Assembly: GCA_033838465.1 (NCBI GenBank)
Contig: JAJLKZ010000005.1
Span: forward strand, 242,129 to 306,128
Source of the DNA: Chromatiaceae bacterium
Lineage (GTDB): Bacteria; Pseudomonadota; Gammaproteobacteria; Enterobacterales; Alteromonadaceae
DNA length: 64,000 nucleotides
Reading direction: 5' to 3'
Under the pieces are notes generated by a model. That model was not told the DNA's origin and searched no databases. It saw only the letters and a list, made by a program, of their open reading frames with translations. Positions 1 to 64,000 of the stretch are shown here, piece after piece. Every line of letters begins with the position of its first letter. Positions within the stretch are counted from its first letter, which is position 1. Position numbers and translations under genes: made by a program.

Positions 1-372
1 CTGAGTGACAAACGTATTGTTGCCTATCAGCAGGCGCAGCAGGTGCTGGGGCCGGAGTTTAGCCAGGCGATTAGCACGGCCAGCTACCTGGAGCTGGCTG
101 AGCGCGAGCTGCAACTGGAACTGTTGTTCAGCGACCGGGTTGACCTGGTGATTGGCGAGCGGCGGGTGTTGTGGTATCTGGCGCAACTGCTAGCACCGCA
201 GCATCAGCTTAGCACCCACTATTTATTTGCCGAAAAAGCCTACCCGGCAGCCTGTTGGCAACCAACGCTGCGTGATGTAATTGATCAGGGGCTGTTGCAG
301 CTAAAGCAGAGCGGCGAATACCAACACATTATTCAGCAATATAATACGCCACCGAACGACAACCCAACATAG
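1..372 (+). CDS. 3' fragment of a periplasmic solute-binding-protein-like gene (5' end outside window)
   Basis: Frame 1 is open from base 1 (LSDKRIVAYQQAQQVLGPEF...) to TAG at 370-372, so the ORF-track ATG at 43 is internal. The family call rests only on weak resemblance to family-3 substrate-binding proteins. Confidence 0.35.
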   Translation: MSDKRIVAYQQAQQVLGPEFSQAISTASYLELAERELQLELLFSDRVDLVIGERRVLWYLAQLLAPQHQLSTHYLFAEKAYPAACWQPTLRDVIDQGLLQLKQSGEYQHIIQQYNTPPNDNPT

Positions 373-428
373 CCTTAATGGCCGGCTTAGGCTTATACTG
401 ACATAATCTGACCGCTTGGATAACACTA

Positions 429-1103
429 ATGAAAAAAACCAAAACAATTACCACTGATGAGATTTTACTGACGCTTTGTCAGTCGGTCACGAAGGTGCTG
501 GCGGGTGCCGGTAACCACAATGTCGATTACTCGCCAATGGTGCAGAAAATTCAGAAAACCTGTCTGCGGCCCGATTTAGGCTGCTTTGTACTGTTTGACG
601 GTGGCTTTTCCGGCTTGGTGATCATTAACTTTACCGCTCAGGCGGCGATGGAGATCTACAAAAAGTACCTAATGAGCATGGGCATGCCGGAAGAAGAGTT
701 GGCGCAGTTTCATACCTCAGACGAGGTGGGCAACGTCATGGGTGAGCTGATGAACCAGATCGTTGGGGATTTTACCAACACGGTGCGCTACGACCTGCAT
801 ACCTCAATTAACCAGAGCCAGCCAAAGATGATGGCGATAAACAAGCAGGTGCAAATTTTAATTAACACCCAGTTGGACCAGCCACAAGCGCGCCGGGTGA
901 CCTTCAGCACGCCAGAGCACAATATTTTTTATTTGGAGCTGGCGATGGATAAAACCGAATTTATCCAGCTGCACGAGTTTGATAAAGCCGAGCAGGAACA
1001 TCCGGACGATATTCTGGCTAATGCTCAGCAGTACACGCCGGAAAACACCGTCAGTGCTGAGGTTGACGTCGACGACGACTTCCTGAAAAACCTCGGGCTG
1101 TAA
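429..1103 (+). CDS. CheX-like / DUF3334-type cytoplasmic protein
   Basis: 224-aa ORF. The GCFVLFDGGFSGLVIINF...VGNVMGELMNQIVGDF block resembles the CheX-type fold. Acidic C-terminus, no TM segment. Confidence 0.45.
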   Translation: MKKTKTITTDEILLTLCQSVTKVLAGAGNHNVDYSPMVQKIQKTCLRPDLGCFVLFDGGFSGLVIINFTAQAAMEIYKKYLMSMGMPEEELAQFHTSDEVGNVMGELMNQIVGDFTNTVRYDLHTSINQSQPKMMAINKQVQILINTQLDQPQARRVTFSTPEHNIFYLELAMDKTEFIQLHEFDKAEQEHPDDILANAQQYTPENTVSAEVDVDDDFLKNLGL

Positions 1104-1109
1104 ACCGTA

Positions 1110-2318
1110 TCAGCCCTGACGCAGTGGCAGGCGCAGTTCAAAGCAGGCACCGCCCAGTTTTGACGCGCCAACACTGATGCTACCCTGATGCCACTGGGCA
1201 ACACGCTGCACGATCGCCAGGCCCAAACCAAAGCCACCGGAGTCTTTATTGCGGCTGGCTTCAGCCCTAAAAAAGGGTTTGATGATCTCTTCACGTAAGT
1301 CAGGTGCTACGCCGGGGCCATCGTCTTCTACCCTAAGCTGCCAAAACTGCTGCTGTTGCGTCACGCTGACAATAATATGTTGCTTGGCATACTTTTTTGC
1401 GTTAACCAGCAGGTTTTGCAGAGCCCGCTCTAAATAATGGCCGTCACCGTACAGTTGCACTGTCTCTGGTAATTGCAGCTGTATTGGCGCACCGGGCAGT
1501 GGTGATAATTTCTCCTGCAGGCTCAATAGCAATTCAGCCAAATCGACCTGTTGCCATTGCAGTGGCAGCTGACCGGCTTCAAGCCTGGCATAGTCGAGTA
1601 TTTCATCGACCAATTGTTGCAGCTCGCGCACATCCTGTAGCATCAGCTGCTTTTCCTGCTCGGGCAGTTGGTTGGCCATTTCCAGCGCAAAACTTAAGCG
1701 TGCTATCGGTGTGCGCAGCTCATGAGACACGGCGTGCGTCATTTCCTGTTGCAGGTTAAGTAAACTGCGGATCTGCTGGCTCATCTGTAAAAAGCGCTCA
1801 GCGATTGGCGCGATAAAAGAATGTGCCGGCAAGACGGTAGTGCTGAGTGGCTGCTGCAGGCTACGCTCCAGCGTTCGGATGTCTCGGGTGACCGGATACA
1901 GCCATAACGCCACCGCCACCGCTAGCAGCAAGAAAAAGAGCAGGCTGAACCATGCGCCACCGTCCTGTTGCTGCAGCGGCAAAGGCCCTAACTGCCACAG
2001 TTGACCGTCACGCAACGCATAAAAGTACACTTTGGTATCATCGAATAAACTGACCAACTGCCCTTGTTCCAGTTGCGCCTGCTCAGCGGCTAACCAACCG
2101 ATGCTATTGGCATTAAGGGTGGTTACTTCCAGCTGTGTCAGTGCCTGCCAGTCAGTGGGCGGGCCTTGCAGCTGTTGCTGCAACAAGGTTTGATAACTGG
2201 CCAGCCAGGGCGGTTCAGCGGCTGGCTGCCACTGTTGCCATAGCTGTTCCACTGCCCAGCCCAGCGCCAACAGCACCAAAAAAATAAACAGATAAAAATG
2301 CCAGAACAGCCGCTGCAT
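1110..2318 (-). CDS. sensor histidine kinase (HisKA + HATPase_c), partner of the adjacent OmpR-type regulator
   Basis: H-box HELRTPIARL, N-box LLVNAKKYA, G-boxes DDGPGV and GGFGLGLAIV. Two hydrophobic segments flank a Q/W-rich periplasmic region. ATG at 2318. Confidence 0.88.
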   Translation of the reverse strand: MQRLFWHFYLFIFLVLLALGWAVEQLWQQWQPAAEPPWLASYQTLLQQQLQGPPTDWQALTQLEVTTLNANSIGWLAAEQAQLEQGQLVSLFDDTKVYFYALRDGQLWQLGPLPLQQQDGGAWFSLLFFLLLAVAVALWLYPVTRDIRTLERSLQQPLSTTVLPAHSFIAPIAERFLQMSQQIRSLLNLQQEMTHAVSHELRTPIARLSFALEMANQLPEQEKQLMLQDVRELQQLVDEILDYARLEAGQLPLQWQQVDLAELLLSLQEKLSPLPGAPIQLQLPETVQLYGDGHYLERALQNLLVNAKKYAKQHIIVSVTQQQQFWQLRVEDDGPGVAPDLREEIIKPFFRAEASRNKDSGGFGLGLAIVQRVAQWHQGSISVGASKLGGACFELRLPLRQG

Positions 2319-2331
2319 CAGGGGTTAACCT

Positions 2332-3024
2332 TTAATGCCAGGCATCGGCGACAAACAGATAACCTTTGCCCCAAACCGTTTTTATTTTAAACGGCGTTTC
2401 AGCATTGTCGCCCAGCTTACGGCGTAAATGCGAAATACGTACATCGACGGTGCGGTCCAGGCCATCGTATTCGCGGCCGATAATTTGCTGGTGAATGGCT
2501 TCGCGTTTAACCGTTTGGCCAGCATGCTTTGCCAGCATCCACAGCAGGTCAAATTCATAACTGGTCAGGTCAACGCGCTCGTTGTGGTACCAAGCTTCGC
2601 GTGCCCGCTGCTTTAACTGCAGGTGGCCGAACTGTAGCTCTTGCTGCTCTTGTTTCTGGTTGCTCTGGCTGCGGCGCAATAAAGCGTTTATGCGGGCTAC
2701 CAGCACCCGCGGCTCGACCGGCTTAATGACATAATCGTCGGCGCCCAGCTCAAGCCCAAGCACCTGGTCAATGTCGCTTTGCTTGGCGGTAAGCATCAGT
2801 ACCGGGCCCTTGTACCAGGGGCGGATCTGCCGGCAAACACCAAAACCATCCAGGCCAGGCAACATCAAATCCAGCACGATCAAATCCGGTTGAAACTGCC
2901 TGCAATGCTCGGCCACCGCATCCCCCTGGCTTTGTTGCTCTACCACAAAACCATGTTGTACTAAAAAGCTCTGCACCAGGGTGGCCAGACGCAAATCGTC
3001 TTCTACCAATAAAATTTTTGCCAT
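2332..3024 (-). CDS. OmpR/PhoB-family DNA-binding response regulator
   Basis: Receiver motifs (ILLVEDD, DLIVLDLMLPGLDG, LMLTAKQ) plus a winged-helix C-terminus (TVWGKGYLF). I prefer the ATG at 3024 (MAKILLVEDD), which forms a TAATG overlap with the upstream ORF stop. The ORF track starts at GTG 3039. Confidence 0.9.
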   Translation of the reverse strand: MAKILLVEDDLRLATLVQSFLVQHGFVVEQQSQGDAVAEHCRQFQPDLIVLDLMLPGLDGFGVCRQIRPWYKGPVLMLTAKQSDIDQVLGLELGADDYVIKPVEPRVLVARINALLRRSQSNQKQEQQELQFGHLQLKQRAREAWYHNERVDLTSYEFDLLWMLAKHAGQTVKREAIHQQIIGREYDGLDRTVDVRISHLRRKLGDNAETPFKIKTVWGKGYLFVADAWH

Positions 3025-3404
3025 TAGAATAGGCTCCACGGGCTGTTTAAACGGCGGCGCGCCGGTTTACGGCTTTGCACCTGCAATGCGGTCTGCAGCA
3101 GTAAACTGTCATTGGCGTCGCGTAAACTGAGGTCAGTATTTTGCCAACTTAGCTGCTGCTGCCATTGGCCACCATAGCTGTTCTGCCAGCAATGCAGCTT
3201 TTGCTCTGCCAGATACAAGCAGGCGCTGATGGGAGTAGGGCTTTGCCAGCTAAGTTGTAAAGCGGTTTCACACAACTGGCCGGGCTGTTCGGTAACACAA
3301 ATTTGTGGGCTCACCTGCCAACACAGGCTACCGGCGCAGTCAGCCGGCGCTGTGCTGGCTGGGCTGAGTCCGTTCAGTACCAGTAACAACCAGGCTCCCT
3401 GCAT
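3024..3404 (-). CDS. small secreted Cys-containing protein (DUF3019-like)
   Basis: 126 aa with a signal-like N-terminus and several Cys. TAATG overlaps at both ends (3404 with mipA-like, 3024 with the regulator). The family name is recalled from the conserved TCS-DUF3019-MipA neighbourhood and was not verified. Confidence 0.5.
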   Translation of the reverse strand: MQGAWLLLVLNGLSPASTAPADCAGSLCWQVSPQICVTEQPGQLCETALQLSWQSPTPISACLYLAEQKLHCWQNSYGGQWQQQLSWQNTDLSLRDANDSLLLQTALQVQSRKPARRRLNSPWSLF

Positions 3405-4258
3405 TAATACATCCGGTAGCTTATACCCAAAAACCAGGTCGTTACGTTATCGGTCCGCACCAGCGGGCTGTCAGTCATGGCATCATCCAGATGTAGGTAG
3501 CGAACAAAGGCCAGCAGCGACACGCGCTCAGAGACAGGCCGTTGCCAGCTTAAGCTCAGCTGTGGTTGCCAGCTGGGCTTGCCGTTATAGCGTGGTAAAT
3601 AAAACGGCTCATTATTGTCAATGCCGTAGTAAGTATCAATTAATTTAGCGCTTTTCCACAGCAGGTTGCCACTGAGCTGCCATTGGTTACCGGCTTGCTG
3701 CCAGGGCAAGCTGATACCGACACTGGCATGCTGGCCCTGATAGGTGTTACTGACATCCTGCCAAATGGCGGCTTTGACCAGCCATTGCCCGACTAAGCCA
3801 TCGAGTTGCAGGCCGGCATCGACAGCGGTAGGTCTTTTGCGGATTTCCCGCACTGACGCTTGTAATGGCCCTACTCTGTCGATACTGATTGACGGGCTGG
3901 AAAAGTTGCTGCTGCTAAACTGAAAGGCGTTACCACCAAACCACTTTTGAAAATGGCCTTTTTCCTGATTAAACTGCGCCACCAGGCTAAGCTGCCATTG
4001 TTCGTTCAGCGCCCAGCTGCTGCCCAGTTTGCCATTGTCAAAAAACCAGTGCTCGGCGTAATAATAAATGTCTGGCAGGATCACCAGCGGCAATGCTTCG
4101 CCACCATATAATGGGTTACTGCGCTGGCCATAGCCCAATGCCCAGCTCAGGTGCAGTGTTTGCTCTGTAGCACAGTTTTGCGCTGGCGCGCAGGTCGCTG
4201 TTGTTTCAGCCTTGGCGCTGCCAAAAAACAGCACCAGAAGTAAAATGCAATAACGCAA
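3404..4258 (-). CDS. MipA/OmpV-family outer-membrane protein
   Basis: Signal peptide (LLLVLFFGSAKA), alternating beta-strand pattern, YYGID motif and aromatic C-terminal residue (SYRMY). TTG start at 4258 preceded by AGGTGA. Confidence 0.75.
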   Translation of the reverse strand: MRYCILLLVLFFGSAKAETTATCAPAQNCATEQTLHLSWALGYGQRSNPLYGGEALPLVILPDIYYYAEHWFFDNGKLGSSWALNEQWQLSLVAQFNQEKGHFQKWFGGNAFQFSSSNFSSPSISIDRVGPLQASVREIRKRPTAVDAGLQLDGLVGQWLVKAAIWQDVSNTYQGQHASVGISLPWQQAGNQWQLSGNLLWKSAKLIDTYYGIDNNEPFYLPRYNGKPSWQPQLSLSWQRPVSERVSLLAFVRYLHLDDAMTDSPLVRTDNVTTWFLGISYRMY

Positions 4259-4273
4259 TTGTCACCTACAAAA

Positions 4274-4289
4274 ACATCGTTAACGATGT
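4274..4289. promoter_or_regulatory. perfect 16-bp palindrome ACATCGTTAACGATGT just upstream of the mipA-like operon start
   Basis: Read directly from the sequence. It lies 16 nt upstream of TTG 4258 and on the minus strand is followed by TTTTT and the SD. Either an operator or a leader hairpin. Confidence 0.4.
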
Positions 4290-4312
4290 CAGTGTAGCAA
4301 GATGTGCCGCGG

Positions 4313-4329
4313 GGCATAAGGTGGCATAA
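4313..4329. promoter_or_regulatory. direct repeat GGCATAA-N3-GGCATAA (10-bp period), candidate OmpR-family box
   Basis: Seen in the sequence 55-70 nt upstream of the mipA-like start. Winged-helix regulators typically bind direct repeats one helical turn apart. The assignment to a regulator is inference. Confidence 0.3.
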
Positions 4330-4510
4330 CAATGTTTCACAAATTGCCGCTTACGGGCAACTCGCCGTGCATTAGTGGCGACACAGAACTCAATTGAAAC
4401 ACCTGCTAAATCCCTCTATGATAAGCGCACTATAACGATAAGTTCCCGTCGTACTTTAGCGGCAGGTAGCAAACAACGCAGTCATTTCGCTGCCACAGCA
4501 GAGCGCTCAG

Positions 4511-5539
4511 ATGAAAGGCAAAGCAACTTCATTCGATATTGCTTACATGGCCGGTGTGTCACAGTCTACTGTGTCGCGGGCATTGCGTAACAGCCCACAA
4601 GTGAATAAAGCCACGCGGGAAAAAGTGCAGGCTATTGCGCGACAGCTAAATTACAAAGTGGATAAAAACGCCAGTAATCTGCGTCAGCAGCGCAGTAGCA
4701 CTTTGGCATTATTGTTGTTTGAAGACCCCACTACGGATGAATCCTTAATAAACCCGTTTTTCCTCTCGATGCTCGGCAGCATTACCCGCGCCTGCGCCAA
4801 ACGTGGTCAGGACTTGTTGGTGTCGTTTCAGCAGCTAAGCGATGACTGGCACGCCGATTACGAAGACAGCAATAAAGCCGATGGCATTATTTTGCTCGGT
4901 TACGGCGACTACAAAGACTACGAAGAAAAGCTGGCCAAGCTACTGGCGCAGGAAACGCACTTTGTTTGCTGGGGCGCTGAAGTGCTGGGACACCCGGAAT
5001 TTACCCTGCGCAGTAATAACTTTGAAGGTGGCCGCTTAGCCGGCGAGCATTTATTGGCTACCGGCCATAAAAAATTTGCCTTTGTTGGTAATGCCTCTGA
5101 GGGCAGCCCGGAGTTTAGCGCTCGTTACCGCGGTTTTATTGATGCGTTGGCTAAAGTGGGCATTACGGAAAAGCAGGTGCCGCATTTTGATGCAATCTCT
5201 ACCGAGAGTGCCGGTGATACTGCCACTGAGCAGCTACTGGCTGCCGGCCATCAGGTAGATGCCATTTTCTGTGCCAGCGACCTGATTGCTATTGGCGTGA
5301 TGCGCTGCCTGAAGCGTCACAACCTGCGCGTGCCGGAAGACATTGCTGTGATGGGCTTTGATGATATTCCGGTCGCGTCTTTTGCCACACCGGCGCTCAG
5401 CACCATTCAGCAAGACACCACCCAGGCCGGTGAGCTGCTGGTCAATAACCTGCTGCAGCTAATTAATAACCAACCTATTACCGTAAACCAGATCGAGCCA
5501 AAGCTGATTATCCGTCAGTCTTGTGGCGCCCGTGGGTAA
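4511..5539 (+). CDS. LacI-family transcriptional regulator (candidate maltodextrin regulon repressor)
   Basis: N-terminal HTH (TSFDIAYMAGVSQSTVSRALRN) and a periplasmic-binding-protein-like sugar-binding core (VMGFDDIP). Confidence 0.9.
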   Translation: MKGKATSFDIAYMAGVSQSTVSRALRNSPQVNKATREKVQAIARQLNYKVDKNASNLRQQRSSTLALLLFEDPTTDESLINPFFLSMLGSITRACAKRGQDLLVSFQQLSDDWHADYEDSNKADGIILLGYGDYKDYEEKLAKLLAQETHFVCWGAEVLGHPEFTLRSNNFEGGRLAGEHLLATGHKKFAFVGNASEGSPEFSARYRGFIDALAKVGITEKQVPHFDAISTESAGDTATEQLLAAGHQVDAIFCASDLIAIGVMRCLKRHNLRVPEDIAVMGFDDIPVASFATPALSTIQQDTTQAGELLVNNLLQLINNQPITVNQIEPKLIIRQSCGARG

Positions 5540-7290
5540 AGCTGCTCTAACGCTTCACGTAGTGTAGGATAAAAGCTCAATACACCGTCTATCGGTTTAA
5601 TGCCGGCGCGGGCCAGGGTTTTTAGCGGCTGAAACTGCAAATCGGCAACCAGCAGCTCAGTGTTGTTTTTCTGACATTTACTGATCAATTTATTCAGCGC
5701 CGCCAGGCCGCCGGCATCCAGTAGCGGCACGCCATCCATGTACAGCACTATGCCTTTGCTATGGTCGGTTAGCCGGGCAATGTCGGCAAAAATCCGATCG
5801 GCAGCGGCAAAAAACAGTGGCCCGCTGATTTTAAGCACTTGCCAACCCTCAGGTACCGGCTGCTCTACCTGTTTGCGGTTGCTGCTGATATCGGTCACTT
5901 TGCTCATCTCAGCAATTTCTTTCACAAACAACATTGCCGCCAGCAGGATGCCGGCGGTGATGGCAATGACCATATCAAACAGCACGGTAAGGCTAAAGCA
6001 GGTAATAAACACCCAAATATCGCTGCGCGGGGCGGTTTTAAGCAAGTGCAGTGCCTTGGGGGCTTCGCTCATATTCCAGGCCACCATCAGCAGCAACGCC
6101 GCCAGCGCTGCCATTGGTACATAAGACAGTACCTTGGCCAGCAAGACTAAGCCCAGCAATACCACCACAGCATGCACCATGGCGGCGATAGGGGATTGGG
6201 CACCGGCTTTAAAATTGGCCGACGAGCGTGCCAGTGCGGCGGTGGCGGTAATGCCGCCGAAAAATGGCGTAATAATGTTACCCAAGCCCTGGCCGAATAA
6301 CTCACTGTTAGCGCTGTGGCGATGGCCTGACATACCGTCCAGCACCACCGCACAGAGCAGGGATTCAATGGCACCGAGCATGGCCATGGCAAAGGCGGCG
6401 GCGAGTAAATCTTTTGCCAGTTGCCAGCTAAAGCTCAGCATTTCACCCTCAGGCCCGGGGCGTAGCCAGGGCCAGTCGAATGAGGGTAAATAGGGTGGAA
6501 TACCCTTGGCGGTACTGCCATCAACAGCCGTGTAGCTAAAGCGTGAGCCGATGGTATCCAATTCAACACCCAGGCTCATCAGCAGCAGTGCTAATAAGGT
6601 ACCCAGCAGTAACGCCGGTAAATGCGCCGGTATCACCGTTTTTAATCTCGGCCATAACAGCATCACGGCCAATGTGCTGGCGGCGATCAGCAGACTAGGC
6701 CAGGAGAGCTGCGGTAAATGCTGGCCGAGGACAGCAATTTTTTCAGCAAAGTGTTCCGGCAGAGTGCCGATTGGCAAGCCAAAAAAGTCTTTGATCTGCA
6801 AGGTGGCGATGACCACAGCAATGCCAGCGGTGAACCCTAAGGTGACCGACTCCGGGATATACTCAATCAGCCGTCCTAGCCGAAGCATGGCCATCAGCAA
6901 CAGCAAAAAGCCCGACAGCACCGTAGCGATAAGTAAACCGCTTAAACCGTATTTAAGCGCCACCGGGTACAGAATAACGACAAAGGCCGCCGTCGGGCCG
7001 CTGATACTAAAGCGTGAACCGCCGGTTAGCGCAATCACAAAGCCGGCAATAATAGCGGTGTATAGGCCATATTGCGGCGCCACGCCCGAGGCAATTGCCA
7101 GCGCCATCGCCAGCGGTATAGCAATAATGCCAACGGTAATACCGGCCAGTAAATCCTTGCCAAGCTTATTCTGGTTATAGCCTTCGGCCAGCACCTCACG
7201 CAGCGCGTGGCCAATACGCAGGGAAAACAGATGGGAACGGTCAGACACCACAACTCCGCCACAGCAGAACAGGTGATGTGAGTTTAGCAA
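5515..7290 (-). CDS. dauA: SulP-family anion transporter with C-terminal STAS domain, DauA (YchM)-like
   Basis: Long collinear similarity to E. coli DauA as I remember it (DLLAGITVGIIAIPLAMALA, GGSRFSISGPTAAFVVILYP, AMLGAIESLLCAVVLDGM, PLFFAAA STAS). The true start is probably downstream of 7290. Its 3' end overlaps lacI-like convergently by 25 nt. Confidence 0.8.
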   Translation of the reverse strand: MLNSHHLFCCGGVVVSDRSHLFSLRIGHALREVLAEGYNQNKLGKDLLAGITVGIIAIPLAMALAIASGVAPQYGLYTAIIAGFVIALTGGSRFSISGPTAAFVVILYPVALKYGLSGLLIATVLSGFLLLLMAMLRLGRLIEYIPESVTLGFTAGIAVVIATLQIKDFFGLPIGTLPEHFAEKIAVLGQHLPQLSWPSLLIAASTLAVMLLWPRLKTVIPAHLPALLLGTLLALLLMSLGVELDTIGSRFSYTAVDGSTAKGIPPYLPSFDWPWLRPGPEGEMLSFSWQLAKDLLAAAFAMAMLGAIESLLCAVVLDGMSGHRHSANSELFGQGLGNIITPFFGGITATAALARSSANFKAGAQSPIAAMVHAVVVLLGLVLLAKVLSYVPMAALAALLLMVAWNMSEAPKALHLLKTAPRSDIWVFITCFSLTVLFDMVIAITAGILLAAMLFVKEIAEMSKVTDISSNRKQVEQPVPEGWQVLKISGPLFFAAADRIFADIARLTDHSKGIVLYMDGVPLLDAGGLAALNKLISKCQKNNTELLVADLQFQPLKTLARAGIKPIDGVLSFYPTLREALEQLYPRAPQD

Positions 7291-7345
7291 AGGGTGAAAC
7301 GGGCGGGTATGCGCTATTAGTCTGAGCTTAGTGGTTATTTAGTAA

Positions 7346-7379
7346 GAAAAAACCGCCGCTACGTTAGCCGGCGGTTTTT
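7346..7379 (-). terminator. rho-independent terminator downstream of the GH13 gene (bidirectional shape)
   Basis: AAAAAACCGCCG-loop-CGGCGGTTTTT. A GC-rich stem flanked by an A-run and a T-run. Confidence 0.6.
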
Positions 7380-7395
7380 ATGTGATTAAGACAAC

Positions 7396-9117
7396 TTAAG
7401 GCGCGCTTTGCAGGATCAGCAAACCATGTGCTGCTAGCGTGCTGCCATCGAGGTCAAAGGCCCAGCTGGCGGTTAAACCGCGTTGCTCAACTGCGCTGAT
7501 ATCCGCCGCAGTGTCGCTCAGGTTTAATACAAACAGCGTTTTGCTGCCTTGTAGCTCGCGGGCAATCTGTACTATGCCGTTGGCCAGCTGTGTCACGTTA
7601 TAGCTGCCTGCAGTGCCCAGCTCTGGCCGCTGCTTTTTCTGTGTAATCAGCAGTTTATACAAATTCCACACAGAATCCGCTTGCGCCTGCTGCGCGCTCA
7701 CACTGCGATCCGTTTTGGCCAACTGCTCAGCCAGAAACGCCGGATACCAGTTCGGGAAGTTAGCGCCAAACAGCTCCAGCTGTTCTACCCAGCTGGTCGC
7801 ATTTTGGCTAAAACCAGCCTGGGTGCTGTTATCCCACAGCATAGGGGCACGTTTGTACACATCGTGGCCGGTGCCGCCCTGGGTTAAGCCAATTTCTTCA
7901 CCGTAGTAAATGTAGGGTGTGCCAGGTGAGCTAAATAGCATGGCTGCAGCCAGTTTGGCTTTGGCGTCGTGCTCAGCCAGCTGATAGGCAACCCGCTCCT
8001 GATCGTGGTTGGTTAAAAACGGCGCAAAGAAATGCAATGGCGCAACAGACTTTCGGCGCTGCGCTACGTTTTGCCATAACACCTGCGCATCTGCCACTTT
8101 GTTCGCATTCGACTGCATAGTGCCAAACTGGGCTTCACCGCTGGCGTCCGGTTTTAACAGGCCAAGAATGTTATAGCCCACTTCAAAGTCAAAGCCCTGA
8201 TCCAGGCCTTTACCCTCACCGAAATAACGCGCGGCAATCGGAATATCCACCCAGGCTTCGCCGACTAGGTAGGCCTGTGGGTTTACGCTTTTCACGTACT
8301 GGTTAAAGTCTTGCCAGTAGGCGATGGTTTCGTCAGTATCAGCCTGCGCCTCCGGGCCTCCCTCCATAGCAAAGCGCACGGCATCTAAACGGAAGCCCGC
8401 TACACCTTTATCCAGCCAGAATTTGGCCATTTTCTTCATTTCGGCTACCACATCAGGGTGGCGCAGGTTTACATCCGGCTGGCTGGCACCAAAGGCGGCG
8501 TAGTAGTAGGCGTTGCGTTGTGCGTTGTAATGCCACACGGCATCGGGTTTATCGTTGTCACTCCAGGCGTGGCCCCAGCCGCTGCCGGCCTCTGGCATAT
8601 CATCACGCCAGATAAAGTAATCTTTGTACGGTGCTTCACCGGCGGCTGAGCGTTTAAACCAGTCGTGCTCACTGGAGATATGGTTAATCACCAAATCCAG
8701 GATCACCTTCATGCCTTTGGCCTCAGCGGCTTTGATAAAAGCTTCAAACTCGGCCATAGTGCCGTAGTCACTTTCTACCTGATAAAACTCGGTAAAATCG
8801 TAACCGTGGTATGACGGTGCTTCAAACATAGGTGTTAGCCACAATGCTGTTACGCCAAGTTCCTGCAAATAGGGCAGTTTGGCGGTCATGCCGTTAAAGT
8901 CGCCGTGGCCATCGGCGTTGGTGTCATAAAAGCTGCGCGGCCAAATCTGGTAAAACACTGCATCCTGCCACCAGGGGCTGGTAGATTGCACTTCACTTTG
9001 CGTTGTTGGCGCCGGTGTTTGCTCAGCGGTGGTGCTGGTTTGCGGCTGACTGCTGTGTGGTTGACAGCCGGCTAATAAAACTGACAGCGCTAGTGCGCTT
9101 AGGCTAAAGCGTTTCAT
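7396..9117 (-). CDS. GH13 alpha-glucosidase / oligo-1,6-glucosidase-like lipoprotein
   Basis: GH13 conserved regions DLVINH, GFRLDAV (nucleophile), VGEAW (acid/base), TNHDQ. I prefer the ATG at 9117 (MKRFSLSALALSVLLAGC lipobox). The ORF-track start 9246 adds 43 implausible residues. Confidence 0.85.
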   Translation of the reverse strand: MKRFSLSALALSVLLAGCQPHSSQPQTSTTAEQTPAPTTQSEVQSTSPWWQDAVFYQIWPRSFYDTNADGHGDFNGMTAKLPYLQELGVTALWLTPMFEAPSYHGYDFTEFYQVESDYGTMAEFEAFIKAAEAKGMKVILDLVINHISSEHDWFKRSAAGEAPYKDYFIWRDDMPEAGSGWGHAWSDNDKPDAVWHYNAQRNAYYYAAFGASQPDVNLRHPDVVAEMKKMAKFWLDKGVAGFRLDAVRFAMEGGPEAQADTDETIAYWQDFNQYVKSVNPQAYLVGEAWVDIPIAARYFGEGKGLDQGFDFEVGYNILGLLKPDASGEAQFGTMQSNANKVADAQVLWQNVAQRRKSVAPLHFFAPFLTNHDQERVAYQLAEHDAKAKLAAAMLFSSPGTPYIYYGEEIGLTQGGTGHDVYKRAPMLWDNSTQAGFSQNATSWVEQLELFGANFPNWYPAFLAEQLAKTDRSVSAQQAQADSVWNLYKLLITQKKQRPELGTAGSYNVTQLANGIVQIARELQGSKTLFVLNLSDTAADISAVEQRGLTASWAFDLDGSTLAAHGLLILQSAP

Positions 9118-9219
9118 GGTATCCCCGTGCGTTTTTTCTGTTGCACCAGCGTAAAGCGCCGATGCACTGCTATGCTGAGTAAGCCTTGGTAATAACGCCA
9201 AAATAGTGCAACAACAAGA

Positions 9220-9233
9220 TGAATACGTATGCA
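9220..9233. promoter_or_regulatory. LacI-type operator candidate TGAATACGTATGCA
   Basis: One-pair variant of the 14-bp palindrome at 22198. It lies in the divergent GH13/MFS intergenic region, 103 nt from ATG 9117 and 87 nt from ATG 9320. Confidence 0.5.
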
Positions 9234-9319
9234 CAATTTTGCGCAAAATGGCTGGCTTCGTGTAGCTTAGACCGATCTGTTGCGCTTACACAGAATAATA
9301 AAACCTCCGGGGAGCGGGT

Positions 9320-10786
9320 ATGAAACAACCTAAGTTATCTTTCTGGCAAATTTGGAACCTCAGCTTCGGCTTTTTAGGGGTGCAAATTGGCTTTGCCTTA
9401 CAAAACGGCAACGTCAGCCGTATTTTGTCCGATCTGGGCGCCGATTTATCTTCACTGTCGTTGTTCTGGCTGGCGGCGCCGATTATGGGCTTGCTGGTAC
9501 AGCCGATTGTCGGCGCTGCGTCCGACCGCACCTGGAATAAACTGGGCCGCCGCTTACCCTTTATGCTGGGTGGTGCCATTGTTGCCGCTGCGGCTATGGT
9601 GCTGCTGCCTAACTCGTCAATGGTGGTGGCCTTTATTCCGCCGATGCTGTTTGGCTTATTAATTTTCGCTATTAAAGATGCCGCCTTTAACGTTACCTTT
9701 CAGCCGTTTCGATCGCTAGTATCCGACATGGTACCGCCCGAGCAGCGTAACCTGGGTTATTCAGTACAAACCTTGCTGATTAACATTGGTGCCGTGTTTG
9801 GCTCTATACTGCCATTCGTGCTGACCAACGTCGTCGGGCTGGATAACGCCTCTAAAGCCGGTGAAGTGGCACCCTCCGTAGTATGGGCGTTTTATATCGG
9901 TGCTACGGTATTGCTGGGCAGCGTGCTGTGGACCGTATTTCGCACTAAAGAGTATGCCCCAGAGCAATACTACGCCTACAAAGGCCTGGACAGCGACGCG
10001 CAGGCACTGGCCGAACAGGTGCGTAAATCACGCAGCCTGGGCGAGAAGCTAAGCGATTTTTGGCAAACCATGCTGGGTATGCCAAAGATTATGCAGCAGC
10101 TGGCGCTGGTGCAGTTTTTCAGCTGGTTCGCGCTGTTTATTATGTGGACTTACTTTCCGGCGGCCATTGCACAAAACACCTGGGGTGTTGGTGTGGAGTG
10201 GTATAACGGCGATTACATTAACCAGATGAGTGGCGTACCGGCGCATATCGCCGCAGCCAAAGGCGCCGCCGGAGACTGGGTCGGTATTTTATACGCCGGT
10301 TACTCACTGTTTGCGGTGCTATTTTCCTTGGTAATGGCGAAGCTGGCCAACCTGTTTGGCCGCAAGTTTGTCTATTCATTCTCGTTACTGGCCGGTGGTT
10401 TGGGTTACCTAAGTTTTGCCTTGTTTACCGATCCAACCATGACCCACGTAAACCTACTGATTACCCAAGTAGAAATTCCGCAAGGGGCACTGGGGCTGAT
10501 GATCCCGATGATCGGTGTCGGTATTGCCTGGGCGGCTATTCTGGCCATGCCGTACGCCATATTGGCTGGCGCCTTACCGCCGGAGAAAACCGGTGTCTAT
10601 ATGGGTATTTTCAACTTTACCATTGCCGCACCGCAGATTGTCTCAGGTTTAATTGCCGGCTGGATCCTAGGTTCAGTATTCGACAACCATGCTGTATATA
10701 TTGTTATGCTGGCCGGCGCCGCGATGGTGCTGGGTGCGCTGTCGGTATGGCTGGTTAAAGAGCAGGAAGTCACCGCGACTGAGTAA
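9320..10786 (+). CDS. sugar MFS transporter (SLC45/GPH-like, probable maltose/maltodextrin importer)
   Basis: 12-TM profile and the DRTWNKLGRRLPFML motif typical of sucrose/maltose-type H+ symporters. GGAG SD. Sits among GH13 genes. Confidence 0.8.
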   Translation: MKQPKLSFWQIWNLSFGFLGVQIGFALQNGNVSRILSDLGADLSSLSLFWLAAPIMGLLVQPIVGAASDRTWNKLGRRLPFMLGGAIVAAAAMVLLPNSSMVVAFIPPMLFGLLIFAIKDAAFNVTFQPFRSLVSDMVPPEQRNLGYSVQTLLINIGAVFGSILPFVLTNVVGLDNASKAGEVAPSVVWAFYIGATVLLGSVLWTVFRTKEYAPEQYYAYKGLDSDAQALAEQVRKSRSLGEKLSDFWQTMLGMPKIMQQLALVQFFSWFALFIMWTYFPAAIAQNTWGVGVEWYNGDYINQMSGVPAHIAAAKGAAGDWVGILYAGYSLFAVLFSLVMAKLANLFGRKFVYSFSLLAGGLGYLSFALFTDPTMTHVNLLITQVEIPQGALGLMIPMIGVGIAWAAILAMPYAILAGALPPEKTGVYMGIFNFTIAAPQIVSGLIAGWILGSVFDNHAVYIVMLAGAAMVLGALSVWLVKEQEVTATE

Positions 10787-10802
10787 ACCAACGGTAACAA
10801 GA

Positions 10803-10826
10803 CAAAGGCGCCATAGGGCGCCTTTG
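10803..10826. terminator. hairpin terminator between convergent genes
   Basis: CAAAGGCGCC-ATAG-GGCGCCTTTG, a perfect 10-bp stem. Confidence 0.55.
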
Positions 10827-10859
10827 TGACTTAATGCGCTAAGTTAATGCTGAAAGACA

Positions 10860-11624
10860 CTAAAAAAACCGGCTCCAGGCTAAAAAGGCAGACACGCCGC
10901 TGTCGCGGTCGGTTAGCGGGCTGTTGGCGATGTTGTTGTCATACCAATGATACTCAACACCCAGCCTTGTCATGCCGCCAAAAAACACCGGTGTACTAAG
11001 GGCAAGGCCGGTGTGGTAGTTTACCGCTGCACCGGCTCGGTAAGCTGGCCTGTCGGCCGTGGCTTCGCTTTGGCGCACGCCGTAATAGTAATCTACCAGC
11101 TTGCTGGATGAGTAACTTACGCCCACTTCCGGGCTAACCTGCAAGGGGCCAAAGCGCAGGCCGTAGCTGAATTTAAGCTTGGCTTCCTGGCCGTTGGAGT
11201 TACCCAGCACATCGCTTAGCACTTCGGTATCCAGTGTCCAGTTATCTATGCGGTATTGCAGGCCAAGGCCGGCATCCAGCGAGCTTTTGCGCTTCATACC
11301 CACAAACACATCACTGTCGCCGTCGTCATAACCGGCAAAACGTGGTGCCAGTTTAGCGCTTAGGCTAACGTCATTCGCTTTGGCCAGCTCGTAGCTAACA
11401 AAAGGGCCGTATACCGACAGCTTCTCGCCGCGATACCCTACCAGCGGCAAGGGGATTACCCGGCGTTTATAGCCGCGGTAAATCTCCTGGTTTACCCCAA
11501 CGCCCACGCCATACAAAAAGCCCTGCGGCGGCTCGGCGCTGCGATTTTGTTGGGCAGTGGCTGTTGTGCTTGCAAGAATCAGGCTACAAACAGCAACAAG
11601 TGCGAGGGGGCGTAACACAGACAT
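10860..11624 (-). CDS. MipA/OmpV-family outer-membrane protein (second paralog)
   Basis: Signal peptide, YYYGV motif, beta-barrel-like alternation, C-terminal aromatic residue (WSRFF). AGGGAA SD before ATG 11624. Confidence 0.75.
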   Translation of the reverse strand: MSVLRPLALVAVCSLILASTTATAQQNRSAEPPQGFLYGVGVGVNQEIYRGYKRRVIPLPLVGYRGEKLSVYGPFVSYELAKANDVSLSAKLAPRFAGYDDGDSDVFVGMKRKSSLDAGLGLQYRIDNWTLDTEVLSDVLGNSNGQEAKLKFSYGLRFGPLQVSPEVGVSYSSSKLVDYYYGVRQSEATADRPAYRAGAAVNYHTGLALSTPVFFGGMTRLGVEYHWYDNNIANSPLTDRDSGVSAFLAWSRFF

Positions 11625-11704
11625 AAGGTTCCCTTTATTCAGTCAGATCTGGGCACAACTGTGCCATGGCAATAGCTTCATTACTGTGACAAAAGGTAAA
11701 CCGA

Positions 11705-12076
11705 TCAGTTAAGTGCATGCTGCGAGATATGTTTAGAGATCTCGACAATGGCGGTTTTACCGCTAAATTCAAAGCGCACTTTACCCAGCGATGAAAAGTA
11801 CAGCTCCAGCTCTGAGTCCAAATCAAAGGTACCGGAGGTTTCTACCGAATAGGCAACGATGTTTCTATACGGCATTGAGGTGAAGTCTTTTTTGCTGCCG
11901 GTTAAGCCCTGCACATTAACGGCAATAATGCGTTTATTGGTAAATACCACGCCATCACGCAGTGAGCTGTAACTGTCGATAACCTGCTCGTCTGGCAATA
12001 ACAGCGGCGCTACTTTGTCGGCATAGTCGGGGTTTTGTTTTAGTTTAAACACGGTTTTGTTATCAAAGTCGATCAT
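11705..12076 (-). CDS. YokE-like bacterial PH-domain protein
   Basis: 123 aa. The pattern DGVVFTNKRIIAVNVQGLTG...YRNIVAYSVETSG...LELYF matches the bPH (YokE-type) fold as I remember it. ATG is 2 nt after the ParE stop, with AAGGAA SD inside the toxin 3' end. Confidence 0.6.
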   Translation of the reverse strand: MIDFDNKTVFKLKQNPDYADKVAPLLLPDEQVIDSYSSLRDGVVFTNKRIIAVNVQGLTGSKKDFTSMPYRNIVAYSVETSGTFDLDSELELYFSSLGKVRFEFSGKTAIVEISKHISQHALN

Positions 12077-12078
12077 GG

Positions 12079-12384
12079 CTATTCCTTGTGCAGTGTTTCG
12101 GGTAAGTGTAGCAAGCGTTCACTGCGCCAGACGCGGATTAGGCTGATGCAATCGGTGTCACGCAAATACACCACACGAAATGGCTGCAGGATAATTTCAC
12201 GTATATTTGGCTGGTTAAACTCCGGCACCATCCGGCCGGAATCCGGGTGTTCTGTCAGGCGTTGTGCGCTGGCGATAATATTGCTAACAAAGCGTTGGCC
12301 AATTTGTGGCACACCTTGCTCCAGATACCAGGCTTTTATCGCCAGCAAATCTGACAATGCAGATTGTGCAAGCTCTAAGCGCAC
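12079..12384 (-). CDS. type II toxin, RelE/ParE family
   Basis: 101 aa. Core L.EHPDSGR.VPE....IREI...PFRVVY typical of ParE_toxin. GTG start directly abuts the antitoxin stop. Confidence 0.8.
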   Translation of the reverse strand: MRLELAQSALSDLLAIKAWYLEQGVPQIGQRFVSNIIASAQRLTEHPDSGRMVPEFNQPNIREIILQPFRVVYLRDTDCISLIRVWRSERLLHLPETLHKE

Positions 12385-12654
12385 TTAGCTAATACCCAAC
12401 AGCTGTTTTGCCTGTTCTGCACTTAATGTATTGCCGTTACGAATATCCGCCAGTCCGGCCGCTACGGCCTTAACAAAACGCAATTCTTCAGCGGTGCTCT
12501 CATAATCTTCTAATGCTTGTACCACCGCCACGCCCCGGCCACGGCTGGTTAATAGCACCGGCCGGTGGGTTGTGTTGGTTTGTGTAACCACCTTGCCGGG
12601 GTTTATTTTTAAATCCGACAATGGCACCACATCTTCAGAAAATTTGGTTTGCAT
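12385..12654 (-). CDS. type II antitoxin, Phd/YefM family
   Basis: 89 aa. The N-terminal VPLSDLK....VV.....HRPVLLTSRGRGVAVVQALEDYE motif is typical of Phd/YefM. Confidence 0.8.
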   Translation of the reverse strand: MQTKFSEDVVPLSDLKINPGKVVTQTNTTHRPVLLTSRGRGVAVVQALEDYESTAEELRFVKAVAAGLADIRNGNTLSAEQAKQLLGIS

Positions 12655-12688
12655 ACTCAGCTCCTGCTGTGAACAGTAGCCATTAATA

Positions 12689-12706
12689 GCACCTGTTAAC
12701 AGGTGC
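12689..12706. promoter_or_regulatory. perfect 18-bp palindrome GCACCTGTTAACAGGTGC, candidate operator of TA module 1
   Basis: Read directly, about 35 nt upstream of ATG 12654. Type II TA operons are classically autorepressed at palindromes overlapping their promoter. Confidence 0.55.
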
Positions 12707-12804
12707 CGTCAAGAAGGGGCGACTGCCGGGTTCTTTTAACGCCTAGCGCATGTGTGTGAACCCGTGAGCGTCGCAGAGGCCGATGGCTCGGATTGACGCA
12801 ATTG

Positions 12805-13107
12805 TTAGCTGTTTCCAAGCATAAACGCACGAAGCTGTCGCTCTTCCCGCATAACAAATAGCACAAATACCCGCTGTGCTTCCTGACGATAAAAAATGCG
12901 ACAGGGCGGCACCACCACTTCCCGATATACCGAATCAGGTAGCTCAGGCGGTATGCGCCCGGAGGCGGGGAAATGCTCCAAACGTCCTATCTTGTTGAAA
13001 ACGTCTTGCACCAGATTGCGTGCGGCAGCGGGCTTATCCAAAGCAATGTATTCCGCAATGGCGTCTAATTGTTGCAGCGCTGGCTCAGTCCAGATTACTT
13101 CAGCCAT
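12805..13107 (-). CDS. type II toxin, RelE/ParE family (second, divergent copy)
   Basis: 100 aa with L.HFPASGRIPPE....YREVVVPPCRIFY. Overlaps the upstream antitoxin by 13 nt. Confidence 0.8.
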   Translation of the reverse strand: MAEVIWTEPALQQLDAIAEYIALDKPAAARNLVQDVFNKIGRLEHFPASGRIPPELPDSVYREVVVPPCRIFYRQEAQRVFVLFVMREERQLRAFMLGNS

Positions 13108-13352
13108 TTACGCATTTTCTCTTGCGCTTCAGTTTGGCTATATGTTTTGGCTTCAAGTACCGCACGCTCGCCACGCGCTAGCCCTTCAAGCAGCGCCAGG
13201 CGACGCTGCATAAATTCATAATCCTGTACGTCAACCAGGTAGGCCGACGGCTGGCCATGCTCTGTAATCAGCACCGGCTCTTTTGACGCGTGCAAATCGG
13301 CCAGAATTTTGGTCGCCTGACGTTTTAGGTTAGTCACTAGCTCAACTTTCAT
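13095..13352 (-). CDS. type II antitoxin, Phd/YefM family (second copy)
   Basis: Motif KEPVLITEHGQPSAYLVDVQDYE. I prefer ATG 13352 (GGGTGA SD) over the ORF-track TTG at 13370. Confidence 0.8.
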   Translation of the reverse strand: MKVELVTNLKRQATKILADLHASKEPVLITEHGQPSAYLVDVQDYEFMQRRLALLEGLARGERAVLEAKTYSQTEAQEKMRKWLK

Positions 13353-13376
13353 AGGCTCACCCTGTTTCAAACACAG

Positions 13377-13396
13377 AGTGACACTATAGTGTCACT
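13377..13396. promoter_or_regulatory. perfect 20-bp palindrome AGTGACACTATAGTGTCACT, candidate operator of TA module 2
   Basis: All 10 pairs verified base by base. It lies 25 nt upstream of ATG 13352. Confidence 0.6.
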
Positions 13397-13458
13397 TCGT
13401 GGGCAAAGCAATTTGACCTAACTTTGACTTAAATGGCGGCATGAAATGCCGTCCAGTT

Positions 13459-13977
13459 TCAAGTTTTTGTTAAATTGGATTCAATAGTCTTTTTTAAGAT
13501 TGTTTGAATCTGTTCAATAGTTAACGAATTACAAAGCCAACAATATGAAATCTCTTCTGTAATCAACAAACTTTTATTCGTTGGTTCGAGAGATATGACT
13601 AATTCATCGTATTTATAATAATCTCGCTCAGATTTATTAATCCATGCACCCATTTGAATGTTCGAGCTTTGAGAGTTGTCTTCATGTATAACTCTAATTT
13701 GACGCTTAATTGTTGGAACCTCACAGTAATAAATCGGATTTCCATCTTCTTCATTACTTATATTTGAAAACTCATGGTACGGGATAAATGGCTTATGAAG
13801 CGTATAATCAAATGAGGTGTTAATATTTAGTTTATTATATAGTCTTTTTTTAATTTCATGCTCTGTACCTCTATTTATCAGGATTTCAAGCATGAATTTA
13901 TACCAAAATGTTCTTAACTCATACAAAGATGAAGCGATATCATCAACGAGAGGATAATCGAAATTCTTAATCTTCAA
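13459..13977 (-). CDS. hypothetical protein, 172 aa, aromatic-rich, no recognisable motif (AT-rich cassette, gene 2)
   Basis: Long ORF in AT-rich DNA, where random ORFs are rare. TTG start at 13977 preceded by GAGGA-N7 and overlapping the upstream ORF by 11 nt. No signal peptide or TM segment. Confidence 0.6.
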   Translation of the reverse strand: MKIKNFDYPLVDDIASSLYELRTFWYKFMLEILINRGTEHEIKKRLYNKLNINTSFDYTLHKPFIPYHEFSNISNEEDGNPIYYCEVPTIKRQIRVIHEDNSQSSNIQMGAWINKSERDYYKYDELVISLEPTNKSLLITEEISYCWLCNSLTIEQIQTILKKTIESNLTKT

Positions 13978-14314
13978 ATGCAGTTCCTCGTCTGACCTCT
14001 ATATCAACACGCTCAGAACGTGTATTTTTCACTCGATATGTTTTACTAACTTGAGCTGATACACCGGTTGTTTTTGGCGAGTTATTTATATATTTTTCGA
14101 CTTTATCAAACTCATTAGTTCTTAAGTTTAGATCATGTTTTTTTAACTTCGCTTTTAGCGAAGATAATAAACAAATACCTGATCTTTTATCGAAGCGTTG
14201 ATCTGTACTCCAACTTTCAGATTCTTCCAAGGCTTCGCCTTGTGCTTGTATTCTACCGCGATTCTTCATATTCAATTTAACAATATTATTAGAAGGCAAA
14301 ATCCCTGCTTTCAC
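13967..14314 (-). CDS. hypothetical small basic protein, 115 aa, no recognisable motif (AT-rich cassette, gene 1)
   Basis: GTG start at 14314 preceded by AAGGGAGA-N8. My hand count gives 23 K/R against 15 D/E. Same strand as the 172-aa ORF and overlaps it. Confidence 0.55.
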   Translation of the reverse strand: MKAGILPSNNIVKLNMKNRGRIQAQGEALEESESWSTDQRFDKRSGICLLSSLKAKLKKHDLNLRTNEFDKVEKYINNSPKTTGVSAQVSKTYRVKNTRSERVDIEVRRGTAFED

Positions 14315-14567
14315 CGCGGGATTCTCCCTTCTATGCTGTTTTTACATTCCGCTAAACTAACCAACATTTTTCACTAAATCAAATACATATTACCTAAGCA
14401 GCTTTTGCGTGCTGCGTGAAAGCGGTGTGTAAGCTTGCAATTAACTTATTAACAAAAATAGCACTGTTGCACAGTGGTTTATACAGTATTTGTGTGCAGT
14501 GTTGTGGCTAAATAATAACAGGGCTTTTAGAAATCACAGCAGCTGACGCCGCTGTGGTTGTTTAATT

Positions 14568-16466
14568 CTAACGAATATCCAGCACCAAGGTGCCGCGGGC
14601 TGGCACGGTAAGTTGTTTATCCAGCTTAATACTGTTGCCGGTAATAACCTCAGTGGCGGTTTTGCCTGGTGGCAGCACTTCATTAAAACGGGCTAAGTCC
14701 AGCGTTACCGGCTGGTGTTGTTTATTCATTACCACCATCACCGTTTGCTGGTTATTGTAACGAAAGTAAGTATAGGTGCCGTTATCGGGGGCGAAGTGCA
14801 TTAGCTTGCCGCTGTGAATAGCGCTGGCGGTTTTGCGCCAGTTTAGTAAGGCTTTTACCAGCTGCTGCGTGCTTTGCTGGGTGGAGTTTAAGCCCTGGCC
14901 GGTAAAGGCGTTGACCTTATCGCCGGCCCAGCCGCCGGGAAAATCGGCACGTACTTTGCCATCGTCGCGCACTTTTGGGCTTTGCATGGCAATTTCAGTG
15001 CCGTAAAGCAGCTGTGGTATACCGCGCATGGTGGCCAGGTAGCTGATGGCCATACGGTATAAATCCATATCCTCATTTAACAAAGAGAAAATACGCGCCG
15101 TGTCGTGGTTGCCTTCAAAAATCACCAGGTTAAACGGGTCGGCATAGACATGGTCGTTGCTGAGCATTTCGTATAAGCCGATCCAGCCGCCGTTCCAGCT
15201 TTCCTCTGTGATTAAGGCTTTTAGCAGGGTGTCGTACAGCGGGAAGTCCAGCATGCTGGGCGTGTGCGACACATAGCCATCTTTATTTTGCTTGCCGCGC
15301 TGCCAGTACGACACAATCAGCGGGTTGGGGCTCCACTCTTCGCCGACAATATTAAAATTGGGGTACTCCAGCATCAGCCGGCGTGCCCATTCGGTTAAAA
15401 AGGCTTTGTCGGCATAGCTGTAGGTATCTTCGCGGATGCCTGACAGGTTGGCATATTCCACCCACCAGATGCTGTTTTGGATAAGGTAGGTGGCTAAAAG
15501 TGGATGGCGCTGGTTTAAATCGGGCATGGTGTCGACAAACCAGCCATCGGTAAATTGCGCCGTATCGACCTTACTGGCGTACGGATCCTGAATGGTGCTG
15601 CGGTTATGGTTGGTGCCAACAAACGCCGCGCCGGTTAAAAAAGCCTGATTATTCAGCCAATTGGTGTCTGGCAAGTCGTTTAGCCACCAGTGCTGATGGC
15701 CAATATGGTTAACAATAATATCCTGAATAACCTTAATACCCAGCTTATTGGCCTTAGCCACCAGCTCGCGGTATTGCGTATTGCTGCCAAAGCGCGGATC
15801 TACTTTGTATAAGTCGGTGGCGGCATAGCCGTGGTAGGAATAGGCGCTTTGGTTGTTTTCGGTCAGCGGCGTCGGCCACATGGCGGTAAACCCCATGTCG
15901 GCCAAATAGGGCAGCGCTTTGGCCATGCCGGCCAAATCACCACCGTGACGGCCGCTGTCATCACTGCGGTTAGCAGGCTCGAGCATGCCGGGCAGGGTGT
16001 CGTTAGTCGGGTCACCGTTGGCAAAGCGATCGGGTGTAAGCAGGTAAATCACATCAGAGGGGTTAAAGCCTTCACGCTGCGCCGAGCCAGGGCGGCGCGT
16101 TAACAGCGGGTAGGCCAGCGTCTGCTGGCTATCGGCGCAGTTAAGCTGAAGCGGTAAGTCGCCGGGGGCAATATCGGCAGCCAGCGTCAGGTTAATAAAC
16201 AGGTAATTTGGGTTAGCGGTAGTATTGGTGCTGCTAAGTGTGGCGCCTTTATAATCCAGGCTAACGTTGCACTGTGCCAGCTTATCGCCGTGTAGCATCA
16301 GTTGCAGCTGCGGGTGTTGCATACCGGCCCACCAGTTAGCCGGCTCTATGCGTTTAACCGTTTGTGCTGCAGCCGTGCAGCCAAAGAGCAAGGCAGTGCA
16401 GGCATATGCCAGTTGGCGTATAAAGGCATAAAGGCGGGCGTTCGGCATAGGGTTCTCCTGCATCAA
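14568..16466 (-). CDS. GH13 cyclomaltodextrinase / alpha-amylase-like secreted enzyme
   Basis: Signal peptide. GH13 regions DIIVNH, GIREDT, VGEEW, GNHD. The N-terminal extra domain is as in cyclomaltodextrinases. The start may be an internal Met (MPNARLY). Confidence 0.85.
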   Translation of the reverse strand: MMQENPMPNARLYAFIRQLAYACTALLFGCTAAAQTVKRIEPANWWAGMQHPQLQLMLHGDKLAQCNVSLDYKGATLSSTNTTANPNYLFINLTLAADIAPGDLPLQLNCADSQQTLAYPLLTRRPGSAQREGFNPSDVIYLLTPDRFANGDPTNDTLPGMLEPANRSDDSGRHGGDLAGMAKALPYLADMGFTAMWPTPLTENNQSAYSYHGYAATDLYKVDPRFGSNTQYRELVAKANKLGIKVIQDIIVNHIGHQHWWLNDLPDTNWLNNQAFLTGAAFVGTNHNRSTIQDPYASKVDTAQFTDGWFVDTMPDLNQRHPLLATYLIQNSIWWVEYANLSGIREDTYSYADKAFLTEWARRLMLEYPNFNIVGEEWSPNPLIVSYWQRGKQNKDGYVSHTPSMLDFPLYDTLLKALITEESWNGGWIGLYEMLSNDHVYADPFNLVIFEGNHDTARIFSLLNEDMDLYRMAISYLATMRGIPQLLYGTEIAMQSPKVRDDGKVRADFPGGWAGDKVNAFTGQGLNSTQQSTQQLVKALLNWRKTASAIHSGKLMHFAPDNGTYTYFRYNNQQTVMVVMNKQHQPVTLDLARFNEVLPPGKTATEVITGNSIKLDKQLTVPARGTLVLDIR

Positions 16467-16519
16467 GGGCAGGCTAAACCTTAGTCAGTGCGCGTTTTTA
16501 GTGCAAGAGGTGTGCAAGC

Positions 16520-16533
16520 TGCATACGTTTGCA
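16520..16533. promoter_or_regulatory. LacI-type operator candidate TGCATACGTTTGCA
   Basis: One-pair variant of the 14-bp palindrome, 54 nt upstream of the GH13 start at 16466. Confidence 0.5.
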
Positions 16534-16536
16534 ATG

Positions 16537-17763
16537 TTACAGGCTTTTTTTCGGCGGTAGGGCGACGTTGGCAAAAATTAGCCCGGCCACTAACGCCATT
16601 AAAATTAAAAAGGTTTGCTGGCCAACCCGGTCTGACACGACAAAATCCTGGCCGGAGATCAGCGAATTTAAACCAATATAGGTTTTGCTGCCCGGTACCA
16701 ACACAATTAAGCCGTGCATGGCAACGATAACGGCCGGCGCTTTGGCCAGACGGGTAAACAAATTGCTGTACAGGCCCACGGCAAAGGCACCTAAAAATGC
16801 CCCTATGGTGGCATCGAAAAAGGTGGCGCCACTAAAGCTGGCACCATAAGCAATAAAACCGGCAGCCAGTGACCACAGCGTATATTTGCCACGGCTTTTA
16901 AACAGCACAATCAGCGAGCTAACCAGTATACCGACGGCGAGCCAGGCAAAGTGGTGTGAAATAGGCGCTGGTTTAACAAAGTCGACCACGCCAAACAGCG
17001 CAAAGCCAATTTCAATGCCCAACAGCGCACCAAAATACAGTTTAAACAGCAGCATTAACGCGTCCATAATGCGGGCATTGCCCGACACCAGGTGCCGCGC
17101 TGCCAGTTCGGCAAAGCCGATGGTAAGCGCTAAACCGGGAATAAAGGCAATAATGGCTGACAGCACCGCTAAACGGATATTAATGCCGGGGTCGATATAG
17201 GCGCTGATAGCACAAGCAACAATACCCGCAGCCAATGCCACTAAGGGCTCGAGCATATTGGCAATACGCGGTGAGTGTGTGGCCCAAAGCATAAACAGGT
17301 ACACCACTAACGAGAGCAGCGATGACCACAGCACATCGTTCCAGCTGGTGGCCATTAGCATAGCAAAAGCGCCGCCCGAGGCCATCATGGCAACAGCGGT
17401 AGCCAGTTTGCCGTATGAGCTGGGGCGCATATCAATGGCATCGAGCAGCGCATCGGCTTCGTTAATGCTGACCTTGCCCTGTAATACCTGATCAACCAGC
17501 TCGTCGGTACGCGACAGCGCGCCCAAATCCAGATCGCCGGGGTTTACCCGCGAGGCATGGGTATATTCCTGCTCGTGGCCTTCAGTCCACAGCACAAAGG
17601 TCATGGAGGTAGGCGAGATAATAAAAGAGCCTTTTAAGCCTAAATGGGTGGTCAGCTCGGCTAAGTGCGCTTCCAGCCGGTAAGCGGGCGTACCGTACTT
17701 GTGCAGCATCTTGCCCAGCTTGACGATAAATTTGCGCTTATGATTAAAATCGGCTGTATACAC
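16537..17763 (-). CDS. threonine/serine exporter family protein (ThrE; fused YjjP/YjjB-type)
   Basis: 408 aa. A soluble N-terminal region (GTPAYRLEAHL) is followed by about 10 hydrophobic segments, the architecture of DUF1212+DUF3815. Confidence 0.7.
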   Translation of the reverse strand: MYTADFNHKRKFIVKLGKMLHKYGTPAYRLEAHLAELTTHLGLKGSFIISPTSMTFVLWTEGHEQEYTHASRVNPGDLDLGALSRTDELVDQVLQGKVSINEADALLDAIDMRPSSYGKLATAVAMMASGGAFAMLMATSWNDVLWSSLLSLVVYLFMLWATHSPRIANMLEPLVALAAGIVACAISAYIDPGINIRLAVLSAIIAFIPGLALTIGFAELAARHLVSGNARIMDALMLLFKLYFGALLGIEIGFALFGVVDFVKPAPISHHFAWLAVGILVSSLIVLFKSRGKYTLWSLAAGFIAYGASFSGATFFDATIGAFLGAFAVGLYSNLFTRLAKAPAVIVAMHGLIVLVPGSKTYIGLNSLISGQDFVVSDRVGQQTFLILMALVAGLIFANVALPPKKSL

Positions 17764-17804
17764 TTATGGCATCCGTGTTGGGACTAACCTGTTCATTGTA
17801 ATGC

Positions 17805-17832
17805 AAAAGCGCGCTGTTACCAGCGCGCTTTT
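17805..17832. terminator. hairpin terminator after the GH13-GH31 operon
   Basis: AAAAGCGCGCTG-TTAC-CAGCGCGCTTTT, a perfect 12-bp stem with U-tracts possible on both strands. It begins 2 nt after the GH31 stop. Confidence 0.55.
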
Positions 17833-17833
17833 T

Positions 17834-20236
17834 TTAGCGGATTTGTATTTGTTGCTTATCCGCCTGCCAATCCAGTTTTACCTTAAGCTGACGGCTGGCT
17901 TTATCGTACCAGGCCACATTTTGCATACGGTTAAACCGCGCTTGTTGCGGCACCAGCTGGATATAACGGCCATCAACACTGATATGCGAAGGCCTGGCGT
18001 TCTGGTTATGCACCACCAGGGTCAGCTCGCGGCTGGCTGGCATACCTTGGTACTGGCCGCTGCGGCGCAGTTCAAACTTTTGTTCATCAGCTTGCTTTAA
18101 GTAGTAAAAGTTCAGCAGTTCAAACTGACCTTTAGCAACCGCGTCCGGCGTTTTACCATCATCTTCATACATCTTGCCTTTGGCGCACTCTACACTGCTA
18201 TCAGCATAGAAATGCAATGTCAGTTTGCGGCTGCTGTACTCGCGGGTATTCGCCATTGGCGCCACCATTGGCACAAAGCTGCCGGCTTTTACCAGCACCG
18301 GCAGGGTATCAATGCTTACCGGAATGTCGGTCTTGCCTGTGCCTGCATAGCGCTTGCCACTAAAGTAATCAAACCAGACGCCGCCTGGCAGCTGCACCGG
18401 CCAGTTCTTCACGCCCGGCTCGGTAACCGGCGCCACCAAAAAGGCGTCGCCCCACAGGTAGCTGTTGTTTTCATCCATCAGTGCCGGGTTTTGCTCATCC
18501 AGCAGAAACAGCGGCCGCATCAGCGGTAAGCCGCTTTGGCTGTGCTGATAGGCCAGGGTGTAGTTGTATGGCAGCAGCTGATAACGCAGGTTTAGCCAGG
18601 GGCGCAGGGTTTCAATGGTGTCGTTATCGTGAAACACCACTTCCGGCGCAATGTGTTCCTGTGCATGTGGCCGGTACACTGGCTGGAATACGCCATATTG
18701 CAGCCAGCGGATATACAGCTCTTTATCAAACGTTTCACCGCCGGCAAAACCGCCCAAATCTGAGTGAATGTAGCCAAAACCAAACAGACCCATGCTCAGC
18801 GCCAGCTCAACCTGCGGCTTTAGGCCGCCCCAGCTGCGGTCAACATCGCCGGTCCAGGGCACCATGCCAAAGCGCTGGCTGCCGGGGGCGCCTGCGCGCA
18901 TCATAATAAAGGGCCGCTGCTCGGGGAAGTCGCGGCGCATGCCGCTGTGCACCATCTCAGCCCACTGATGGCCAAAGGCGTTATGTACTTCGTTCGCCAT
19001 GCCGATGGCGTGCACGGTATCGTCCGGGTGTACTTCCGGCTCGCCCAAATCGCCCCACACACCGGCCACACCCTGTTCGGCCAGACCTTTATAAATTTGC
19101 CAGAACCAGTCACGTGCTTTGGGGTTAAACACATCAATTAAGCCGGTATTGCCAAAGTAAAAGTCGAAGGTTTTTGGTTTGCCATCCAGGCCCGGCGCAA
19201 TGGCGCCGGCCTCTACCGCCTCTTGCCAGCGTTTAGAGCTGGTCAGTACAAAAGGCTCGGTGACTAAAATAGTGTTGATGCCATTGGCTTTAAGATCGGC
19301 CAGCATTTTTTCTGGCTGAGGGAAGGCGTTGCTGTCCCAGGCCAGGTTGCCCATATGGCCCTGAATATCCGGGCCAAACCAGTACAGATCGATGACTAAG
19401 GCATCCAGCGGTAGCTGCAAGTCGGCAAAGCGTTTTACCACGTCACGCACCTCGGCTTCATTACGGTAGCCAAAACGTGACGCATAGTTACCCAGTGTCC
19501 AGCGCGCCGGTAGCGGCGGCTTGCCGGTTAAGCTGGTGTAGTTGTCGATAATCGCCGGGTAGTTATCGCCGGCTACCAGCACATAGCTGCTGCGGCCACC
19601 CTCGGCACTAAATTGCATCACATCAGCCTTGGTTGCGCCTAAATCGGCTTCACCTTTGGCGCTGTTATCAAACAGCAGCAAATACTTATTGCTCGACAGC
19701 ACGGCTGGCAGGCTGAAGTACATCTGGCTTGACTCGGTGCTGTAGCCATAATGCGCTTTGTTATACAGCGGGAATTTATGGCCACGGCGGTCCATGCCCA
19801 GCACGCGCTGGCCACCACCCAACAGCTTCTCGCCAGCGGTTAGCGCAAAGCGAAAACCATGGTTGCCGTCTTGCTTAAAGTAACCTTGCTGTTCGGACAA
19901 CAGCAGCTCATCGCCGCGATAATAGCTAAGATGCAGTGGTGATTTATTAATGGCCACGCTAAGGCTGGCGCTACTGACACGCAGGCTTTTGTCGCTGTCA
20001 GCGACATTCAGATCCAGCGGCTGTGGTTGCTGGCTAATGCTAAAAGACGGCAGTTGTTTTACACCAGACGGCTGATAAAAGGCTTCAACCACATCATGCT
20101 GGTAAAACGTCAGGCTAACCTGGCCCTCATCGGTTTGAATATGCAGCGTATTACCGTCGAGCTGATGTGCCTGATACTGCGCCGCCGCACTGGCAAAGGC
20201 GCAGCAAAACGTAATTAACGCAAACACTAACTTCAT
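17834..20236 (-). CDS. GH31 alpha-glucosidase
   Basis: 800 aa with signal peptide. GH31-like blocks LDALVIDLYWFG, GVWGDLGEPE, PWTGDV. ATGA overlap with the upstream GH13 gene. Confidence 0.85.
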   Translation of the reverse strand: MKLVFALITFCCAFASAAAQYQAHQLDGNTLHIQTDEGQVSLTFYQHDVVEAFYQPSGVKQLPSFSISQQPQPLDLNVADSDKSLRVSSASLSVAINKSPLHLSYYRGDELLLSEQQGYFKQDGNHGFRFALTAGEKLLGGGQRVLGMDRRGHKFPLYNKAHYGYSTESSQMYFSLPAVLSSNKYLLLFDNSAKGEADLGATKADVMQFSAEGGRSSYVLVAGDNYPAIIDNYTSLTGKPPLPARWTLGNYASRFGYRNEAEVRDVVKRFADLQLPLDALVIDLYWFGPDIQGHMGNLAWDSNAFPQPEKMLADLKANGINTILVTEPFVLTSSKRWQEAVEAGAIAPGLDGKPKTFDFYFGNTGLIDVFNPKARDWFWQIYKGLAEQGVAGVWGDLGEPEVHPDDTVHAIGMANEVHNAFGHQWAEMVHSGMRRDFPEQRPFIMMRAGAPGSQRFGMVPWTGDVDRSWGGLKPQVELALSMGLFGFGYIHSDLGGFAGGETFDKELYIRWLQYGVFQPVYRPHAQEHIAPEVVFHDNDTIETLRPWLNLRYQLLPYNYTLAYQHSQSGLPLMRPLFLLDEQNPALMDENNSYLWGDAFLVAPVTEPGVKNWPVQLPGGVWFDYFSGKRYAGTGKTDIPVSIDTLPVLVKAGSFVPMVAPMANTREYSSRKLTLHFYADSSVECAKGKMYEDDGKTPDAVAKGQFELLNFYYLKQADEQKFELRRSGQYQGMPASRELTLVVHNQNARPSHISVDGRYIQLVPQQARFNRMQNVAWYDKASRQLKVKLDWQADKQQIQIR

Positions 20237-22134
20237 GGTTGCAGCTCCAGTATTACTGAGGCCAGCGGGGCAAGTTCAACCGCCACTGTGCCCACGCCGT
20301 TGGTTACGCTAAGGCTGCTTTCGCCGCCGTTTAGCTTGTCGCTTAGCCGGTATTGGCCATCGGCCAGCTGCCACTTGCTGATAAGCGTAGCCGGTACAGT
20401 GAGGTTAAAACTGACCGCTGCTTCACTATTAAAGTGGCTGACAATCAGCAGCTTTTGCTCCGCACTGTAGCGGGCAAAGGCCAATTGCTGTTCGCTGTAG
20501 GCGGTGCCGGCTGCGAGATTAGCGCTGTGCAGCTCGGTGTAGCCGCCCATTAAGGCGGGGGCGTTGGCGCTAAAGCTGAGCAGTTTTTCGTAATAAGCGT
20601 GCAGCGCTTTATCCTCAGCACTTAGTGCGCCGCCATCAAACTTACCGTCGTTCATCCACTTTTGGTGCTGCGGCACACCCCAGTAATCAAAGATAGTGGT
20701 GCGGCTAGCTTTACCAAAGCCGGCATCCTCTGCACCTGGCTCACCAACATGCTGGCCAAAGTACAGCATGGTAGGCGAGGTGCTGATGGTAGTAGACACC
20801 ACCATGGCCGGCAGGCCTTTTTTCGCATCGCCGGCAAACTCCGGCGCGGCAATGCGCTGCTCGTCATGGTTTTCTAAAAAGTGCAGCATATGATGCTCAA
20901 TATCGGCCATGCGCTGCTGGGTTTCTACCAGTGCCGAGGTGGGCCCTTTGCCCTGCATCACCAGCTTCAAGCTATCGTAGAATTCCACCTTGTCGTACAG
21001 GTAATCCATTTTGCCAAGCTTAAGGTAATCGCGATACAAGTGCGGCTGATACACCTCAGCCAGTAAAAAAGCGTTAGGGTTTGTCTGTTTAATATGCGAG
21101 TTTAAGTAGCTCCAGAACTCGACCGGTACCATCTCGGCCATATCGTAACGAAAGCCATCGACGCCTTTGGCCAGCCAGTACTGGGTAATATCGCGGAATT
21201 TAAGCCAAGAGTCTGGCACGTCCTTGCCTTGCCAGAAGGCATAATGCGCCGGCCAGTCTTTTTCAGCGTAATCGCTGGGTAAACGATCGAAGTCGTAACT
21301 GCCGTCTGGGCGCACGCCGTAATTAATTTTTACCGTTTCATACCAGTCATCAAAGGCAGGCTGGGCAGCGCGTGAGCCATTACCGGTCCACTTGGCCGGG
21401 TTTTCCAAAAACATGCCATCGGCCGCCGGGTGGGCCTCGCCGCCTAGTACTTGATAGTCAGCTGGCCACTGCGGCACGTTAAAAGCCTGGCCCGGCACAT
21501 AGTAAAAGTTATTATCACGCGCGTATTCGACGCTGGTGTCGTCATTGGCGCCAAAGTCACTGACGCCCGCTGGGTTTGACAGCGACTGATACTGGCGCGC
21601 TACATGGTTGGGTACGATATCGATAAGTACCTTCATGCCGTGCTGATGCGTGCGGGCAATCAGTTGCTCAAACTCCGCCAGGCGGTTGGCCGGGTCAGTG
21701 GCTAAATCGGGGTTTACGTTGTAGTAGTCTTTCACGGCATAAGGCGAGCCGGCGCGGCCTTTAATCACATCCGGGTCATCATGGCTGATTCCATAGGCGC
21801 TGTAATCACGCACCAGGGCATGGTGTGGTACCCCGGTATACCAAATATGGCTAACGCCCATGGCTTTAATGGCGCTGAGTGCTTCAGGCGTAAAGTCGGC
21901 AAATTTACCGACACCGTTTTGCTCCAGTGTGCCCCAGGGCTGATTGGTGCTGCTTTTGTTACCAAATAAGCGGGTAAATACCTGATACACCACCACCTTG
22001 CCGTCTGCTGCAGGCGCTGCAACGGCTGGCTGCTGCTCGTCTGGTGCTGTGAGGGTGGGCTCTGGTGCTTTGCCGCAAGCCAGTAACAGGCTGCCGGCAA
22101 GCGTTAAGGTGATTAAGGTGGCTGTGTTTTGCAT
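20233..22134 (-). CDS. GH13 alpha-amylase-family lipoprotein
   Basis: Lipobox LLLAC. GH13 regions DIVPNH, GFRYDMAEM, LAEVY, ENHDEQ. Confidence 0.85.
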   Translation of the reverse strand: MQNTATLITLTLAGSLLLACGKAPEPTLTAPDEQQPAVAAPAADGKVVVYQVFTRLFGNKSSTNQPWGTLEQNGVGKFADFTPEALSAIKAMGVSHIWYTGVPHHALVRDYSAYGISHDDPDVIKGRAGSPYAVKDYYNVNPDLATDPANRLAEFEQLIARTHQHGMKVLIDIVPNHVARQYQSLSNPAGVSDFGANDDTSVEYARDNNFYYVPGQAFNVPQWPADYQVLGGEAHPAADGMFLENPAKWTGNGSRAAQPAFDDWYETVKINYGVRPDGSYDFDRLPSDYAEKDWPAHYAFWQGKDVPDSWLKFRDITQYWLAKGVDGFRYDMAEMVPVEFWSYLNSHIKQTNPNAFLLAEVYQPHLYRDYLKLGKMDYLYDKVEFYDSLKLVMQGKGPTSALVETQQRMADIEHHMLHFLENHDEQRIAAPEFAGDAKKGLPAMVVSTTISTSPTMLYFGQHVGEPGAEDAGFGKASRTTIFDYWGVPQHQKWMNDGKFDGGALSAEDKALHAYYEKLLSFSANAPALMGGYTELHSANLAAGTAYSEQQLAFARYSAEQKLLIVSHFNSEAAVSFNLTVPATLISKWQLADGQYRLSDKLNGGESSLSVTNGVGTVAVELAPLASVILELQP

Positions 22135-22197
22135 GGTCTACCCTGTCTGTTTTTATCGCTTTTTGCCAGTGTATTACAGCTTAGTTGCCCGGTCTGC

Positions 22198-22211
22198 TGC
22201 ATACGTATGCA
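22198..22211. promoter_or_regulatory. perfect 14-bp palindrome TGCATACGTATGCA, LacI-type operator candidate
   Basis: Fits the generic LacI-family operator shape (TG...CG...CA with central CG). 64 nt upstream of GH13 ATG 22134 and 103 nt upstream of MCP ATG 22314. Confidence 0.6.
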
Positions 22212-22313
22212 ACGGCCGGCCACGACCATGGTCGTATCGGGCTTTCTTTTGCCGTTAGTTACACTATGCTGTAACGATTCAACCGCTTAAGTCATTACGC
22301 CGGAGTGTAGTTT

Positions 22314-23993
22314 ATGCTGAACGTGACACTGAAAAACAAAATGCTGCTGCTTGCTGTGCTGCCAATGCTTACCGTGGTGATGGCCCTGATGCTGCTGGTG
22401 TACAGCCAGATGCGGGCCATGGGTGAGCAAGAGATTCAGCAATTTCGTAGTGACATGATGCAGGAAAAACGCTCAGCGTTAGAGCACCATGTCGCTATCG
22501 CCGTCACTGCGGTTGAGCCTTATTTTCAAACGGCAAACCCGACCGAGCAACAACTTACCGATGCGAAAGCCGTGATGCGGGCGATGAAGTTCAGCGATGA
22601 TGGCTATATGTTTGTTTATGACTTACAAGGCGTCAATATCGTGCACGGCTCTAATCAGGCGCTGGAAGGGCGTAACCTCATTGACCTTAAAGATCCTAAT
22701 GGCGTGCTGCTGATCCGTGAGCTGATTGACGCCGGTAAAAAAGGTGGCGGTTTTGTTGAATATATGTGGGATGAGAAAACCCGTGGTGGTTTAACGCCCA
22801 AACTAGGTTACGCTACAGCGATGTTCAACAACCGCTGGATCTTAGGCTCAGGCTTTTACATCGATGATATCGACCGGCGCGTGGCCGACAAGCAAGTTGA
22901 GATAGATGCGCGGATCCGTGACACCCTGCTGATGATTTTTGGCAGTGCCGTGGTGCTGCTAGGGCTAGTGATCGTGCTGGCACTGTTTGTAGCGAACCTG
23001 GTGATAAAACCGCTACACAATGCCTCTGCAGCGTTAATTAATATTGGCCAGGGCGAGGGCGATTTAACCCAACGCTTAACGGTCGATACGGCTGACGAAG
23101 TGGGCGAGGTGGCGCGCGGCTTTAATGCCTTTGCGCAAAAAATTCAGCAGCTGATCAGCGAAGTGAAACAGGTGGTGACGGCGCTGAGCCATGCTGCCAG
23201 CACCATGCAGCAAATTGTGCAGCTGAGCGATAACGACGCCAGTACGCAAAAAGCGGAAACCACTCAGGTCGCTGCCGCGGTGTATCAAATGTCCACCGCC
23301 GTGCAGGAGGTGGCGACCAGTGCTGGTTTAGCGGCCAGTGCGGCGCAGGAAGCTGATAAAGAAGCTGCCGGTGGTCAGCACAGTGTGGCGCAAACCATCA
23401 GCTCAATTAACAAACTGGCAGACGAAGTAAACAAAGCTGGCGATACCATTGAAAAACTGGGGGCCAACGCTGACCAGATTGGGTCAGTGGTGAATGTTAT
23501 TCGTGGTATTGCCGAACAAACCAACCTATTGGCATTAAATGCTGCGATAGAGGCTGCCCGCGCCGGTGAGCAGGGCCGAGGTTTTGCGGTTGTTGCCGAT
23601 GAAGTACGCACCCTGGCGACCCGTACCCAGCAGAGCACCAATGAAATTCAGCAGATGATTGACGTGTTTCAGCATGGCACGAAAGAGGCGGTGGCGGTTA
23701 TGCAGCGCGGCCGCGAGCAATCACTGCAAACGGTGGCGCAAGCCGATCAGGCCAGTGAGTCACTGCAAACCATTACCAAATCGGTCAGCACTATTACACA
23801 AATGAATATTCAGATTGCTACCGCAGCCGAGCAGCAAACCGCCGTAGCGGCTGACATTAGCCGCAGTATTCATGAGATTGCCCAACTGGCCGATCAGGCA
23901 GCGAATAATGCCTCAGAGCTGGCCAAGTCGACCGGTGAGCTGACCGAGCTGGAGCGGCGCCTTAGTGAGCTGGTATCGCGGTTTCGGGTGTAA
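22314..23993 (+). CDS. methyl-accepting chemotaxis protein with single-Cache (sCache_2-like) sensor
   Basis: TM1, a Cache-like block ([11 protein letters not shown]...[10 protein letters not shown]...GSGFYIDDI), TM2, HAMP, and the highly conserved signalling hairpin ([34 protein letters not shown]). Confidence 0.9.
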
Positions 23994-24846
23994 GCGAAAT
24001 AGGCCGCAGCACAAACCAGCGGCCTGACTGCCACAGCAGATACAGCGACAGTAGCGGGAAAATCAGCGTTTGCAGCGCATAGACCACGATTAGCTGAATC
24101 AGCTTCTCGACCATGTTGTCGGAGAAGCTTTTCATCGCGGTGAATAAATCATTGGCCTGGGCGGCCATTTGCTTAAGCCAGCTCAGTGAGCCTTGCTCGG
24201 TGCTCAGTGCCGGCTGCTCTGTGCGCTGTAGCGCCGCGGTTTCCAATTGTAATGCTGCTTCTGCCGCCTCGCGCTGCGGGGTTAGGACCCAGTCAGACAA
24301 GCCTGCTACGCCATAGGCCGCCAGCGGTATACCAATACGGATAATCAGCAACAACGCAATAAAGCCCCGTAGCAGATAGTTGCAACTGCGCCGCCAGGAT
24401 GGCGGACCAAGTAGCAGTAAAGTAGCAGAAACTAACACACCGCCACCAAACAACGGCAAGGCCGCCAGTTTGCCAAATTCGAGCAGAAATAACTGCAGGC
24501 CAATCGATGTCATCGCCACCACCATCACATCAGAGTAGCGTACCGCCATATCCTGCAAGGGCTTTAATAACTGGCCGGGTTTAACACTGGCGACACCCAC
24601 GCCGACTTCGGCTTCTGCGACAAAAGCAATACCGCGGTCAATTAAACGGGCGGTAGCAAAAGAAGCACTGCTGAGCATTAAGCTATGTTTTAGCACGCTA
24701 TGCGCCTGCTCGTCCAGCGGTGCCAGTATCGGGTTAATGATGCGTTGCTGCAGCACGCCTGAATAGGTTCCCAGCGCTAAAGCCAGAAGGCAGGCGAGCA
24801 CTGTCAGCAGGCGCTGGCCTTTGCTCAGTTTGGCTAACAAGGTCAT
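23962..24846 (-). CDS. hypothetical multi-pass membrane protein
   Basis: Several hydrophobic segments plus an A/Q/E-rich helical stretch, with no family motif recognised. I prefer ATG 24846 (GGAGA SD) to GTG 24858. The 3' end overlaps the MCP 3' end by 32 nt. Confidence 0.5.
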
Positions 24847-24911
24847 CTGCGTCTCCACGTAATGCCGGGCAATGCTGTATTAGGCCAGTATTAAGCAAAA
24901 ACGTTGCAAAG

Positions 24912-25805
24912 TCAGTTTTTCAGTAAAATCAGTACCGTACCCAGTACGGTAAGACTTGCGCCCAGCCAGGCACCTAAAGCGGGGCTGCGTTTGTATACCA
25001 GCCACAACAGTGGTAATACCATGACGGGGCTGACAGACGACAAGATAGCCACCATGCCGGCATCGCCGTGTTTTAATGCCTGCAGAATTAATGTCATGCC
25101 CAGCACCATCGACAGCGCAGCATTGGCGACAACCAGTAAAAATACCTTTTTTGTCATCGGCAAATAAGGCCGGGCGACACGAAAGCCCAGCATAAAGATC
25201 AGCTGGTGCAGCACAAAGGCGGTGCTCATGCGCACGGCGCTGGCCGACACGGCATCTATGCTGGTTTCCATCAGGGGTTTTAGCATCAGGGTGGCAACCG
25301 CCTGACACAAGGCGGCCAATAACCCCAGCGCAACACCCGATTTAAGCTGGCTTTGGTTCGCTTCCCAGGCGTGCAGTTCGGTTTTGCGCTTGCCAAAGAA
25401 AATGGCGATCATCACACCGCTAACCAATAAGCTGCTGCCCGCTAAGGTCCAGCCCCATTGGGTTTCGCCGAGAAAAAAGTAAGCCAGAACAACGGAAAAC
25501 ACACTGTGGGTGGCAAACAGTACACCGGCGCGGCGCGGCCCGAGGCGGTTCATCGCAGCAAATAGTGCGGTATCGCCGACAAAAATGCCAATAACGCCGG
25601 ACAGCACCAGTAGCCCCAGGCTATCGACTGCCAGTGTTGCCCAACCACCGGTCACGGCGGCAATCAACCACAGCATCAGAGCAGCACACAGCATACGCCA
25701 GCGGGTAAACGCAAAGGCGCCTAAATGGGTAGAGGCGGTAGCTGACATCAGGCTGCCGCAGGCCCAACACGCGGCGGCAGCCAGCGCCAGATATTCGTAA
25801 GACAA
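24912..25805 (-). CDS. DMT-superfamily (EamA-like) transporter
   Basis: 297 aa, 10-TM pattern with two EamA-like halves. Confidence 0.75.
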   Translation of the reverse strand: MSYEYLALAAAACWACGSLMSATASTHLGAFAFTRWRMLCAALMLWLIAAVTGGWATLAVDSLGLLVLSGVIGIFVGDTALFAAMNRLGPRRAGVLFATHSVFSVVLAYFFLGETQWGWTLAGSSLLVSGVMIAIFFGKRKTELHAWEANQSQLKSGVALGLLAALCQAVATLMLKPLMETSIDAVSASAVRMSTAFVLHQLIFMLGFRVARPYLPMTKKVFLLVVANAALSMVLGMTLILQALKHGDAGMVAILSSVSPVMVLPLLWLVYKRSPALGAWLGASLTVLGTVLILLKN

Positions 25806-25891
25806 AGCATTAGCCCAGATAACGAGGGTGGCGTATTATAAAAACTGCCTACGGCTTAAGCCAGAGAATATTCAGCTGGACAACACTGCAT

Positions 25892-26707
25892 ATGGATACA
25901 AGCACTTATCTTCGTTGGCGCCACAAGCTGGCGTTGCAACTTGACCCACAGCTTAACCCGCGTGAGGGCTTAACCCCGCTTAATGCATTAATAACCTTTG
26001 TGATTATTGTCGGTATCATCACGGCAGTGTTACAAACTGAACAACAGATCTATCAGGGCAATGAGCATTGGTTCCGCTTATCTGAACTGGTGTTTGGCAG
26101 CGTTTTTTTACTGGAATACTGCGCCAGAGTCTGGACCTGTGTTGAAAACGATAATGTGCGCAGCCGCTGGCGTTACATTCTGTCCTGGGTGGCTATTGCT
26201 GATTTGATGGCCGTGATGGTGGCCTTTTCGGTTTACCTGGGTAATGGCGGGATTTTATTGCGCTTATTGCTGCTGATCCGTGTTTTGCAATTGGCCCGGC
26301 TGGGCCGTTTTTCGATGGCGATGGAATGCATCATTGAAGCCGTACGCAGTCGCGGCTATGAGCTGCTGGTCAGCGCTATTTTTGCTGGCTTATTGCTTTT
26401 AATCTCATCTACTCTGTTGTATCTGGTAGAGGGCCCGCATCAGCCTGAAGCCTTTGGCTCTATTTTGCGCAGTGCCTGGTGGGCTATCGCCACACTTACC
26501 ACGGTAGGTTACGGCGATGTGTATCCGGTAACGGCTTTAGGGCGCTTTTTGGCTGGGGTTACCGCGATCACCGGCGTCTGTATTATTGCCGTGCCAACCG
26601 GCATCCTTGCCTCAGCCTTTAGTGATGCAATCAACACAGCGAAAGAGCGGCATCGTAAATTGCCAAAAATACTGGAGCGCAGTAAGGAAAAGGCAGACAG
26701 CGACTAA
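25892..26707 (+). CDS. voltage-gated-type (6TM) potassium channel
   Basis: S4-like LRLLLLIRVLQLARLGR with a basic residue every third position. Selectivity filter TTVGYGD. Confidence 0.85.
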   Translation: MDTSTYLRWRHKLALQLDPQLNPREGLTPLNALITFVIIVGIITAVLQTEQQIYQGNEHWFRLSELVFGSVFLLEYCARVWTCVENDNVRSRWRYILSWVAIADLMAVMVAFSVYLGNGGILLRLLLLIRVLQLARLGRFSMAMECIIEAVRSRGYELLVSAIFAGLLLLISSTLLYLVEGPHQPEAFGSILRSAWWAIATLTTVGYGDVYPVTALGRFLAGVTAITGVCIIAVPTGILASAFSDAINTAKERHRKLPKILERSKEKADSD

Positions 26708-26780
26708 AATGTTATTTAATTATTGAGCAAATATTTAACATTGTTATAATCCGGGCTTTTTTGTGGATTAGGAATGTAAA

Positions 26781-27365
26781 ATGCAAAGGACATTTAAAAG
26801 TTGCCTGCTAACCGTTGCCGTGGCTACAGCATTAGCCGGTTGTGCTTCAACAGGCAAAGCGGTTGATACTACGCCAAAAAATCCAACCATAGTGATGAAA
26901 GCGGACTACTATATTAATGGCTTGTACTTGCCTGAAGTTAACGGCAAACAAACGGTGCATACCCGCTCAGATCGGCGCCGAATCGATGAAAATACCAAAT
27001 TTAATAATATTTTAATGCGTTGGGCCAATAGCCACACTGGCCGGATTGCGCGTGTGGATACCAAGCTGAGCTATCAGCTGGATCATGATAAACGCCAGTA
27101 CAGCGAGTGCCCGTTAGCCGGTTGCAGCAGTTTTAGCTTTGCTGATTTGAAAGGCTCGTCTGAGGAAAGTGAAGAAGAGTACCAAAGCTATGAGTCGATG
27201 GGCTGTGATGTCACCCTGCTGAGCAATGACTTTAGCGTCGAAAAAACCGGTCAGCAGCGCACGATCAGTAATGTACAGGCTGAAGAGTACAAGGTGCAAT
27301 GGCAAGTGGTGATGCAGGACGACGTGGCGAAGAAAGACACTAATTTGGCGCAAATGACATTCTAG
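26781..27365 (+). CDS. lipoprotein, hypothetical (5' part of a reading frame interrupted by TAG)
   Basis: Lipobox LAGC. Ends at TAG 27363-27365, and the next ORF continues in the same frame. Confidence 0.55.
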   Translation: MQRTFKSCLLTVAVATALAGCASTGKAVDTTPKNPTIVMKADYYINGLYLPEVNGKQTVHTRSDRRRIDENTKFNNILMRWANSHTGRIARVDTKLSYQLDHDKRQYSECPLAGCSSFSFADLKGSSEESEEEYQSYESMGCDVTLLSNDFSVEKTGQQRTISNVQAEEYKVQWQVVMQDDVAKKDTNLAQMTF

Positions 27366-27386
27366 ACCACGACGCCACAGGCCGAG

Positions 27387-27863
27387 ATGCAACAAGCCTG
27401 GAAGGTACAGCGTGAGTTTCAGCAAGGCTATGCTGACAGTACAGCAGACAATCCATTTATGCGCTTATTAGGTAAAGAAGCATATATGGCTTTGGCGGCA
27501 GTGACTGGTGATATTGAAAATACCGATAAAGAGCAATACAACAGCTTTCTGACGGAGCTGGGCAAAATTAAAGGCTACCCGTTATCGATTAAGCTGGAGT
27601 GGTACCGGGATGCGCAGGCGTGTCAGACAAAGCGCAGCAAAAAAACGCAAAACAATGGCATAGATCTGACCGGTGGCTTGGGCGATGCCGCTAAGAGCAT
27701 GTTGTCTGGCTTTGTTAACCAACAAAAAGAGAAAATCTTAGACGAGTGGCGCAAAAAGCCGATGTTCCACTATTTGTACGACATCACCTATCTGAAGGAA
27801 GAGCTGGTGCATGATAGCGTATTTAGCCCGGCAGCGGACTACCAGCTAACCGACAGACAGTAA
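27387..27863 (+). CDS. hypothetical protein (3' part of the same frame)
   Basis: Same frame as 26781 (both coordinates are divisible by 3). Only 7 sense codons separate the TAG from this ATG, and there is no obvious SD. Confidence 0.45.
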   Translation: MQQAWKVQREFQQGYADSTADNPFMRLLGKEAYMALAAVTGDIENTDKEQYNSFLTELGKIKGYPLSIKLEWYRDAQACQTKRSKKTQNNGIDLTGGLGDAAKSMLSGFVNQQKEKILDEWRKKPMFHYLYDITYLKEELVHDSVFSPAADYQLTDRQ

Positions 27864-27892
27864 CGGCCATTCTTTACGCGCTGGCGGTAGCG

Positions 27893-28390
27893 TCAGCGCT
27901 TTTTCGGGATCCAGGCCCAGGTCATTTTAGCGTTAACCGGTTCAATACCGGCGCTGTCGGTAATGGTTACCGCGACGGTGACTTCGCCTTTGTCTTCATT
28001 ATGCATGGCGGCGATTTGCTCAGCCGTTAAGGTGGCCACAGCAGTTAAATCACCGCTGGAGCGCTTAATATAATCAATCTGCATTTGTTTTAGCAGCGGC
28101 AGCTTACTATCAGGCAGGTGAATGCCGAGTAAAAAACCAGTGGCCGACTCGGCCAGCAAGCCTGTAGCAGCAGCGTGTACCGACCCGATATGATTTTGTG
28201 CCTTCTTGCGGTTTTTCAGCCGCAATACGGCGCGCTGGCCTTTTAATTCCAGCACTTCAACACCAGCGGTACCGGCAAACTTAATTACCCGGCCAAATAC
28301 TGTGCTTAAGGCAAAAGCCTGCAAAAAGCGGGGAAGCTGATAGCATTTACTGACAATACGCTGCAGTTTATTTGGTTTTATCTGACTCAT
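27893..28390 (-). CDS. hotdog-fold thioesterase-like protein (DUF4442-like)
   Basis: About 165 aa. The IGSVHAAATGLLAESATG block is typical of PaaI/DUF4442 hotdog proteins. I prefer ATG 28390 (MSQIKPNK). Confidence 0.6.
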   Translation of the reverse strand: MSQIKPNKLQRIVSKCYQLPRFLQAFALSTVFGRVIKFAGTAGVEVLELKGQRAVLRLKNRKKAQNHIGSVHAAATGLLAESATGFLLGIHLPDSKLPLLKQMQIDYIKRSSGDLTAVATLTAEQIAAMHNEDKGEVTVAVTITDSAGIEPVNAKMTWAWIPKKR

Positions 28391-28462
28391 TGTGGTCTGA
28401 CCTGTTTGGGTTTTGTGCACTATGCCAAGTGCAGGAGGCAAAAGCAAGCTACAACAGCTGAA

Positions 28463-30295
28463 CTAAAGTGGCCAGGCGAGCAGCAGCAGTGGAATGGCCA
28501 GCAAGGTGATCAGCAGCTCCAGCGGCAGGCCCAGCTTCCAGTAATCGCCAAAGCGAAAGCCCCCGGGACCCAGAATGAGCGTGTTATTCTGATGCCCGAT
28601 GGGGGTAAGAAACGCGCAGGATGCACCAATCGCCACCGCCATTAAAAAGGTATCGGTATTAACCTGCAGCGCGGCAGCAGTACTTATCGCAATAGGGCAC
28701 ATCACTGCCGCTGTTGCGGCATTGTTCATTACATCGGATAGCAGCATGGTGATCAGCAAAATCAATACCAGCGCAATAATCGCACTGTCCTGTGCCAGGT
28801 TTTGCAGTACAAACACCGCAATCAGATCGGCAGCCCCGGTTGAGGCCATAGCGCCGGCAACTGGCAGCAGAGCGGCGAGTAACATAATGACTGGCCAGTC
28901 GATGGCTTGATAGACGCTGCTAACAGGCAGGGTTTGTAGCAACATCGAAACCAGCACCGCCAGGCTAAACGCCACTGCCGCCGGCAGCAAGCCTGTAGCC
29001 GAGCACACCACCGCACCTAACATAATAAGACCGGCCTGCCAGGCCTTTTTACGATTAGGGATGCGTAGCTCACGCTCAGCCAAAGGCACGCAGTTGTTGT
29101 CGGCGGCAAATTCAGCGATAGCCTCAGCCGGGCCTTGCAAAAGCAGTAAATCACCAGAGCGCAGTGCCACTTTGCGCAGTCGTTTAACCGATTGCTGGCC
29201 CTGGCGTGACAGTGCCAATAAATTTAGGCCATAACGGGTGCGCAGCATTAAATCACTGGCCGAGCGCCCACTCAGTGGTGAGCCGGGTAACACCACCAGC
29301 TCACCTAGCGTGATCTCGGCATTATTATCGTTGGGGTTATTGTCGTTAGCCGGGGTATCTTTAGCGTCGGTGTCCTGCGCGGCAACAGCGTTCTTGCTAT
29401 TGAGGTCAACCGCTTCTTCCAGCGTTAAATCGAATAAGGCTAACAGCTCGGTCAGGGCAGCGGCTTCTGCTTCAATCAGCAGAATATCATCGGCCAGTAC
29501 TTTGCGATGTGGGTTAGCGGCAATTAAGCGGATGTCTTTTCTGACTAGACCGATAATCTGCGCGTCTATTTCGGCGGCTTCGCGCTCAATCTGAAGGATA
29601 CTTTTACCCGCCACCTTGCTGTTGCTGTTTACCCGCACCTCGGTAATGTAAGCGCCGGATTCAAAGCCATCACCGTTCGGTGTTTTCCGTGCGGGCACCA
29701 GATAGCGGCCGAGCAGAGACACCAGCATGATGCCTGTCAGTGCCACCGGGATACCCACCAGGCTAAAATCAAACATACTAAAGCCGGCTGCGACACTGTC
29801 GCTGCGAAAGCCTGACACGATTAAATTCGGCGGGGTGCCGATAAGGGTTGTCATGCCGCCTAAAATGGTACCAAAGGCTAAGGGCATCAGTATCTGGCCC
29901 GCGCTGAGCTCGAGCCGTCTAGCCAGTTGTATTGCCACCGGCATCAGCAGCGCCATGGCGCCAACGTTATTCATAAAGGCGGATAGCGCCGCGCCCAGCG
30001 ACACCAGGACTAATATACTGATAGTGCGGCCGGCCTTGGCAGGCATTACCCGGCGGGTTAAGGCGTCTACCGCGCCGGTGCGTTGCAAGGCAGCACTGAG
30101 AATTAACACGCAAGCGACCGTTACCACCGCCGGGTGGGCTAAACCGGAAAAGGCCTGTTGTGGGGTGATAAGGCCACACAGCAGGGTAGCCATCAGCGCT
30201 ATGCCGGCAACCACATCATGGCGCCAGCGGCCGGATAAAAACAGTGCCACTGTCACGGCCAGAATAGCCAGAATAAAGCCTTGTTGTTGTGCCAT
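28463..30295 (-). CDS. SLC13/DASS-family permease with central TrkA-C (RCK_C) domains
   Basis: Two hydrophobic halves flank about 200 aa of soluble region with two RCK_C-like repeats (VRVNSNSKVAGKSI..., LVVLPGSPLSGRS...). Confidence 0.75.
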   Translation of the reverse strand: MAQQQGFILAILAVTVALFLSGRWRHDVVAGIALMATLLCGLITPQQAFSGLAHPAVVTVACVLILSAALQRTGAVDALTRRVMPAKAGRTISILVLVSLGAALSAFMNNVGAMALLMPVAIQLARRLELSAGQILMPLAFGTILGGMTTLIGTPPNLIVSGFRSDSVAAGFSMFDFSLVGIPVALTGIMLVSLLGRYLVPARKTPNGDGFESGAYITEVRVNSNSKVAGKSILQIEREAAEIDAQIIGLVRKDIRLIAANPHRKVLADDILLIEAEAAALTELLALFDLTLEEAVDLNSKNAVAAQDTDAKDTPANDNNPNDNNAEITLGELVVLPGSPLSGRSASDLMLRTRYGLNLLALSRQGQQSVKRLRKVALRSGDLLLLQGPAEAIAEFAADNNCVPLAERELRIPNRKKAWQAGLIMLGAVVCSATGLLPAAVAFSLAVLVSMLLQTLPVSSVYQAIDWPVIMLLAALLPVAGAMASTGAADLIAVFVLQNLAQDSAIIALVLILLITMLLSDVMNNAATAAVMCPIAISTAAALQVNTDTFLMAVAIGASCAFLTPIGHQNNTLILGPGGFRFGDYWKLGLPLELLITLLAIPLLLLAWPL

Positions 30296-30347
30296 CCAGT
30301 GCTCTCCTGTTAAAAGGGAGTTCGCCGGTTGAGTGGCGCTTTAGTGC

Positions 30348-31232
30348 TCAGTATATGCCGGATGACAGATAACGATCGCCGCGGTCGCAAATAATCGCCA
30401 CGATAACGGCATTCTCATGTTGTTCAGCCAGTTTAACGGCGGCATGCACGGCACCGCCTGAGCTGACACCGGCAAAAATGCCTTCTTCCCGCGCCAGACG
30501 GCGCATGGCGGTGAGCGCATCGTCCTGGGCAATATCAATGATCTGATCAACCCGGCTTTTATCGAAAAAGCCCGGTAAATAGGCCTCAGGCCAGCGGCGA
30601 ATGCCGGGGATACTGGCCCCTTCAGCCGGTTGCAGGCCGACAATCTGAATGGCGCTGTTTTGTTCTTTTAAATAGCGTGATACGCCCATAATGGTGCCGG
30701 TAGTGCCCATGCTGCTAACAAAATGGGTGATTTGCTGCTGACTTTGCTGCCAGATTTCTGGCCCGGTGCTGGCATAATGCGCTGCCGGGTTGTCCGGGTT
30801 GTTAAACTGATCCAGCACTATGCCTTTACCATCGGCCTGCATCTGCAAAGCGAGATCGCGGGCGCCTTCCATACCTTGTTCTTTAGTCACTAAAATCAGT
30901 TCAGCGCCATAAGCGCGCATGCCGCTTTTACGCTCTTCGGTGGCGTTATCCGGCATAATTAGCGTCATCTTGTAGCCTTTAATCGCCGCCGCCATCGCCA
31001 GCGCTATACCTGTATTGCCGCTGGTGGCTTCAATAATGCGATCGCCGGGTTTAATCGTACCGCGCTTCTCAGCCTGCACGATCATATTCAGCGCTGGCCT
31101 ATCTTTTACTGAGCCTGCCGGGTTATCGCCTTCCAGCTTAAGCAACACAGTGCTGTTGGTATGCGCTGCCATACGCTGCAGTTTCACTAAACGGGTATTA
31201 CCAATTTTACTGTCGATACTGGCAAAGGTCAT
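30348..31232 (-). CDS. cysM: cysteine synthase B
   Basis: Near-collinear with E. coli CysM as remembered (IGNT.LVKLQRM, KLEG.NPAGSVKDR, SGNTGIALAM, FVSSMGTTGTI, AIICDRGDRYLS). Confidence 0.9.
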   Translation of the reverse strand: MTFASIDSKIGNTRLVKLQRMAAHTNSTVLLKLEGDNPAGSVKDRPALNMIVQAEKRGTIKPGDRIIEATSGNTGIALAMAAAIKGYKMTLIMPDNATEERKSGMRAYGAELILVTKEQGMEGARDLALQMQADGKGIVLDQFNNPDNPAAHYASTGPEIWQQSQQQITHFVSSMGTTGTIMGVSRYLKEQNSAIQIVGLQPAEGASIPGIRRWPEAYLPGFFDKSRVDQIIDIAQDDALTAMRRLAREEGIFAGVSSGGAVHAAVKLAEQHENAVIVAIICDRGDRYLSSGIY

Positions 31233-31251
31233 AAGATCACCGATAGAGATA

Positions 31252-32001
31252 TTAGGCGTTACTTAAACGCATTAGGTTATCACAAATCACGGCTGCGGCG
31301 ATGCCGACATTCAGTGACTCTGCATCACCAAAGGCAGGTATAGTGATTTTCCGGTTAATTACCTGCTCCAGCTCAGAGCTGATGCCATTAGCTTCGTTAC
31401 CCAACACGATAAAGCCACCGTTAGCACTGAGTTTTAACTGATGCACCGACTCACCGCCCAAATAAGCGCCATACACCGGCAGGGTAGCCTTAGCCAGCAG
31501 CGGCCGCAGTGGTTGGTAATGCAGTTGTACGCGCAAAAAAGAGCCTTTAGCGGCGGCAATGACTTTGGGGTTGTAGCCGTCTGCGGTGTCGGGCGAGCAA
31601 ATAATATGCTTGATGCCATACCAGTCGGCAATGCGGATGATGGTACCCAGATTACCCGGGTCATTGATCTGATCCAGCACCAGCACAAAGCCGTGACTCG
31701 GTGGCACAAAATCGCTTGGTGCCGGCATTTTTACCACGGCCAATGCAGCGTCATTGCTGGAAAAAGTACCCACTTTTACCAGCTCGTCGGCACTGCAGGG
31801 CTGCACCAGTGCCGCGGCTTTTACTTGCTGCGGGTAGCGCTGTAAGAAGGTATCGGTGGCAAATACCGCCTCAACCTGCCAGCCGGACGCCAGCAGTTCC
31901 AGCACCGCCTTTTCGCCTTCGACAAAAAAAAGCTGCTCGGCTTTGCGGTACTTTTTCTGCTGTAAGGAGCGGACAAGCTTGCTCCATTTTTGGCTGATCA
32001 T
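31252..32001 (-). CDS. TrmH/SpoU-family RNA 2'-O-methyltransferase
   Basis: SpoU motifs (LDQINDPGNLGTIIR, LGNEANGIS, IPAFGDAESLNVGIAAAV). Confidence 0.8.
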   Translation of the reverse strand: MISQKWSKLVRSLQQKKYRKAEQLFFVEGEKAVLELLASGWQVEAVFATDTFLQRYPQQVKAAALVQPCSADELVKVGTFSSNDAALAVVKMPAPSDFVPPSHGFVLVLDQINDPGNLGTIIRIADWYGIKHIICSPDTADGYNPKVIAAAKGSFLRVQLHYQPLRPLLAKATLPVYGAYLGGESVHQLKLSANGGFIVLGNEANGISSELEQVINRKITIPAFGDAESLNVGIAAAVICDNLMRLSNA

Positions 32002-33647
32002 TTCGCAAATACCTGTTTGCCGTTAACAAAGGTTTGCTCAACTTCTACCCGCCATAGCTGCTCAGACGGAATCGTGTAAATATCGCGGTCGATAATAATA
32101 AAATCGGCCCAGCTGCCGGGGGCTAAAGTCCCCATGCTGTCATCCTGAAAGGCACCATAAGCGGCATCGACGGTAAAAGAGCGTAGTGCTTCAGTTAGGC
32201 TGAGCTTTTGTTCGGGCAGCCAGCCACCTACCGGCTGATTATCCTGGCTTTGGCGGGTGACTGAGGCATGAATACCGTGAAAGGCGTTGGCCAGTTCTAC
32301 CGGAAAGTCAGAGCCGCCGACAATAATGCTACCCTGATCAATAAAACTGCGCCAGGCGTAGGCACCGCGTAACCGTGCGACACCTAAGCGGTCGCCAGCC
32401 ATATTTTTATCCGAGGTGGCGTGCACGGCCTGCATCGCCGGCAGCACATGCAGTTTAGCAAAGCGCGGGATATCTTTCGGCGAGACAATTTGCGCATGTT
32501 CGATGCGGTGGCGGCTGGCAGCGCGTTGCTCTGCCGGCACCAGCTGCTCAAAGCGATCCAGCACCAGCCGGTTGGCTAAATCGCCAATCGCGTGCACATT
32601 GGTTTGAAAACCGGCGGCTATTGTCATTTGCATAATTTGTGTTAGCTGATCCGGCTGGGTGACCAATAAGCCTTTTTGGCCGGGCTGGTCGCTGTAAGGC
32701 TCAATTAACGCTGCGCCACGGCTACCCAGGGCGCCGTCACCGTAGATTTTTACTGAGCGGATATCTAAAAAATCCTCTGGGTCATCGATAATGCCGGCCT
32801 TGAGCCAGTCTGGCAGCTGTGGGTCGCGTGCCGACAGCATAGGGTAAATACGCATCGGTAGTTTTCGCTCAGCCGCCAGTTGCTGATACAGCTTGACAGT
32901 ATCGGTATCAACGCCGGCATCGTGCACACTGGTAATACCCAGTGCCAGCAGGTGGTCAAAAGCAGCGTTCAGCGCGCGCACTTTAGCGGCGTTATCTGGC
33001 GTGGGGATATGCTGCTCAACCAGCAGCATGGCATTATCAATTAACACGCCGGTGGGGTTGCCTTTGGCATCGCGCACTATCTCGCCGCCCGGTGGATCTA
33101 TGCTGTCTTTGGTTATACCGGCCAGCGCCAGAGCTTTACTGTTGGCCCATCCGGCGTGCGCGTCGATACGCTCTAAATAAACCGGTTTATTGCTAATGGC
33201 TTCATCCAGGCTGGCGCTGCTGGGAAAGCTATTGGTCGGCCACAGTACCTGGTTCCAGCCCCGGCCAACAATCCAGGGCGCGTCTTTGTTAGCGTTAGCA
33301 AATGCTGCTACGCGCGCTACCGCTTCTTGCTCACTTTGGCTGCCACGCAGTTCTACCTGCGCCAGGTTTTGCCCCAGCCCCAGCACATGGCCGTGGCCGT
33401 CAATTAAACCGGGTAACAGGGTTTTGCCCTGACCGCTAAGCTGCTTTGCATCGGGGTATTGTGCTAACAGGCTGTTATCACCCCGTGCCAGCACTTTGCC
33501 GCTTTCATCGTCAAACACCAGCACACTGAACTGCTGCAGCTGGCGATGGCTGTCAAAGCCATAACCCTTGATATCAGACACGACCACAGGAGCGGCAGTT
33601 AAGCTACAACTTAAGATGGCACTCGCCAGGCTGGCAACACGAAACAT
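31998..33647 (-). CDS. secreted amidohydrolase-family (Amidohydro_3 / YtcJ-like) metallohydrolase
   Basis: Signal peptide. GLIDGHGHV metal-binding motif, later HAIGD and HA..D motifs. ATGA overlap with the downstream trmH-like gene. Confidence 0.75.
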   Translation of the reverse strand: MFRVASLASAILSCSLTAAPVVVSDIKGYGFDSHRQLQQFSVLVFDDESGKVLARGDNSLLAQYPDAKQLSGQGKTLLPGLIDGHGHVLGLGQNLAQVELRGSQSEQEAVARVAAFANANKDAPWIVGRGWNQVLWPTNSFPSSASLDEAISNKPVYLERIDAHAGWANSKALALAGITKDSIDPPGGEIVRDAKGNPTGVLIDNAMLLVEQHIPTPDNAAKVRALNAAFDHLLALGITSVHDAGVDTDTVKLYQQLAAERKLPMRIYPMLSARDPQLPDWLKAGIIDDPEDFLDIRSVKIYGDGALGSRGAALIEPYSDQPGQKGLLVTQPDQLTQIMQMTIAAGFQTNVHAIGDLANRLVLDRFEQLVPAEQRAASRHRIEHAQIVSPKDIPRFAKLHVLPAMQAVHATSDKNMAGDRLGVARLRGAYAWRSFIDQGSIIVGGSDFPVELANAFHGIHASVTRQSQDNQPVGGWLPEQKLSLTEALRSFTVDAAYGAFQDDSMGTLAPGSWADFIIIDRDIYTIPSEQLWRVEVEQTFVNGKQVFAK

Positions 33648-33738
33648 AACGGTGGATCCCTGTTTGAATTTTGCTGAACTATAACAATAAACTGGCTAAC
33701 AACAAAACGGCGCCAGGGTAAGTGGCGCCGCTTCAAGG

Positions 33739-34776
33739 TTAGTTGGCTGTAGCCTGTTCGATACGCTCGCGCGTGTCGGGGTGGGTGCTAAGATACTTCA
33801 ACAGTGCGCTGTTTTGCTCGCCATCATCGCCATGGCTGGCAAGTAAGGCTGCCATGGCATCGGCAAAGGCCTGCGGCGATTTACCCAGCGCGGTCAGTTT
33901 AGCAATAGCAAACTGGTCGGCCTCGCGCTCCATATCGCGCGAAAAGGCATTTTGCAGCAGCACAGAGCCAGAGCCTAGCAACAAATCGGCCACGCCCTCC
34001 GGGTTGCCAAACACAATACCGATCACCAGTGTGGCACCCAGTGACTGGGCGATTAACCGCACGCTGTGCTGGCCTTCGACATGGCCAATTTCGTGCAGCA
34101 ATACCGCTAAAATGGCATCAGGTTGGTCTTGTAGCAGGCTGACCAGCTGATCGGTAATCACCACAGTACCATCGGGCAACGCAAAAGCATTGGCGCCGAA
34201 AAAGTCTGACTTAAACAAATGCAACTGATACTGACGTTGCTCCAATGACAGCTGGTTTAACGCCATTTGCCAGTGGTAGCGCACCATGGCTTGCTGCTCT
34301 GCGGGTAACTCAGTCGGTTCTAAGGTGGTTTTTTGCAAACTGTAAAAGGTTTGTCGCCCCATTTGCTGCTTCACACTGTCAGGTACCAGTGGTACGGCAG
34401 CGCTGGCCAGCATTGGCATTAAATCGACAATGATCCACCACAGCAGCAAAGGCGAGAGCAGCAGTGCCGCTACAATAGACAGTTTGTGGCTTTCCAGCCG
34501 CTCTGCCAGTGCGCTGCGTTTAGACAACCGCGGCCAGCGATAACGGTTATCGCTTGGCACAAAAACAGCACCGTCACGCAAACGCAGCTCTACCGCCAGG
34601 CCAGGCACGGCACTGCCAAAGCGGTAGTCGGCCGTGCCGGCCTGCGCCAGCAGCGTTTTGTTATCGCTGCTGCGGATAAGCAGCATGCCCTGCGGGCTAA
34701 GTTCAGCCTCGGCAGCATGTAGCGTGCTGCTGCCGGCAAACTGGAACTGGCCCTGAACAAAGGTTGTGTTATGCAT
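33739..34776 (-). CDS. M48-family zinc metallopeptidase, membrane-anchored
   Basis: HEIGH zinc motif and a downstream E (READQFA). One or two TM segments. TAATG overlap with the upstream DUF898 gene. Confidence 0.8.
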   Translation of the reverse strand: MHNTTFVQGQFQFAGSSTLHAAEAELSPQGMLLIRSSDNKTLLAQAGTADYRFGSAVPGLAVELRLRDGAVFVPSDNRYRWPRLSKRSALAERLESHKLSIVAALLLSPLLLWWIIVDLMPMLASAAVPLVPDSVKQQMGRQTFYSLQKTTLEPTELPAEQQAMVRYHWQMALNQLSLEQRQYQLHLFKSDFFGANAFALPDGTVVITDQLVSLLQDQPDAILAVLLHEIGHVEGQHSVRLIAQSLGATLVIGIVFGNPEGVADLLLGSGSVLLQNAFSRDMEREADQFAIAKLTALGKSPQAFADAMAALLASHGDDGEQNSALLKYLSTHPDTRERIEQATAN

Positions 34777-35861
34777 TATGCCAGTGACACATCGACGTCA
34801 AACAGGCCTGCGGCTTCCTCACCAAAGGCGTTGCTGTCTTGTTGCACTTCGTCAACCAGGCTGTCGATCGCCGGATAAACCGCAACGGTCGTCACACTGG
34901 CCAGATAGGCTGCTTTGCGGATCTTGGTCCAGGGGTAGGCCAGGCCCAAGGTGACAATAATGGCTAACAGGTTAGATAAGATCAGCCAGGCATACGGAAT
35001 AACCTGCATTTCTGACTTAAATTTGGCCACGCCCGGTAGTTCAGTGCGCTCAAACAGGTGGTTACGGATCATACTTTGGTAAATAGCACCGCTTAGTGCG
35101 AAACCAACGAAGTATAAAGCGAACATCACAACTGTGATCATTAATGCAACAGCGCCACGACCTGCTGTACTGTCAATGCTATCTCCAGCAGTCGCTGCAG
35201 CGATACCCCCGATAATCGCAGCGACGATACCAATAACAATCGCCAGACCCATAATGGCGGCAAAGGCAACCAGGGCGGCAATATAGTATGAGCTGGTGTC
35301 GGTATTCACTTGCAGCTTTTCACCACCAAAACTGATGTTGCTGCACAGATACTGGTCTATTTTTTTCAGTGCCCACGGCATGGCGAGATACAGTGTAAAG
35401 ACCGACAGCAGCGGCAAGAGCACAAAGTACTTTAATGCGCCCAGGTAGTTACCATGAAAGGCAAAGCGCACATTACGGTAACTGGTCATACGCATGTTAA
35501 ATTTCATGCTTTGAACAATCAGCCAGGGAGACAGCAGCATAAACGGCAGTGCCAGCAGTAAGGCGGCTTGTGGTGATAAAGAAGAAAGGGCGAAAAACAG
35601 CGCAAAGATAATAACGGCAATAATACGGCCTTTTAAAATTTGTAATGGACTGGCCAGATAACGAAACGGCTGGTGATCAATGCGGGTATGGCCATAAAAA
35701 TACTGATTTGTACGTACTTTGGCCCAGGCACTGTAGATGCCCAGCGTAACGATACTGAGCAGCAGGTTAACGATCCAGATACCAAAAAACTCACCGGCCT
35801 GACCGCTGAATGCGACCTTACCTACCCGGGGTTGCGCCGGGCTGGTTATATTATTCTCCAT
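34776..35861 (-). CDS. YjgN-family (DUF898) inner-membrane protein
   Basis: 361 aa. Repeated hydrophobic hairpins with the LGIYSAWAKV / LGLAYPWTKI motif duplicated, typical of DUF898. Confidence 0.65.
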   Translation of the reverse strand: MENNITSPAQPRVGKVAFSGQAGEFFGIWIVNLLLSIVTLGIYSAWAKVRTNQYFYGHTRIDHQPFRYLASPLQILKGRIIAVIIFALFFALSSLSPQAALLLALPFMLLSPWLIVQSMKFNMRMTSYRNVRFAFHGNYLGALKYFVLLPLLSVFTLYLAMPWALKKIDQYLCSNISFGGEKLQVNTDTSSYYIAALVAFAAIMGLAIVIGIVAAIIGGIAAATAGDSIDSTAGRGAVALMITVVMFALYFVGFALSGAIYQSMIRNHLFERTELPGVAKFKSEMQVIPYAWLILSNLLAIIVTLGLAYPWTKIRKAAYLASVTTVAVYPAIDSLVDEVQQDSNAFGEEAAGLFDVDVSLA

Positions 35862-36003
35862 AGTACAGCTTCCTTATTGTTATGTTGATGTAAAAACAAA
35901 GGCAGGATTATAACGATAAAATCGCTATAAAGCGCAATGAATATTTATTAAAACGTTAAAAGAAGTAGCGTTGAATATTCAATGCCACTGTATAAACGCT
36001 CGC

Positions 36004-37383
36004 TCAGGTGATTACCCCGCCATTGGCCAGTTTTGCCGGGTTAAGCAGGGCTTCAAGCTCGGTGCGGCTATAGCCGGTATGCTCTTGTGCAACGTCCAGT
36101 ATTGGCCGCTGCTGTTGGTAGGCTTGTTTGGCAATGTCGGCCGCTTTGCTGTAGCCAATCAATGGATTAAGCGCAGTGACCAACACAGGGTTAAGTGCCA
36201 GCGCTTTGGCAATGTTGGCTTCATTGACGCTAAAGCCGGCAATCGCCTGCCCGGCCAGGGCGTTACAGCCATTGGCGAGTAGCTCTATGCTTTGCAGCAG
36301 GTTATACGCCACCAGCGGTAACATCACATTCAGTTCAAAGTTGCCGCTTTGGCCGGCAATAGTGATGCTGGCGTCATTACCGATCACCTGAGCACACAAC
36401 ATAGCAACCGCCTCCGGGATCACCGGATTTACTTTGCCCGGCATAATGGACGAGCCTGGCTGCAGCGCCGGTAAACTGATTTCTGCCAGACCCGCCAGGG
36501 GGCCGGAGTTCATCCAGCGTAAGTCATTACACAGTTTCATCAGGCTTACCGCTAACACCTTTAATGCTCCCGAAGTGGCAACTGCGGTATCCTGGCTACC
36601 AATGGCGCTGAAATAGTTATTTGCCGGGCGAAACGGTTGGCCGGTCAGTGCTGACAGTTCCTGACAAAATAGCAAAGCAAAGCCGGGCGCTGCGTTAACG
36701 CCAGTGCCAACGGCAGTGCCGCCCTGGGCCAGTTGCTGCAGGTTGTGCTGTTGCGTTAACAATCCCTGCTCTGCCGCCGCCAGTTGGGCTTGCCAGCCAC
36801 CAAGTACCTGGGCAAAGGTAACGGGCATGGCATCCATCAGATGGGTGCGCCCCGTTTTGACGATATGACCAATTTGCTGGCTTTTTTCCGTCAACGTGCG
36901 TTGTAACCGTTGCAGTGCTGGCAGCAGCTGCTGCTCCAGTGCCAGGCAGGCACTGATATGAATAGCTGTGGGTATGCTGTCATTACTGCTTTGGCCCAGA
37001 TTAACATGATCGTTGGGGCTGACACGGCCGCCCAATTCACGGCTGGCCAGTGTGGCCAGTACTTCGTTAACATTCATGTTGCTGCTGGTCGCCGAGCCGG
37101 TCTGAAACACATCCAGCGGGTAGTGTTGCATATCGGTTTGCGCCAGCTGATTTTGTGCCGCGTGAATAATGGCATCCGCCAAAGAAGGTGCAAGCACCCC
37201 CAGCTGTCGGTTTGCCACCGCTGCAGATTGTTTTTGCAGTAACAAGGCCTGAATAAAACGCTGCGGCAGTTTTAACGGGCTTAAGCGAAAGTTTTGCCGG
37301 GCGCGTTCAGTTTGCGCCTGATACAGTGCGGATGCCGGGACTTCTAATGCCCCCATGCTGTCGTGCTCAGTTCTGGTGTTCAT
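36004..37383 (-). CDS. fumC: class II fumarate hydratase-like lyase (fumarase/aspartase superfamily)
   Basis: GSSIMPGKVNP signature, N-terminal MNT..DSMG, FQTGS..SNMN.NEV, GNFELNV, LVTALN..IGY. Closer to FumC than AspA by eye. I prefer ATG 37383. Confidence 0.7.
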   Translation of the reverse strand: MNTRTEHDSMGALEVPASALYQAQTERARQNFRLSPLKLPQRFIQALLLQKQSAAVANRQLGVLAPSLADAIIHAAQNQLAQTDMQHYPLDVFQTGSATSSNMNVNEVLATLASRELGGRVSPNDHVNLGQSSNDSIPTAIHISACLALEQQLLPALQRLQRTLTEKSQQIGHIVKTGRTHLMDAMPVTFAQVLGGWQAQLAAAEQGLLTQQHNLQQLAQGGTAVGTGVNAAPGFALLFCQELSALTGQPFRPANNYFSAIGSQDTAVATSGALKVLAVSLMKLCNDLRWMNSGPLAGLAEISLPALQPGSSIMPGKVNPVIPEAVAMLCAQVIGNDASITIAGQSGNFELNVMLPLVAYNLLQSIELLANGCNALAGQAIAGFSVNEANIAKALALNPVLVTALNPLIGYSKAADIAKQAYQQQRPILDVAQEHTGYSRTELEALLNPAKLANGGVIT

Positions 37384-37710
37384 CAGGTTGCTCCTGTGTG
37401 CTGTTCCGGCTGTTAGCAAACTTAGTTGTTTGCGTTAAACAAGACGTTTTTTACGGCAAAGTACTGCGGGTTAAGTCTATGAATGACGTACTGTTAATAG
37501 ACATTTTTGCCAGATACCGGTATAAATATTGCAGAAAAACCAGAAAGATTAACACCCGACAAACTGATTTTCAGCCCACCCATTGTAGCAAAGGCACTCT
37601 GTCTTCTATGCTTGGTTCACTGCCTATGCACATCAACGACTTAATCATCGGCATTAAGACGGCGGGCTGAGGGCCGGTAAGGTTAACCTAGAAAAGGATA
37701 TGCGACAGCT

Positions 37711-40506
37711 ATGACACTCTTGTGGATTTTACTTCTGCCGCTACTGGGAAGCCTGGTTCCCGTACTGACGGCCCGCTGGAGCCGCAGTGCCTGCGCTCTG
37801 GCAACAGCCATTCCGCCTTCTGTTGCCCTGATGCTGTTGCTTTATCACAGCAGTACCATTTTAGACGGCGGCAGTATCAGATTTTTCCTGTCTTGGATCC
37901 CGCTGCTGGGGCTGGACATTACCATTATTCTCGATGGCCTGGCCTTTATGTTTGGCTTGCTTATTTTAGGCATTGGCTTGCTGATTATCTTGTATGCACG
38001 TTATTACTTGTCTGAACGCGACTCGATGCCGCGGTTTTACGCCTATTTAATGCTGTTTATGACAGCCATGCTGGGCATAGTGTTGTCGGGTAATTTACTG
38101 CAACTGTGGCTGTTCTGGGAACTAACCAGTATCAGCTCTTTTTTACTGATCAGCTTCTGGTGGCACAAAGCAGAGGCCCGGCGCGGTGCCCGGATGGCAC
38201 TTACGGTAACCGGTGCCGGTGGATTGGCGTTGTTAGCAGCATTTTTACTCATAGGCCAGGTCGTGGGCAGCTACGATTTACAACAGGTGCTGGCCAGTGC
38301 TGAGCTGATACAACAACATGCTTGGTATCCGGTGATTTTGGTGCTGTTTTTGCTGGGGTGCTTCACCAAGTCGGCGCAATTTCCGTTTCATTTCTGGTTA
38401 CCCAACGCCATGGCTGCACCTACGCCGGTAAGTGCTTACTTACACTCGGCTACTATGGTAAAAGCCGGTATTTTTTTACTAGCGCGATTTTACCCGGCCT
38501 TGTCCGGCACCGACCTGTGGTTTGTGTTAGTGAGCGTAACGGGCCTTGCTACCTTGTTGCTCGGTGCTTATTTGGCGCTGTTTAAGCATGACTTAAAAGG
38601 CCTGTTGGCCTATTCCACTATCAGCCACCTGGGTTTGATCACGTTACTATTCGGTATGGGCACCGATTTAGCTGCTGTTGCCGGCTTATTTCACATTATT
38701 AACCATGCCACTTTTAAAGCGTCGTTGTTTATGGCTGCCGGTATTATTGACCATGAAACCGGCTCGCGTGATATGCGTAAGCTTAACGGTTTATGGCAGT
38801 TTATGCCGATCACCGCTACGCTGGCGATGGTGGCTGCTGCGGCCATGGCTGGGGTGCCGCTGCTTAATGGGTTCTTATCGAAAGAGATGTTCTTTGCCGA
38901 GACGTTACACCAACATTTGTTGGGCTCGCTGTCTTGGGTAGTACCTGTACTGGCAACTGTGGCGGCAGTGTTCTCTGTGGCCTACTCAATGCGCTTTATC
39001 CATGATGTATTTTTTAATGGTCAGCCCAAGGGCTTAACCAAAACGCCGCATGAGCCGCCACGTTATATGCGCGTGCCGGTTGAAGTGCTGGTTGCATTGT
39101 GTATTTTGGTCGGTCTGTTTCCTGGCTATCTGATTGGTGATTTGTTACAGGCCGCTTCTGCTGCGGTGTTACCAGGCGATGTGCCAAGCTATAGCCTGGC
39201 GATTTGGCATGGTTTTAACCTGCCATTATTTATGAGTGCGCTGGCGTTGGTGGGGGGGATCGTAATTTATGTTAACCGCAAGCACTTATTTGATTTCCAA
39301 AATACGCTGCCAGATGTTGACGCACTGAACAGCTTTGAGCGCTCAGTAAAACGCTTTGCTGAGCGTTGTGGCCGTCTTTACCAATGGCTGGACAGTGGCT
39401 CGCTACAGCGCTACATGACATTGACGTTGCTCAGCTTTGTGATTTTAGCCGGCTTACCCTTGACCGACCTGGTTACCTTGTGGGGCGGGCGAGAAGAGCT
39501 GCCAATAGACGCTGTTAACGCCACGGGTGCTGTGATGCTACTGATCGCCGCTTTTGCTACCGTGCTGTGGCACCGTAAACGTGTCGTCGCCCTGCTGATG
39601 ATTTCCGTGGTCGGGCTGATGGTGTCTATCGCCTTTACCCGTTTTTCTGCGCCTGATTTAGCGCTTACCCAGTTGTCGGTTGAGGTGGTGACCATTATTT
39701 TGCTGATGCTGGCGCTGTTTTTCCTGCCGCATAAAACGCCAAAGCAATCGGAATCATCGCGGGTGGTGCGTGACTTAAGTATTGCCAGCATGGTCGGGGT
39801 GATCATTGGCAGTTTAAGTTATGCATTAATGACACGGCCCTTTAATACGATTTCTGATTATTTTATTGCCAATGCCAAAATTGGCGGCGGCGGCACTAAC
39901 GTGGTTAATGTGATCCTGGTGGACTTTCGCGGCTTTGATACCATGGGCGAGATCGCTGTATTGGGCATTGCCTCACTGGGTATTTTTAAACTGCTGACCC
40001 GCATACCGCTGTTTAAACCCAGCAGCGATGGTGAGGGGCGGCCCTGGGCATTGGAGCGTCATTCGCTGTTGCTGTCCACCGTGTCACAAAGCTTGTTGCC
40101 ACTGGCCATCATGGTGTCGATCTACATCTTCTTCCGTGGCCATAACTTACCGGGCGGCGGCTTTATTGCCGGCTTAGTCACTGCGGTGGCGATTATCCTG
40201 CAGTATATTGCGCAAGGGGTAGACTGGGTTAAAGCTCGTATGAACGTTGAGTATCAGCGTGTGGTCGCGGTAGGTCTGATGATTGCGCTGCTTACCGGCG
40301 TAGCCAGCTGGCTGTTTAACCGGCCGTTTTTAACCTCATGGTTTGATTATTTCGATATTCCGTTTTTGGGCAAAATTGAACTTGCCAGCGCCATGGCGTT
40401 TGATCTGGGTGTTTATGTCACCGTAGTAGGCTCTACCTTACTGATCCTGGCGAGCCTGGGCAAAATGACCACAGCGCACCGGCCGGTGCATAAGGAGACC
40501 ATCTGA
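37711..40506 (+). CDS. mrpA: monovalent cation/H+ antiporter subunit A (fused MrpA+MrpB)
   Basis: 931 aa. NuoL-like proton-pumping domain ([25 protein letters not shown]) plus a MrpB-like C-terminal part. First gene of a six-gene overlapping cluster. Confidence 0.9.
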
Positions 40507-40859
40507 TGGAAACCCTGTTTGCCTGTTGTGTTGGCTTTTTAAGCGCCTGCGGCATTTTCCTCATGCTGCGAGGCCGTACTTTCCCGGTCATGCTGGGGCT
40601 GACCATGCTGTCTTATGCGGTAAACCTGTTTATTTTTGCTTCAGGCCGCTTAACGTTGCGTGGCGCCGCGGTACTGGGCACCAGTGAGCAATACGCTGAT
40701 CCTCTGCCGCAAGCCTTAGTGTTGACCGCCATCGTGATTGGCTTTGCCATGACCGCGTTTTTGGTGATTTTAGCGATACGGGCGCGGGCAGATTTAGGTA
40801 ATGACCATGTTGATGGCAAATTGCCTGATGCCGATGCAGTTAAAAAGGAGAGCCGTTGA
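40506..40859 (+). CDS. mrpC: cation/H+ antiporter subunit C
   Basis: 117 aa, NuoK-like with 3 TM segments. TGATG overlap with mrpA. Confidence 0.85.
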   Translation: METLFACCVGFLSACGIFLMLRGRTFPVMLGLTMLSYAVNLFIFASGRLTLRGAAVLGTSEQYADPLPQALVLTAIVIGFAMTAFLVILAIRARADLGNDHVDGKLPDADAVKKESR

Positions 40860-42370
40860 TGTGGCATTTAATTACGGCACCGGTGCTGTTGCCGATGTTT
40901 ACCGCGCTGCTCATTATGCTGCCGCCGATCCATTATTCACCAAACCGGCGTCGTTGGGTCAGTATGATATCCAGCGCTATTCAGCTGATGCTGGTAGTGC
41001 TGTTACTCATGCAGGTGCAACAGCAGGGGCAGCTGCATTACGCTATCGGTAACTGGCAGGCGCCTTTCGGTATTATTCTGGTCGCAGATACCTTGTCGGT
41101 GGTGCTGGTATGTTTAACATCATTCCTGGCATTGGGCGCCATTTGTTATGGCAGTGCCGGTGAAGATGAAAAAGGCTCGTTTTTTCATCCACTATTCCAG
41201 TTCCAGGTGATGGGTATTAACGGCGCTTTTCTAACGGGTGATTTATTTAACCTGTTTGTGTTCTTTGAGGTATTACTGATTGCCTCTTACGCGTTGTTAA
41301 TTCATGCCGGAGGCAAGAACAAAACGAAAGCCGCTGTGCATTATGTCGTGCTAAACCTGACGGGCTCGGCCATCTTTCTTATCTCGTTGGCGGTGTTGTA
41401 CGGTACAACCGGCACCTTAAATATTGTGGATATGGCGCAAAAAGTGGCGCAGCTGCCGGCGTCTGACCTGATGCTGGTTAAATCCGGCGCCCTGATGTTG
41501 ATGATCGTATTTGCGCTGAAGGCTGCTGTGTTACCGTTACAATTCTGGTTACCGGCAACCTATGCTTCAGCTTCGGCACCGGTTGCGGCGCTGTTTGCCG
41601 TGATGACCAAGATTGGCGTTTATGCGCTGCTGCGGGTGTATACCACCATTTTTGGCAACGAGGCTGGAGAGCTGTCGGGGATTGCCGCAGACTGGCTACT
41701 GCCGGCCGGTTTAGCCACTATTGCTCTGGGCGCTATTGGTGTTATGGCCAGCCAGGATTTTCGTAAACTGGTCGCGAATCTGGTACTGCTGTCCGTAGGT
41801 ACTCTGGTGAGTCTGGTTGCATTACAAACCCAGCAGGCCGCCGCTGCGGCCTTGTATTATACCGTGCACTCTACGCTGGTAACGGCAGCGCTGTTTTTAA
41901 TCGCGGATCTGATCGCAAACCAGCGCGGTAAAGCGGCTGACAGGTTGGTCTCCGGGCGTAAAGTGGTGCAGCCGGTGCTGCTGGGCATGATGTTTATGGT
42001 AGGTGCACTGAGTGTCGCCGGTTTGCCGCCACTATCTGGCTTTGTCGGTAAAGTGATGTTGCTGCAGTCCGTAACTGACCCGAGCAGCCGGCTCTGGTTT
42101 TGGGCCCTGGTGCTGGTCAGCAGTTTAGTGGTGATTGTCGGCTTATCCCGTGCCGGCAGTACCTTATTTTGGCGGATCAGCGGCACTGATACTGTGGCTG
42201 AAACCGCCAAGCCGTTGCAGGTGTTTGCGGTGTGCTGGTTATTGTTAGCCAGCCCATTGCTGGTGATTTTTGCAGGCCCGCTGACTGAGTTGTCGATGCA
42301 GGCAGCGGCGCAACTGTATGACACTAAGACGTCGGTACAATTGATTTTAGGCCAGGAGGTCACACCATGA
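40856..42370 (+). CDS. mrpD: cation/H+ antiporter subunit D
   Basis: 504 aa, NuoM/N-like. 4-nt overlap on both sides. Confidence 0.9.
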   Translation: MMWHLITAPVLLPMFTALLIMLPPIHYSPNRRRWVSMISSAIQLMLVVLLLMQVQQQGQLHYAIGNWQAPFGIILVADTLSVVLVCLTSFLALGAICYGSAGEDEKGSFFHPLFQFQVMGINGAFLTGDLFNLFVFFEVLLIASYALLIHAGGKNKTKAAVHYVVLNLTGSAIFLISLAVLYGTTGTLNIVDMAQKVAQLPASDLMLVKSGALMLMIVFALKAAVLPLQFWLPATYASASAPVAALFAVMTKIGVYALLRVYTTIFGNEAGELSGIAADWLLPAGLATIALGAIGVMASQDFRKLVANLVLLSVGTLVSLVALQTQQAAAAALYYTVHSTLVTAALFLIADLIANQRGKAADRLVSGRKVVQPVLLGMMFMVGALSVAGLPPLSGFVGKVMLLQSVTDPSSRLWFWALVLVSSLVVIVGLSRAGSTLFWRISGTDTVAETAKPLQVFAVCWLLLASPLLVIFAGPLTELSMQAAAQLYDTKTSVQLILGQEVTP

Positions 42371-42903
42371 GGTTTAAGCCAAAGTTTCGCTGGTTGCCGA
42401 CGCCTTATCGCAGTGTGTTGTTGTTTCTGGTCTGGTTACTGTTGAACCAGAGCATTGAAGCAGTGCACGTGTTTTTTGGCCTGATACTGGCAATCATTAT
42501 TCCATTACTCACGTTGCGATTTCGTGACCCTCAGCCATTGATTGAACGCCCATTACTTGCACTGCGTTATATTTTGCGGGTGTTTGGTGACATCGTAACA
42601 GCCAATGCCCAAGTTGCAGTGTTGATACTGGGGCCAAAGCAGCGGTTAAACCCGGCCTTTGTCAAAGTGCCGTTGGATTTGCAGCATGAATTGCCCATTA
42701 CTATTTTAGCCAGTACGGTGTCGATGACGCCGGGTACGGTCAGCGCTGAAATTTACCCCAGTGTTGAGCAACTGCCTGAAGGCGAGCCACTACCGCAACG
42801 CTGGCTGCTGATCCATGTGCTGAACCTGAAAGATGAGGCGCAGCTGATTGCCGAGATCAAACAGCGTTATGAAGCACCGCTGAAGGAGATTTTTCAATGC
42901 TAA
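42367..42903 (+). CDS. mrpE: cation/H+ antiporter subunit E
   Basis: 178 aa. Called from position and size in the cluster, with two N-terminal TM segments. Confidence 0.8.
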   Translation: MRFKPKFRWLPTPYRSVLLFLVWLLLNQSIEAVHVFFGLILAIIIPLLTLRFRDPQPLIERPLLALRYILRVFGDIVTANAQVAVLILGPKQRLNPAFVKVPLDLQHELPITILASTVSMTPGTVSAEIYPSVEQLPEGEPLPQRWLLIHVLNLKDEAQLIAEIKQRYEAPLKEIFQC

Positions 42904-43166
42904 ATAATGTCATCATGCTGGTGTTCGCCATGATTAGCGTAGCATTACTGTTGAATTTATGGCGCCTGCTACGGGGGCCTAGTTTGCCAGACCGCATTCT
43001 GGCGCTGGATACCATGTATATCAACAGCATAGCGCTGATTATTCTGTACGGTTTGCTGATGGGATCACCGCTGTATTTTGAGGCTGCTTTGCTGATTGCG
43101 ATGTTGGGCTTTGTCAGTACCGTGGCGGTATGTAAGTTCTTGCTGCGTGGCGATATTATCGAATAG
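42897..43166 (+). CDS. mrpF: cation/H+ antiporter subunit F
   Basis: 89 aa, 3 TM segments, RGPSLPDRILALD motif. Confidence 0.8.
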   Translation: MLNNVIMLVFAMISVALLLNLWRLLRGPSLPDRILALDTMYINSIALIILYGLLMGSPLYFEAALLIAMLGFVSTVAVCKFLLRGDIIE

Positions 43167-43174
43167 GAGCAGTT

Positions 43175-43543
43175 ATGCAAAACTGGATTGAGTGGGCCGT
43201 GGCATTTTTTCTGTTACTGGGTGGCAGCTTCGTATTAATCGGTTCTATTGGTTTAACGCGCATGCCTGACTTTTTTATGCGGCTGCATGGGCCAACCAAA
43301 GCAACCACCCTGGGTATGGGGGGCATTTTGTTGGGGTCAATTTTCTTTTTTAGCTTGTCAGGCGGCGTCAGTGTGCATGAGCTGTTGATCACCATCTTTT
43401 TGCTTATCACAGCGCCGATAAGTGCACATATGCTGATAAAGACAGCACTGCACCACAAATTAAAAGCGATAACTAAAACCAAAGGGCTGGATAATATAGC
43501 GCCGGCGCAAAGTAAGCAGCATGGCCGTAAACCTTTGCCATAG
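43175..43543 (+). CDS. mrpG: cation/H+ antiporter subunit G
   Basis: 122 aa. GSIGL.RMPDFF.RLH motif typical of MnhG/PhaG. Confidence 0.8.
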   Translation: MQNWIEWAVAFFLLLGGSFVLIGSIGLTRMPDFFMRLHGPTKATTLGMGGILLGSIFFFSLSGGVSVHELLITIFLLITAPISAHMLIKTALHHKLKAITKTKGLDNIAPAQSKQHGRKPLP

Positions 43544-43563
43544 CGCGGGTTTAGGGAGTTTAC

Positions 43564-43833
43564 TTATTGCTCGTCAAAACCGTTATTGATTAAATCGACC
43601 ACGGCGATAAGCGCCTGTTCAGCGTCATCGCCCTGGGTACAGACTTCCAGCGTTTTTCCTTTACTACTGGCCAGCATTAACAGCGCCAATACACTGCTGG
43701 CGTCAGCCGTTTTGTCATCTTGTACCAGCTCTATTTTTGCCTGAAACTGCTGACATAGTTGTGCCAGTTTAGTTGCAGCGCGGGCGTGTAAGCCGAGTTG
43801 ATTAACGATAGTGACGGTTTGACGACATTGCAT
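43564..43833 (-). CDS. ptsO: HPr-family phosphocarrier protein NPr
   Basis: 89 aa with GLHARAA active-site region. Conserved position after rapZ. Confidence 0.88.
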   Translation of the reverse strand: MQCRQTVTIVNQLGLHARAATKLAQLCQQFQAKIELVQDDKTADASSVLALLMLASSKGKTLEVCTQGDDAEQALIAVVDLINNGFDEQ

Positions 43834-43836
43834 GAG

Positions 43837-44694
43837 TTACGCCTTGTGATGACGCGCCAGCTCCCGGTGACGAACCTGCACGTCGTCGCGAGAACTGCGA
43901 TAACTTTCCACCAGGCTTTCCACCATATACACAGAGCGATGCTGGCCGCCAGTGCAACCAATAGCAATGGTCAGATAACTGCGGTTATTACGCTCCAGCT
44001 GTGGCAGCCAGGTGCTGATAAAGCTGTTAATTTGCCAGATGTATTTTGCGACAACAGGCTGTGCCGCCAGATAATCTCTCACCGGTTGGTCAAGCCCGGT
44101 AAGGGGTTTTAGATCGGGCTCCCAATGTGGGTTAGGTAAAAAGCGGGCATCAAAGACAAAGTCGGCATCTTTCGGGATACCGTATTTAAAGCCAAAAGAT
44201 TCAAACAAAATCACCAGACGGCCGGATTTTTGGCCCAAAATGCGCTCACGCAGTTGCTCGGCTAATTGATGCACGTTTAAGTCGGTGGTATCGATATAGA
44301 GATCTGCCCGGCTGGCGATAGGGTCTAACAACTGCTGCTCACGCTGTATAGCTTCATCCAGTGACATGGCCTGATGCGACAACGGGTGTAACCGGCGTGT
44401 TTCGCTAAAGCGCTTAATTAAGCTGGCGTGATCCGCATCCAGGTAAAGAATGGTCAGCTCGAGTTTGCGTGGCAGGTAAGACAAAATCTCAGACAGCTCA
44501 TTAGGGTCCTGTGGCAGGTTTCGCACGTCTATGCTTACGGCAACACGCTCATACTGCCCCATAACGGTGGTCGCCAGCGTAGGCAGCAAATTAACCGGAA
44601 TATTGTCGACACAATAGTAGCCTAGGTCTTCCATCACTCTCAGCGCGACAGATTTGCCTGAGCCGGAACGACCACTGACTACCAGCAGCTTCAT
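43837..44694 (-). CDS. rapZ: RNase adapter protein RapZ
   Basis: Walker A SGRSGSGKS, C-terminal CTGGQHRSV motif. Confidence 0.92.
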   Translation of the reverse strand: MKLLVVSGRSGSGKSVALRVMEDLGYYCVDNIPVNLLPTLATTVMGQYERVAVSIDVRNLPQDPNELSEILSYLPRKLELTILYLDADHASLIKRFSETRRLHPLSHQAMSLDEAIQREQQLLDPIASRADLYIDTTDLNVHQLAEQLRERILGQKSGRLVILFESFGFKYGIPKDADFVFDARFLPNPHWEPDLKPLTGLDQPVRDYLAAQPVVAKYIWQINSFISTWLPQLERNNRSYLTIAIGCTGGQHRSVYMVESLVESYRSSRDDVQVRHRELARHHKA

Positions 44695-45164
44695 TTGTCG
44701 GTATCCACTGTGCTGTAATCCACCAACAGCTGGTATAACTCGTGGTTGGTCTGAGCATGGCGGATTTTTTTGGTGAGCTCTTTTTGGCTTAACAGCTTGG
44801 CGATACCCGCTAGGGTACTAAGGTGCGCCTGACATTGTTCTTCCGGTATTAAAATAGCGCAAAAAATATCTACCGGCTGATTGTCTATTGCATCAAAGGG
44901 AATGGCCTCTTTACTGACAACAAAAACCAGTACCGGCTGGGTTACTGACTTTAACTTGCCGTGCGGTATAGCGATGCCACCACCGATGCCGGTAGAGCCA
45001 AGCTTTTCCCGGGTCATCAGGGCTTCAAGAATACTGTACTCGGTCATATCAGGCAGCTGTTGATGCGCCAACTCGGCGATATACTCGAGGATCCGTTTTT
45101 TGCTATTAAAAAGAACTGCACTTTTAGTGCAGTTCTCAGCAAGCATTGCAGTTAGATTCATCAT
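44691..45164 (-). CDS. ptsN: PTS IIA-like nitrogen regulatory protein PtsN
   Basis: EIIA-Ntr motif GIAIPHGK. Conserved position. Confidence 0.9.
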   Translation of the reverse strand: MMNLTAMLAENCTKSAVLFNSKKRILEYIAELAHQQLPDMTEYSILEALMTREKLGSTGIGGGIAIPHGKLKSVTQPVLVFVVSKEAIPFDAIDNQPVDIFCAILIPEEQCQAHLSTLAGIAKLLSQKELTKKIRHAQTNHELYQLLVDYSTVDTDK

Positions 45165-45170
45165 GTCAGG

Positions 45171-45464
45171 TTAGTGTCGGGCTATTTTCTCTTTATGCTT
45201 AATCACCTGGCGATCGAGTTTATCTATCAGCTGGTCGATAGCGGCATACATGTTTTCATCTTCAGAAACCGCAAAAACTTCACCGCCGTTAAGGTGGAGT
45301 TTGGCTTCAGCAATCTGTTTCAATTTTTCCACGTTTAGGATCACATGTACATTGTTTATATGATCAAAATGCCGTTCCAGCTTAGCAAACTTGCTGTCCA
45401 CATATTCTTTTAAGGCTTCAGTAATTTCAACATGGCGACCAGTTAGGTTGATTTGCATAGACAT
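45171..45464 (-). CDS. hpf: ribosome hibernation promoting factor
   Basis: 97 aa with MQINLTGRHVEIT start typical of HPF/YhbH. Sits downstream of rpoN. Confidence 0.9.
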   Translation of the reverse strand: MSMQINLTGRHVEITEALKEYVDSKFAKLERHFDHINNVHVILNVEKLKQIAEAKLHLNGGEVFAVSEDENMYAAIDQLIDKLDRQVIKHKEKIARH

Positions 45465-45484
45465 ATTCCTTCTTTTAGGCTTAT

Positions 45485-46963
45485 TTACAGCAAGGTCTTG
45501 CGTTGATTTGACGGTGGAATAAACAGCGATTCACGGTATTTGGCAATGGTGCGTCGTGCTACGTTAATTCCTTGCTCCAGCAAAATATCGGCCATCTTAC
45601 TGTCACTCAGCGGTTTGGCCGGGTTTTCCGCCGCCACTAATTTTTTAATAAACGCCCTGATGGCAGTTGACGAACATTCACCGCCACTCTCTGTACTCAC
45701 ATGACTGGAAAAAAAGAATTTAAGTTCAAAGATCCCTCTGGGTGTGTGCATATATTTCTGGGTAGTGACGCGTGAAATAGTCGACTCATGCATGCCGACC
45801 ATTTCTGCAACGTCATTTAACACCATCGGCTTCATGGCTTCTTCACCATGCTCAAAAAACGCCTGCTGTTGTTGCACAATACAATTGGCCACTTTTAATA
45901 GTGTTTCATTCCGGCTTTCAAGGCTCTTTAAGAACCATTTAGCTTCCTGCAGATGTGAGCGGATAAACTGGCTGTCTGACGCATTTCGGGCTGTTCTGGA
46001 CATCGCTGCATACTGCTGGTTAATGCGTACTTTGGGCATCGCGTCCGGGTTTAATTCAACCTGCCAGCGACCTTTCACCTTTGTTACACTGACATCCGGG
46101 ATCACGTACTGCTGCTCTTGCCGTATTACGTCAGCACCTGGCCTTGGATTCAAACTGTGGATCAGCCGCATCACTTCTTTCAGTTCATCCTCTTTGAGTT
46201 TAGTCACCCGCATCAAAGAACGAAAGTCACGATTAGCTAAAAATTCAGTGTGGTCTCGGATCAGGCTCTGCGCCTCACAAAGGAAGGGGGTGGCCGGATC
46301 GAATTGACGTAGTTGCACCAACAAACATTCCTGTACCGAACGGGCACCTACGCCGACAGGGTCAAATAACTGGATGCGTTTGATCACGGCTTCAACTTCG
46401 TCAGCTTCTACCTCTGGCAAGCCGAGTGAGTCGAGAATCTCTTCGCAGCTGATGGTTAGTAAGCCATTATCGTCGATGGCTTCAATGATAATCTCGGCGA
46501 TGGCGCGATCGGTGTCAGAAAAGGGGGTCAATTGCATTTGCCAGCGCAAATAGTCCTGCAGGGTTTCACTGGTTTCACCCTGATAAACATAATCGTCATC
46601 CGGATTCCCGGCGCTCCCCGCACTGACCGGCTCTGCACTAACCAAATCATCCCAGTTATTGTCCAGCGGTAAGTCTTCCTGAATATTTTGCTCGGTCATC
46701 GCCTCGCTACTATCAGGCTCGCTCGGTTCAAAGCTGTCATCCTGCGGCTGCTCACTATGCTCCTGTGGCTCACTGCTGTTTTTGGCGTCGGGGGTGAAAC
46801 TGTCAAACTCCTCATCGGCTTCCAGCAACGGGTTAGCGTCAAGGGCTTCCTGAATTTCCTGTTGCAACTCTATCGTCGACAACTGTAACAAGCGAATAGC
46901 CTGTTGCAATTGTGGCGTCATGGTTAGCTGCTGTCCTAAGCGAAGTTGCAAAGAGGGTTTCAT
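45485..46963 (-). CDS. rpoN: RNA polymerase sigma-54 factor
   Basis: Q-rich region I ([21 protein letters not shown]), acidic region II, RpoN box ARRTIAKYR. Confidence 0.97.
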
Positions 46964-47012
46964 CTACTTCTACCGTTCTCCTGAATCACACGCTGTTGTT
47001 GTTTTTTGCTAA

Positions 47013-47735
47013 CTATAGCCTGAATTGCTCGCCAAGGTATACATCGCGTACTTTCTGATTGGCCAGTACCTCTTGTGGTGCACCAGAGGCAATCAGTTCG
47101 CCATGACTGACAATGTAGGCGATTTCACACACATCAAGGGTTTCACGCACATTGTGGTCGGTAATCAGTACCCCAATACCCCGTTGTGCCAGGTGCTGGA
47201 TAATTTTTTTAATGTCCAACACTGAAATAGGGTCAACACCGGCAAAGGGTTCGTCCAGCAGGATAAACGCCGGATTAGCCGCCAGAGCGCGGGCAATTTC
47301 TACCCGGCGCCGCTCGCCACCGGATAAGCTCATGCCCAGGCTATGTTTGATGTGGCCGATATGAAACTCTTCGAGTAACTCGTCAGCAATTTCTTCCCGT
47401 TGGGTGCGGCTTAAGTCTTTACGGGTTTGTAAAATAGCCAATAAATTGTCGTACACGCTGAGCTTACGGAAAATAGAGCTTTCCTGCGGCAAATAGCCGA
47501 TACCGCAACGGGCCCGCTCATGAATTGGGCTGAAAGTAATGTCCTGTTCATTAAGGCTGATATGGCCTTTATCAGAGGGCACCAAACCCACAATCATGTA
47601 AAAGGTGGTGGTTTTACCGGCGCCGTTAGGGCCGAGTAAGCCAACAATCTGGCCGGCGTTCACCGACAGGCTGACATCCTTTACAACTTGCCGGCCTTTG
47701 TAACTTTTAGCCAGATGTGAGGCGACTAACTTCAT
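47013..47735 (-). CDS. lptB: LPS export ABC transporter ATP-binding protein
   Basis: Walker [10 protein letters not shown], signature LSGGERRR, Walker B ILLDEP. Conserved position. Confidence 0.95.
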
Positions 47736-48238
47736 GGATTGTTCTTTTCCTCTGGCGTAAAAATGGTAGTGACCCGCTTAGAGTCGTTACTTTCTGCACT
47801 GAGCTGCTTTTTCTCGACGTTATAGCGGATAACCGAGGCTTTTACTACACTGCCACTTTGTGTCAGTTCGGCATCACCGCTCAGCGTCAGGGTTCGGCTG
47901 GATGGCTCGTAACGCATTTGCGCTGCCGTAGCGGTTACCGGCTGGCCGTTATCCAGTTGTTGTGAGTAACTTACCGGGCTGCCGGTTGCGGTATACACCT
48001 CTTTACCTTTGCCGGCACTGGCATCAATTTCCAGTTGATCGGCTTTCATTTGTAAAGAACCTTGTGTTATCAGCACATTAGAGCGGTAGGTGAGGATATT
48101 TTCCTCTACCGACACCAGTTGATCGGCGTCTATTTGAATTTGCTGGCTGTAGTCTGGTTGGGCGGCGCTAAGGTTAGCGCAGCCAAAACATAATGCTAAA
48201 AAAAGCTTAGTTTTCATTCTGATATACCGTTTTGTCAT
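47732..48238 (-). CDS. lptA: LPS transport periplasmic protein LptA
   Basis: OstA-like beta-jellyroll repeats. The signal peptide starts at an internal Met ([11 protein letters not shown]), so the true start may be ATG 48217. Confidence 0.85.
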
Positions 48239-48761
48239 GCTTTAATAGCTGGAAGGTTTTATTTTTCAGGTCTGCATTAATACCGCGGCCGAGAATATAA
48301 AACCCCTGACCCTGAATTCTAACCGGGTGATTATTAATCAAGGCATTGCTGGGAAACAACATTTCCAGTTGCTCGGTTTCAATACGTTGGATCAATTCGT
48401 TTTGTTGCTGACTGACAATTTGTACCTTCTGCTCCAGAATAATCTTATCCTGCGGGAACCACACTGCATAGCGGCTGCTGGCACGCCAGCTTGGCTGCTG
48501 CTGCGCGTTGTACAGGGTATACACAGGTTGTTCAAACTGGGTAAAACCGAGTTGAGCAAAATGTTCTAGCCGCTCTGCACTAACAGTGTCAGCGAGCAAG
48601 CCCTCCGCGTTGTATAGCCTTCGGGTGACATTTTGTGCGACATAATCTGGCAACAGCTCTTGATCGGTCTTTAGCGGGTCTGTCAGCTCTGCCGGTTCAA
48701 ACCACAGGTAAAGTGCTGTTGCGGTTAATGCCAGGACCACCAGGGTCAGCAGTTTTCTCAT
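48207..48761 (-). CDS. lptC: LPS export system protein LptC
   Basis: 184 aa with a single N-terminal TM segment. Sits between kdsC and lptA. Confidence 0.85.
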   Translation of the reverse strand: MRKLLTLVVLALTATALYLWFEPAELTDPLKTDQELLPDYVAQNVTRRLYNAEGLLADTVSAERLEHFAQLGFTQFEQPVYTLYNAQQQPSWRASSRYAVWFPQDKIILEQKVQIVSQQQNELIQRIETEQLEMLFPSNALINNHPVRIQGQGFYILGRGINADLKNKTFQLLKHDKTVYQNEN

Positions 48762-49312
48762 GCGCTGCTTCCGTCGAACAAACCAAATTTGTGCTGACTG
48801 ATAAGCAGTAAATCACACAGTTCTCTGACGGCGCCAAAGCCACCATTTAAACAGGTAGTATAGGTGGCATGCTTAACCAGATAAGGGTGCGCGTCTTTTA
48901 CTGCTACCGCCAGACCGCAGTGCTGCATAACCTGCCAGTCGGCCAAGTCATCGCCAATGTAGGCAACATTGGCGGCGTTTAGTTGCAACTTTTGCAGCAA
49001 CTCATTAAAGGCGGCAAGTTTATTTTCCTGGCCCTGATATATGTATTGCACACTGAGTGCTGTCATACGCTGCTGCACTATGGCTGAATTACGGCCGGTA
49101 ATTACCGCGACCTCTATGCCAGCCTGACGCAGCGCTTTAATACCGTAGCCATCGCGGGTGTGAAAGGCTTTTAGCTCTTCGCCATTATTACCCAGGTAAA
49201 TGCGGCCATCAGAAAATACGCCATCAACATCGCAAATCAGCAGTTTTATCTGGCTGGCGCGCTGCAGCAATGGCTGGCTGACATTTTGATACAGCTGGCT
49301 AAACAGGGACAT
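48758..49312 (-). CDS. kdsC: 3-deoxy-D-manno-octulosonate 8-phosphate phosphatase
   Basis: HAD motifs (LLICDVDGVFSDG, GDDLAD). Conserved position. Confidence 0.9.
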   Translation of the reverse strand: MSLFSQLYQNVSQPLLQRASQIKLLICDVDGVFSDGRIYLGNNGEELKAFHTRDGYGIKALRQAGIEVAVITGRNSAIVQQRMTALSVQYIYQGQENKLAAFNELLQKLQLNAANVAYIGDDLADWQVMQHCGLAVAVKDAHPYLVKHATYTTCLNGGFGAVRELCDLLLISQHKFGLFDGSSA

Positions 49313-50281
49313 CTACATTACTCCGGCGCGTAATAAGTCATGCATATTCATCGCGCCAACCGGGAATTTGTGCTCATCGACAATAATAAGACCGTTAATT
49401 TTTTTCTGCTGCATAATTTGCAGCGCTTCGGCTGCCAACATCTGCGCATTAGCGGTGATACAGGTTCGGGTCATTACTTCGGCAATCTGGCTGCTGTGAA
49501 TGTCGATACGTAAATCCAGTAAGCGGCGTAAATCGCCATCGGTAAAAATACCGACCAGGCGGCCATCTGGCGCGGTAATCGCAGTCATGCCCAAGCCTTT
49601 TTTCGAAATCTCCAGCAAGGCATCTTTGATCGTGGCATTGCTGGGCACCACTGGCAGCTCTTCACCACGGTGCATAATATCTTCAAGCCGCAGCAGCAGC
49701 TTACGCCCCAGACTGCCACCAGGATGTGACAGGGCGAAATCGTCAGCTGAGAAACCACGCGCATCCAACAAAGACACCGCTAAGGCATCGCCCATCGCCA
49801 GCGTTGCTGTGGTGCTGGCCGTGGGGGCTAAGCCCAGTGGACAGGCTTCTTGTTCTACCTTGACACAAAGATGGGCATCGGCCAGTTTAGCCAGGGTAGA
49901 AGCCGGGTTGCCGGTCATGGCAATAAGTTTTATGCCCAGGCGTTTAATCACTGGCACTATGGTTAACACTTCGGCTGTTTCACCGGAGTTCGAAATAGCA
50001 ATAACAACATCATCCCGGGTCAGCATACCCAAATCACCATGGCTGGCTTCACCAGGATGGACAAAAAATGCCGGCGAACCTGTAGAGGCCAGAGTGGCGG
50101 CAATTTTACTGCCAATGTGGCCCGATTTACCCATGCCCGTGACAATGGTTTTACCTCTGCTGTCTAAAATAAGCTGACAAGCCAGATCAAAACTGCCATC
50201 CAGATACTGCTGTAACTGAGCAACCGCTGCGGCTTCAATTTTCAGTACCTCGGCAGCGCGGCTTCTAAAATCGGTGTGCAT
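49313..50281 (-). CDS. kdsD: arabinose-5-phosphate isomerase
   Basis: SIS domain (GMGKSGHIG) plus two CBS domains. I prefer ATG 50281 (MHTDFRSRA). The ORF-track start 50371 would overlap yrbG. Confidence 0.9.
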   Translation of the reverse strand: MHTDFRSRAAEVLKIEAAAVAQLQQYLDGSFDLACQLILDSRGKTIVTGMGKSGHIGSKIAATLASTGSPAFFVHPGEASHGDLGMLTRDDVVIAISNSGETAEVLTIVPVIKRLGIKLIAMTGNPASTLAKLADAHLCVKVEQEACPLGLAPTASTTATLAMGDALAVSLLDARGFSADDFALSHPGGSLGRKLLLRLEDIMHRGEELPVVPSNATIKDALLEISKKGLGMTAITAPDGRLVGIFTDGDLRRLLDLRIDIHSSQIAEVMTRTCITANAQMLAAEALQIMQQKKINGLIIVDEHKFPVGAMNMHDLLRAGVM

Positions 50282-50297
50282 ATAACGTCTCTGTCTG

Positions 50298-51275
50298 TTA
50301 ACGGTTAAGGCTGTAGAACAGTAAATACTGATAACCGGCAAAAGCTGCCAGCAGTATAGCGCCTTCAGCACGGTTAATGCGTTGAATGCGTCCTAAGCGC
50401 AACGACATTAACAGCATCATCAGCGTGGCACCCAGCATAACGTAGCCATCACGACCTGCCGCCATAGGGTCCAGACTCGCCGGACCAATAACGGCGCCTA
50501 ATCCGAGTACAGCGAGAATATTAAAAATGTTAGAGCCAATAATATTGCCAAGTGCTAAATCGTCTTCACCTTTTAAAATACCAATGACACTGGCGGCCAA
50601 CTCCGGCAGGCTGGTACCAATAGCAATAATCGTCAGGCCTATGACGAGATCGCTAAGGCCGGCATAGCGGGCAATCGTTACGGCGCCGTGCACCAGCAAC
50701 TGAGAACTGGCCAGCAGCAGGGCTAAACCGGCGATTACCCATAATATGGCTTTGAACAGCGGCACCGGCTCGGGTAATTCGGCATTGATTTCAGCCACCA
50801 GTGGGTCATCAGTACGGGCGTGTTTGCCCCAGTACACCAGCAAACAAAGAAAACTAACAAAGGCTACCAGCAGTAATATCCCTTCAGTGCGGGTTAAGGC
50901 GTTGTCTGAGATAAAGTAGTAACCCAGCACGGTGCATAGCACCAACAGCGGGTATTCACGTTTTAGCGTTAAAGATGACACTGCAATGGGCTTAAGTAAG
51001 GCGGCTGCACCGATAACCAACAAAATATTGGTGATGTTGGAGCCCAGCGCATTACCAACAGAGGTATCGATGCGGCCTTGCCAGGCGGCACTGGCTGAAA
51101 CCAGCATTTCTGGTGCTGATGAGCCCATGGCAACAATGGTTAGGCCAATAACCATAGGAGAAATACCCGCCGTGCGAGCGACAGAGGCGGCGCCAAATAC
51201 AAAACGGTCTGCACTCCAGATTAATAAGATTAAGCCGACCACAACAAAAATAATGGCTAATAATAGCGGCGACAA
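50298..51275 (-). CDS. yrbG: Ca2+/Na+ antiporter (CaCA family, YrbG)
   Basis: Two alpha-repeats (GSSAPE, GTSLPE). I prefer TTG 51275 (AAGGAA SD, product about 325 aa starting SPLLLAIIFVVVG). The ORF-track start 51380 adds a non-hydrophobic 35-aa extension. Confidence 0.85.
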   Translation of the reverse strand: MSPLLLAIIFVVVGLILLIWSADRFVFGAASVARTAGISPMVIGLTIVAMGSSAPEMLVSASAAWQGRIDTSVGNALGSNITNILLVIGAAALLKPIAVSSLTLKREYPLLVLCTVLGYYFISDNALTRTEGILLLVAFVSFLCLLVYWGKHARTDDPLVAEINAELPEPVPLFKAILWVIAGLALLLASSQLLVHGAVTIARYAGLSDLVIGLTIIAIGTSLPELAASVIGILKGEDDLALGNIIGSNIFNILAVLGLGAVIGPASLDPMAAGRDGYVMLGATLMMLLMSLRLGRIQRINRAEGAILLAAFAGYQYLLFYSLNR

Positions 51276-51522
51276 AGCAAATTCCTTTAGTGTTACGAGG
51301 CGATCAACGGTTATTTTCCTGCTTATTGCCATTAATTGCAAAAAAAGCTGTGCTCGTGTGCAGTCATCGATTTTTCGCACAGTTTGTTACGATTTTTTGT
51401 AACGACTTTATCGGGCAACACGTTTACAATATTGCAGCTTAACCGGACCTTGGATTGAAAACATACAGTGTTGTATGTATATTGCGTCCCAATGAGAGTG
51501 AGCCTGCAGGCAGGCAAAGAGA

Positions 51523-52332
51523 GTGAATTTGGCAGATATTCTGATTGATATACAGCAACTGAACTTCAGCCGGGGTGAGCGCGTAATTTACCGCGATCTG
51601 AATATGCAGTTTGCCCGTGGCAAAGTCACCGCCATTATGGGCCCCAGTGGCATAGGTAAAACGACGTTACTGCGGCTGATTGGCGGTCAGTTAAAGCCCA
51701 GCAGTGGCAAGATACTGTTTGACGGTCAGGACATTCCGCAACTATCGCGCCGGGCGTTGTACCAGCTGCGTAAACGCATGAGCATGTTGTTTCAAAGCGG
51801 GGCCTTGTTCAGTGAAATGTCGGTGTTTGATAACGTTGCTTTTCCGATCCGTGAACATACCAAGCTGCCGGAGTCTTTGATCCGGCTGATTGTGTTAATG
51901 AAACTCGAAGCTGTTGGGCTTAGGGGCGCACGGGATTTAATGCCGGCAGAGCTGTCCGGTGGTATGGCAAGGCGGGCAGCGTTGGCGCGTGCCATAGCAC
52001 TGGATCCTGAGCTGATTATGTATGATGAGCCCTTTGCCGGACAGGACCCTATTTCTATGGGCGTGATAGTACGGCTTATCAAGTCGCTGAACAATGCACT
52101 GGGGTTAACCTCAGTGGTGGTGTCACATGATGTGACTGAAGTGATGAGCATTGCAGATTACGTCTATGTTGTGGCTGAGCAGACAGTCATTGGCGAGGGT
52201 ACGCCAGAGCAATTACGGGCGCACCCGTCGCCACTGGTGCAGCAATTCTTGCAGGGTGAAGCTGACGGCGCTGTGCCGTTTCATTTTAAAGCGGCACCTT
52301 ATGCCACTGAGCTTATGGAGTTAGCCAGGTGA
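51523..52332 (+). CDS. mlaF: phospholipid ABC transporter ATP-binding protein MlaF
   Basis: Walker [10 protein letters not shown], signature LSGGMARR, Walker B IMYDEP. GTG start. First gene of mlaFEDCB. Confidence 0.92.
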
Positions 52333-53111
52333 TCGCAGATAACTTACAACGACTTGGCGCAGCGACGATTAATAGCATAACCGGTTTTGGCCGGGCGGGG
52401 CTGATGCTGTTTGGTGCCCTGATCGGTAAACCTGACATTCGTAAAGGTTTTCCGCTGCTGATTAAACAGCTTTACGTGATTGGTGTTTTATCACTCCTGA
52501 TCATTCTGGTGTCGGGACTCTTTATCGGCATGGTGCTGGCGCTACAAGGGTACACCGTATTAGTAAAGTTTGGCGCCGAACAAATGTTGGGGCCTTTAGT
52601 TGCCCTGAGCCTATTACGTGAGCTTGGTCCTGTGGTTGCGGCATTGCTGTTTGCCGGACGCGCCGGCAGTGCCCTTACCGCTGAAATTGGCCTGATGAAG
52701 GCGACTGAACAACTGTCCAGCATGGAGATGATGGCAGTTGACCCATTGCGGCGTATTATCGCCCCGCGGTTTTGGGCCGGCGTAATCAGCTTGCCTTTAC
52801 TTGCCATCATTTTCACTGCGGTAGGTATCTTAGGCGGACATTTAGTCGGCGTGGATTGGTTGGGTGTAGATGGCGGTGGCTACTGGTCTGCTATGCAGGC
52901 TAACGTTGATTTTTACGAAGATGTGCTTAACGGCGTGATTAAAAGCGTGGTGTTTGCGTTGATCGTAATATGGATAGCCCTGCACAAAGGGTTTGATGCC
53001 GTGCCGACCTCAGAGGGTATAAGCGCAGCAACAACACAAACTGTGGTAACAGCGTCACTTGCTGTATTAGGTTTTGACTTTATTTTAACTGCATTAATGT
53101 TTGGTGGATAA
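52329..53111 (+). CDS. mlaE: phospholipid ABC transporter permease MlaE
   Basis: 260 aa permease. LLRELGPVV...GRAGSA motif. Confidence 0.92.
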
Positions 53112-53113
53112 CA

Positions 53114-53578
53114 ATGACCACACGGAAAATTGAAATTTTAGTTGGTGGCTTTATCGTTTTGGCTTTGGCGGCTTTTTTGATGTTGTCATTAAAAGTCGCG
53201 AACAGTGGTCTTGGTGGCAACGGCGAAACCTACAAGTTATACGCTAAATTTGACAATATCGGCGGCCTTAAAGTGCGTTCACCGGTCAAAGTTGGTGGGG
53301 TTGTGGTTGGCCGGGTGGCGGCTATTGAGCTGGATACGACCTTTTACACGCCGGTTGTAACGCTGGAAATCAGCAGCCAGTATAACAACTTTCCTGAAAC
53401 CAGTACCCTGGCCATTCTGACCTCTGGTTTATTGGGTGAGCAATATCTGGGCTTGCAGCCGGGCTTTTTAGATGAAACGGTTGAAATTCTGGTGGCCGGT
53501 GATTACATCGAGGACACCAAGTCAGCCTTAGTACTTGAAGAGCTGATCGGACAATTCTTATTTAACCGCGGGAATTAA
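53114..53578 (+). CDS. mlaD: outer membrane lipid asymmetry protein MlaD (MCE domain)
   Basis: N-terminal TM segment plus MCE domain (GGLKVRSPVKVGGVVVGRV). Confidence 0.9.
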   Translation: MTTRKIEILVGGFIVLALAAFLMLSLKVANSGLGGNGETYKLYAKFDNIGGLKVRSPVKVGGVVVGRVAAIELDTTFYTPVVTLEISSQYNNFPETSTLAILTSGLLGEQYLGLQPGFLDETVEILVAGDYIEDTKSALVLEELIGQFLFNRGN

Positions 53579-54225
53579 TGATGAAAGTACATGCTTTATT
53601 GATGGCGGCAGTGCTGGTTTTTAGTGGCGCAGCCGCAGGTGCGGATACTCCTACTTATGATGATCCCTATAAGATGATGGAAGTATTGGCCGACAATACG
53701 TTCAGTCGTATTGCCAGAGACCAGAGTAAGATCAATGCAAACCCGGAAGTGTTACGCGATATCGTTAATGAAGAGCTCGTGCCTTACATCGACAGCCGCT
53801 ATGCTGCGTTGCGAGTCATTGGTAACAGTGCCGATTTACGCCAAACACCGCGTGATGATTTACTGGCGTTTGTTGACGCTTTTCAAAACTACATGGTTGC
53901 CACCTACGCTGGCGTTTTTACCCAGTATAAAGACCAGAAAGTGATGATTGAGCCGGGCCGTATTAACGACAGCCAGAAAATTATCAGCATTAAAACCCGC
54001 GTGATTGACCCAGGCAAACCGGACATCAATATTGAGTTTAAGCTGCGTCGTGGCAGAGACGCAGGAAACTGGCTGGTGTTCGATATGGTAGCAGAGGGGA
54101 TTTCATTGCTCGATAGCAAACGTGCCGAACTGGGTAATCTGATCCGGCAGCAAGGTTTAAATAGTGTCACTGCATTGTTGGTAGAAAAAGCCAAGGCGCC
54201 GATCACCAATCCGGAGGAAAAGTGA
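53578..54225 (+). CDS. mlaC: phospholipid-binding periplasmic protein MlaC
   Basis: Signal peptide and Tgt2/MlaC-like sequence. Conserved position. Confidence 0.88.
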   Translation: MMKVHALLMAAVLVFSGAAAGADTPTYDDPYKMMEVLADNTFSRIARDQSKINANPEVLRDIVNEELVPYIDSRYAALRVIGNSADLRQTPRDDLLAFVDAFQNYMVATYAGVFTQYKDQKVMIEPGRINDSQKIISIKTRVIDPGKPDINIEFKLRRGRDAGNWLVFDMVAEGISLLDSKRAELGNLIRQQGLNSVTALLVEKAKAPITNPEEK

Positions 54226-54515
54226 CACTGAATATCGTCAAACAAGATCAGTGGCTGCGTTTTACCGGTGTGTTAAATCGTGATACGTTAATGCTGTATT
54301 CACCCTTTACGTTGTTAAATGAAGCTTCAGGTGAAATACAGTTTGATTTAGCGAAATTAACAGCGATTGATACCGCGGGGCTCGCCTGGTTATTGCAACA
54401 GCTGGCACAAGCTAAACAGCGCGGTGTCGTAATTGCATTATGTAATGTCCCCAAACAGCTGTTATCATTAGCCGACGTAACGGCCGTGCGGCCGTTATTG
54501 CCGATTAGCGATTAA
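54222..54515 (+). CDS. mlaB: STAS-domain protein MlaB
   Basis: 97 aa with STAS-like IDTAGLAWLL motif. Conserved position. Confidence 0.85.
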   Translation: MTLNIVKQDQWLRFTGVLNRDTLMLYSPFTLLNEASGEIQFDLAKLTAIDTAGLAWLLQQLAQAKQRGVVIALCNVPKQLLSLADVTAVRPLLPISD

Positions 54516-54524
54516 GGTTTATCT

Positions 54525-54782
54525 GTGGACACGAAACAACTAGAGCAGCTATTAATTGATGAGCTTCAGCTGACTGAAGCCAGGGTAAGCGCTGAAGGCT
54601 CGCACTATGCGGTAATTGCTGTGGGTGAGTGCTTTGCCGGTCTTAGCCGGGTAAAGCAGCAACAAATGGTATACGCGCCCATTATGGCGGCGATAGCTGA
54701 CGGCAGTATTCATGCCGTTAGCATTAAGACCTTTACCCCACAGCAGTGGCGTAGAGAACAACTTTTAAATCCTCCGATGTAG
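54525..54782 (+). CDS. ibaG: BolA-family protein IbaG (YrbA)
   Basis: GDGSH-type motif (AEGSHYAVIAVG), SRVKQQQMVY, IHAVSIKTFTP. GTG start. Confidence 0.88.
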   Translation: MDTKQLEQLLIDELQLTEARVSAEGSHYAVIAVGECFAGLSRVKQQQMVYAPIMAAIADGSIHAVSIKTFTPQQWRREQLLNPPM

Positions 54783-56059
<1,277 letters not shown>

Positions 56060-56061
<2 letters not shown>

Positions 56062-57196
56062 ATCGACGCAATTCCCGAACTACAGCGTTTATCGTAAGGA
56101 GTTGACCACTGCGGTCAACCGTCAATGGCAAGGTTGAATTGGGTGGCGTTTCGGCAATCATATTTAATGCTTGTTGCACACTGTCAAAGCGTTGACCGCC
56201 AATTTTAAGCAGGATATCGCCGACTTGCAGCCCTGCTTCTGCGGCGGGGCCATTGGCGTTAACGGCAGTGATACTTAAGCCGTACAGCACCTGGCCAGAG
56301 GAAATTAACCGCTCGCCGGCCGCATTTATTACTGCGTCACCAGATACGCCAAGATGGCTACGCGTGACGCGGCCTTGCTTAATCAGTTTTTGCATGACAT
56401 TAACGGCTAGTGTGTAAGGTACGGCAAAGAAGATGCCCTGAATATCCTGATTCTCGAGCTGAAACGCGGCGGCATTAATGCCCACTAAGGTGCCATTGGT
56501 ATTGACTAAGGCACCGCCGGAATTTCCGCGATTTATCGCAGCGTCCATCCGCATAAAGTCGATATAACCACGCGAACTTAAGCCATTATTACCATTCGCA
56601 CTAATAATACCCTGAGTGATGGTTTGGCCCAGATTAAGCGGATTACCTATGGCCAGCACCACATCACCTACCTGCGGCTCGAGCTTATTGTCTTGTGGAA
56701 TGACTGGTAAATTATCAGCCTGAACATACAGCACTGCTAAATCAGTCAGCTCGTCCTGACCAATCAGCACGGCTTCGAGCATACGCCCATCCTGTAGCGC
56801 TACTTCAATATAGTCGGCACCGTACACAACGTGATAATTGGTCAGAATATACCCCTGGCTGCTCATAATGACACCTGAACCCAGCTCCTGCCGTTCTATA
56901 GTTCGGGGTCTCAGTGCGCGCGGGTCTACCAGTGTACTGCGGGTGTAAACATTGACCACAGCCGGCGCTGCGCGGCGCACTGCACGGCTATAGCTGACCG
57001 GGGGCGTATGGTCGCTGGCATCCTGACTATTAAAGCTACTAAAAGCTGGCAGGTTAATTGATGGCATTAGCCAAAGCAGAATAAAAGCAAGCGCCAGGCC
57101 GTACAACGTACTCTTAACTAGAAAAACGAGGAATTTCGCCACAGCGCCAGCAATTTTTATAAGGAAAAGATGTTGATAGCATAACATTAAACCCAC
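56060..57196 (-). CDS. degS: outer-membrane-stress sensor serine endopeptidase DegS
   Basis: Trypsin-like domain (GNSGGAL) plus a single PDZ domain and an N-terminal TM anchor. The true start is probably internal (for example GTG 57142). Confidence 0.85.
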
Positions 57197-57235
57197 TGAA
57201 GCAGTAGCGTGCTGCTACCGCTTCAGCTGATAAGG

Positions 57236-58585
57236 CTAGCGGATTAACACATACAAGGTCGAGTTACCGCGTTTAATATTTAACGCTGCTATACCGCTGC
57301 GACCTTCGAGTGCTTTGCGCAGCGCCGCCAGGTTCTCTACCCGTTGGCGGTTAACGCCCAGAATGACATCATCTGCCTGCAGGCCAATTTGCGCAGCGGG
57401 TGAGTTGTTTGCGACACTGTCAATTTTCACGCCGCCATTGGTGTTCGACAGCTCTGCACCTTCCAGCATAGGATGTAGCTGGTTGGCGGCAACCTGACCG
57501 CTTGAGAGTTCCTGCAGCTTGACTTTAACTTTGCGCTCTTTGCCGTCACGTAAAATGCCAAGTTCAGCCTCGCGACCTGCACCCAAAGTGGCGACTTTAG
57601 CCCTGAGCTCAAGGAAAGAGTTAATGCGGTTGCCATTCATACTGATAATGACGTCGCCGGATTTTAAGCCTGCTTCTGCTGCTGCGCTATCCGGCAGCAC
57701 CTCATTTACAAATGCACCGCGGCTGACACTTAAGTTCATTGCTTCAGTTAAATCTGCAGAGACATCACCGCCCCGGATCCCCAGGCTGCCACGGCGGATT
57801 TCACCATACTCAATAATCTGGTCGACCAGATTTTTCATCATATTAACCGGTATAGCAAAGCCAATGCCAATATTGCCGCCATTCGGGCCCAAAATGGCGG
57901 TATTAATACCGATTAATTCACCGCGAAGGTTGACCAGCGCGCCGCCAGAGTTACCACTGTTAATAGCGGCGTCGGTTTGAATGAAGTCTTCAAACCCCTC
58001 AATACCCAAACCGCCCCGGCCTAGTGCACTGACAATGCCAGAGGTGACGGTTTGCTCAAGGCCAAAAGGGTTGCCAATAGCAATAGCAAAATCGCCTACT
58101 CGCAGCTTATCAGAGTCTGCTAATGGAATTTGTACCAGTTTATCCGCTTCAATTTGCAGCAGCGCGATATCACTTTCCGGATCAGCGCCCAGCTTTTTAG
58201 CCTTAAAGGTGCGGCCATCTTTTAGGCGCACTTCGATGTTTTGCGCATCCTCAATGACGTGATTATTGGTAACGATATAGCCTTTGTCAGCATCGATTAC
58301 CACGCCTGAGCCCAATCCGCGGAATGGTCGCTCTTCGCGGTATTCATTCGGGCCACGCTGGCCAAAAAAATAACGGAAAGCTTCTGGTAAACGCTGGCGC
58401 ACTTCGCGGCTACCCTCAACAGAAATATGTACCACCGCGGGGGTAGCTTGCTCCAGCATCGGTGCCAGTGAGGGCATTTCTTTATCATTAGAAAAAAACG
58501 GAATTCGGGCCTCAGCTACAGGGAGTGCAGAGAAGGTCAGGGCTGCCACCACGGCAGCACTTAGCACGGAAAACTTCTTATTCAT
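57236..58585 (-). CDS. degQ: periplasmic serine endoprotease DegQ/DegP family
   Basis: Signal peptide, catalytic GNSGGALVNL, two PDZ domains. Confidence 0.9.
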   Translation of the reverse strand: MNKKFSVLSAAVVAALTFSALPVAEARIPFFSNDKEMPSLAPMLEQATPAVVHISVEGSREVRQRLPEAFRYFFGQRGPNEYREERPFRGLGSGVVIDADKGYIVTNNHVIEDAQNIEVRLKDGRTFKAKKLGADPESDIALLQIEADKLVQIPLADSDKLRVGDFAIAIGNPFGLEQTVTSGIVSALGRGGLGIEGFEDFIQTDAAINSGNSGGALVNLRGELIGINTAILGPNGGNIGIGFAIPVNMMKNLVDQIIEYGEIRRGSLGIRGGDVSADLTEAMNLSVSRGAFVNEVLPDSAAAEAGLKSGDVIISMNGNRINSFLELRAKVATLGAGREAELGILRDGKERKVKVKLQELSSGQVAANQLHPMLEGAELSNTNGGVKIDSVANNSPAAQIGLQADDVILGVNRQRVENLAALRKALEGRSGIAALNIKRGNSTLYVLIR

Positions 58586-58678
58586 AGCGTATTAGTCTCC
58601 TAAAAGCAGTGTGCGACTAAGAACGTGTCTCAATAAAAAAAGTTCAGCTTAGCTTTTTGCTTAATGTAACAATTTATT

Positions 58679-59119
58679 TTATTGCGCAGGTTTACGCTCT
58701 TTAATCAGGCCGCTGGCTTCGCCGGAATAGTCTCGGGGTTGCTGCTCTGCGGTAGAATACACCCTTCTTTTCTCGTCTATCTGGTGCAGTGACTGGCGGA
58801 TATAAGCTGCCGTATCGCCTGACAGATAATTAATGTCCTGCTTCACTGATTCTGTTGGCCGCTCGACTAACTGCATGCGTGAATCAGCAATATGACGGGC
58901 AATACGGGCGTAGTTGTCTTGTAATTGTGTCATCAACTGATTGGTGGTTTCCAGATGGGTTGACACATCTTGCCGGTACTGCTCCAGCTGTGCCTGGCTT
59001 TCTGCCAGCTCAAGTTTTAGTTTGTGTTGGTCCAGCTGACGCAGTGTTATAATGCGGGCAAGTATTGCGCCTATTATTACACCGGCGGCCAGCCAGGCAC
59101 CTGCGTACATATATTCCAT
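58679..59119 (-). CDS. zapG: Z-ring associated protein ZapG (YhcB)
   Basis: N-terminal TM segment, coiled coil, C-terminal PRDYSGEASGL motif as in E. coli YhcB. Confidence 0.85.
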   Translation of the reverse strand: MEYMYAGAWLAAGVIIGAILARIITLRQLDQHKLKLELAESQAQLEQYRQDVSTHLETTNQLMTQLQDNYARIARHIADSRMQLVERPTESVKQDINYLSGDTAAYIRQSLHQIDEKRRVYSTAEQQPRDYSGEASGLIKERKPAQ

Positions 59120-59263
59120 AACAACTCCTGCGGCAACGTTGTTGCCTGTTTTATCTGCTTTCCTGCAATAGTGTAACCTAACTTCTTATCCGCAGTGGTA
59201 AGGCATGTTACTATTATTGCTGATATTTAAGGCTGAGCGGCGCCACTTTCAAGTAATAATGCC

Positions 59264-60355
59264 ATGACACCACTAGAAAAGTACCAGCAAGATTTAACCC
59301 GTGATGATTTTCAGTATGACGCGGCGCAAGAGTTTGCCGTGCGTCAGTTACAGCGTTTATACGATGACATGCTGCGACAGCCGCCACAAAAGCCCGGTTT
59401 TTGGCAGCGCTTACTGGGCAAAACTGGCAAAGTACAGCCGGTCAAAGGGCTATACTTCTGGGGGGGCGTTGGCCGGGGTAAAACGTATTTAGTCGATACT
59501 TTTTACGAATGTCTGCCGGGCAGTCGTAAAATGCGTATTCACTTTCACCGCTATATGCACCGGGTGCATGAAGAGTTAAAACAGCTAAAGGGTGTGGCAG
59601 ATCCGCTGCAAAAAGTCGCTGATAAGTTTAAGCAGGAAACTGACATTCTGTGTTTTGACGAGTTTTTTGTCTCAGATATCACTGATGCAATGATTTTAGG
59701 CACCCTGATGCAGGCGCTGTTTGCCCGCGGCATCACGCTGGTGGCAACCTCTAACATCGAACCGGACGGTTTGTATCGCAACGGTTTACAGCGCGCCCGG
59801 TTCTTACCGGCGATAGCGCTGATTAAACAGCACACCGAGACCATTAATGTCGACAGTGGCATTGACTACCGGCTACGCACGCTGGAAAAAGCCGAAATTT
59901 ACCACGCGCCGTTAGATCAGCAGGCAGAAACCAACTTATTGCAATACTTTATGGCACTCTCGGCAGAGCCACGGCAGCAGGATGTAGCTATCGAAGTGGC
60001 CAACCGTAAAGTGCAAGCCCGTTATGAGGCCGATGGCGTGGTATGGTTTGCTTTTGCCGAGTTGTGTGAAAGCGCGCGCAGCCAGTACGATTATATGGAG
60101 CTGAGCCGTTGCTATCACACCGTATTGTTGTCTGGTGTTAAGGCGATGGGACAACATAATGATGATGTCGCCAGGCGTTTTATTGCCCTGGTAGATGAAT
60201 TTTATGAGCGCGGCGTTAAGCTGATTATCTCGGCCGAAACCGGTTTAGAGCAGTTATACAGCCAGGGCATACTCAGTTTTGAATTTAAGCGCTGTATCAG
60301 CCGTTTACAGGAAATGCAGTCTCATGATTATCTGGCCCGGCCGCATTTGCCCTGA
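59264..60355 (+). CDS. zapE: cell division protein ZapE (AFG1-like ATPase)
   Basis: Walker A GGVGRGKT, Walker B LCFDEF. Conserved position upstream of rplM. Confidence 0.9.
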   Translation: MTPLEKYQQDLTRDDFQYDAAQEFAVRQLQRLYDDMLRQPPQKPGFWQRLLGKTGKVQPVKGLYFWGGVGRGKTYLVDTFYECLPGSRKMRIHFHRYMHRVHEELKQLKGVADPLQKVADKFKQETDILCFDEFFVSDITDAMILGTLMQALFARGITLVATSNIEPDGLYRNGLQRARFLPAIALIKQHTETINVDSGIDYRLRTLEKAEIYHAPLDQQAETNLLQYFMALSAEPRQQDVAIEVANRKVQARYEADGVVWFAFAELCESARSQYDYMELSRCYHTVLLSGVKAMGQHNDDVARRFIALVDEFYERGVKLIISAETGLEQLYSQGILSFEFKRCISRLQEMQSHDYLARPHLP

Positions 60356-60557
60356 TAAGCCGGTTTTAACAAAGAATTTTTACGCAGGGTGCTGATTTTT
60401 AAAACTGCTTAATATATAATCCGCGCCCGGCCTACGTTACAGCCTATTACTGCCGTTAGCCCGGTAGTTTTTGTACTCGAAGGGGTACGCTAACGACACA
60501 AGCTGCATCAGCCCTGCACTGTGTCAGGTGTAACTAAGTTATTTTTGGATAAAGCGA

Positions 60558-60986
60558 ATGAAAACTTTTACTGCTAAGCCAGAAAGCGTAACACGCGACT
60601 GGTATGTTGTTGATGCGTCAGGTAAAACGCTGGGCCGTATCGCAACTGAAATCGCTGCCCGTTTACGTGGCAAGCACAAGCCAGAGTACACTCCGCACGT
60701 TGACACCGGTGATTACATCATCGTGGTAAATGCGGAAAAAGTAGTTGTGACTGGTGCTAAAGCGCAGAAGAAAATGTATTACTCTCACACTGGTTTCCCA
60801 GGCGGTATCAAAGAAATCAGCTTTGAGAAGTTAATCGACAAGAAGCCAGAGATGGTGTTGGAAACTGCTGTAAAAGGCATGTTGCCAAAAGGTCCACTGG
60901 GCCGCGCTATGTTCCGTAAGTTGAAAGTTTACGCCGGCGCCGAGCATCAGCATGCTGCTCAGCAACCGCAAGTATTAGATATTTAA
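60558..60986 (+). CDS. rplM: 50S ribosomal protein L13
   Basis: MKTFTAKPE...W.VVDA.GK.LGR and other invariant L13 sequence. Confidence 0.98.
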
Positions 60987-60998
60987 TCGGAGCATATC

Positions 60999-61391
60999 AT
61001 GGCACAGAATCAATATTACGGAACTGGTCGTCGTAAAAGCTCAACGGCCCGTGTGTTCTTAAAAGCTGGCTCAGGCAACATCGTTGTTAACCAGCGCGCA
61101 TTAACTGACTACTTCGGTCGTGAAACTGCTTGTATGGTTGTGCGTCAGCCATTAGAGCTGGTAGACATGGTTGAGAAGTTCGACCTGTACATCACTGTTA
61201 AAGGTGGTGGTATCAGCGGTCAGGCCGGTGCTATCCGTCACGGTATCACTCGTGCACTGATGGAATTTGACGAGTCACTGCGTCCAGCACTGCGTAAAGC
61301 AGGCTTCGTTACCCGTGACGCCCGTCAGGTTGAACGTAAGAAAGTGGGTCTGCGTAAAGCACGTAAACGTCCACAGTACTCAAAACGTTAA
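60999..61391 (+). CDS. rpsI: 30S ribosomal protein S9
   Basis: [10 protein letters not shown]...C-terminal [12 protein letters not shown]. Confidence 0.98.
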
Positions 61392-61410
61392 TCGTTTTAC
61401 TGTACTCAAA

Positions 61411-61439
61411 GCCCGGCATTTGTTGCCGGGTTTTTTTTA
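61411..61439 (+). terminator. rho-independent terminator of rplM-rpsI
   Basis: CCCGGCA-TTTGT-TGCCGGG followed by TTTTTTTT. Confidence 0.8.
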
Positions 61440-61649
61440 CCTTGTAAAAGCGGTAATGCTAGCGCGGCAAACCAGTAGCCGTGTTATGCCGTACACGGGA
61501 GTTGACTAAGATAATACCGATTCAGGCTGCCTTAATCCTTGTGTAAAGCAGGGCTTTTCATTATGATCGGCGTTATTTTTTCAATTTATAATAATTGCTG
61601 AAATTCAGCCGCTTAAATTCTGTTTAAGCGTTAACGTGGAGATGAGTGG

Positions 61650-62240
61650 ATGAGCAATGCGCCTGTAGATCAAGGTCGCCGCCGCTTCCTTACCATTGCT
61701 ACCTCAGTAGTGGGGGGTGTTGGTGCCGTCGGAGCTGCTGTGCCTTTTATCGCGTCCTGGAACCCGAGTGAAAAAGCCAAGCAAGCCGGTGCCGCTGTCA
61801 GTGCGGATATCAGTAAGCTGGAACCGGGCCAGTTAATCCGGGTTGAGTGGCGTGGTAAGCCGGTATGGATCGTTAAACGGCCACAAGCCATGTTAGATGC
61901 ATTGGCAAACCATGAGGATAAGTTACGCGACCCGGAGTCTGCGATTGAACAGCAACCTGCATATGCGCAAAATCGCTATCGCTCGAAGAAGCCGGAAATT
62001 TTTGTTGCTGTCGGCATCTGTACTCACCTGGGCTGCTCACCAACCTATTTACCCAGCGATTTCTCGGCGCAGGTTGAGGGCGTTACCTCTGGCTTTTTCT
62101 GCCCCTGTCACGGCTCTAAGTTTGATATGGCCGGCCGGGTATTCCAGAGCGTACCGGCACCAACCAACCTGATGGTCCCTCCGTATATGTATATTGATGA
62201 CAATACCATTTTAATTGGTGAAGATGAGGGGGCCGTCTGA
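61650..62240 (+). CDS. petA: ubiquinol-cytochrome c reductase Rieske iron-sulfur subunit
   Basis: Tat signal RRRFL. Rieske boxes CTHLGC and CPCHGS. Confidence 0.95.
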   Translation: MSNAPVDQGRRRFLTIATSVVGGVGAVGAAVPFIASWNPSEKAKQAGAAVSADISKLEPGQLIRVEWRGKPVWIVKRPQAMLDALANHEDKLRDPESAIEQQPAYAQNRYRSKKPEIFVAVGICTHLGCSPTYLPSDFSAQVEGVTSGFFCPCHGSKFDMAGRVFQSVPAPTNLMVPPYMYIDDNTILIGEDEGAV

Positions 62241-63514
62241 TGTTCAAGAACCTGATGAGCTGGATTGAATACCGCCTGCCGTTCATGGATAAAATGAACC
62301 TGCACGTCATGCAGTATCCGGCGCCAAAAAACTTTAACTTCTGGTACTTTTTTGGCTCGCTGGCCATTTTAGTACTGGTTAACCAAATTCTGACCGGTAT
62401 CTGGTTAACCATGAACTATGTGCCTTCTGCTGAAGGTGCTTTTGCGTCGATTGAATATATTATGCGTGACGTCGAGTACGGCTGGTTACTGCGTTATATG
62501 CATTCTACCGGCGCGTCTGCGTTTTTCGTTGTCGTGTACCTGCATATGCTGCGCGGCATGATGTACGGCTCTTACCAGAAACCACGTGAACTGCTGTGGA
62601 TCTTCGGTATGCTGATTTTCCTGGTGCTGATGGCTGAAGCCTTTATGGGTTACTTACTGCCATGGGGCCAGATGTCGTTCTGGGGCGCCCAGGTTATTAT
62701 CGGTATCTTTGGTACTATCCCGTTTATCGGCGAAGATTTAACGCTGTGGATCCGCGGTGACTATGTTATTTCCGGTGCTACACTAAACCGTTTCTTTGCC
62801 CTGCATGTAATTGCGCTGCCACTGGTGCTGGTCATTTTAGTCTTCCTGCACATTATGGCGCTGCATGAAGTTGGCTCTAACAACCCAGACGGTATCGAGA
62901 TTAAGCGCGATAACGATGGCAGCGTTGAGCAAACTGACGCCGATAAAAAGTTCACCTTCCACCAGTATTTCACCCGCGGTGGTAAGAAAGTGATCGTCGA
63001 TGCGATCCCGTTCCACCCATATTACACGGTAAAAGATTTAGTGGGTGTTGCCGGCTTCTTATTAATATTCGCCTGGGTAATCTTCTTCTTCCCGGAAGGC
63101 GGCGGTTTCTTCCTGGAGCCGCCAAACTTTGAACCGGCAAACCCGTTGAAAACGCCTGCGCATATTGCTCCAGTGTGGTACTTCACACCGTTCTATGCCA
63201 TTTTACGCGCCATCCCGCACCCCTTTATGGGCGCTGTCGCCATGTTTGCTGCAATCATTGCGCTGGCGTTACTGCCATGGCTTGACCGCGGTAAGGTGCG
63301 TTCAGTGCGCTACCGCAGCAACTTGCACAAGGTGAACTTGATTAATTTCTGCATCAGCTTTGTGGCGTTGGGTATTCTGGGCGTATTACCGGCAACACCA
63401 ACTTATACCCTGTTGTCGCAGCTGTTCTCATTTACTTACTTCGGTTTCTTTGTGCTGCTGTTCTTCTACAGCAAAAACGAAGCCACTAAACCATTGCCAG
63501 TGAGGGTAACCTAA
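62240..63514 (+). CDS. petB: cytochrome b
   Basis: 424 aa with conserved haem-ligand His regions (RYMHSTGAS, FFALHV) and PEWY-like region (APVWYF). Confidence 0.95.
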   Translation: MFKNLMSWIEYRLPFMDKMNLHVMQYPAPKNFNFWYFFGSLAILVLVNQILTGIWLTMNYVPSAEGAFASIEYIMRDVEYGWLLRYMHSTGASAFFVVVYLHMLRGMMYGSYQKPRELLWIFGMLIFLVLMAEAFMGYLLPWGQMSFWGAQVIIGIFGTIPFIGEDLTLWIRGDYVISGATLNRFFALHVIALPLVLVILVFLHIMALHEVGSNNPDGIEIKRDNDGSVEQTDADKKFTFHQYFTRGGKKVIVDAIPFHPYYTVKDLVGVAGFLLIFAWVIFFFPEGGGFFLEPPNFEPANPLKTPAHIAPVWYFTPFYAILRAIPHPFMGAVAMFAAIIALALLPWLDRGKVRSVRYRSNLHKVNLINFCISFVALGILGVLPATPTYTLLSQLFSFTYFGFFVLLFFYSKNEATKPLPVRVT

Positions 63515-64000
63515 TGATGAAAAAGTTATTGTCTGCTGCCGCATTATTAGCCTCGTCACTAGCGATGGCTGCCGGCCCGGCGGTACCGCTGGACAAAGCA
63601 CCAATAGATCTGACCGATAAAGCATCACTGCAAAATGGTGCCAAACTGTTCCAGAACTATTGTTTAGGCTGTCACCAAATGCAGTATCAGCGATACTCGC
63701 GCACGTTCCGTGACTTAGATATCCCGGAAGACGTTGGCATGGCGAATCTGATGTTTACCGGTGAAAAAGTCGGTGATCACATAACTAACAACATGGCAGT
63801 TAAAAATGCAGAGAAATGGTTTGGTGCACCACCACCAGATTTAACCAACGTCGCCCGGGTGCGTGGCCCGGACTGGCTGTATACTTACCTGCGCAGTTTT
63901 TATGCTGATCCGTCACGCCCTTTTGGTGTGAATAACGACGTTTTCCCGATGGTGGGTATGCCACACGTGTTACAGGAACTGCAGGGCTTACCTTACAAAG
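63514..64000 (+). CDS. petC: cytochrome c1 (5' part; 3' end outside window)
   Basis: Absent from the ORF track because there is no stop in the window. I translated it by hand: MMKKLLSAAALLASSLAMA signal, haem motif CLGCH, GAPPPDLT motif. The ATG overlaps the petB TAA (TAATG). Confidence 0.88.
   Translation, partial: MMKKLLSAAALLASSLAMAAGPAVPLDKAPIDLTDKASLQNGAKLFQNYCLGCHQMQYQRYSRTFRDLDIPEDVGMANLMFTGEKVGDHITNNMAVKNAEKWFGAPPPDLTNVARVRGPDWLYTYLRSFYADPSRPFGVNNDVFPMVGMPHVLQELQGLPYK

Follow-up and report, generated by a model that had tools for sequence, protein, structure and literature searches.

The two minus-strand genes at positions 13459–14314 of a 64,000-nucleotide stretch of Chromatiaceae bacterium DNA (the window) form, judging from the sequence, an integron gene cassette that was recently inserted into the host genome. 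This cassette carries gene A, a toxin candidate, and gene B, a candidate immunity gene. It is best understood as a mobile integron cassette with a free-standing toxin–immunity pair acting in the manner of a toxin–antitoxin (TA) or addiction module, a reading to which a probability of about 0.7 can be assigned. This kind of element is already known and does not constitute a new category of system.

Cassette anatomy and insertion site

As the original prediction had claimed, the block is marked by an abrupt break in composition. The GC content of 300-nt windows over 13350–14400 is 0.31–0.35, compared with ~0.52 in both flanks (~32% for the block versus ~52% for the genome), and GC3 is 0.22 in gene A and 0.27 in gene B, compared with 0.64 in the adjacent amylase gene. 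The two minus-strand ORFs had also been read correctly, as 13967..14314 (GTG, 115 aa) and 13459..13977 (TTG, 172 aa), with an overlap of 11 nt. That they are real genes and not noise is confirmed by hundreds of homologues and by dN/dS values of 0.10 for gene A and 0.09 for gene B against the closest homologue, L001, and at the level of sequence both genes are under purifying selection. The features of the locus, including comparisons with the closest relative (L096) and with a JGI cassette array (L003), are as follows:

14358..14362, minus strand: left GTTAG copy, the host GTT core where the insertion took place, an attG-like secondary site
14281..14361, minus strand: ORF-less hairpin unit, ~81 nt between GTT cores, absent from the empty site of L096
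14275..14281, minus strand: GTTAAAT core (GTTRRRY), the 5' boundary of the A–B cassette, G|TTAAAT
13967..14269, minus strand: gene A, predicted 100-aa toxin domain with ATG 14269 as start; the in-frame GTG 14314 is an alternative giving 115 aa
13459..13977, minus strand: gene B, 172 aa from TTG 13977, predicted cognate immunity protein, 11-nt overlap with gene A
13416..13475, minus strand: attC of 60 nt, arranged R''-L''-hairpin-L'-R', with 87% identity to the attC of the L003 array
13377..13396, minus strand: palindrome AGTGACACTATAGTGTCACT, upstream of Phd1, conserved in the cassette-free L096

The core of the block (14280–13422) shows the full anatomy of an integron cassette, in which TTAAAT after the G is followed by an 11-nt 5' leader, two tightly packed genes, and the 60-nt attC at the end. 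The attC, assessed through manual inspection and folding, is an imperfect palindrome with R'' = RYYYAAC, R' = GTTRRRY, and a single-strand hairpin. It consists of R'' ATTTAAC (13475–13469, within the last gene B codons), L'' ACTTGAAA, which pairs with L' ATTTAAGT, and R' GTTAGGT (13422–13416), around a central hairpin GGCAT-TTC-ATGCC that bears a compensatory change relative to the attC of the L003 array. Its single-strand DNA folds gave z-scores of -3.2 and -4.6. In addition, GTTAAAT at 14281–14275 is the perfect complement of the R'' in the cassette's own attC, a pairing that recurs in L003 and in a Vibrio vulnificus cassette (L004). DNA homology to L001 and L002 covers exactly 14282–13463. 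In L001, the closest copy, the 5' core is mutated (GTC for GTT), suggesting a decay of mobility there.

The block 14361–13418 is foreign DNA put into a GTT site just downstream of the cyclomaltodextrinase gene. This is shown by L096 (amylase 91% identical, ThrE 98.8% at the amino acid level), where the order amylase/Phd-ParE/Phd-ParE/bPH/MipA is identical, but the pair is missing and the empty site is precise: ...AAATGTTGGTTAG|CTCAAATTGC, that is, GGTTAG|CTCAAATTGC. In the window, the left junction reads ...AAATGTTGGTTAG|TTTAGCGG, the right junction of the insert with host DNA lies at GTTAG, and thus GTTAG flanks both. The proposed horizontal acquisition of the pair is borne out. The original prediction had missed the main structural identity of the block, an integron cassette with an attC at a genomic GTT site.

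Insertion at attG sites (5'-GWT-3') and SALINs have been described previously (bioRxiv 10.1101/2022.09.11.507474). With SALIN and CALIN elements (same source; IntegronFinder, PMC4889954), the insertion in the window shares one clear attC, the G|TT boundaries, a genomic GTT (GWT) target, the lack of an integrase gene among the window ORFs examined, a close relative whose site is empty, and homologous cassettes in true arrays (L003 and L004). The A–B pair is borne by the L003 array and also by the V. vulnificus superintegron, where it lies between the VVR attC repeats 5235–5357 and 6176–6298. A Pfam scan of 20 window ORFs, either neighbours or candidates, gave no match to Phage_integrase, the upstream neighbour being the cyclomaltodextrinase, and the combination that defines a complete integron—intI, attI, and Pc beside the array—is lacking at the locus. 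As no integrase is found among the window ORFs examined, the insertion is of the SALIN or small-CALIN type, and it would be the product of IntI-mediated attC x attG recombination. Unlike SALIN and CALIN elements, however, a second, ORF-less unit of ~81 nt was co-inserted upstream of the cassette. Its hairpin (14333–14290) folds as DNA at -13.5 kcal/mol (z = -2.8), and the unit lies outside the DNA homology with L001, L002, and L003. It could represent a degenerate attC or an ORF-less cassette, the likeness to an attC being loose.

Downstream, on the same strand, the locus holds two Phd/ParE modules and a bPH gene (Pfam). The TA neighbourhood on which the original prediction relied is therefore present, but these modules are already found in L096 without the cassette and hence predate it, which makes the neighbourhood argument for the pair weaker than supposed. 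The Phd-ParE modules were also considered as further cassettes and rejected: the RYYYAAC/GTT-like cores after ParE1 and after bPH are not more stably folded than shuffled sequences (z = +0.7 to -0.2). The palindrome AGTGACACTATAGTGTCACT is host DNA outside the cassette, probably the operator/promoter region of the neighbouring Phd-ParE module. No RNA family was found in the window with Rfam.

Gene A and its carriers

The GTG start and the Shine–Dalgarno (SD) sequence AAGGGAGA originally assigned to gene A fall outside the conserved cassette. Every homologue begins where ATG 14269 lies, which gives a protein of 100 aa, and the GTG 14314 start was rejected, as the extension is not conserved, reaches beyond the cassette, and lies within the hairpin, whose stem contains AAGGGAGA (14330–14323) and whose loop contains GTG 14314. 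The product is basic (pI 9.7–9.8), as had been stated. Residues R4, G5, R6, Q8, Q10, G11, E15, S17, W20, L38, R50, R87, D89, E91, G95, A97, and F98 are near-invariant in the family, and the gene A of the window keeps all the family-invariant residues.

The gene A family comprises at least 788 clusters. Among its 150 best representatives, 89 are simple stand-alone proteins and 5 more are stand-alone with a C-terminal tail (~60% free-standing), 55 hold the domain at the C-terminus of longer proteins, and 4 hold it internally; the internal cases include an A–B fusion (P0262) and two tandem A–A proteins. In Pseudomonas, Xenorhabdus, Winslowiella, Variovorax, Lysobacterales, and Bacteroidales, the domain forms the C-terminus of Rhs proteins, directly after ...DPLGLAAH|RGRIQAQG, and RHS_repeat, RHS, DUF6531, and PAAR_motif were confirmed by Pfam in these carriers. 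Other carriers identified with Pfam exhibit SpvB+RHS, eCIS_core, Transglut_core, or Peptidase_C14, and there are also Hint-like and signal-peptide proteins among them. This location at the extreme C-terminus, after the Rhs DPxGL cleavage motif and in many carriers, identifies gene A, by homology and architecture at the sequence level, as a polymorphic-toxin "CT" toxin domain. Some gene A homologues hold a signal peptide or a C-terminal hydrophobic tail. The protein of the window is a bare domain, in which no delivery or trafficking domain, signal peptide, transmembrane segment, or T6SS cargo marker was found (Pfam).

An AF2 model of gene A (pLDDT 96.9) shows a beta-hairpin/three-helix/beta-hairpin arrangement. 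In this model, one face of the four-stranded sheet is predicted to gather the invariant polar residues R4, R6, Q8, Q10, E15, S17, R87, D89, and E91, plus R50. From the conservation pattern alone, the best guess, held with low confidence, is that gene A might be an enzyme that requires a metal and uses a substrate containing phosphate, either a nucleic acid or a nucleotide.

The earlier statement that neither protein belongs to a recognisable family holds true. Searches of Pfam, PADLOC, PHROGs, and NCBIfam returned only noise for both proteins and for all the alignment members, neither protein matched a defence model of PADLOC-DB v2 at E <= 1, and profile searches of the PDB sequences with both proteins found nothing. 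With Foldseek, both models lacked a match in the PDB at E < 0.1 (TM <= 0.39). TTM triphosphatases, OSR1/SPAK CCT domains, and Top7 appeared as low-scoring Foldseek matches and were not accepted as fold relatives. Against BFVD, the gene A model retrieved uncharacterised phage proteins alone (E >= 0.02, TM ~0.5). The motif strings of the pair did not occur in the literature searched.

Gene B and the conservation of the pair

The TTG start at 13977 proposed for gene B is upheld by its 28 added N-terminal residues, which are conserved in distant homologues. The protein is acidic (pI 5.6) and rich in aromatic residues (12% F/W/Y), also as predicted, and bears the motifs F.Y..F...Y...FW, DGNPIY, LRVIQE, GAW, ELVISLE, and W. 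Its family comprises at least 376 homologous clusters, and neither gene B nor its relatives hold a signal peptide. The AF2 model (pLDDT 80.9) has a helix-sheet-helix arrangement. Pfam revealed no DNA-binding domain in gene B, and PHROGs gave a single weak HTH match (E = 0.047). The JGI name "RaiA" of the gene B homologue P0061 is spurious, with no Pfam support.

The co-occurrence of the two genes, put forward as a check of the pair, was confirmed: in 82 of 92 loci the gene immediately after gene A is gene B, and this synteny is kept across phyla. Rhs genes that end in the A domain are followed directly by a short gene B variant, and in cyanobacteria an alternative partner family is found beside the A domain. 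Some loci show tandem duplications of the immunity gene. By its position directly after toxin genes, homology and architecture assign gene B as a cognate immunity protein, a prediction read from sequence. The option of an orphan toxin with its immunity protein, raised in the original prediction, is thus supported, with A homologous to a Rhs/PAAR CT domain and B in the immunity position. The suggested enrichment of the neighbourhoods in defence genes did not hold, as the clustering of neighbours gave no recurrent family, defence-related or other, and no third conserved component. Stand-alone pairs are found beside repA on a Pantoea IncFII conjugative plasmid, as well as on plasmids of Citrobacter and Enterobacter.

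Role of the free-standing pair

In the preferred reading, gene A would be toxic in the cytoplasm, because neither gene B and its relatives nor the free-standing A proteins hold a signal peptide, and gene B would neutralise it through direct binding. The 11-nt overlap supports the translational coupling originally proposed, through which the immunity protein would be made together with the toxin. The free-standing pair would most likely act as a toxin–antitoxin or addiction module that stabilises the DNA carrying it, such as cassette arrays and plasmids, and it would also protect the cell when Rhs toxins of the gene A family arrive from outside. In the 11-nt leader, neither a cassette promoter nor an SD before ATG 14269 could be recognised; it is thus doubtful whether the pair is expressed in this host, and an addiction role at this locus becomes less convincing. 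A promoter of their own is the norm for TA cassettes in chromosomal integrons (PMC13108822). For a type II TA system, a toxin-first order and a partner protein without a DNA-binding domain, as in gene B, would be unusual.

This promoterless leader also favours an immunity-driven retention of the cassette, in which gene B guards against delivered toxins of the gene A family, while gene A is a silent or barely expressed passenger. Rhs proteins that end in an A-type CT are frequent in Pseudomonas, Xenorhabdus, Variovorax, and other taxa, some loci hold tandem copies of the immunity gene, and protection against non-self effectors is known for orphan immunity genes (PMC10539506). However, purifying selection acts on gene A no less strongly than on gene B (dN/dS 0.10 versus 0.09), gene A preserves every invariant residue, and intact stand-alone toxins with B, rather than lone immunity genes, make up most of the best 150 representatives, so that retention for immunity is a possible but rather unlikely explanation. 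An anti-phage abortive infection mechanism, where a phage would free toxin A from B and the infected cell would be killed or arrested, is decidedly less probable. Compact defence systems are often found in integron cassettes (bioRxiv 10.1101/2024.07.02.601686), TA modules adjoin the pair in the window, and some homologous pairs have genes of a defence type in their vicinity (SLFN_AlbA_2/HATPase_c_4 and PIN in L007, and genes with FRG and DGQHR domains on plasmids). Nevertheless, PADLOC and PHROGs gave no match, no defence family recurs among the neighbours, most homologue contexts are housekeeping or Rhs loci, there is no evident sensor component, and the phage genomes searched contain no match to the pair.

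The absence of export features in gene A of the window (signal peptide, transmembrane segment, or known T6SS cargo marker) speaks against a secreted cargo effector, in which a free-standing A would be exported, for example, non-covalently on a T6SS spike, with B providing self-immunity. Moreover, no Rhs, VgrG, PAAR, or ORF longer than 931 aa is present among the window ORFs examined, and the stand-alone pairs on plasmids and integron arrays are unlinked to secretion genes. Although PAAR-Rhs, Tc-like, and eCIS carriers do deliver the A domain, and some homologues hold signal peptides or C-terminal hydrophobic tails, this explanation is very unlikely. Finally, the AT-rich nature of the foreign DNA and the mutated 5' core of L001 might point to chance ORFs or to decaying, functionless remnants, a notion that is effectively refuted by conservation—the size of both families, dN/dS values of ~0.1, and cross-phylum synteny—and opposed by the confident AF2 models.

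The toxin–immunity cassette preferred here combines traits of several known systems. With Rhs/PAAR (T6SS) polymorphic toxins it shares the A domain, located in them at the extreme C-terminus after DPxGL and swapped among carriers, and the small cognate gene of the gene B family next to it. However, the A domain falls outside every Pfam toxin family, and in the window it stands alone, with its own start codon and with no carrier or Rhs-core remnant; as there is neither a carrier nor a rhs gene among the window ORFs examined, the pair is not a classical orphan module downstream of a rhs locus. Like the TA cassettes of sedentary chromosomal integrons from Vibrio (PMC13108822, PMC11023631) and plasmid addiction modules, it presents a toxin/neutraliser pair as a cassette, adjacent to repA on a conjugative plasmid and to ParE/Phd in the window. 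Unlike these TA cassettes, the window pair is toxin-first, has no detected DNA-binding antitoxin domain, and lacks an internal promoter; and unlike classical TA systems, the gene A family derives from inter-bacterial weapons.

This 0.9-kb element unites the mobility of integron cassettes, the domains of polymorphic toxins, and selfish modules of a TA-like kind, and, together with L096, it offers a natural before/after genome pair for the arrival of a cassette at a GTT site in the genome. It also gives a role to two families of hypothetical proteins (at least 788 and 376 clusters) spread over Bacteroidota, Proteobacteria, Cyanobacteria, and Spirochaetes. Being a small domain modelled very confidently, for which no fold relative was found and in which the model suggests a clear candidate active site, gene A is tractable in the search for a new toxic mechanism. 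That it actually represents a new toxin fold and mechanism is a bolder proposal and an unlikely one; bacteria would then use the domain in two ways, delivering it as a weapon (Rhs/T6SS, eCIS, Tc-like) and keeping it bare, beside its immunity protein, in an addiction or abortive-infection module borne by integrons and plasmids. Should it be true, the cassette would be a natural case of integrons carrying inter-bacterial weapons to non-integron sites. The face at issue would be R-x-R-x-Q-x-Q / E-x-S / R-x-D-x-E, and the target could be one not so far known for small toxins, for instance, a nucleotide pool, or DNA topology if the protein were PT9.

The PT/PIM pairs of Nachmias et al. (bioRxiv 10.1101/2021.10.19.465003) share with genes A and B the short (<150 aa), Pfam-less C-terminal toxin domains, the single-domain stand-alone homologues, and the adjacent immunity genes. 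The identity of gene A with PT9 is doubtful, because PT9 from Cedecea neteri is inactivated by K54A, whereas the gene A family has no lysine conserved family-wide: K54 of a Pantoea homologue aligns with K41 of the window protein, at a position where the lysine is not kept throughout the family. Compared by description, PT9 does match the gene A family in its phyletic pattern (Cyanobacteria, Bacteroidetes, and Proteobacteria, including Xenorhabdus) and in its PAAR fusions, which makes PT9–PIM9 the closest of these pairs.

The Cassette and Its Insertion Site

The gene pair lies within a short element on the minus strand, with the following features (a slash marks the recombination point):

13967-14314, minus strand: gene A (gene 1) ORF, GTG start, 115 aa
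13459-13977, minus strand: gene B (gene 2) ORF, TTG start, 172 aa
13475-13416, minus strand: attC, ATTTAAC-AAAA-ACTTGAAA-CTG-GACGGCATTTCATGCCGCC-ATTTAAGT-CAAA-GTTAGGT
14281-14275, minus strand: 5' boundary G/TTAAAT, 11 nt upstream of ATG 14269, exact complement of R'' ATTTAAC
14361-14281, minus strand: ORF-less unit, mostly a strong hairpin (14333-14290, z = -2.8), ending at the G of G/TTAAAT

As originally predicted, the two same-strand ORFs overlap by 11 nt and sit within an abrupt composition break, with a GC content of 0.31-0.35 across 13350-14400 versus ~0.52 in both flanks (300-nt windows), and a GC3 of 0.22 for gene A and 0.27 for gene B versus 0.64 for the adjacent amylase gene. The contrast proposed between a basic gene A protein (pI 9.7) and an acidic, aromatic-rich gene B protein (pI 5.6, 12% aromatic residues) also holds. 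The start assigned to gene A, GTG 14314 preceded by a Shine-Dalgarno (SD) sequence, has to be abandoned: the SD (14330-14323) falls in the stem of the 14333-14290 hairpin and the GTG in its loop. All homologues share the start at ATG 14269, which makes gene A a protein of 100 aa in this family. The 28 N-terminal residues added to gene B by TTG 13977 are kept in its distant homologues, and a comparison with L001, the locus most closely related to the window, gives dN/dS values of 0.10 for gene A and 0.09 for gene B.

The element is an integron gene cassette of the SALIN/CALIN type, that is, located outside a complete integron. Its attC site, directly 3' of gene B and overlapping the last codons of this gene, is an imperfect palindrome (RYYYAAC...GTTRRRY), and on both strands its folding outperforms all or nearly all shuffled sequences (z = -3.2, -4.6). 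In the cassette array L003, the site preceding gene A shares 87% identity with it, and the central hairpin shows a compensatory T-A to C-G change between the two. The complementarity between the 5' core and R'' is what a formerly circular cassette opened at G/TT would show. The same GTTAAAT/ATTTAAC pair also flanks homologous A-B pairs in L003 and in L004, a stretch of the Vibrio vulnificus superintegron that holds at least 12 VVR attC repeats and in which the A-B pair constitutes one cassette between the repeats at 5235-5357 and 6176-6298. DNA similarity to the copies in L001 and L002 (76%) covers exactly 14282-13463. The closest homologous pair, L001:6001-6808 (JGI contig Ga0310142_00003, 420 kb), is located between AttH and hydrolase genes, with a GC of 0.34 in a genome of 0.61; its 5' core is mutated to GTC, its R' is unrecognisable, and the locus gives the impression of a cassette that was inserted in an unrelated host and is decaying.

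In the window, the insertion is recent and precise. The metagenomic contig L096, from a close relative (91% amino acid identity for the amylase and 98.8% for ThrE), holds the same gene order (ThrE, amylase, Phd1-ParE1, Phd2-ParE2, bPH, MipA) and lacks both genes:

Empty site, L096: ...AAATGTTGGTTAG/CTCAAATTGCTTTGCCC
Left junction, window: ...AAATGTTGGTTAG/TTTAGCGG...
Right junction, window: ...AAGTCAAAGTTAG/GTCAAATTGCTTTGCCC

The comparison therefore identifies an insert of ~940 bp (14357-13418, equivalently 14361-13422) that entered a host GTT and is bounded by GTTAG at either end, providing unusually clean empty-site evidence of a cassette insertion outside an integron. Cassettes are known to enter genomic attG sites (consensus 5'-GWT-3') through the action of the integrase, giving rise to SALIN and small CALIN elements (bioRxiv 10.1101/2022.09.11.507474; PMC4889954), and the insert matches these insertions in its flanked GTT target. 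No integrase was found among the 20 window ORFs scanned against Pfam. The insert consists of the cassette proper (14280-13422) and the ORF-less 81-nt unit, which may represent a degenerate attC or an ORF-less cassette that was co-excised.

A Predicted Toxin Domain and Immunity Partner

Neither protein matched Pfam, PADLOC, PHROGs or NCBIfam, and a scan of every member of both family alignments returned only noise. Gene A has 24 close homologues of ~100 aa, and a profile search of 1.84 billion representatives retrieved at least 788 clusters, of which 419 have E <= 1e-10. Word-level searches found only three homologues of gene B; a profile built from the neighbours of gene A homologues raised this number to 376. 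Gene B lies directly 3' of gene A, on the same strand, in all contexts inspected, and the co-occurrence that the original prediction proposed to check is found in 82 of 92 loci, where a gene B HMM match follows gene A. Most of the other 10 are contig ends or have divergent or alternative partners. No third gene recurs beside the pair in the neighbour clustering. Both genes are thus real and conserved.

Crude gene calls in 80 genome loci placed gene A homologues inside very long ORFs, where the domain follows an Rhs core in Pseudomonas (L015, L016, L025, L036, L044, L048), Xenorhabdus santafensis (L018), Winslowiella (L014), Variovorax (L074), Burkholderiales (L032), Lysobacterales (L054), and Bacteroidales (L070), with boundaries such as ...YQYAPNPMGWIDPLGLAAH/RGRIQAQG...ERVDIEVITGRAFVE (stop). 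Pfam recognizes RHS_repeat, RHS, and DUF6531 in the L025 and L018 carriers, and PAAR_motif also in the latter. Carriers among the representatives further include a 2323-aa SpvB+FG-GAP+RHS (Tc-like) protein, proteins with eCIS_core, Transglut_core or Peptidase_C14 domains, and others with Hint-like C-termini or signal peptides. Among the best 150 representatives, 89 are bare domains, 5 more hold a C-terminal tail, 55 have the domain at the C-terminus of a longer protein, and 4 have it internally, including an A-B fusion and two tandem A-A proteins. Since this carrier-swapped C-terminal placement is the signature of such domains, the architecture argues that gene A is a polymorphic-toxin C-terminal toxin domain. 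Similarly, the shorter gene B relatives found directly 3' of the Rhs genes (115-125 aa; motifs shared with gene B: F.NYL.D..Y..LE, DGNPIFSA, and LRVVLDE) point to a family that holds the immunity position, in agreement with the toxin/immunity reading originally put forward. Signal peptides are absent from gene B and its relatives, suggesting that the target of the toxin would be cytoplasmic.

Several variants of this arrangement are observed. L038, L056, and L068 hold tandem duplicates of gene B, and L091 a duplicate of the whole pair. In the place of gene B, cyanobacteria and a Competibacteraceae MAG have an unrelated small protein after gene A (L069:8327-9094, L088:8323-8715, L084:8318-8545; motifs TYELWQ.EDGSYDFFP...EFLGWG.Y.P) with no Pfam match. 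This is probably an alternative immunity family. Alternative partners and tandem duplicates are both typical of immunity genes. P0262 (262 aa) is a natural single-chain fusion of a gene A domain (residues 5-100) and a gene B-like domain, and P0195 and P0258 hold two tandem gene A-like domains. In Moraxellaceae (Psychrobacter, Faucicola; L033:2263-4335, L065:5840-8294), the carrier to which the toxin domain is joined lacks a Pfam match and bears the repeat GW.GTGY..DP.SG.GAY.IGGG.DGG followed by hydrophobic stretches; together with several paralogous fragments nearby, it may form an uncharacterised delivery-protein family with orphan modules. Many stand-alone homologues from Saprospiraceae and other Bacteroidota (L031, L051, L053, L055, L056, L062-L064, L067, L087, L091; also P0165 and P0172) extend 15-20 hydrophobic residues past the G.AF motif, which suggests tail-anchored membrane versions of the toxin. 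In Aureispira and a related Saprospiraceae MAG (L005, L006, L009), the pair keeps a fixed place directly after rpmI-rplT, which encode ribosomal proteins L35 and L20, and, as its GC equals that of the genome, it looks old and vertically inherited.

Predicted Structure and Possible Role

AlphaFold2 gave confident models for both proteins:

Gene A: pLDDT 96.9, pTM 0.88; beta-hairpin, three helices, beta-hairpin
Gene B: pLDDT 80.9, pTM 0.80; two long helices, four-stranded sheet, two helices

Neither had a significant match in the PDB (best E = 0.75 and TM 0.33-0.39 for gene A; best E = 0.16 and TM ~0.2 for gene B), and BFVD returned only uncharacterised phage proteins with borderline scores. Near-invariant residues across 140 representative gene A domains are R4, G5, R6, Q8, Q10, and G11 (strand 1); E15, S17, and W20 (strand 2); L38; R50; R87, D89, and E91 (strand 4); and G95, A97, and F98. 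As the positions alternate, R4/R6/Q8/Q10, E15/S17, and R87/D89/E91 share one face of the sheet; this apparently exposed, conserved, and charged face is a putative active or binding site, tentatively for a phosphate-containing substrate.

A screen of polymorphic toxins for new Pfam-less C-terminal domains validated nine (PT1-9) through short stand-alone homologues, together with five adjacent immunity genes; among them, PT9 is reported to condense the nucleoid and to give rise to mini-cells (Nachmias et al., bioRxiv 10.1101/2021.10.19.465003). A further preprint reports neither DNase nor rRNase activity for PT9 in vitro, and its inactivation by K54A (10.64898/2026.07.31.742022). PT9 shares its phyletic pattern and PAAR fusions with the gene A family; however, no family-wide conserved lysine corresponds to K54, which makes their identity doubtful, and gene A is unlikely to be PT9.

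The pair is most likely a free-standing toxin-immunity module moved through integron recombination. Plasmids of Citrobacter and Enterobacter also carry stand-alone A-B pairs, as does a Pantoea IncFII conjugative plasmid, where the pair neighbours repA. Such plasmid locations are classical for addiction modules, and in the window the pair neighbours two ParE/Phd modules with their own probable palindromic operators. An addiction-type role is inferred for the window host, with expression as the main caveat: the cassette leaves no room for a promoter, no SD precedes ATG 14269, and a promoter scan of the region yielded 4 matches versus 5.1 expected by chance. Competing readings of the pair are protection against incoming Rhs toxins, abortive infection, and secretion of the gene A product as cargo. 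The element is best described as a SALIN/CALIN-type integron cassette carrying a polymorphic-toxin-derived toxin-immunity pair, a kind of element already known, and its interest lies also in a toxin fold that is uncharacterised but confidently modelled.

A Probable Accessory Hotspot Around the Pair

Upstream of the pair lies a cyclomaltodextrinase-type GH13 enzyme. Downstream, Pfam confirmed the two predicted same-strand ParE/Phd modules and identified a bPH_1 protein:

13095-13370, minus strand: Phd (Phd1)
12805-13107, minus strand: ParE (ParE1)
12385-12654, minus strand: Phd (Phd2)
12079-12384, minus strand: ParE (ParE2)
11705-12076, minus strand: bPH_1 protein

The intergenic region on the downstream side of the cyclomaltodextrinase gene (11700-14570) varies among relatives. 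In L097 and L174, more distant than L096, the amylase is directly followed by bPH, plus a small lipoprotein-like ORF; L098, also more distant, holds only Phd2-ParE2 after the amylase; L096 holds both modules, and the window both modules and the A-B cassette. This gradation suggests an accessory hotspot that gained modules stepwise, the cassette being the newest. No attC-like folding is seen in the sequences on either side of the ParE/Phd modules, and these modules are therefore not claimed as cassettes.

Perfect or near-perfect palindromes precede Phd1 (AGTGACACTATAGTGTCACT, 13377-13396; kept in L096) and Phd2 (GCACCTGTTAACAGGTGC, 12690-12707). They are probably autoregulatory operators, so that each module would be transcribed independently. 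The start of the bPH_1 gene lies 2 nt past the ParE2 stop (TAGCCATG; 12076-12084). Since bPH directly follows the amylase region in relatives without these modules, the modules were inserted just ahead of a bPH gene that was already in place, and with which they may now be co-transcribed.

No Rfam family reached the gathering threshold across the whole 64 kb. Two MipA paralogues are present (3404-4258, 10860-11624), and a cluster at 7396-9246, 14568-16466, and 17834-22134, comprising GH13-family genes, a further large ORF (17834-20236), a LacI regulator, and an MFS transporter, forms a maltodextrin utilisation region.
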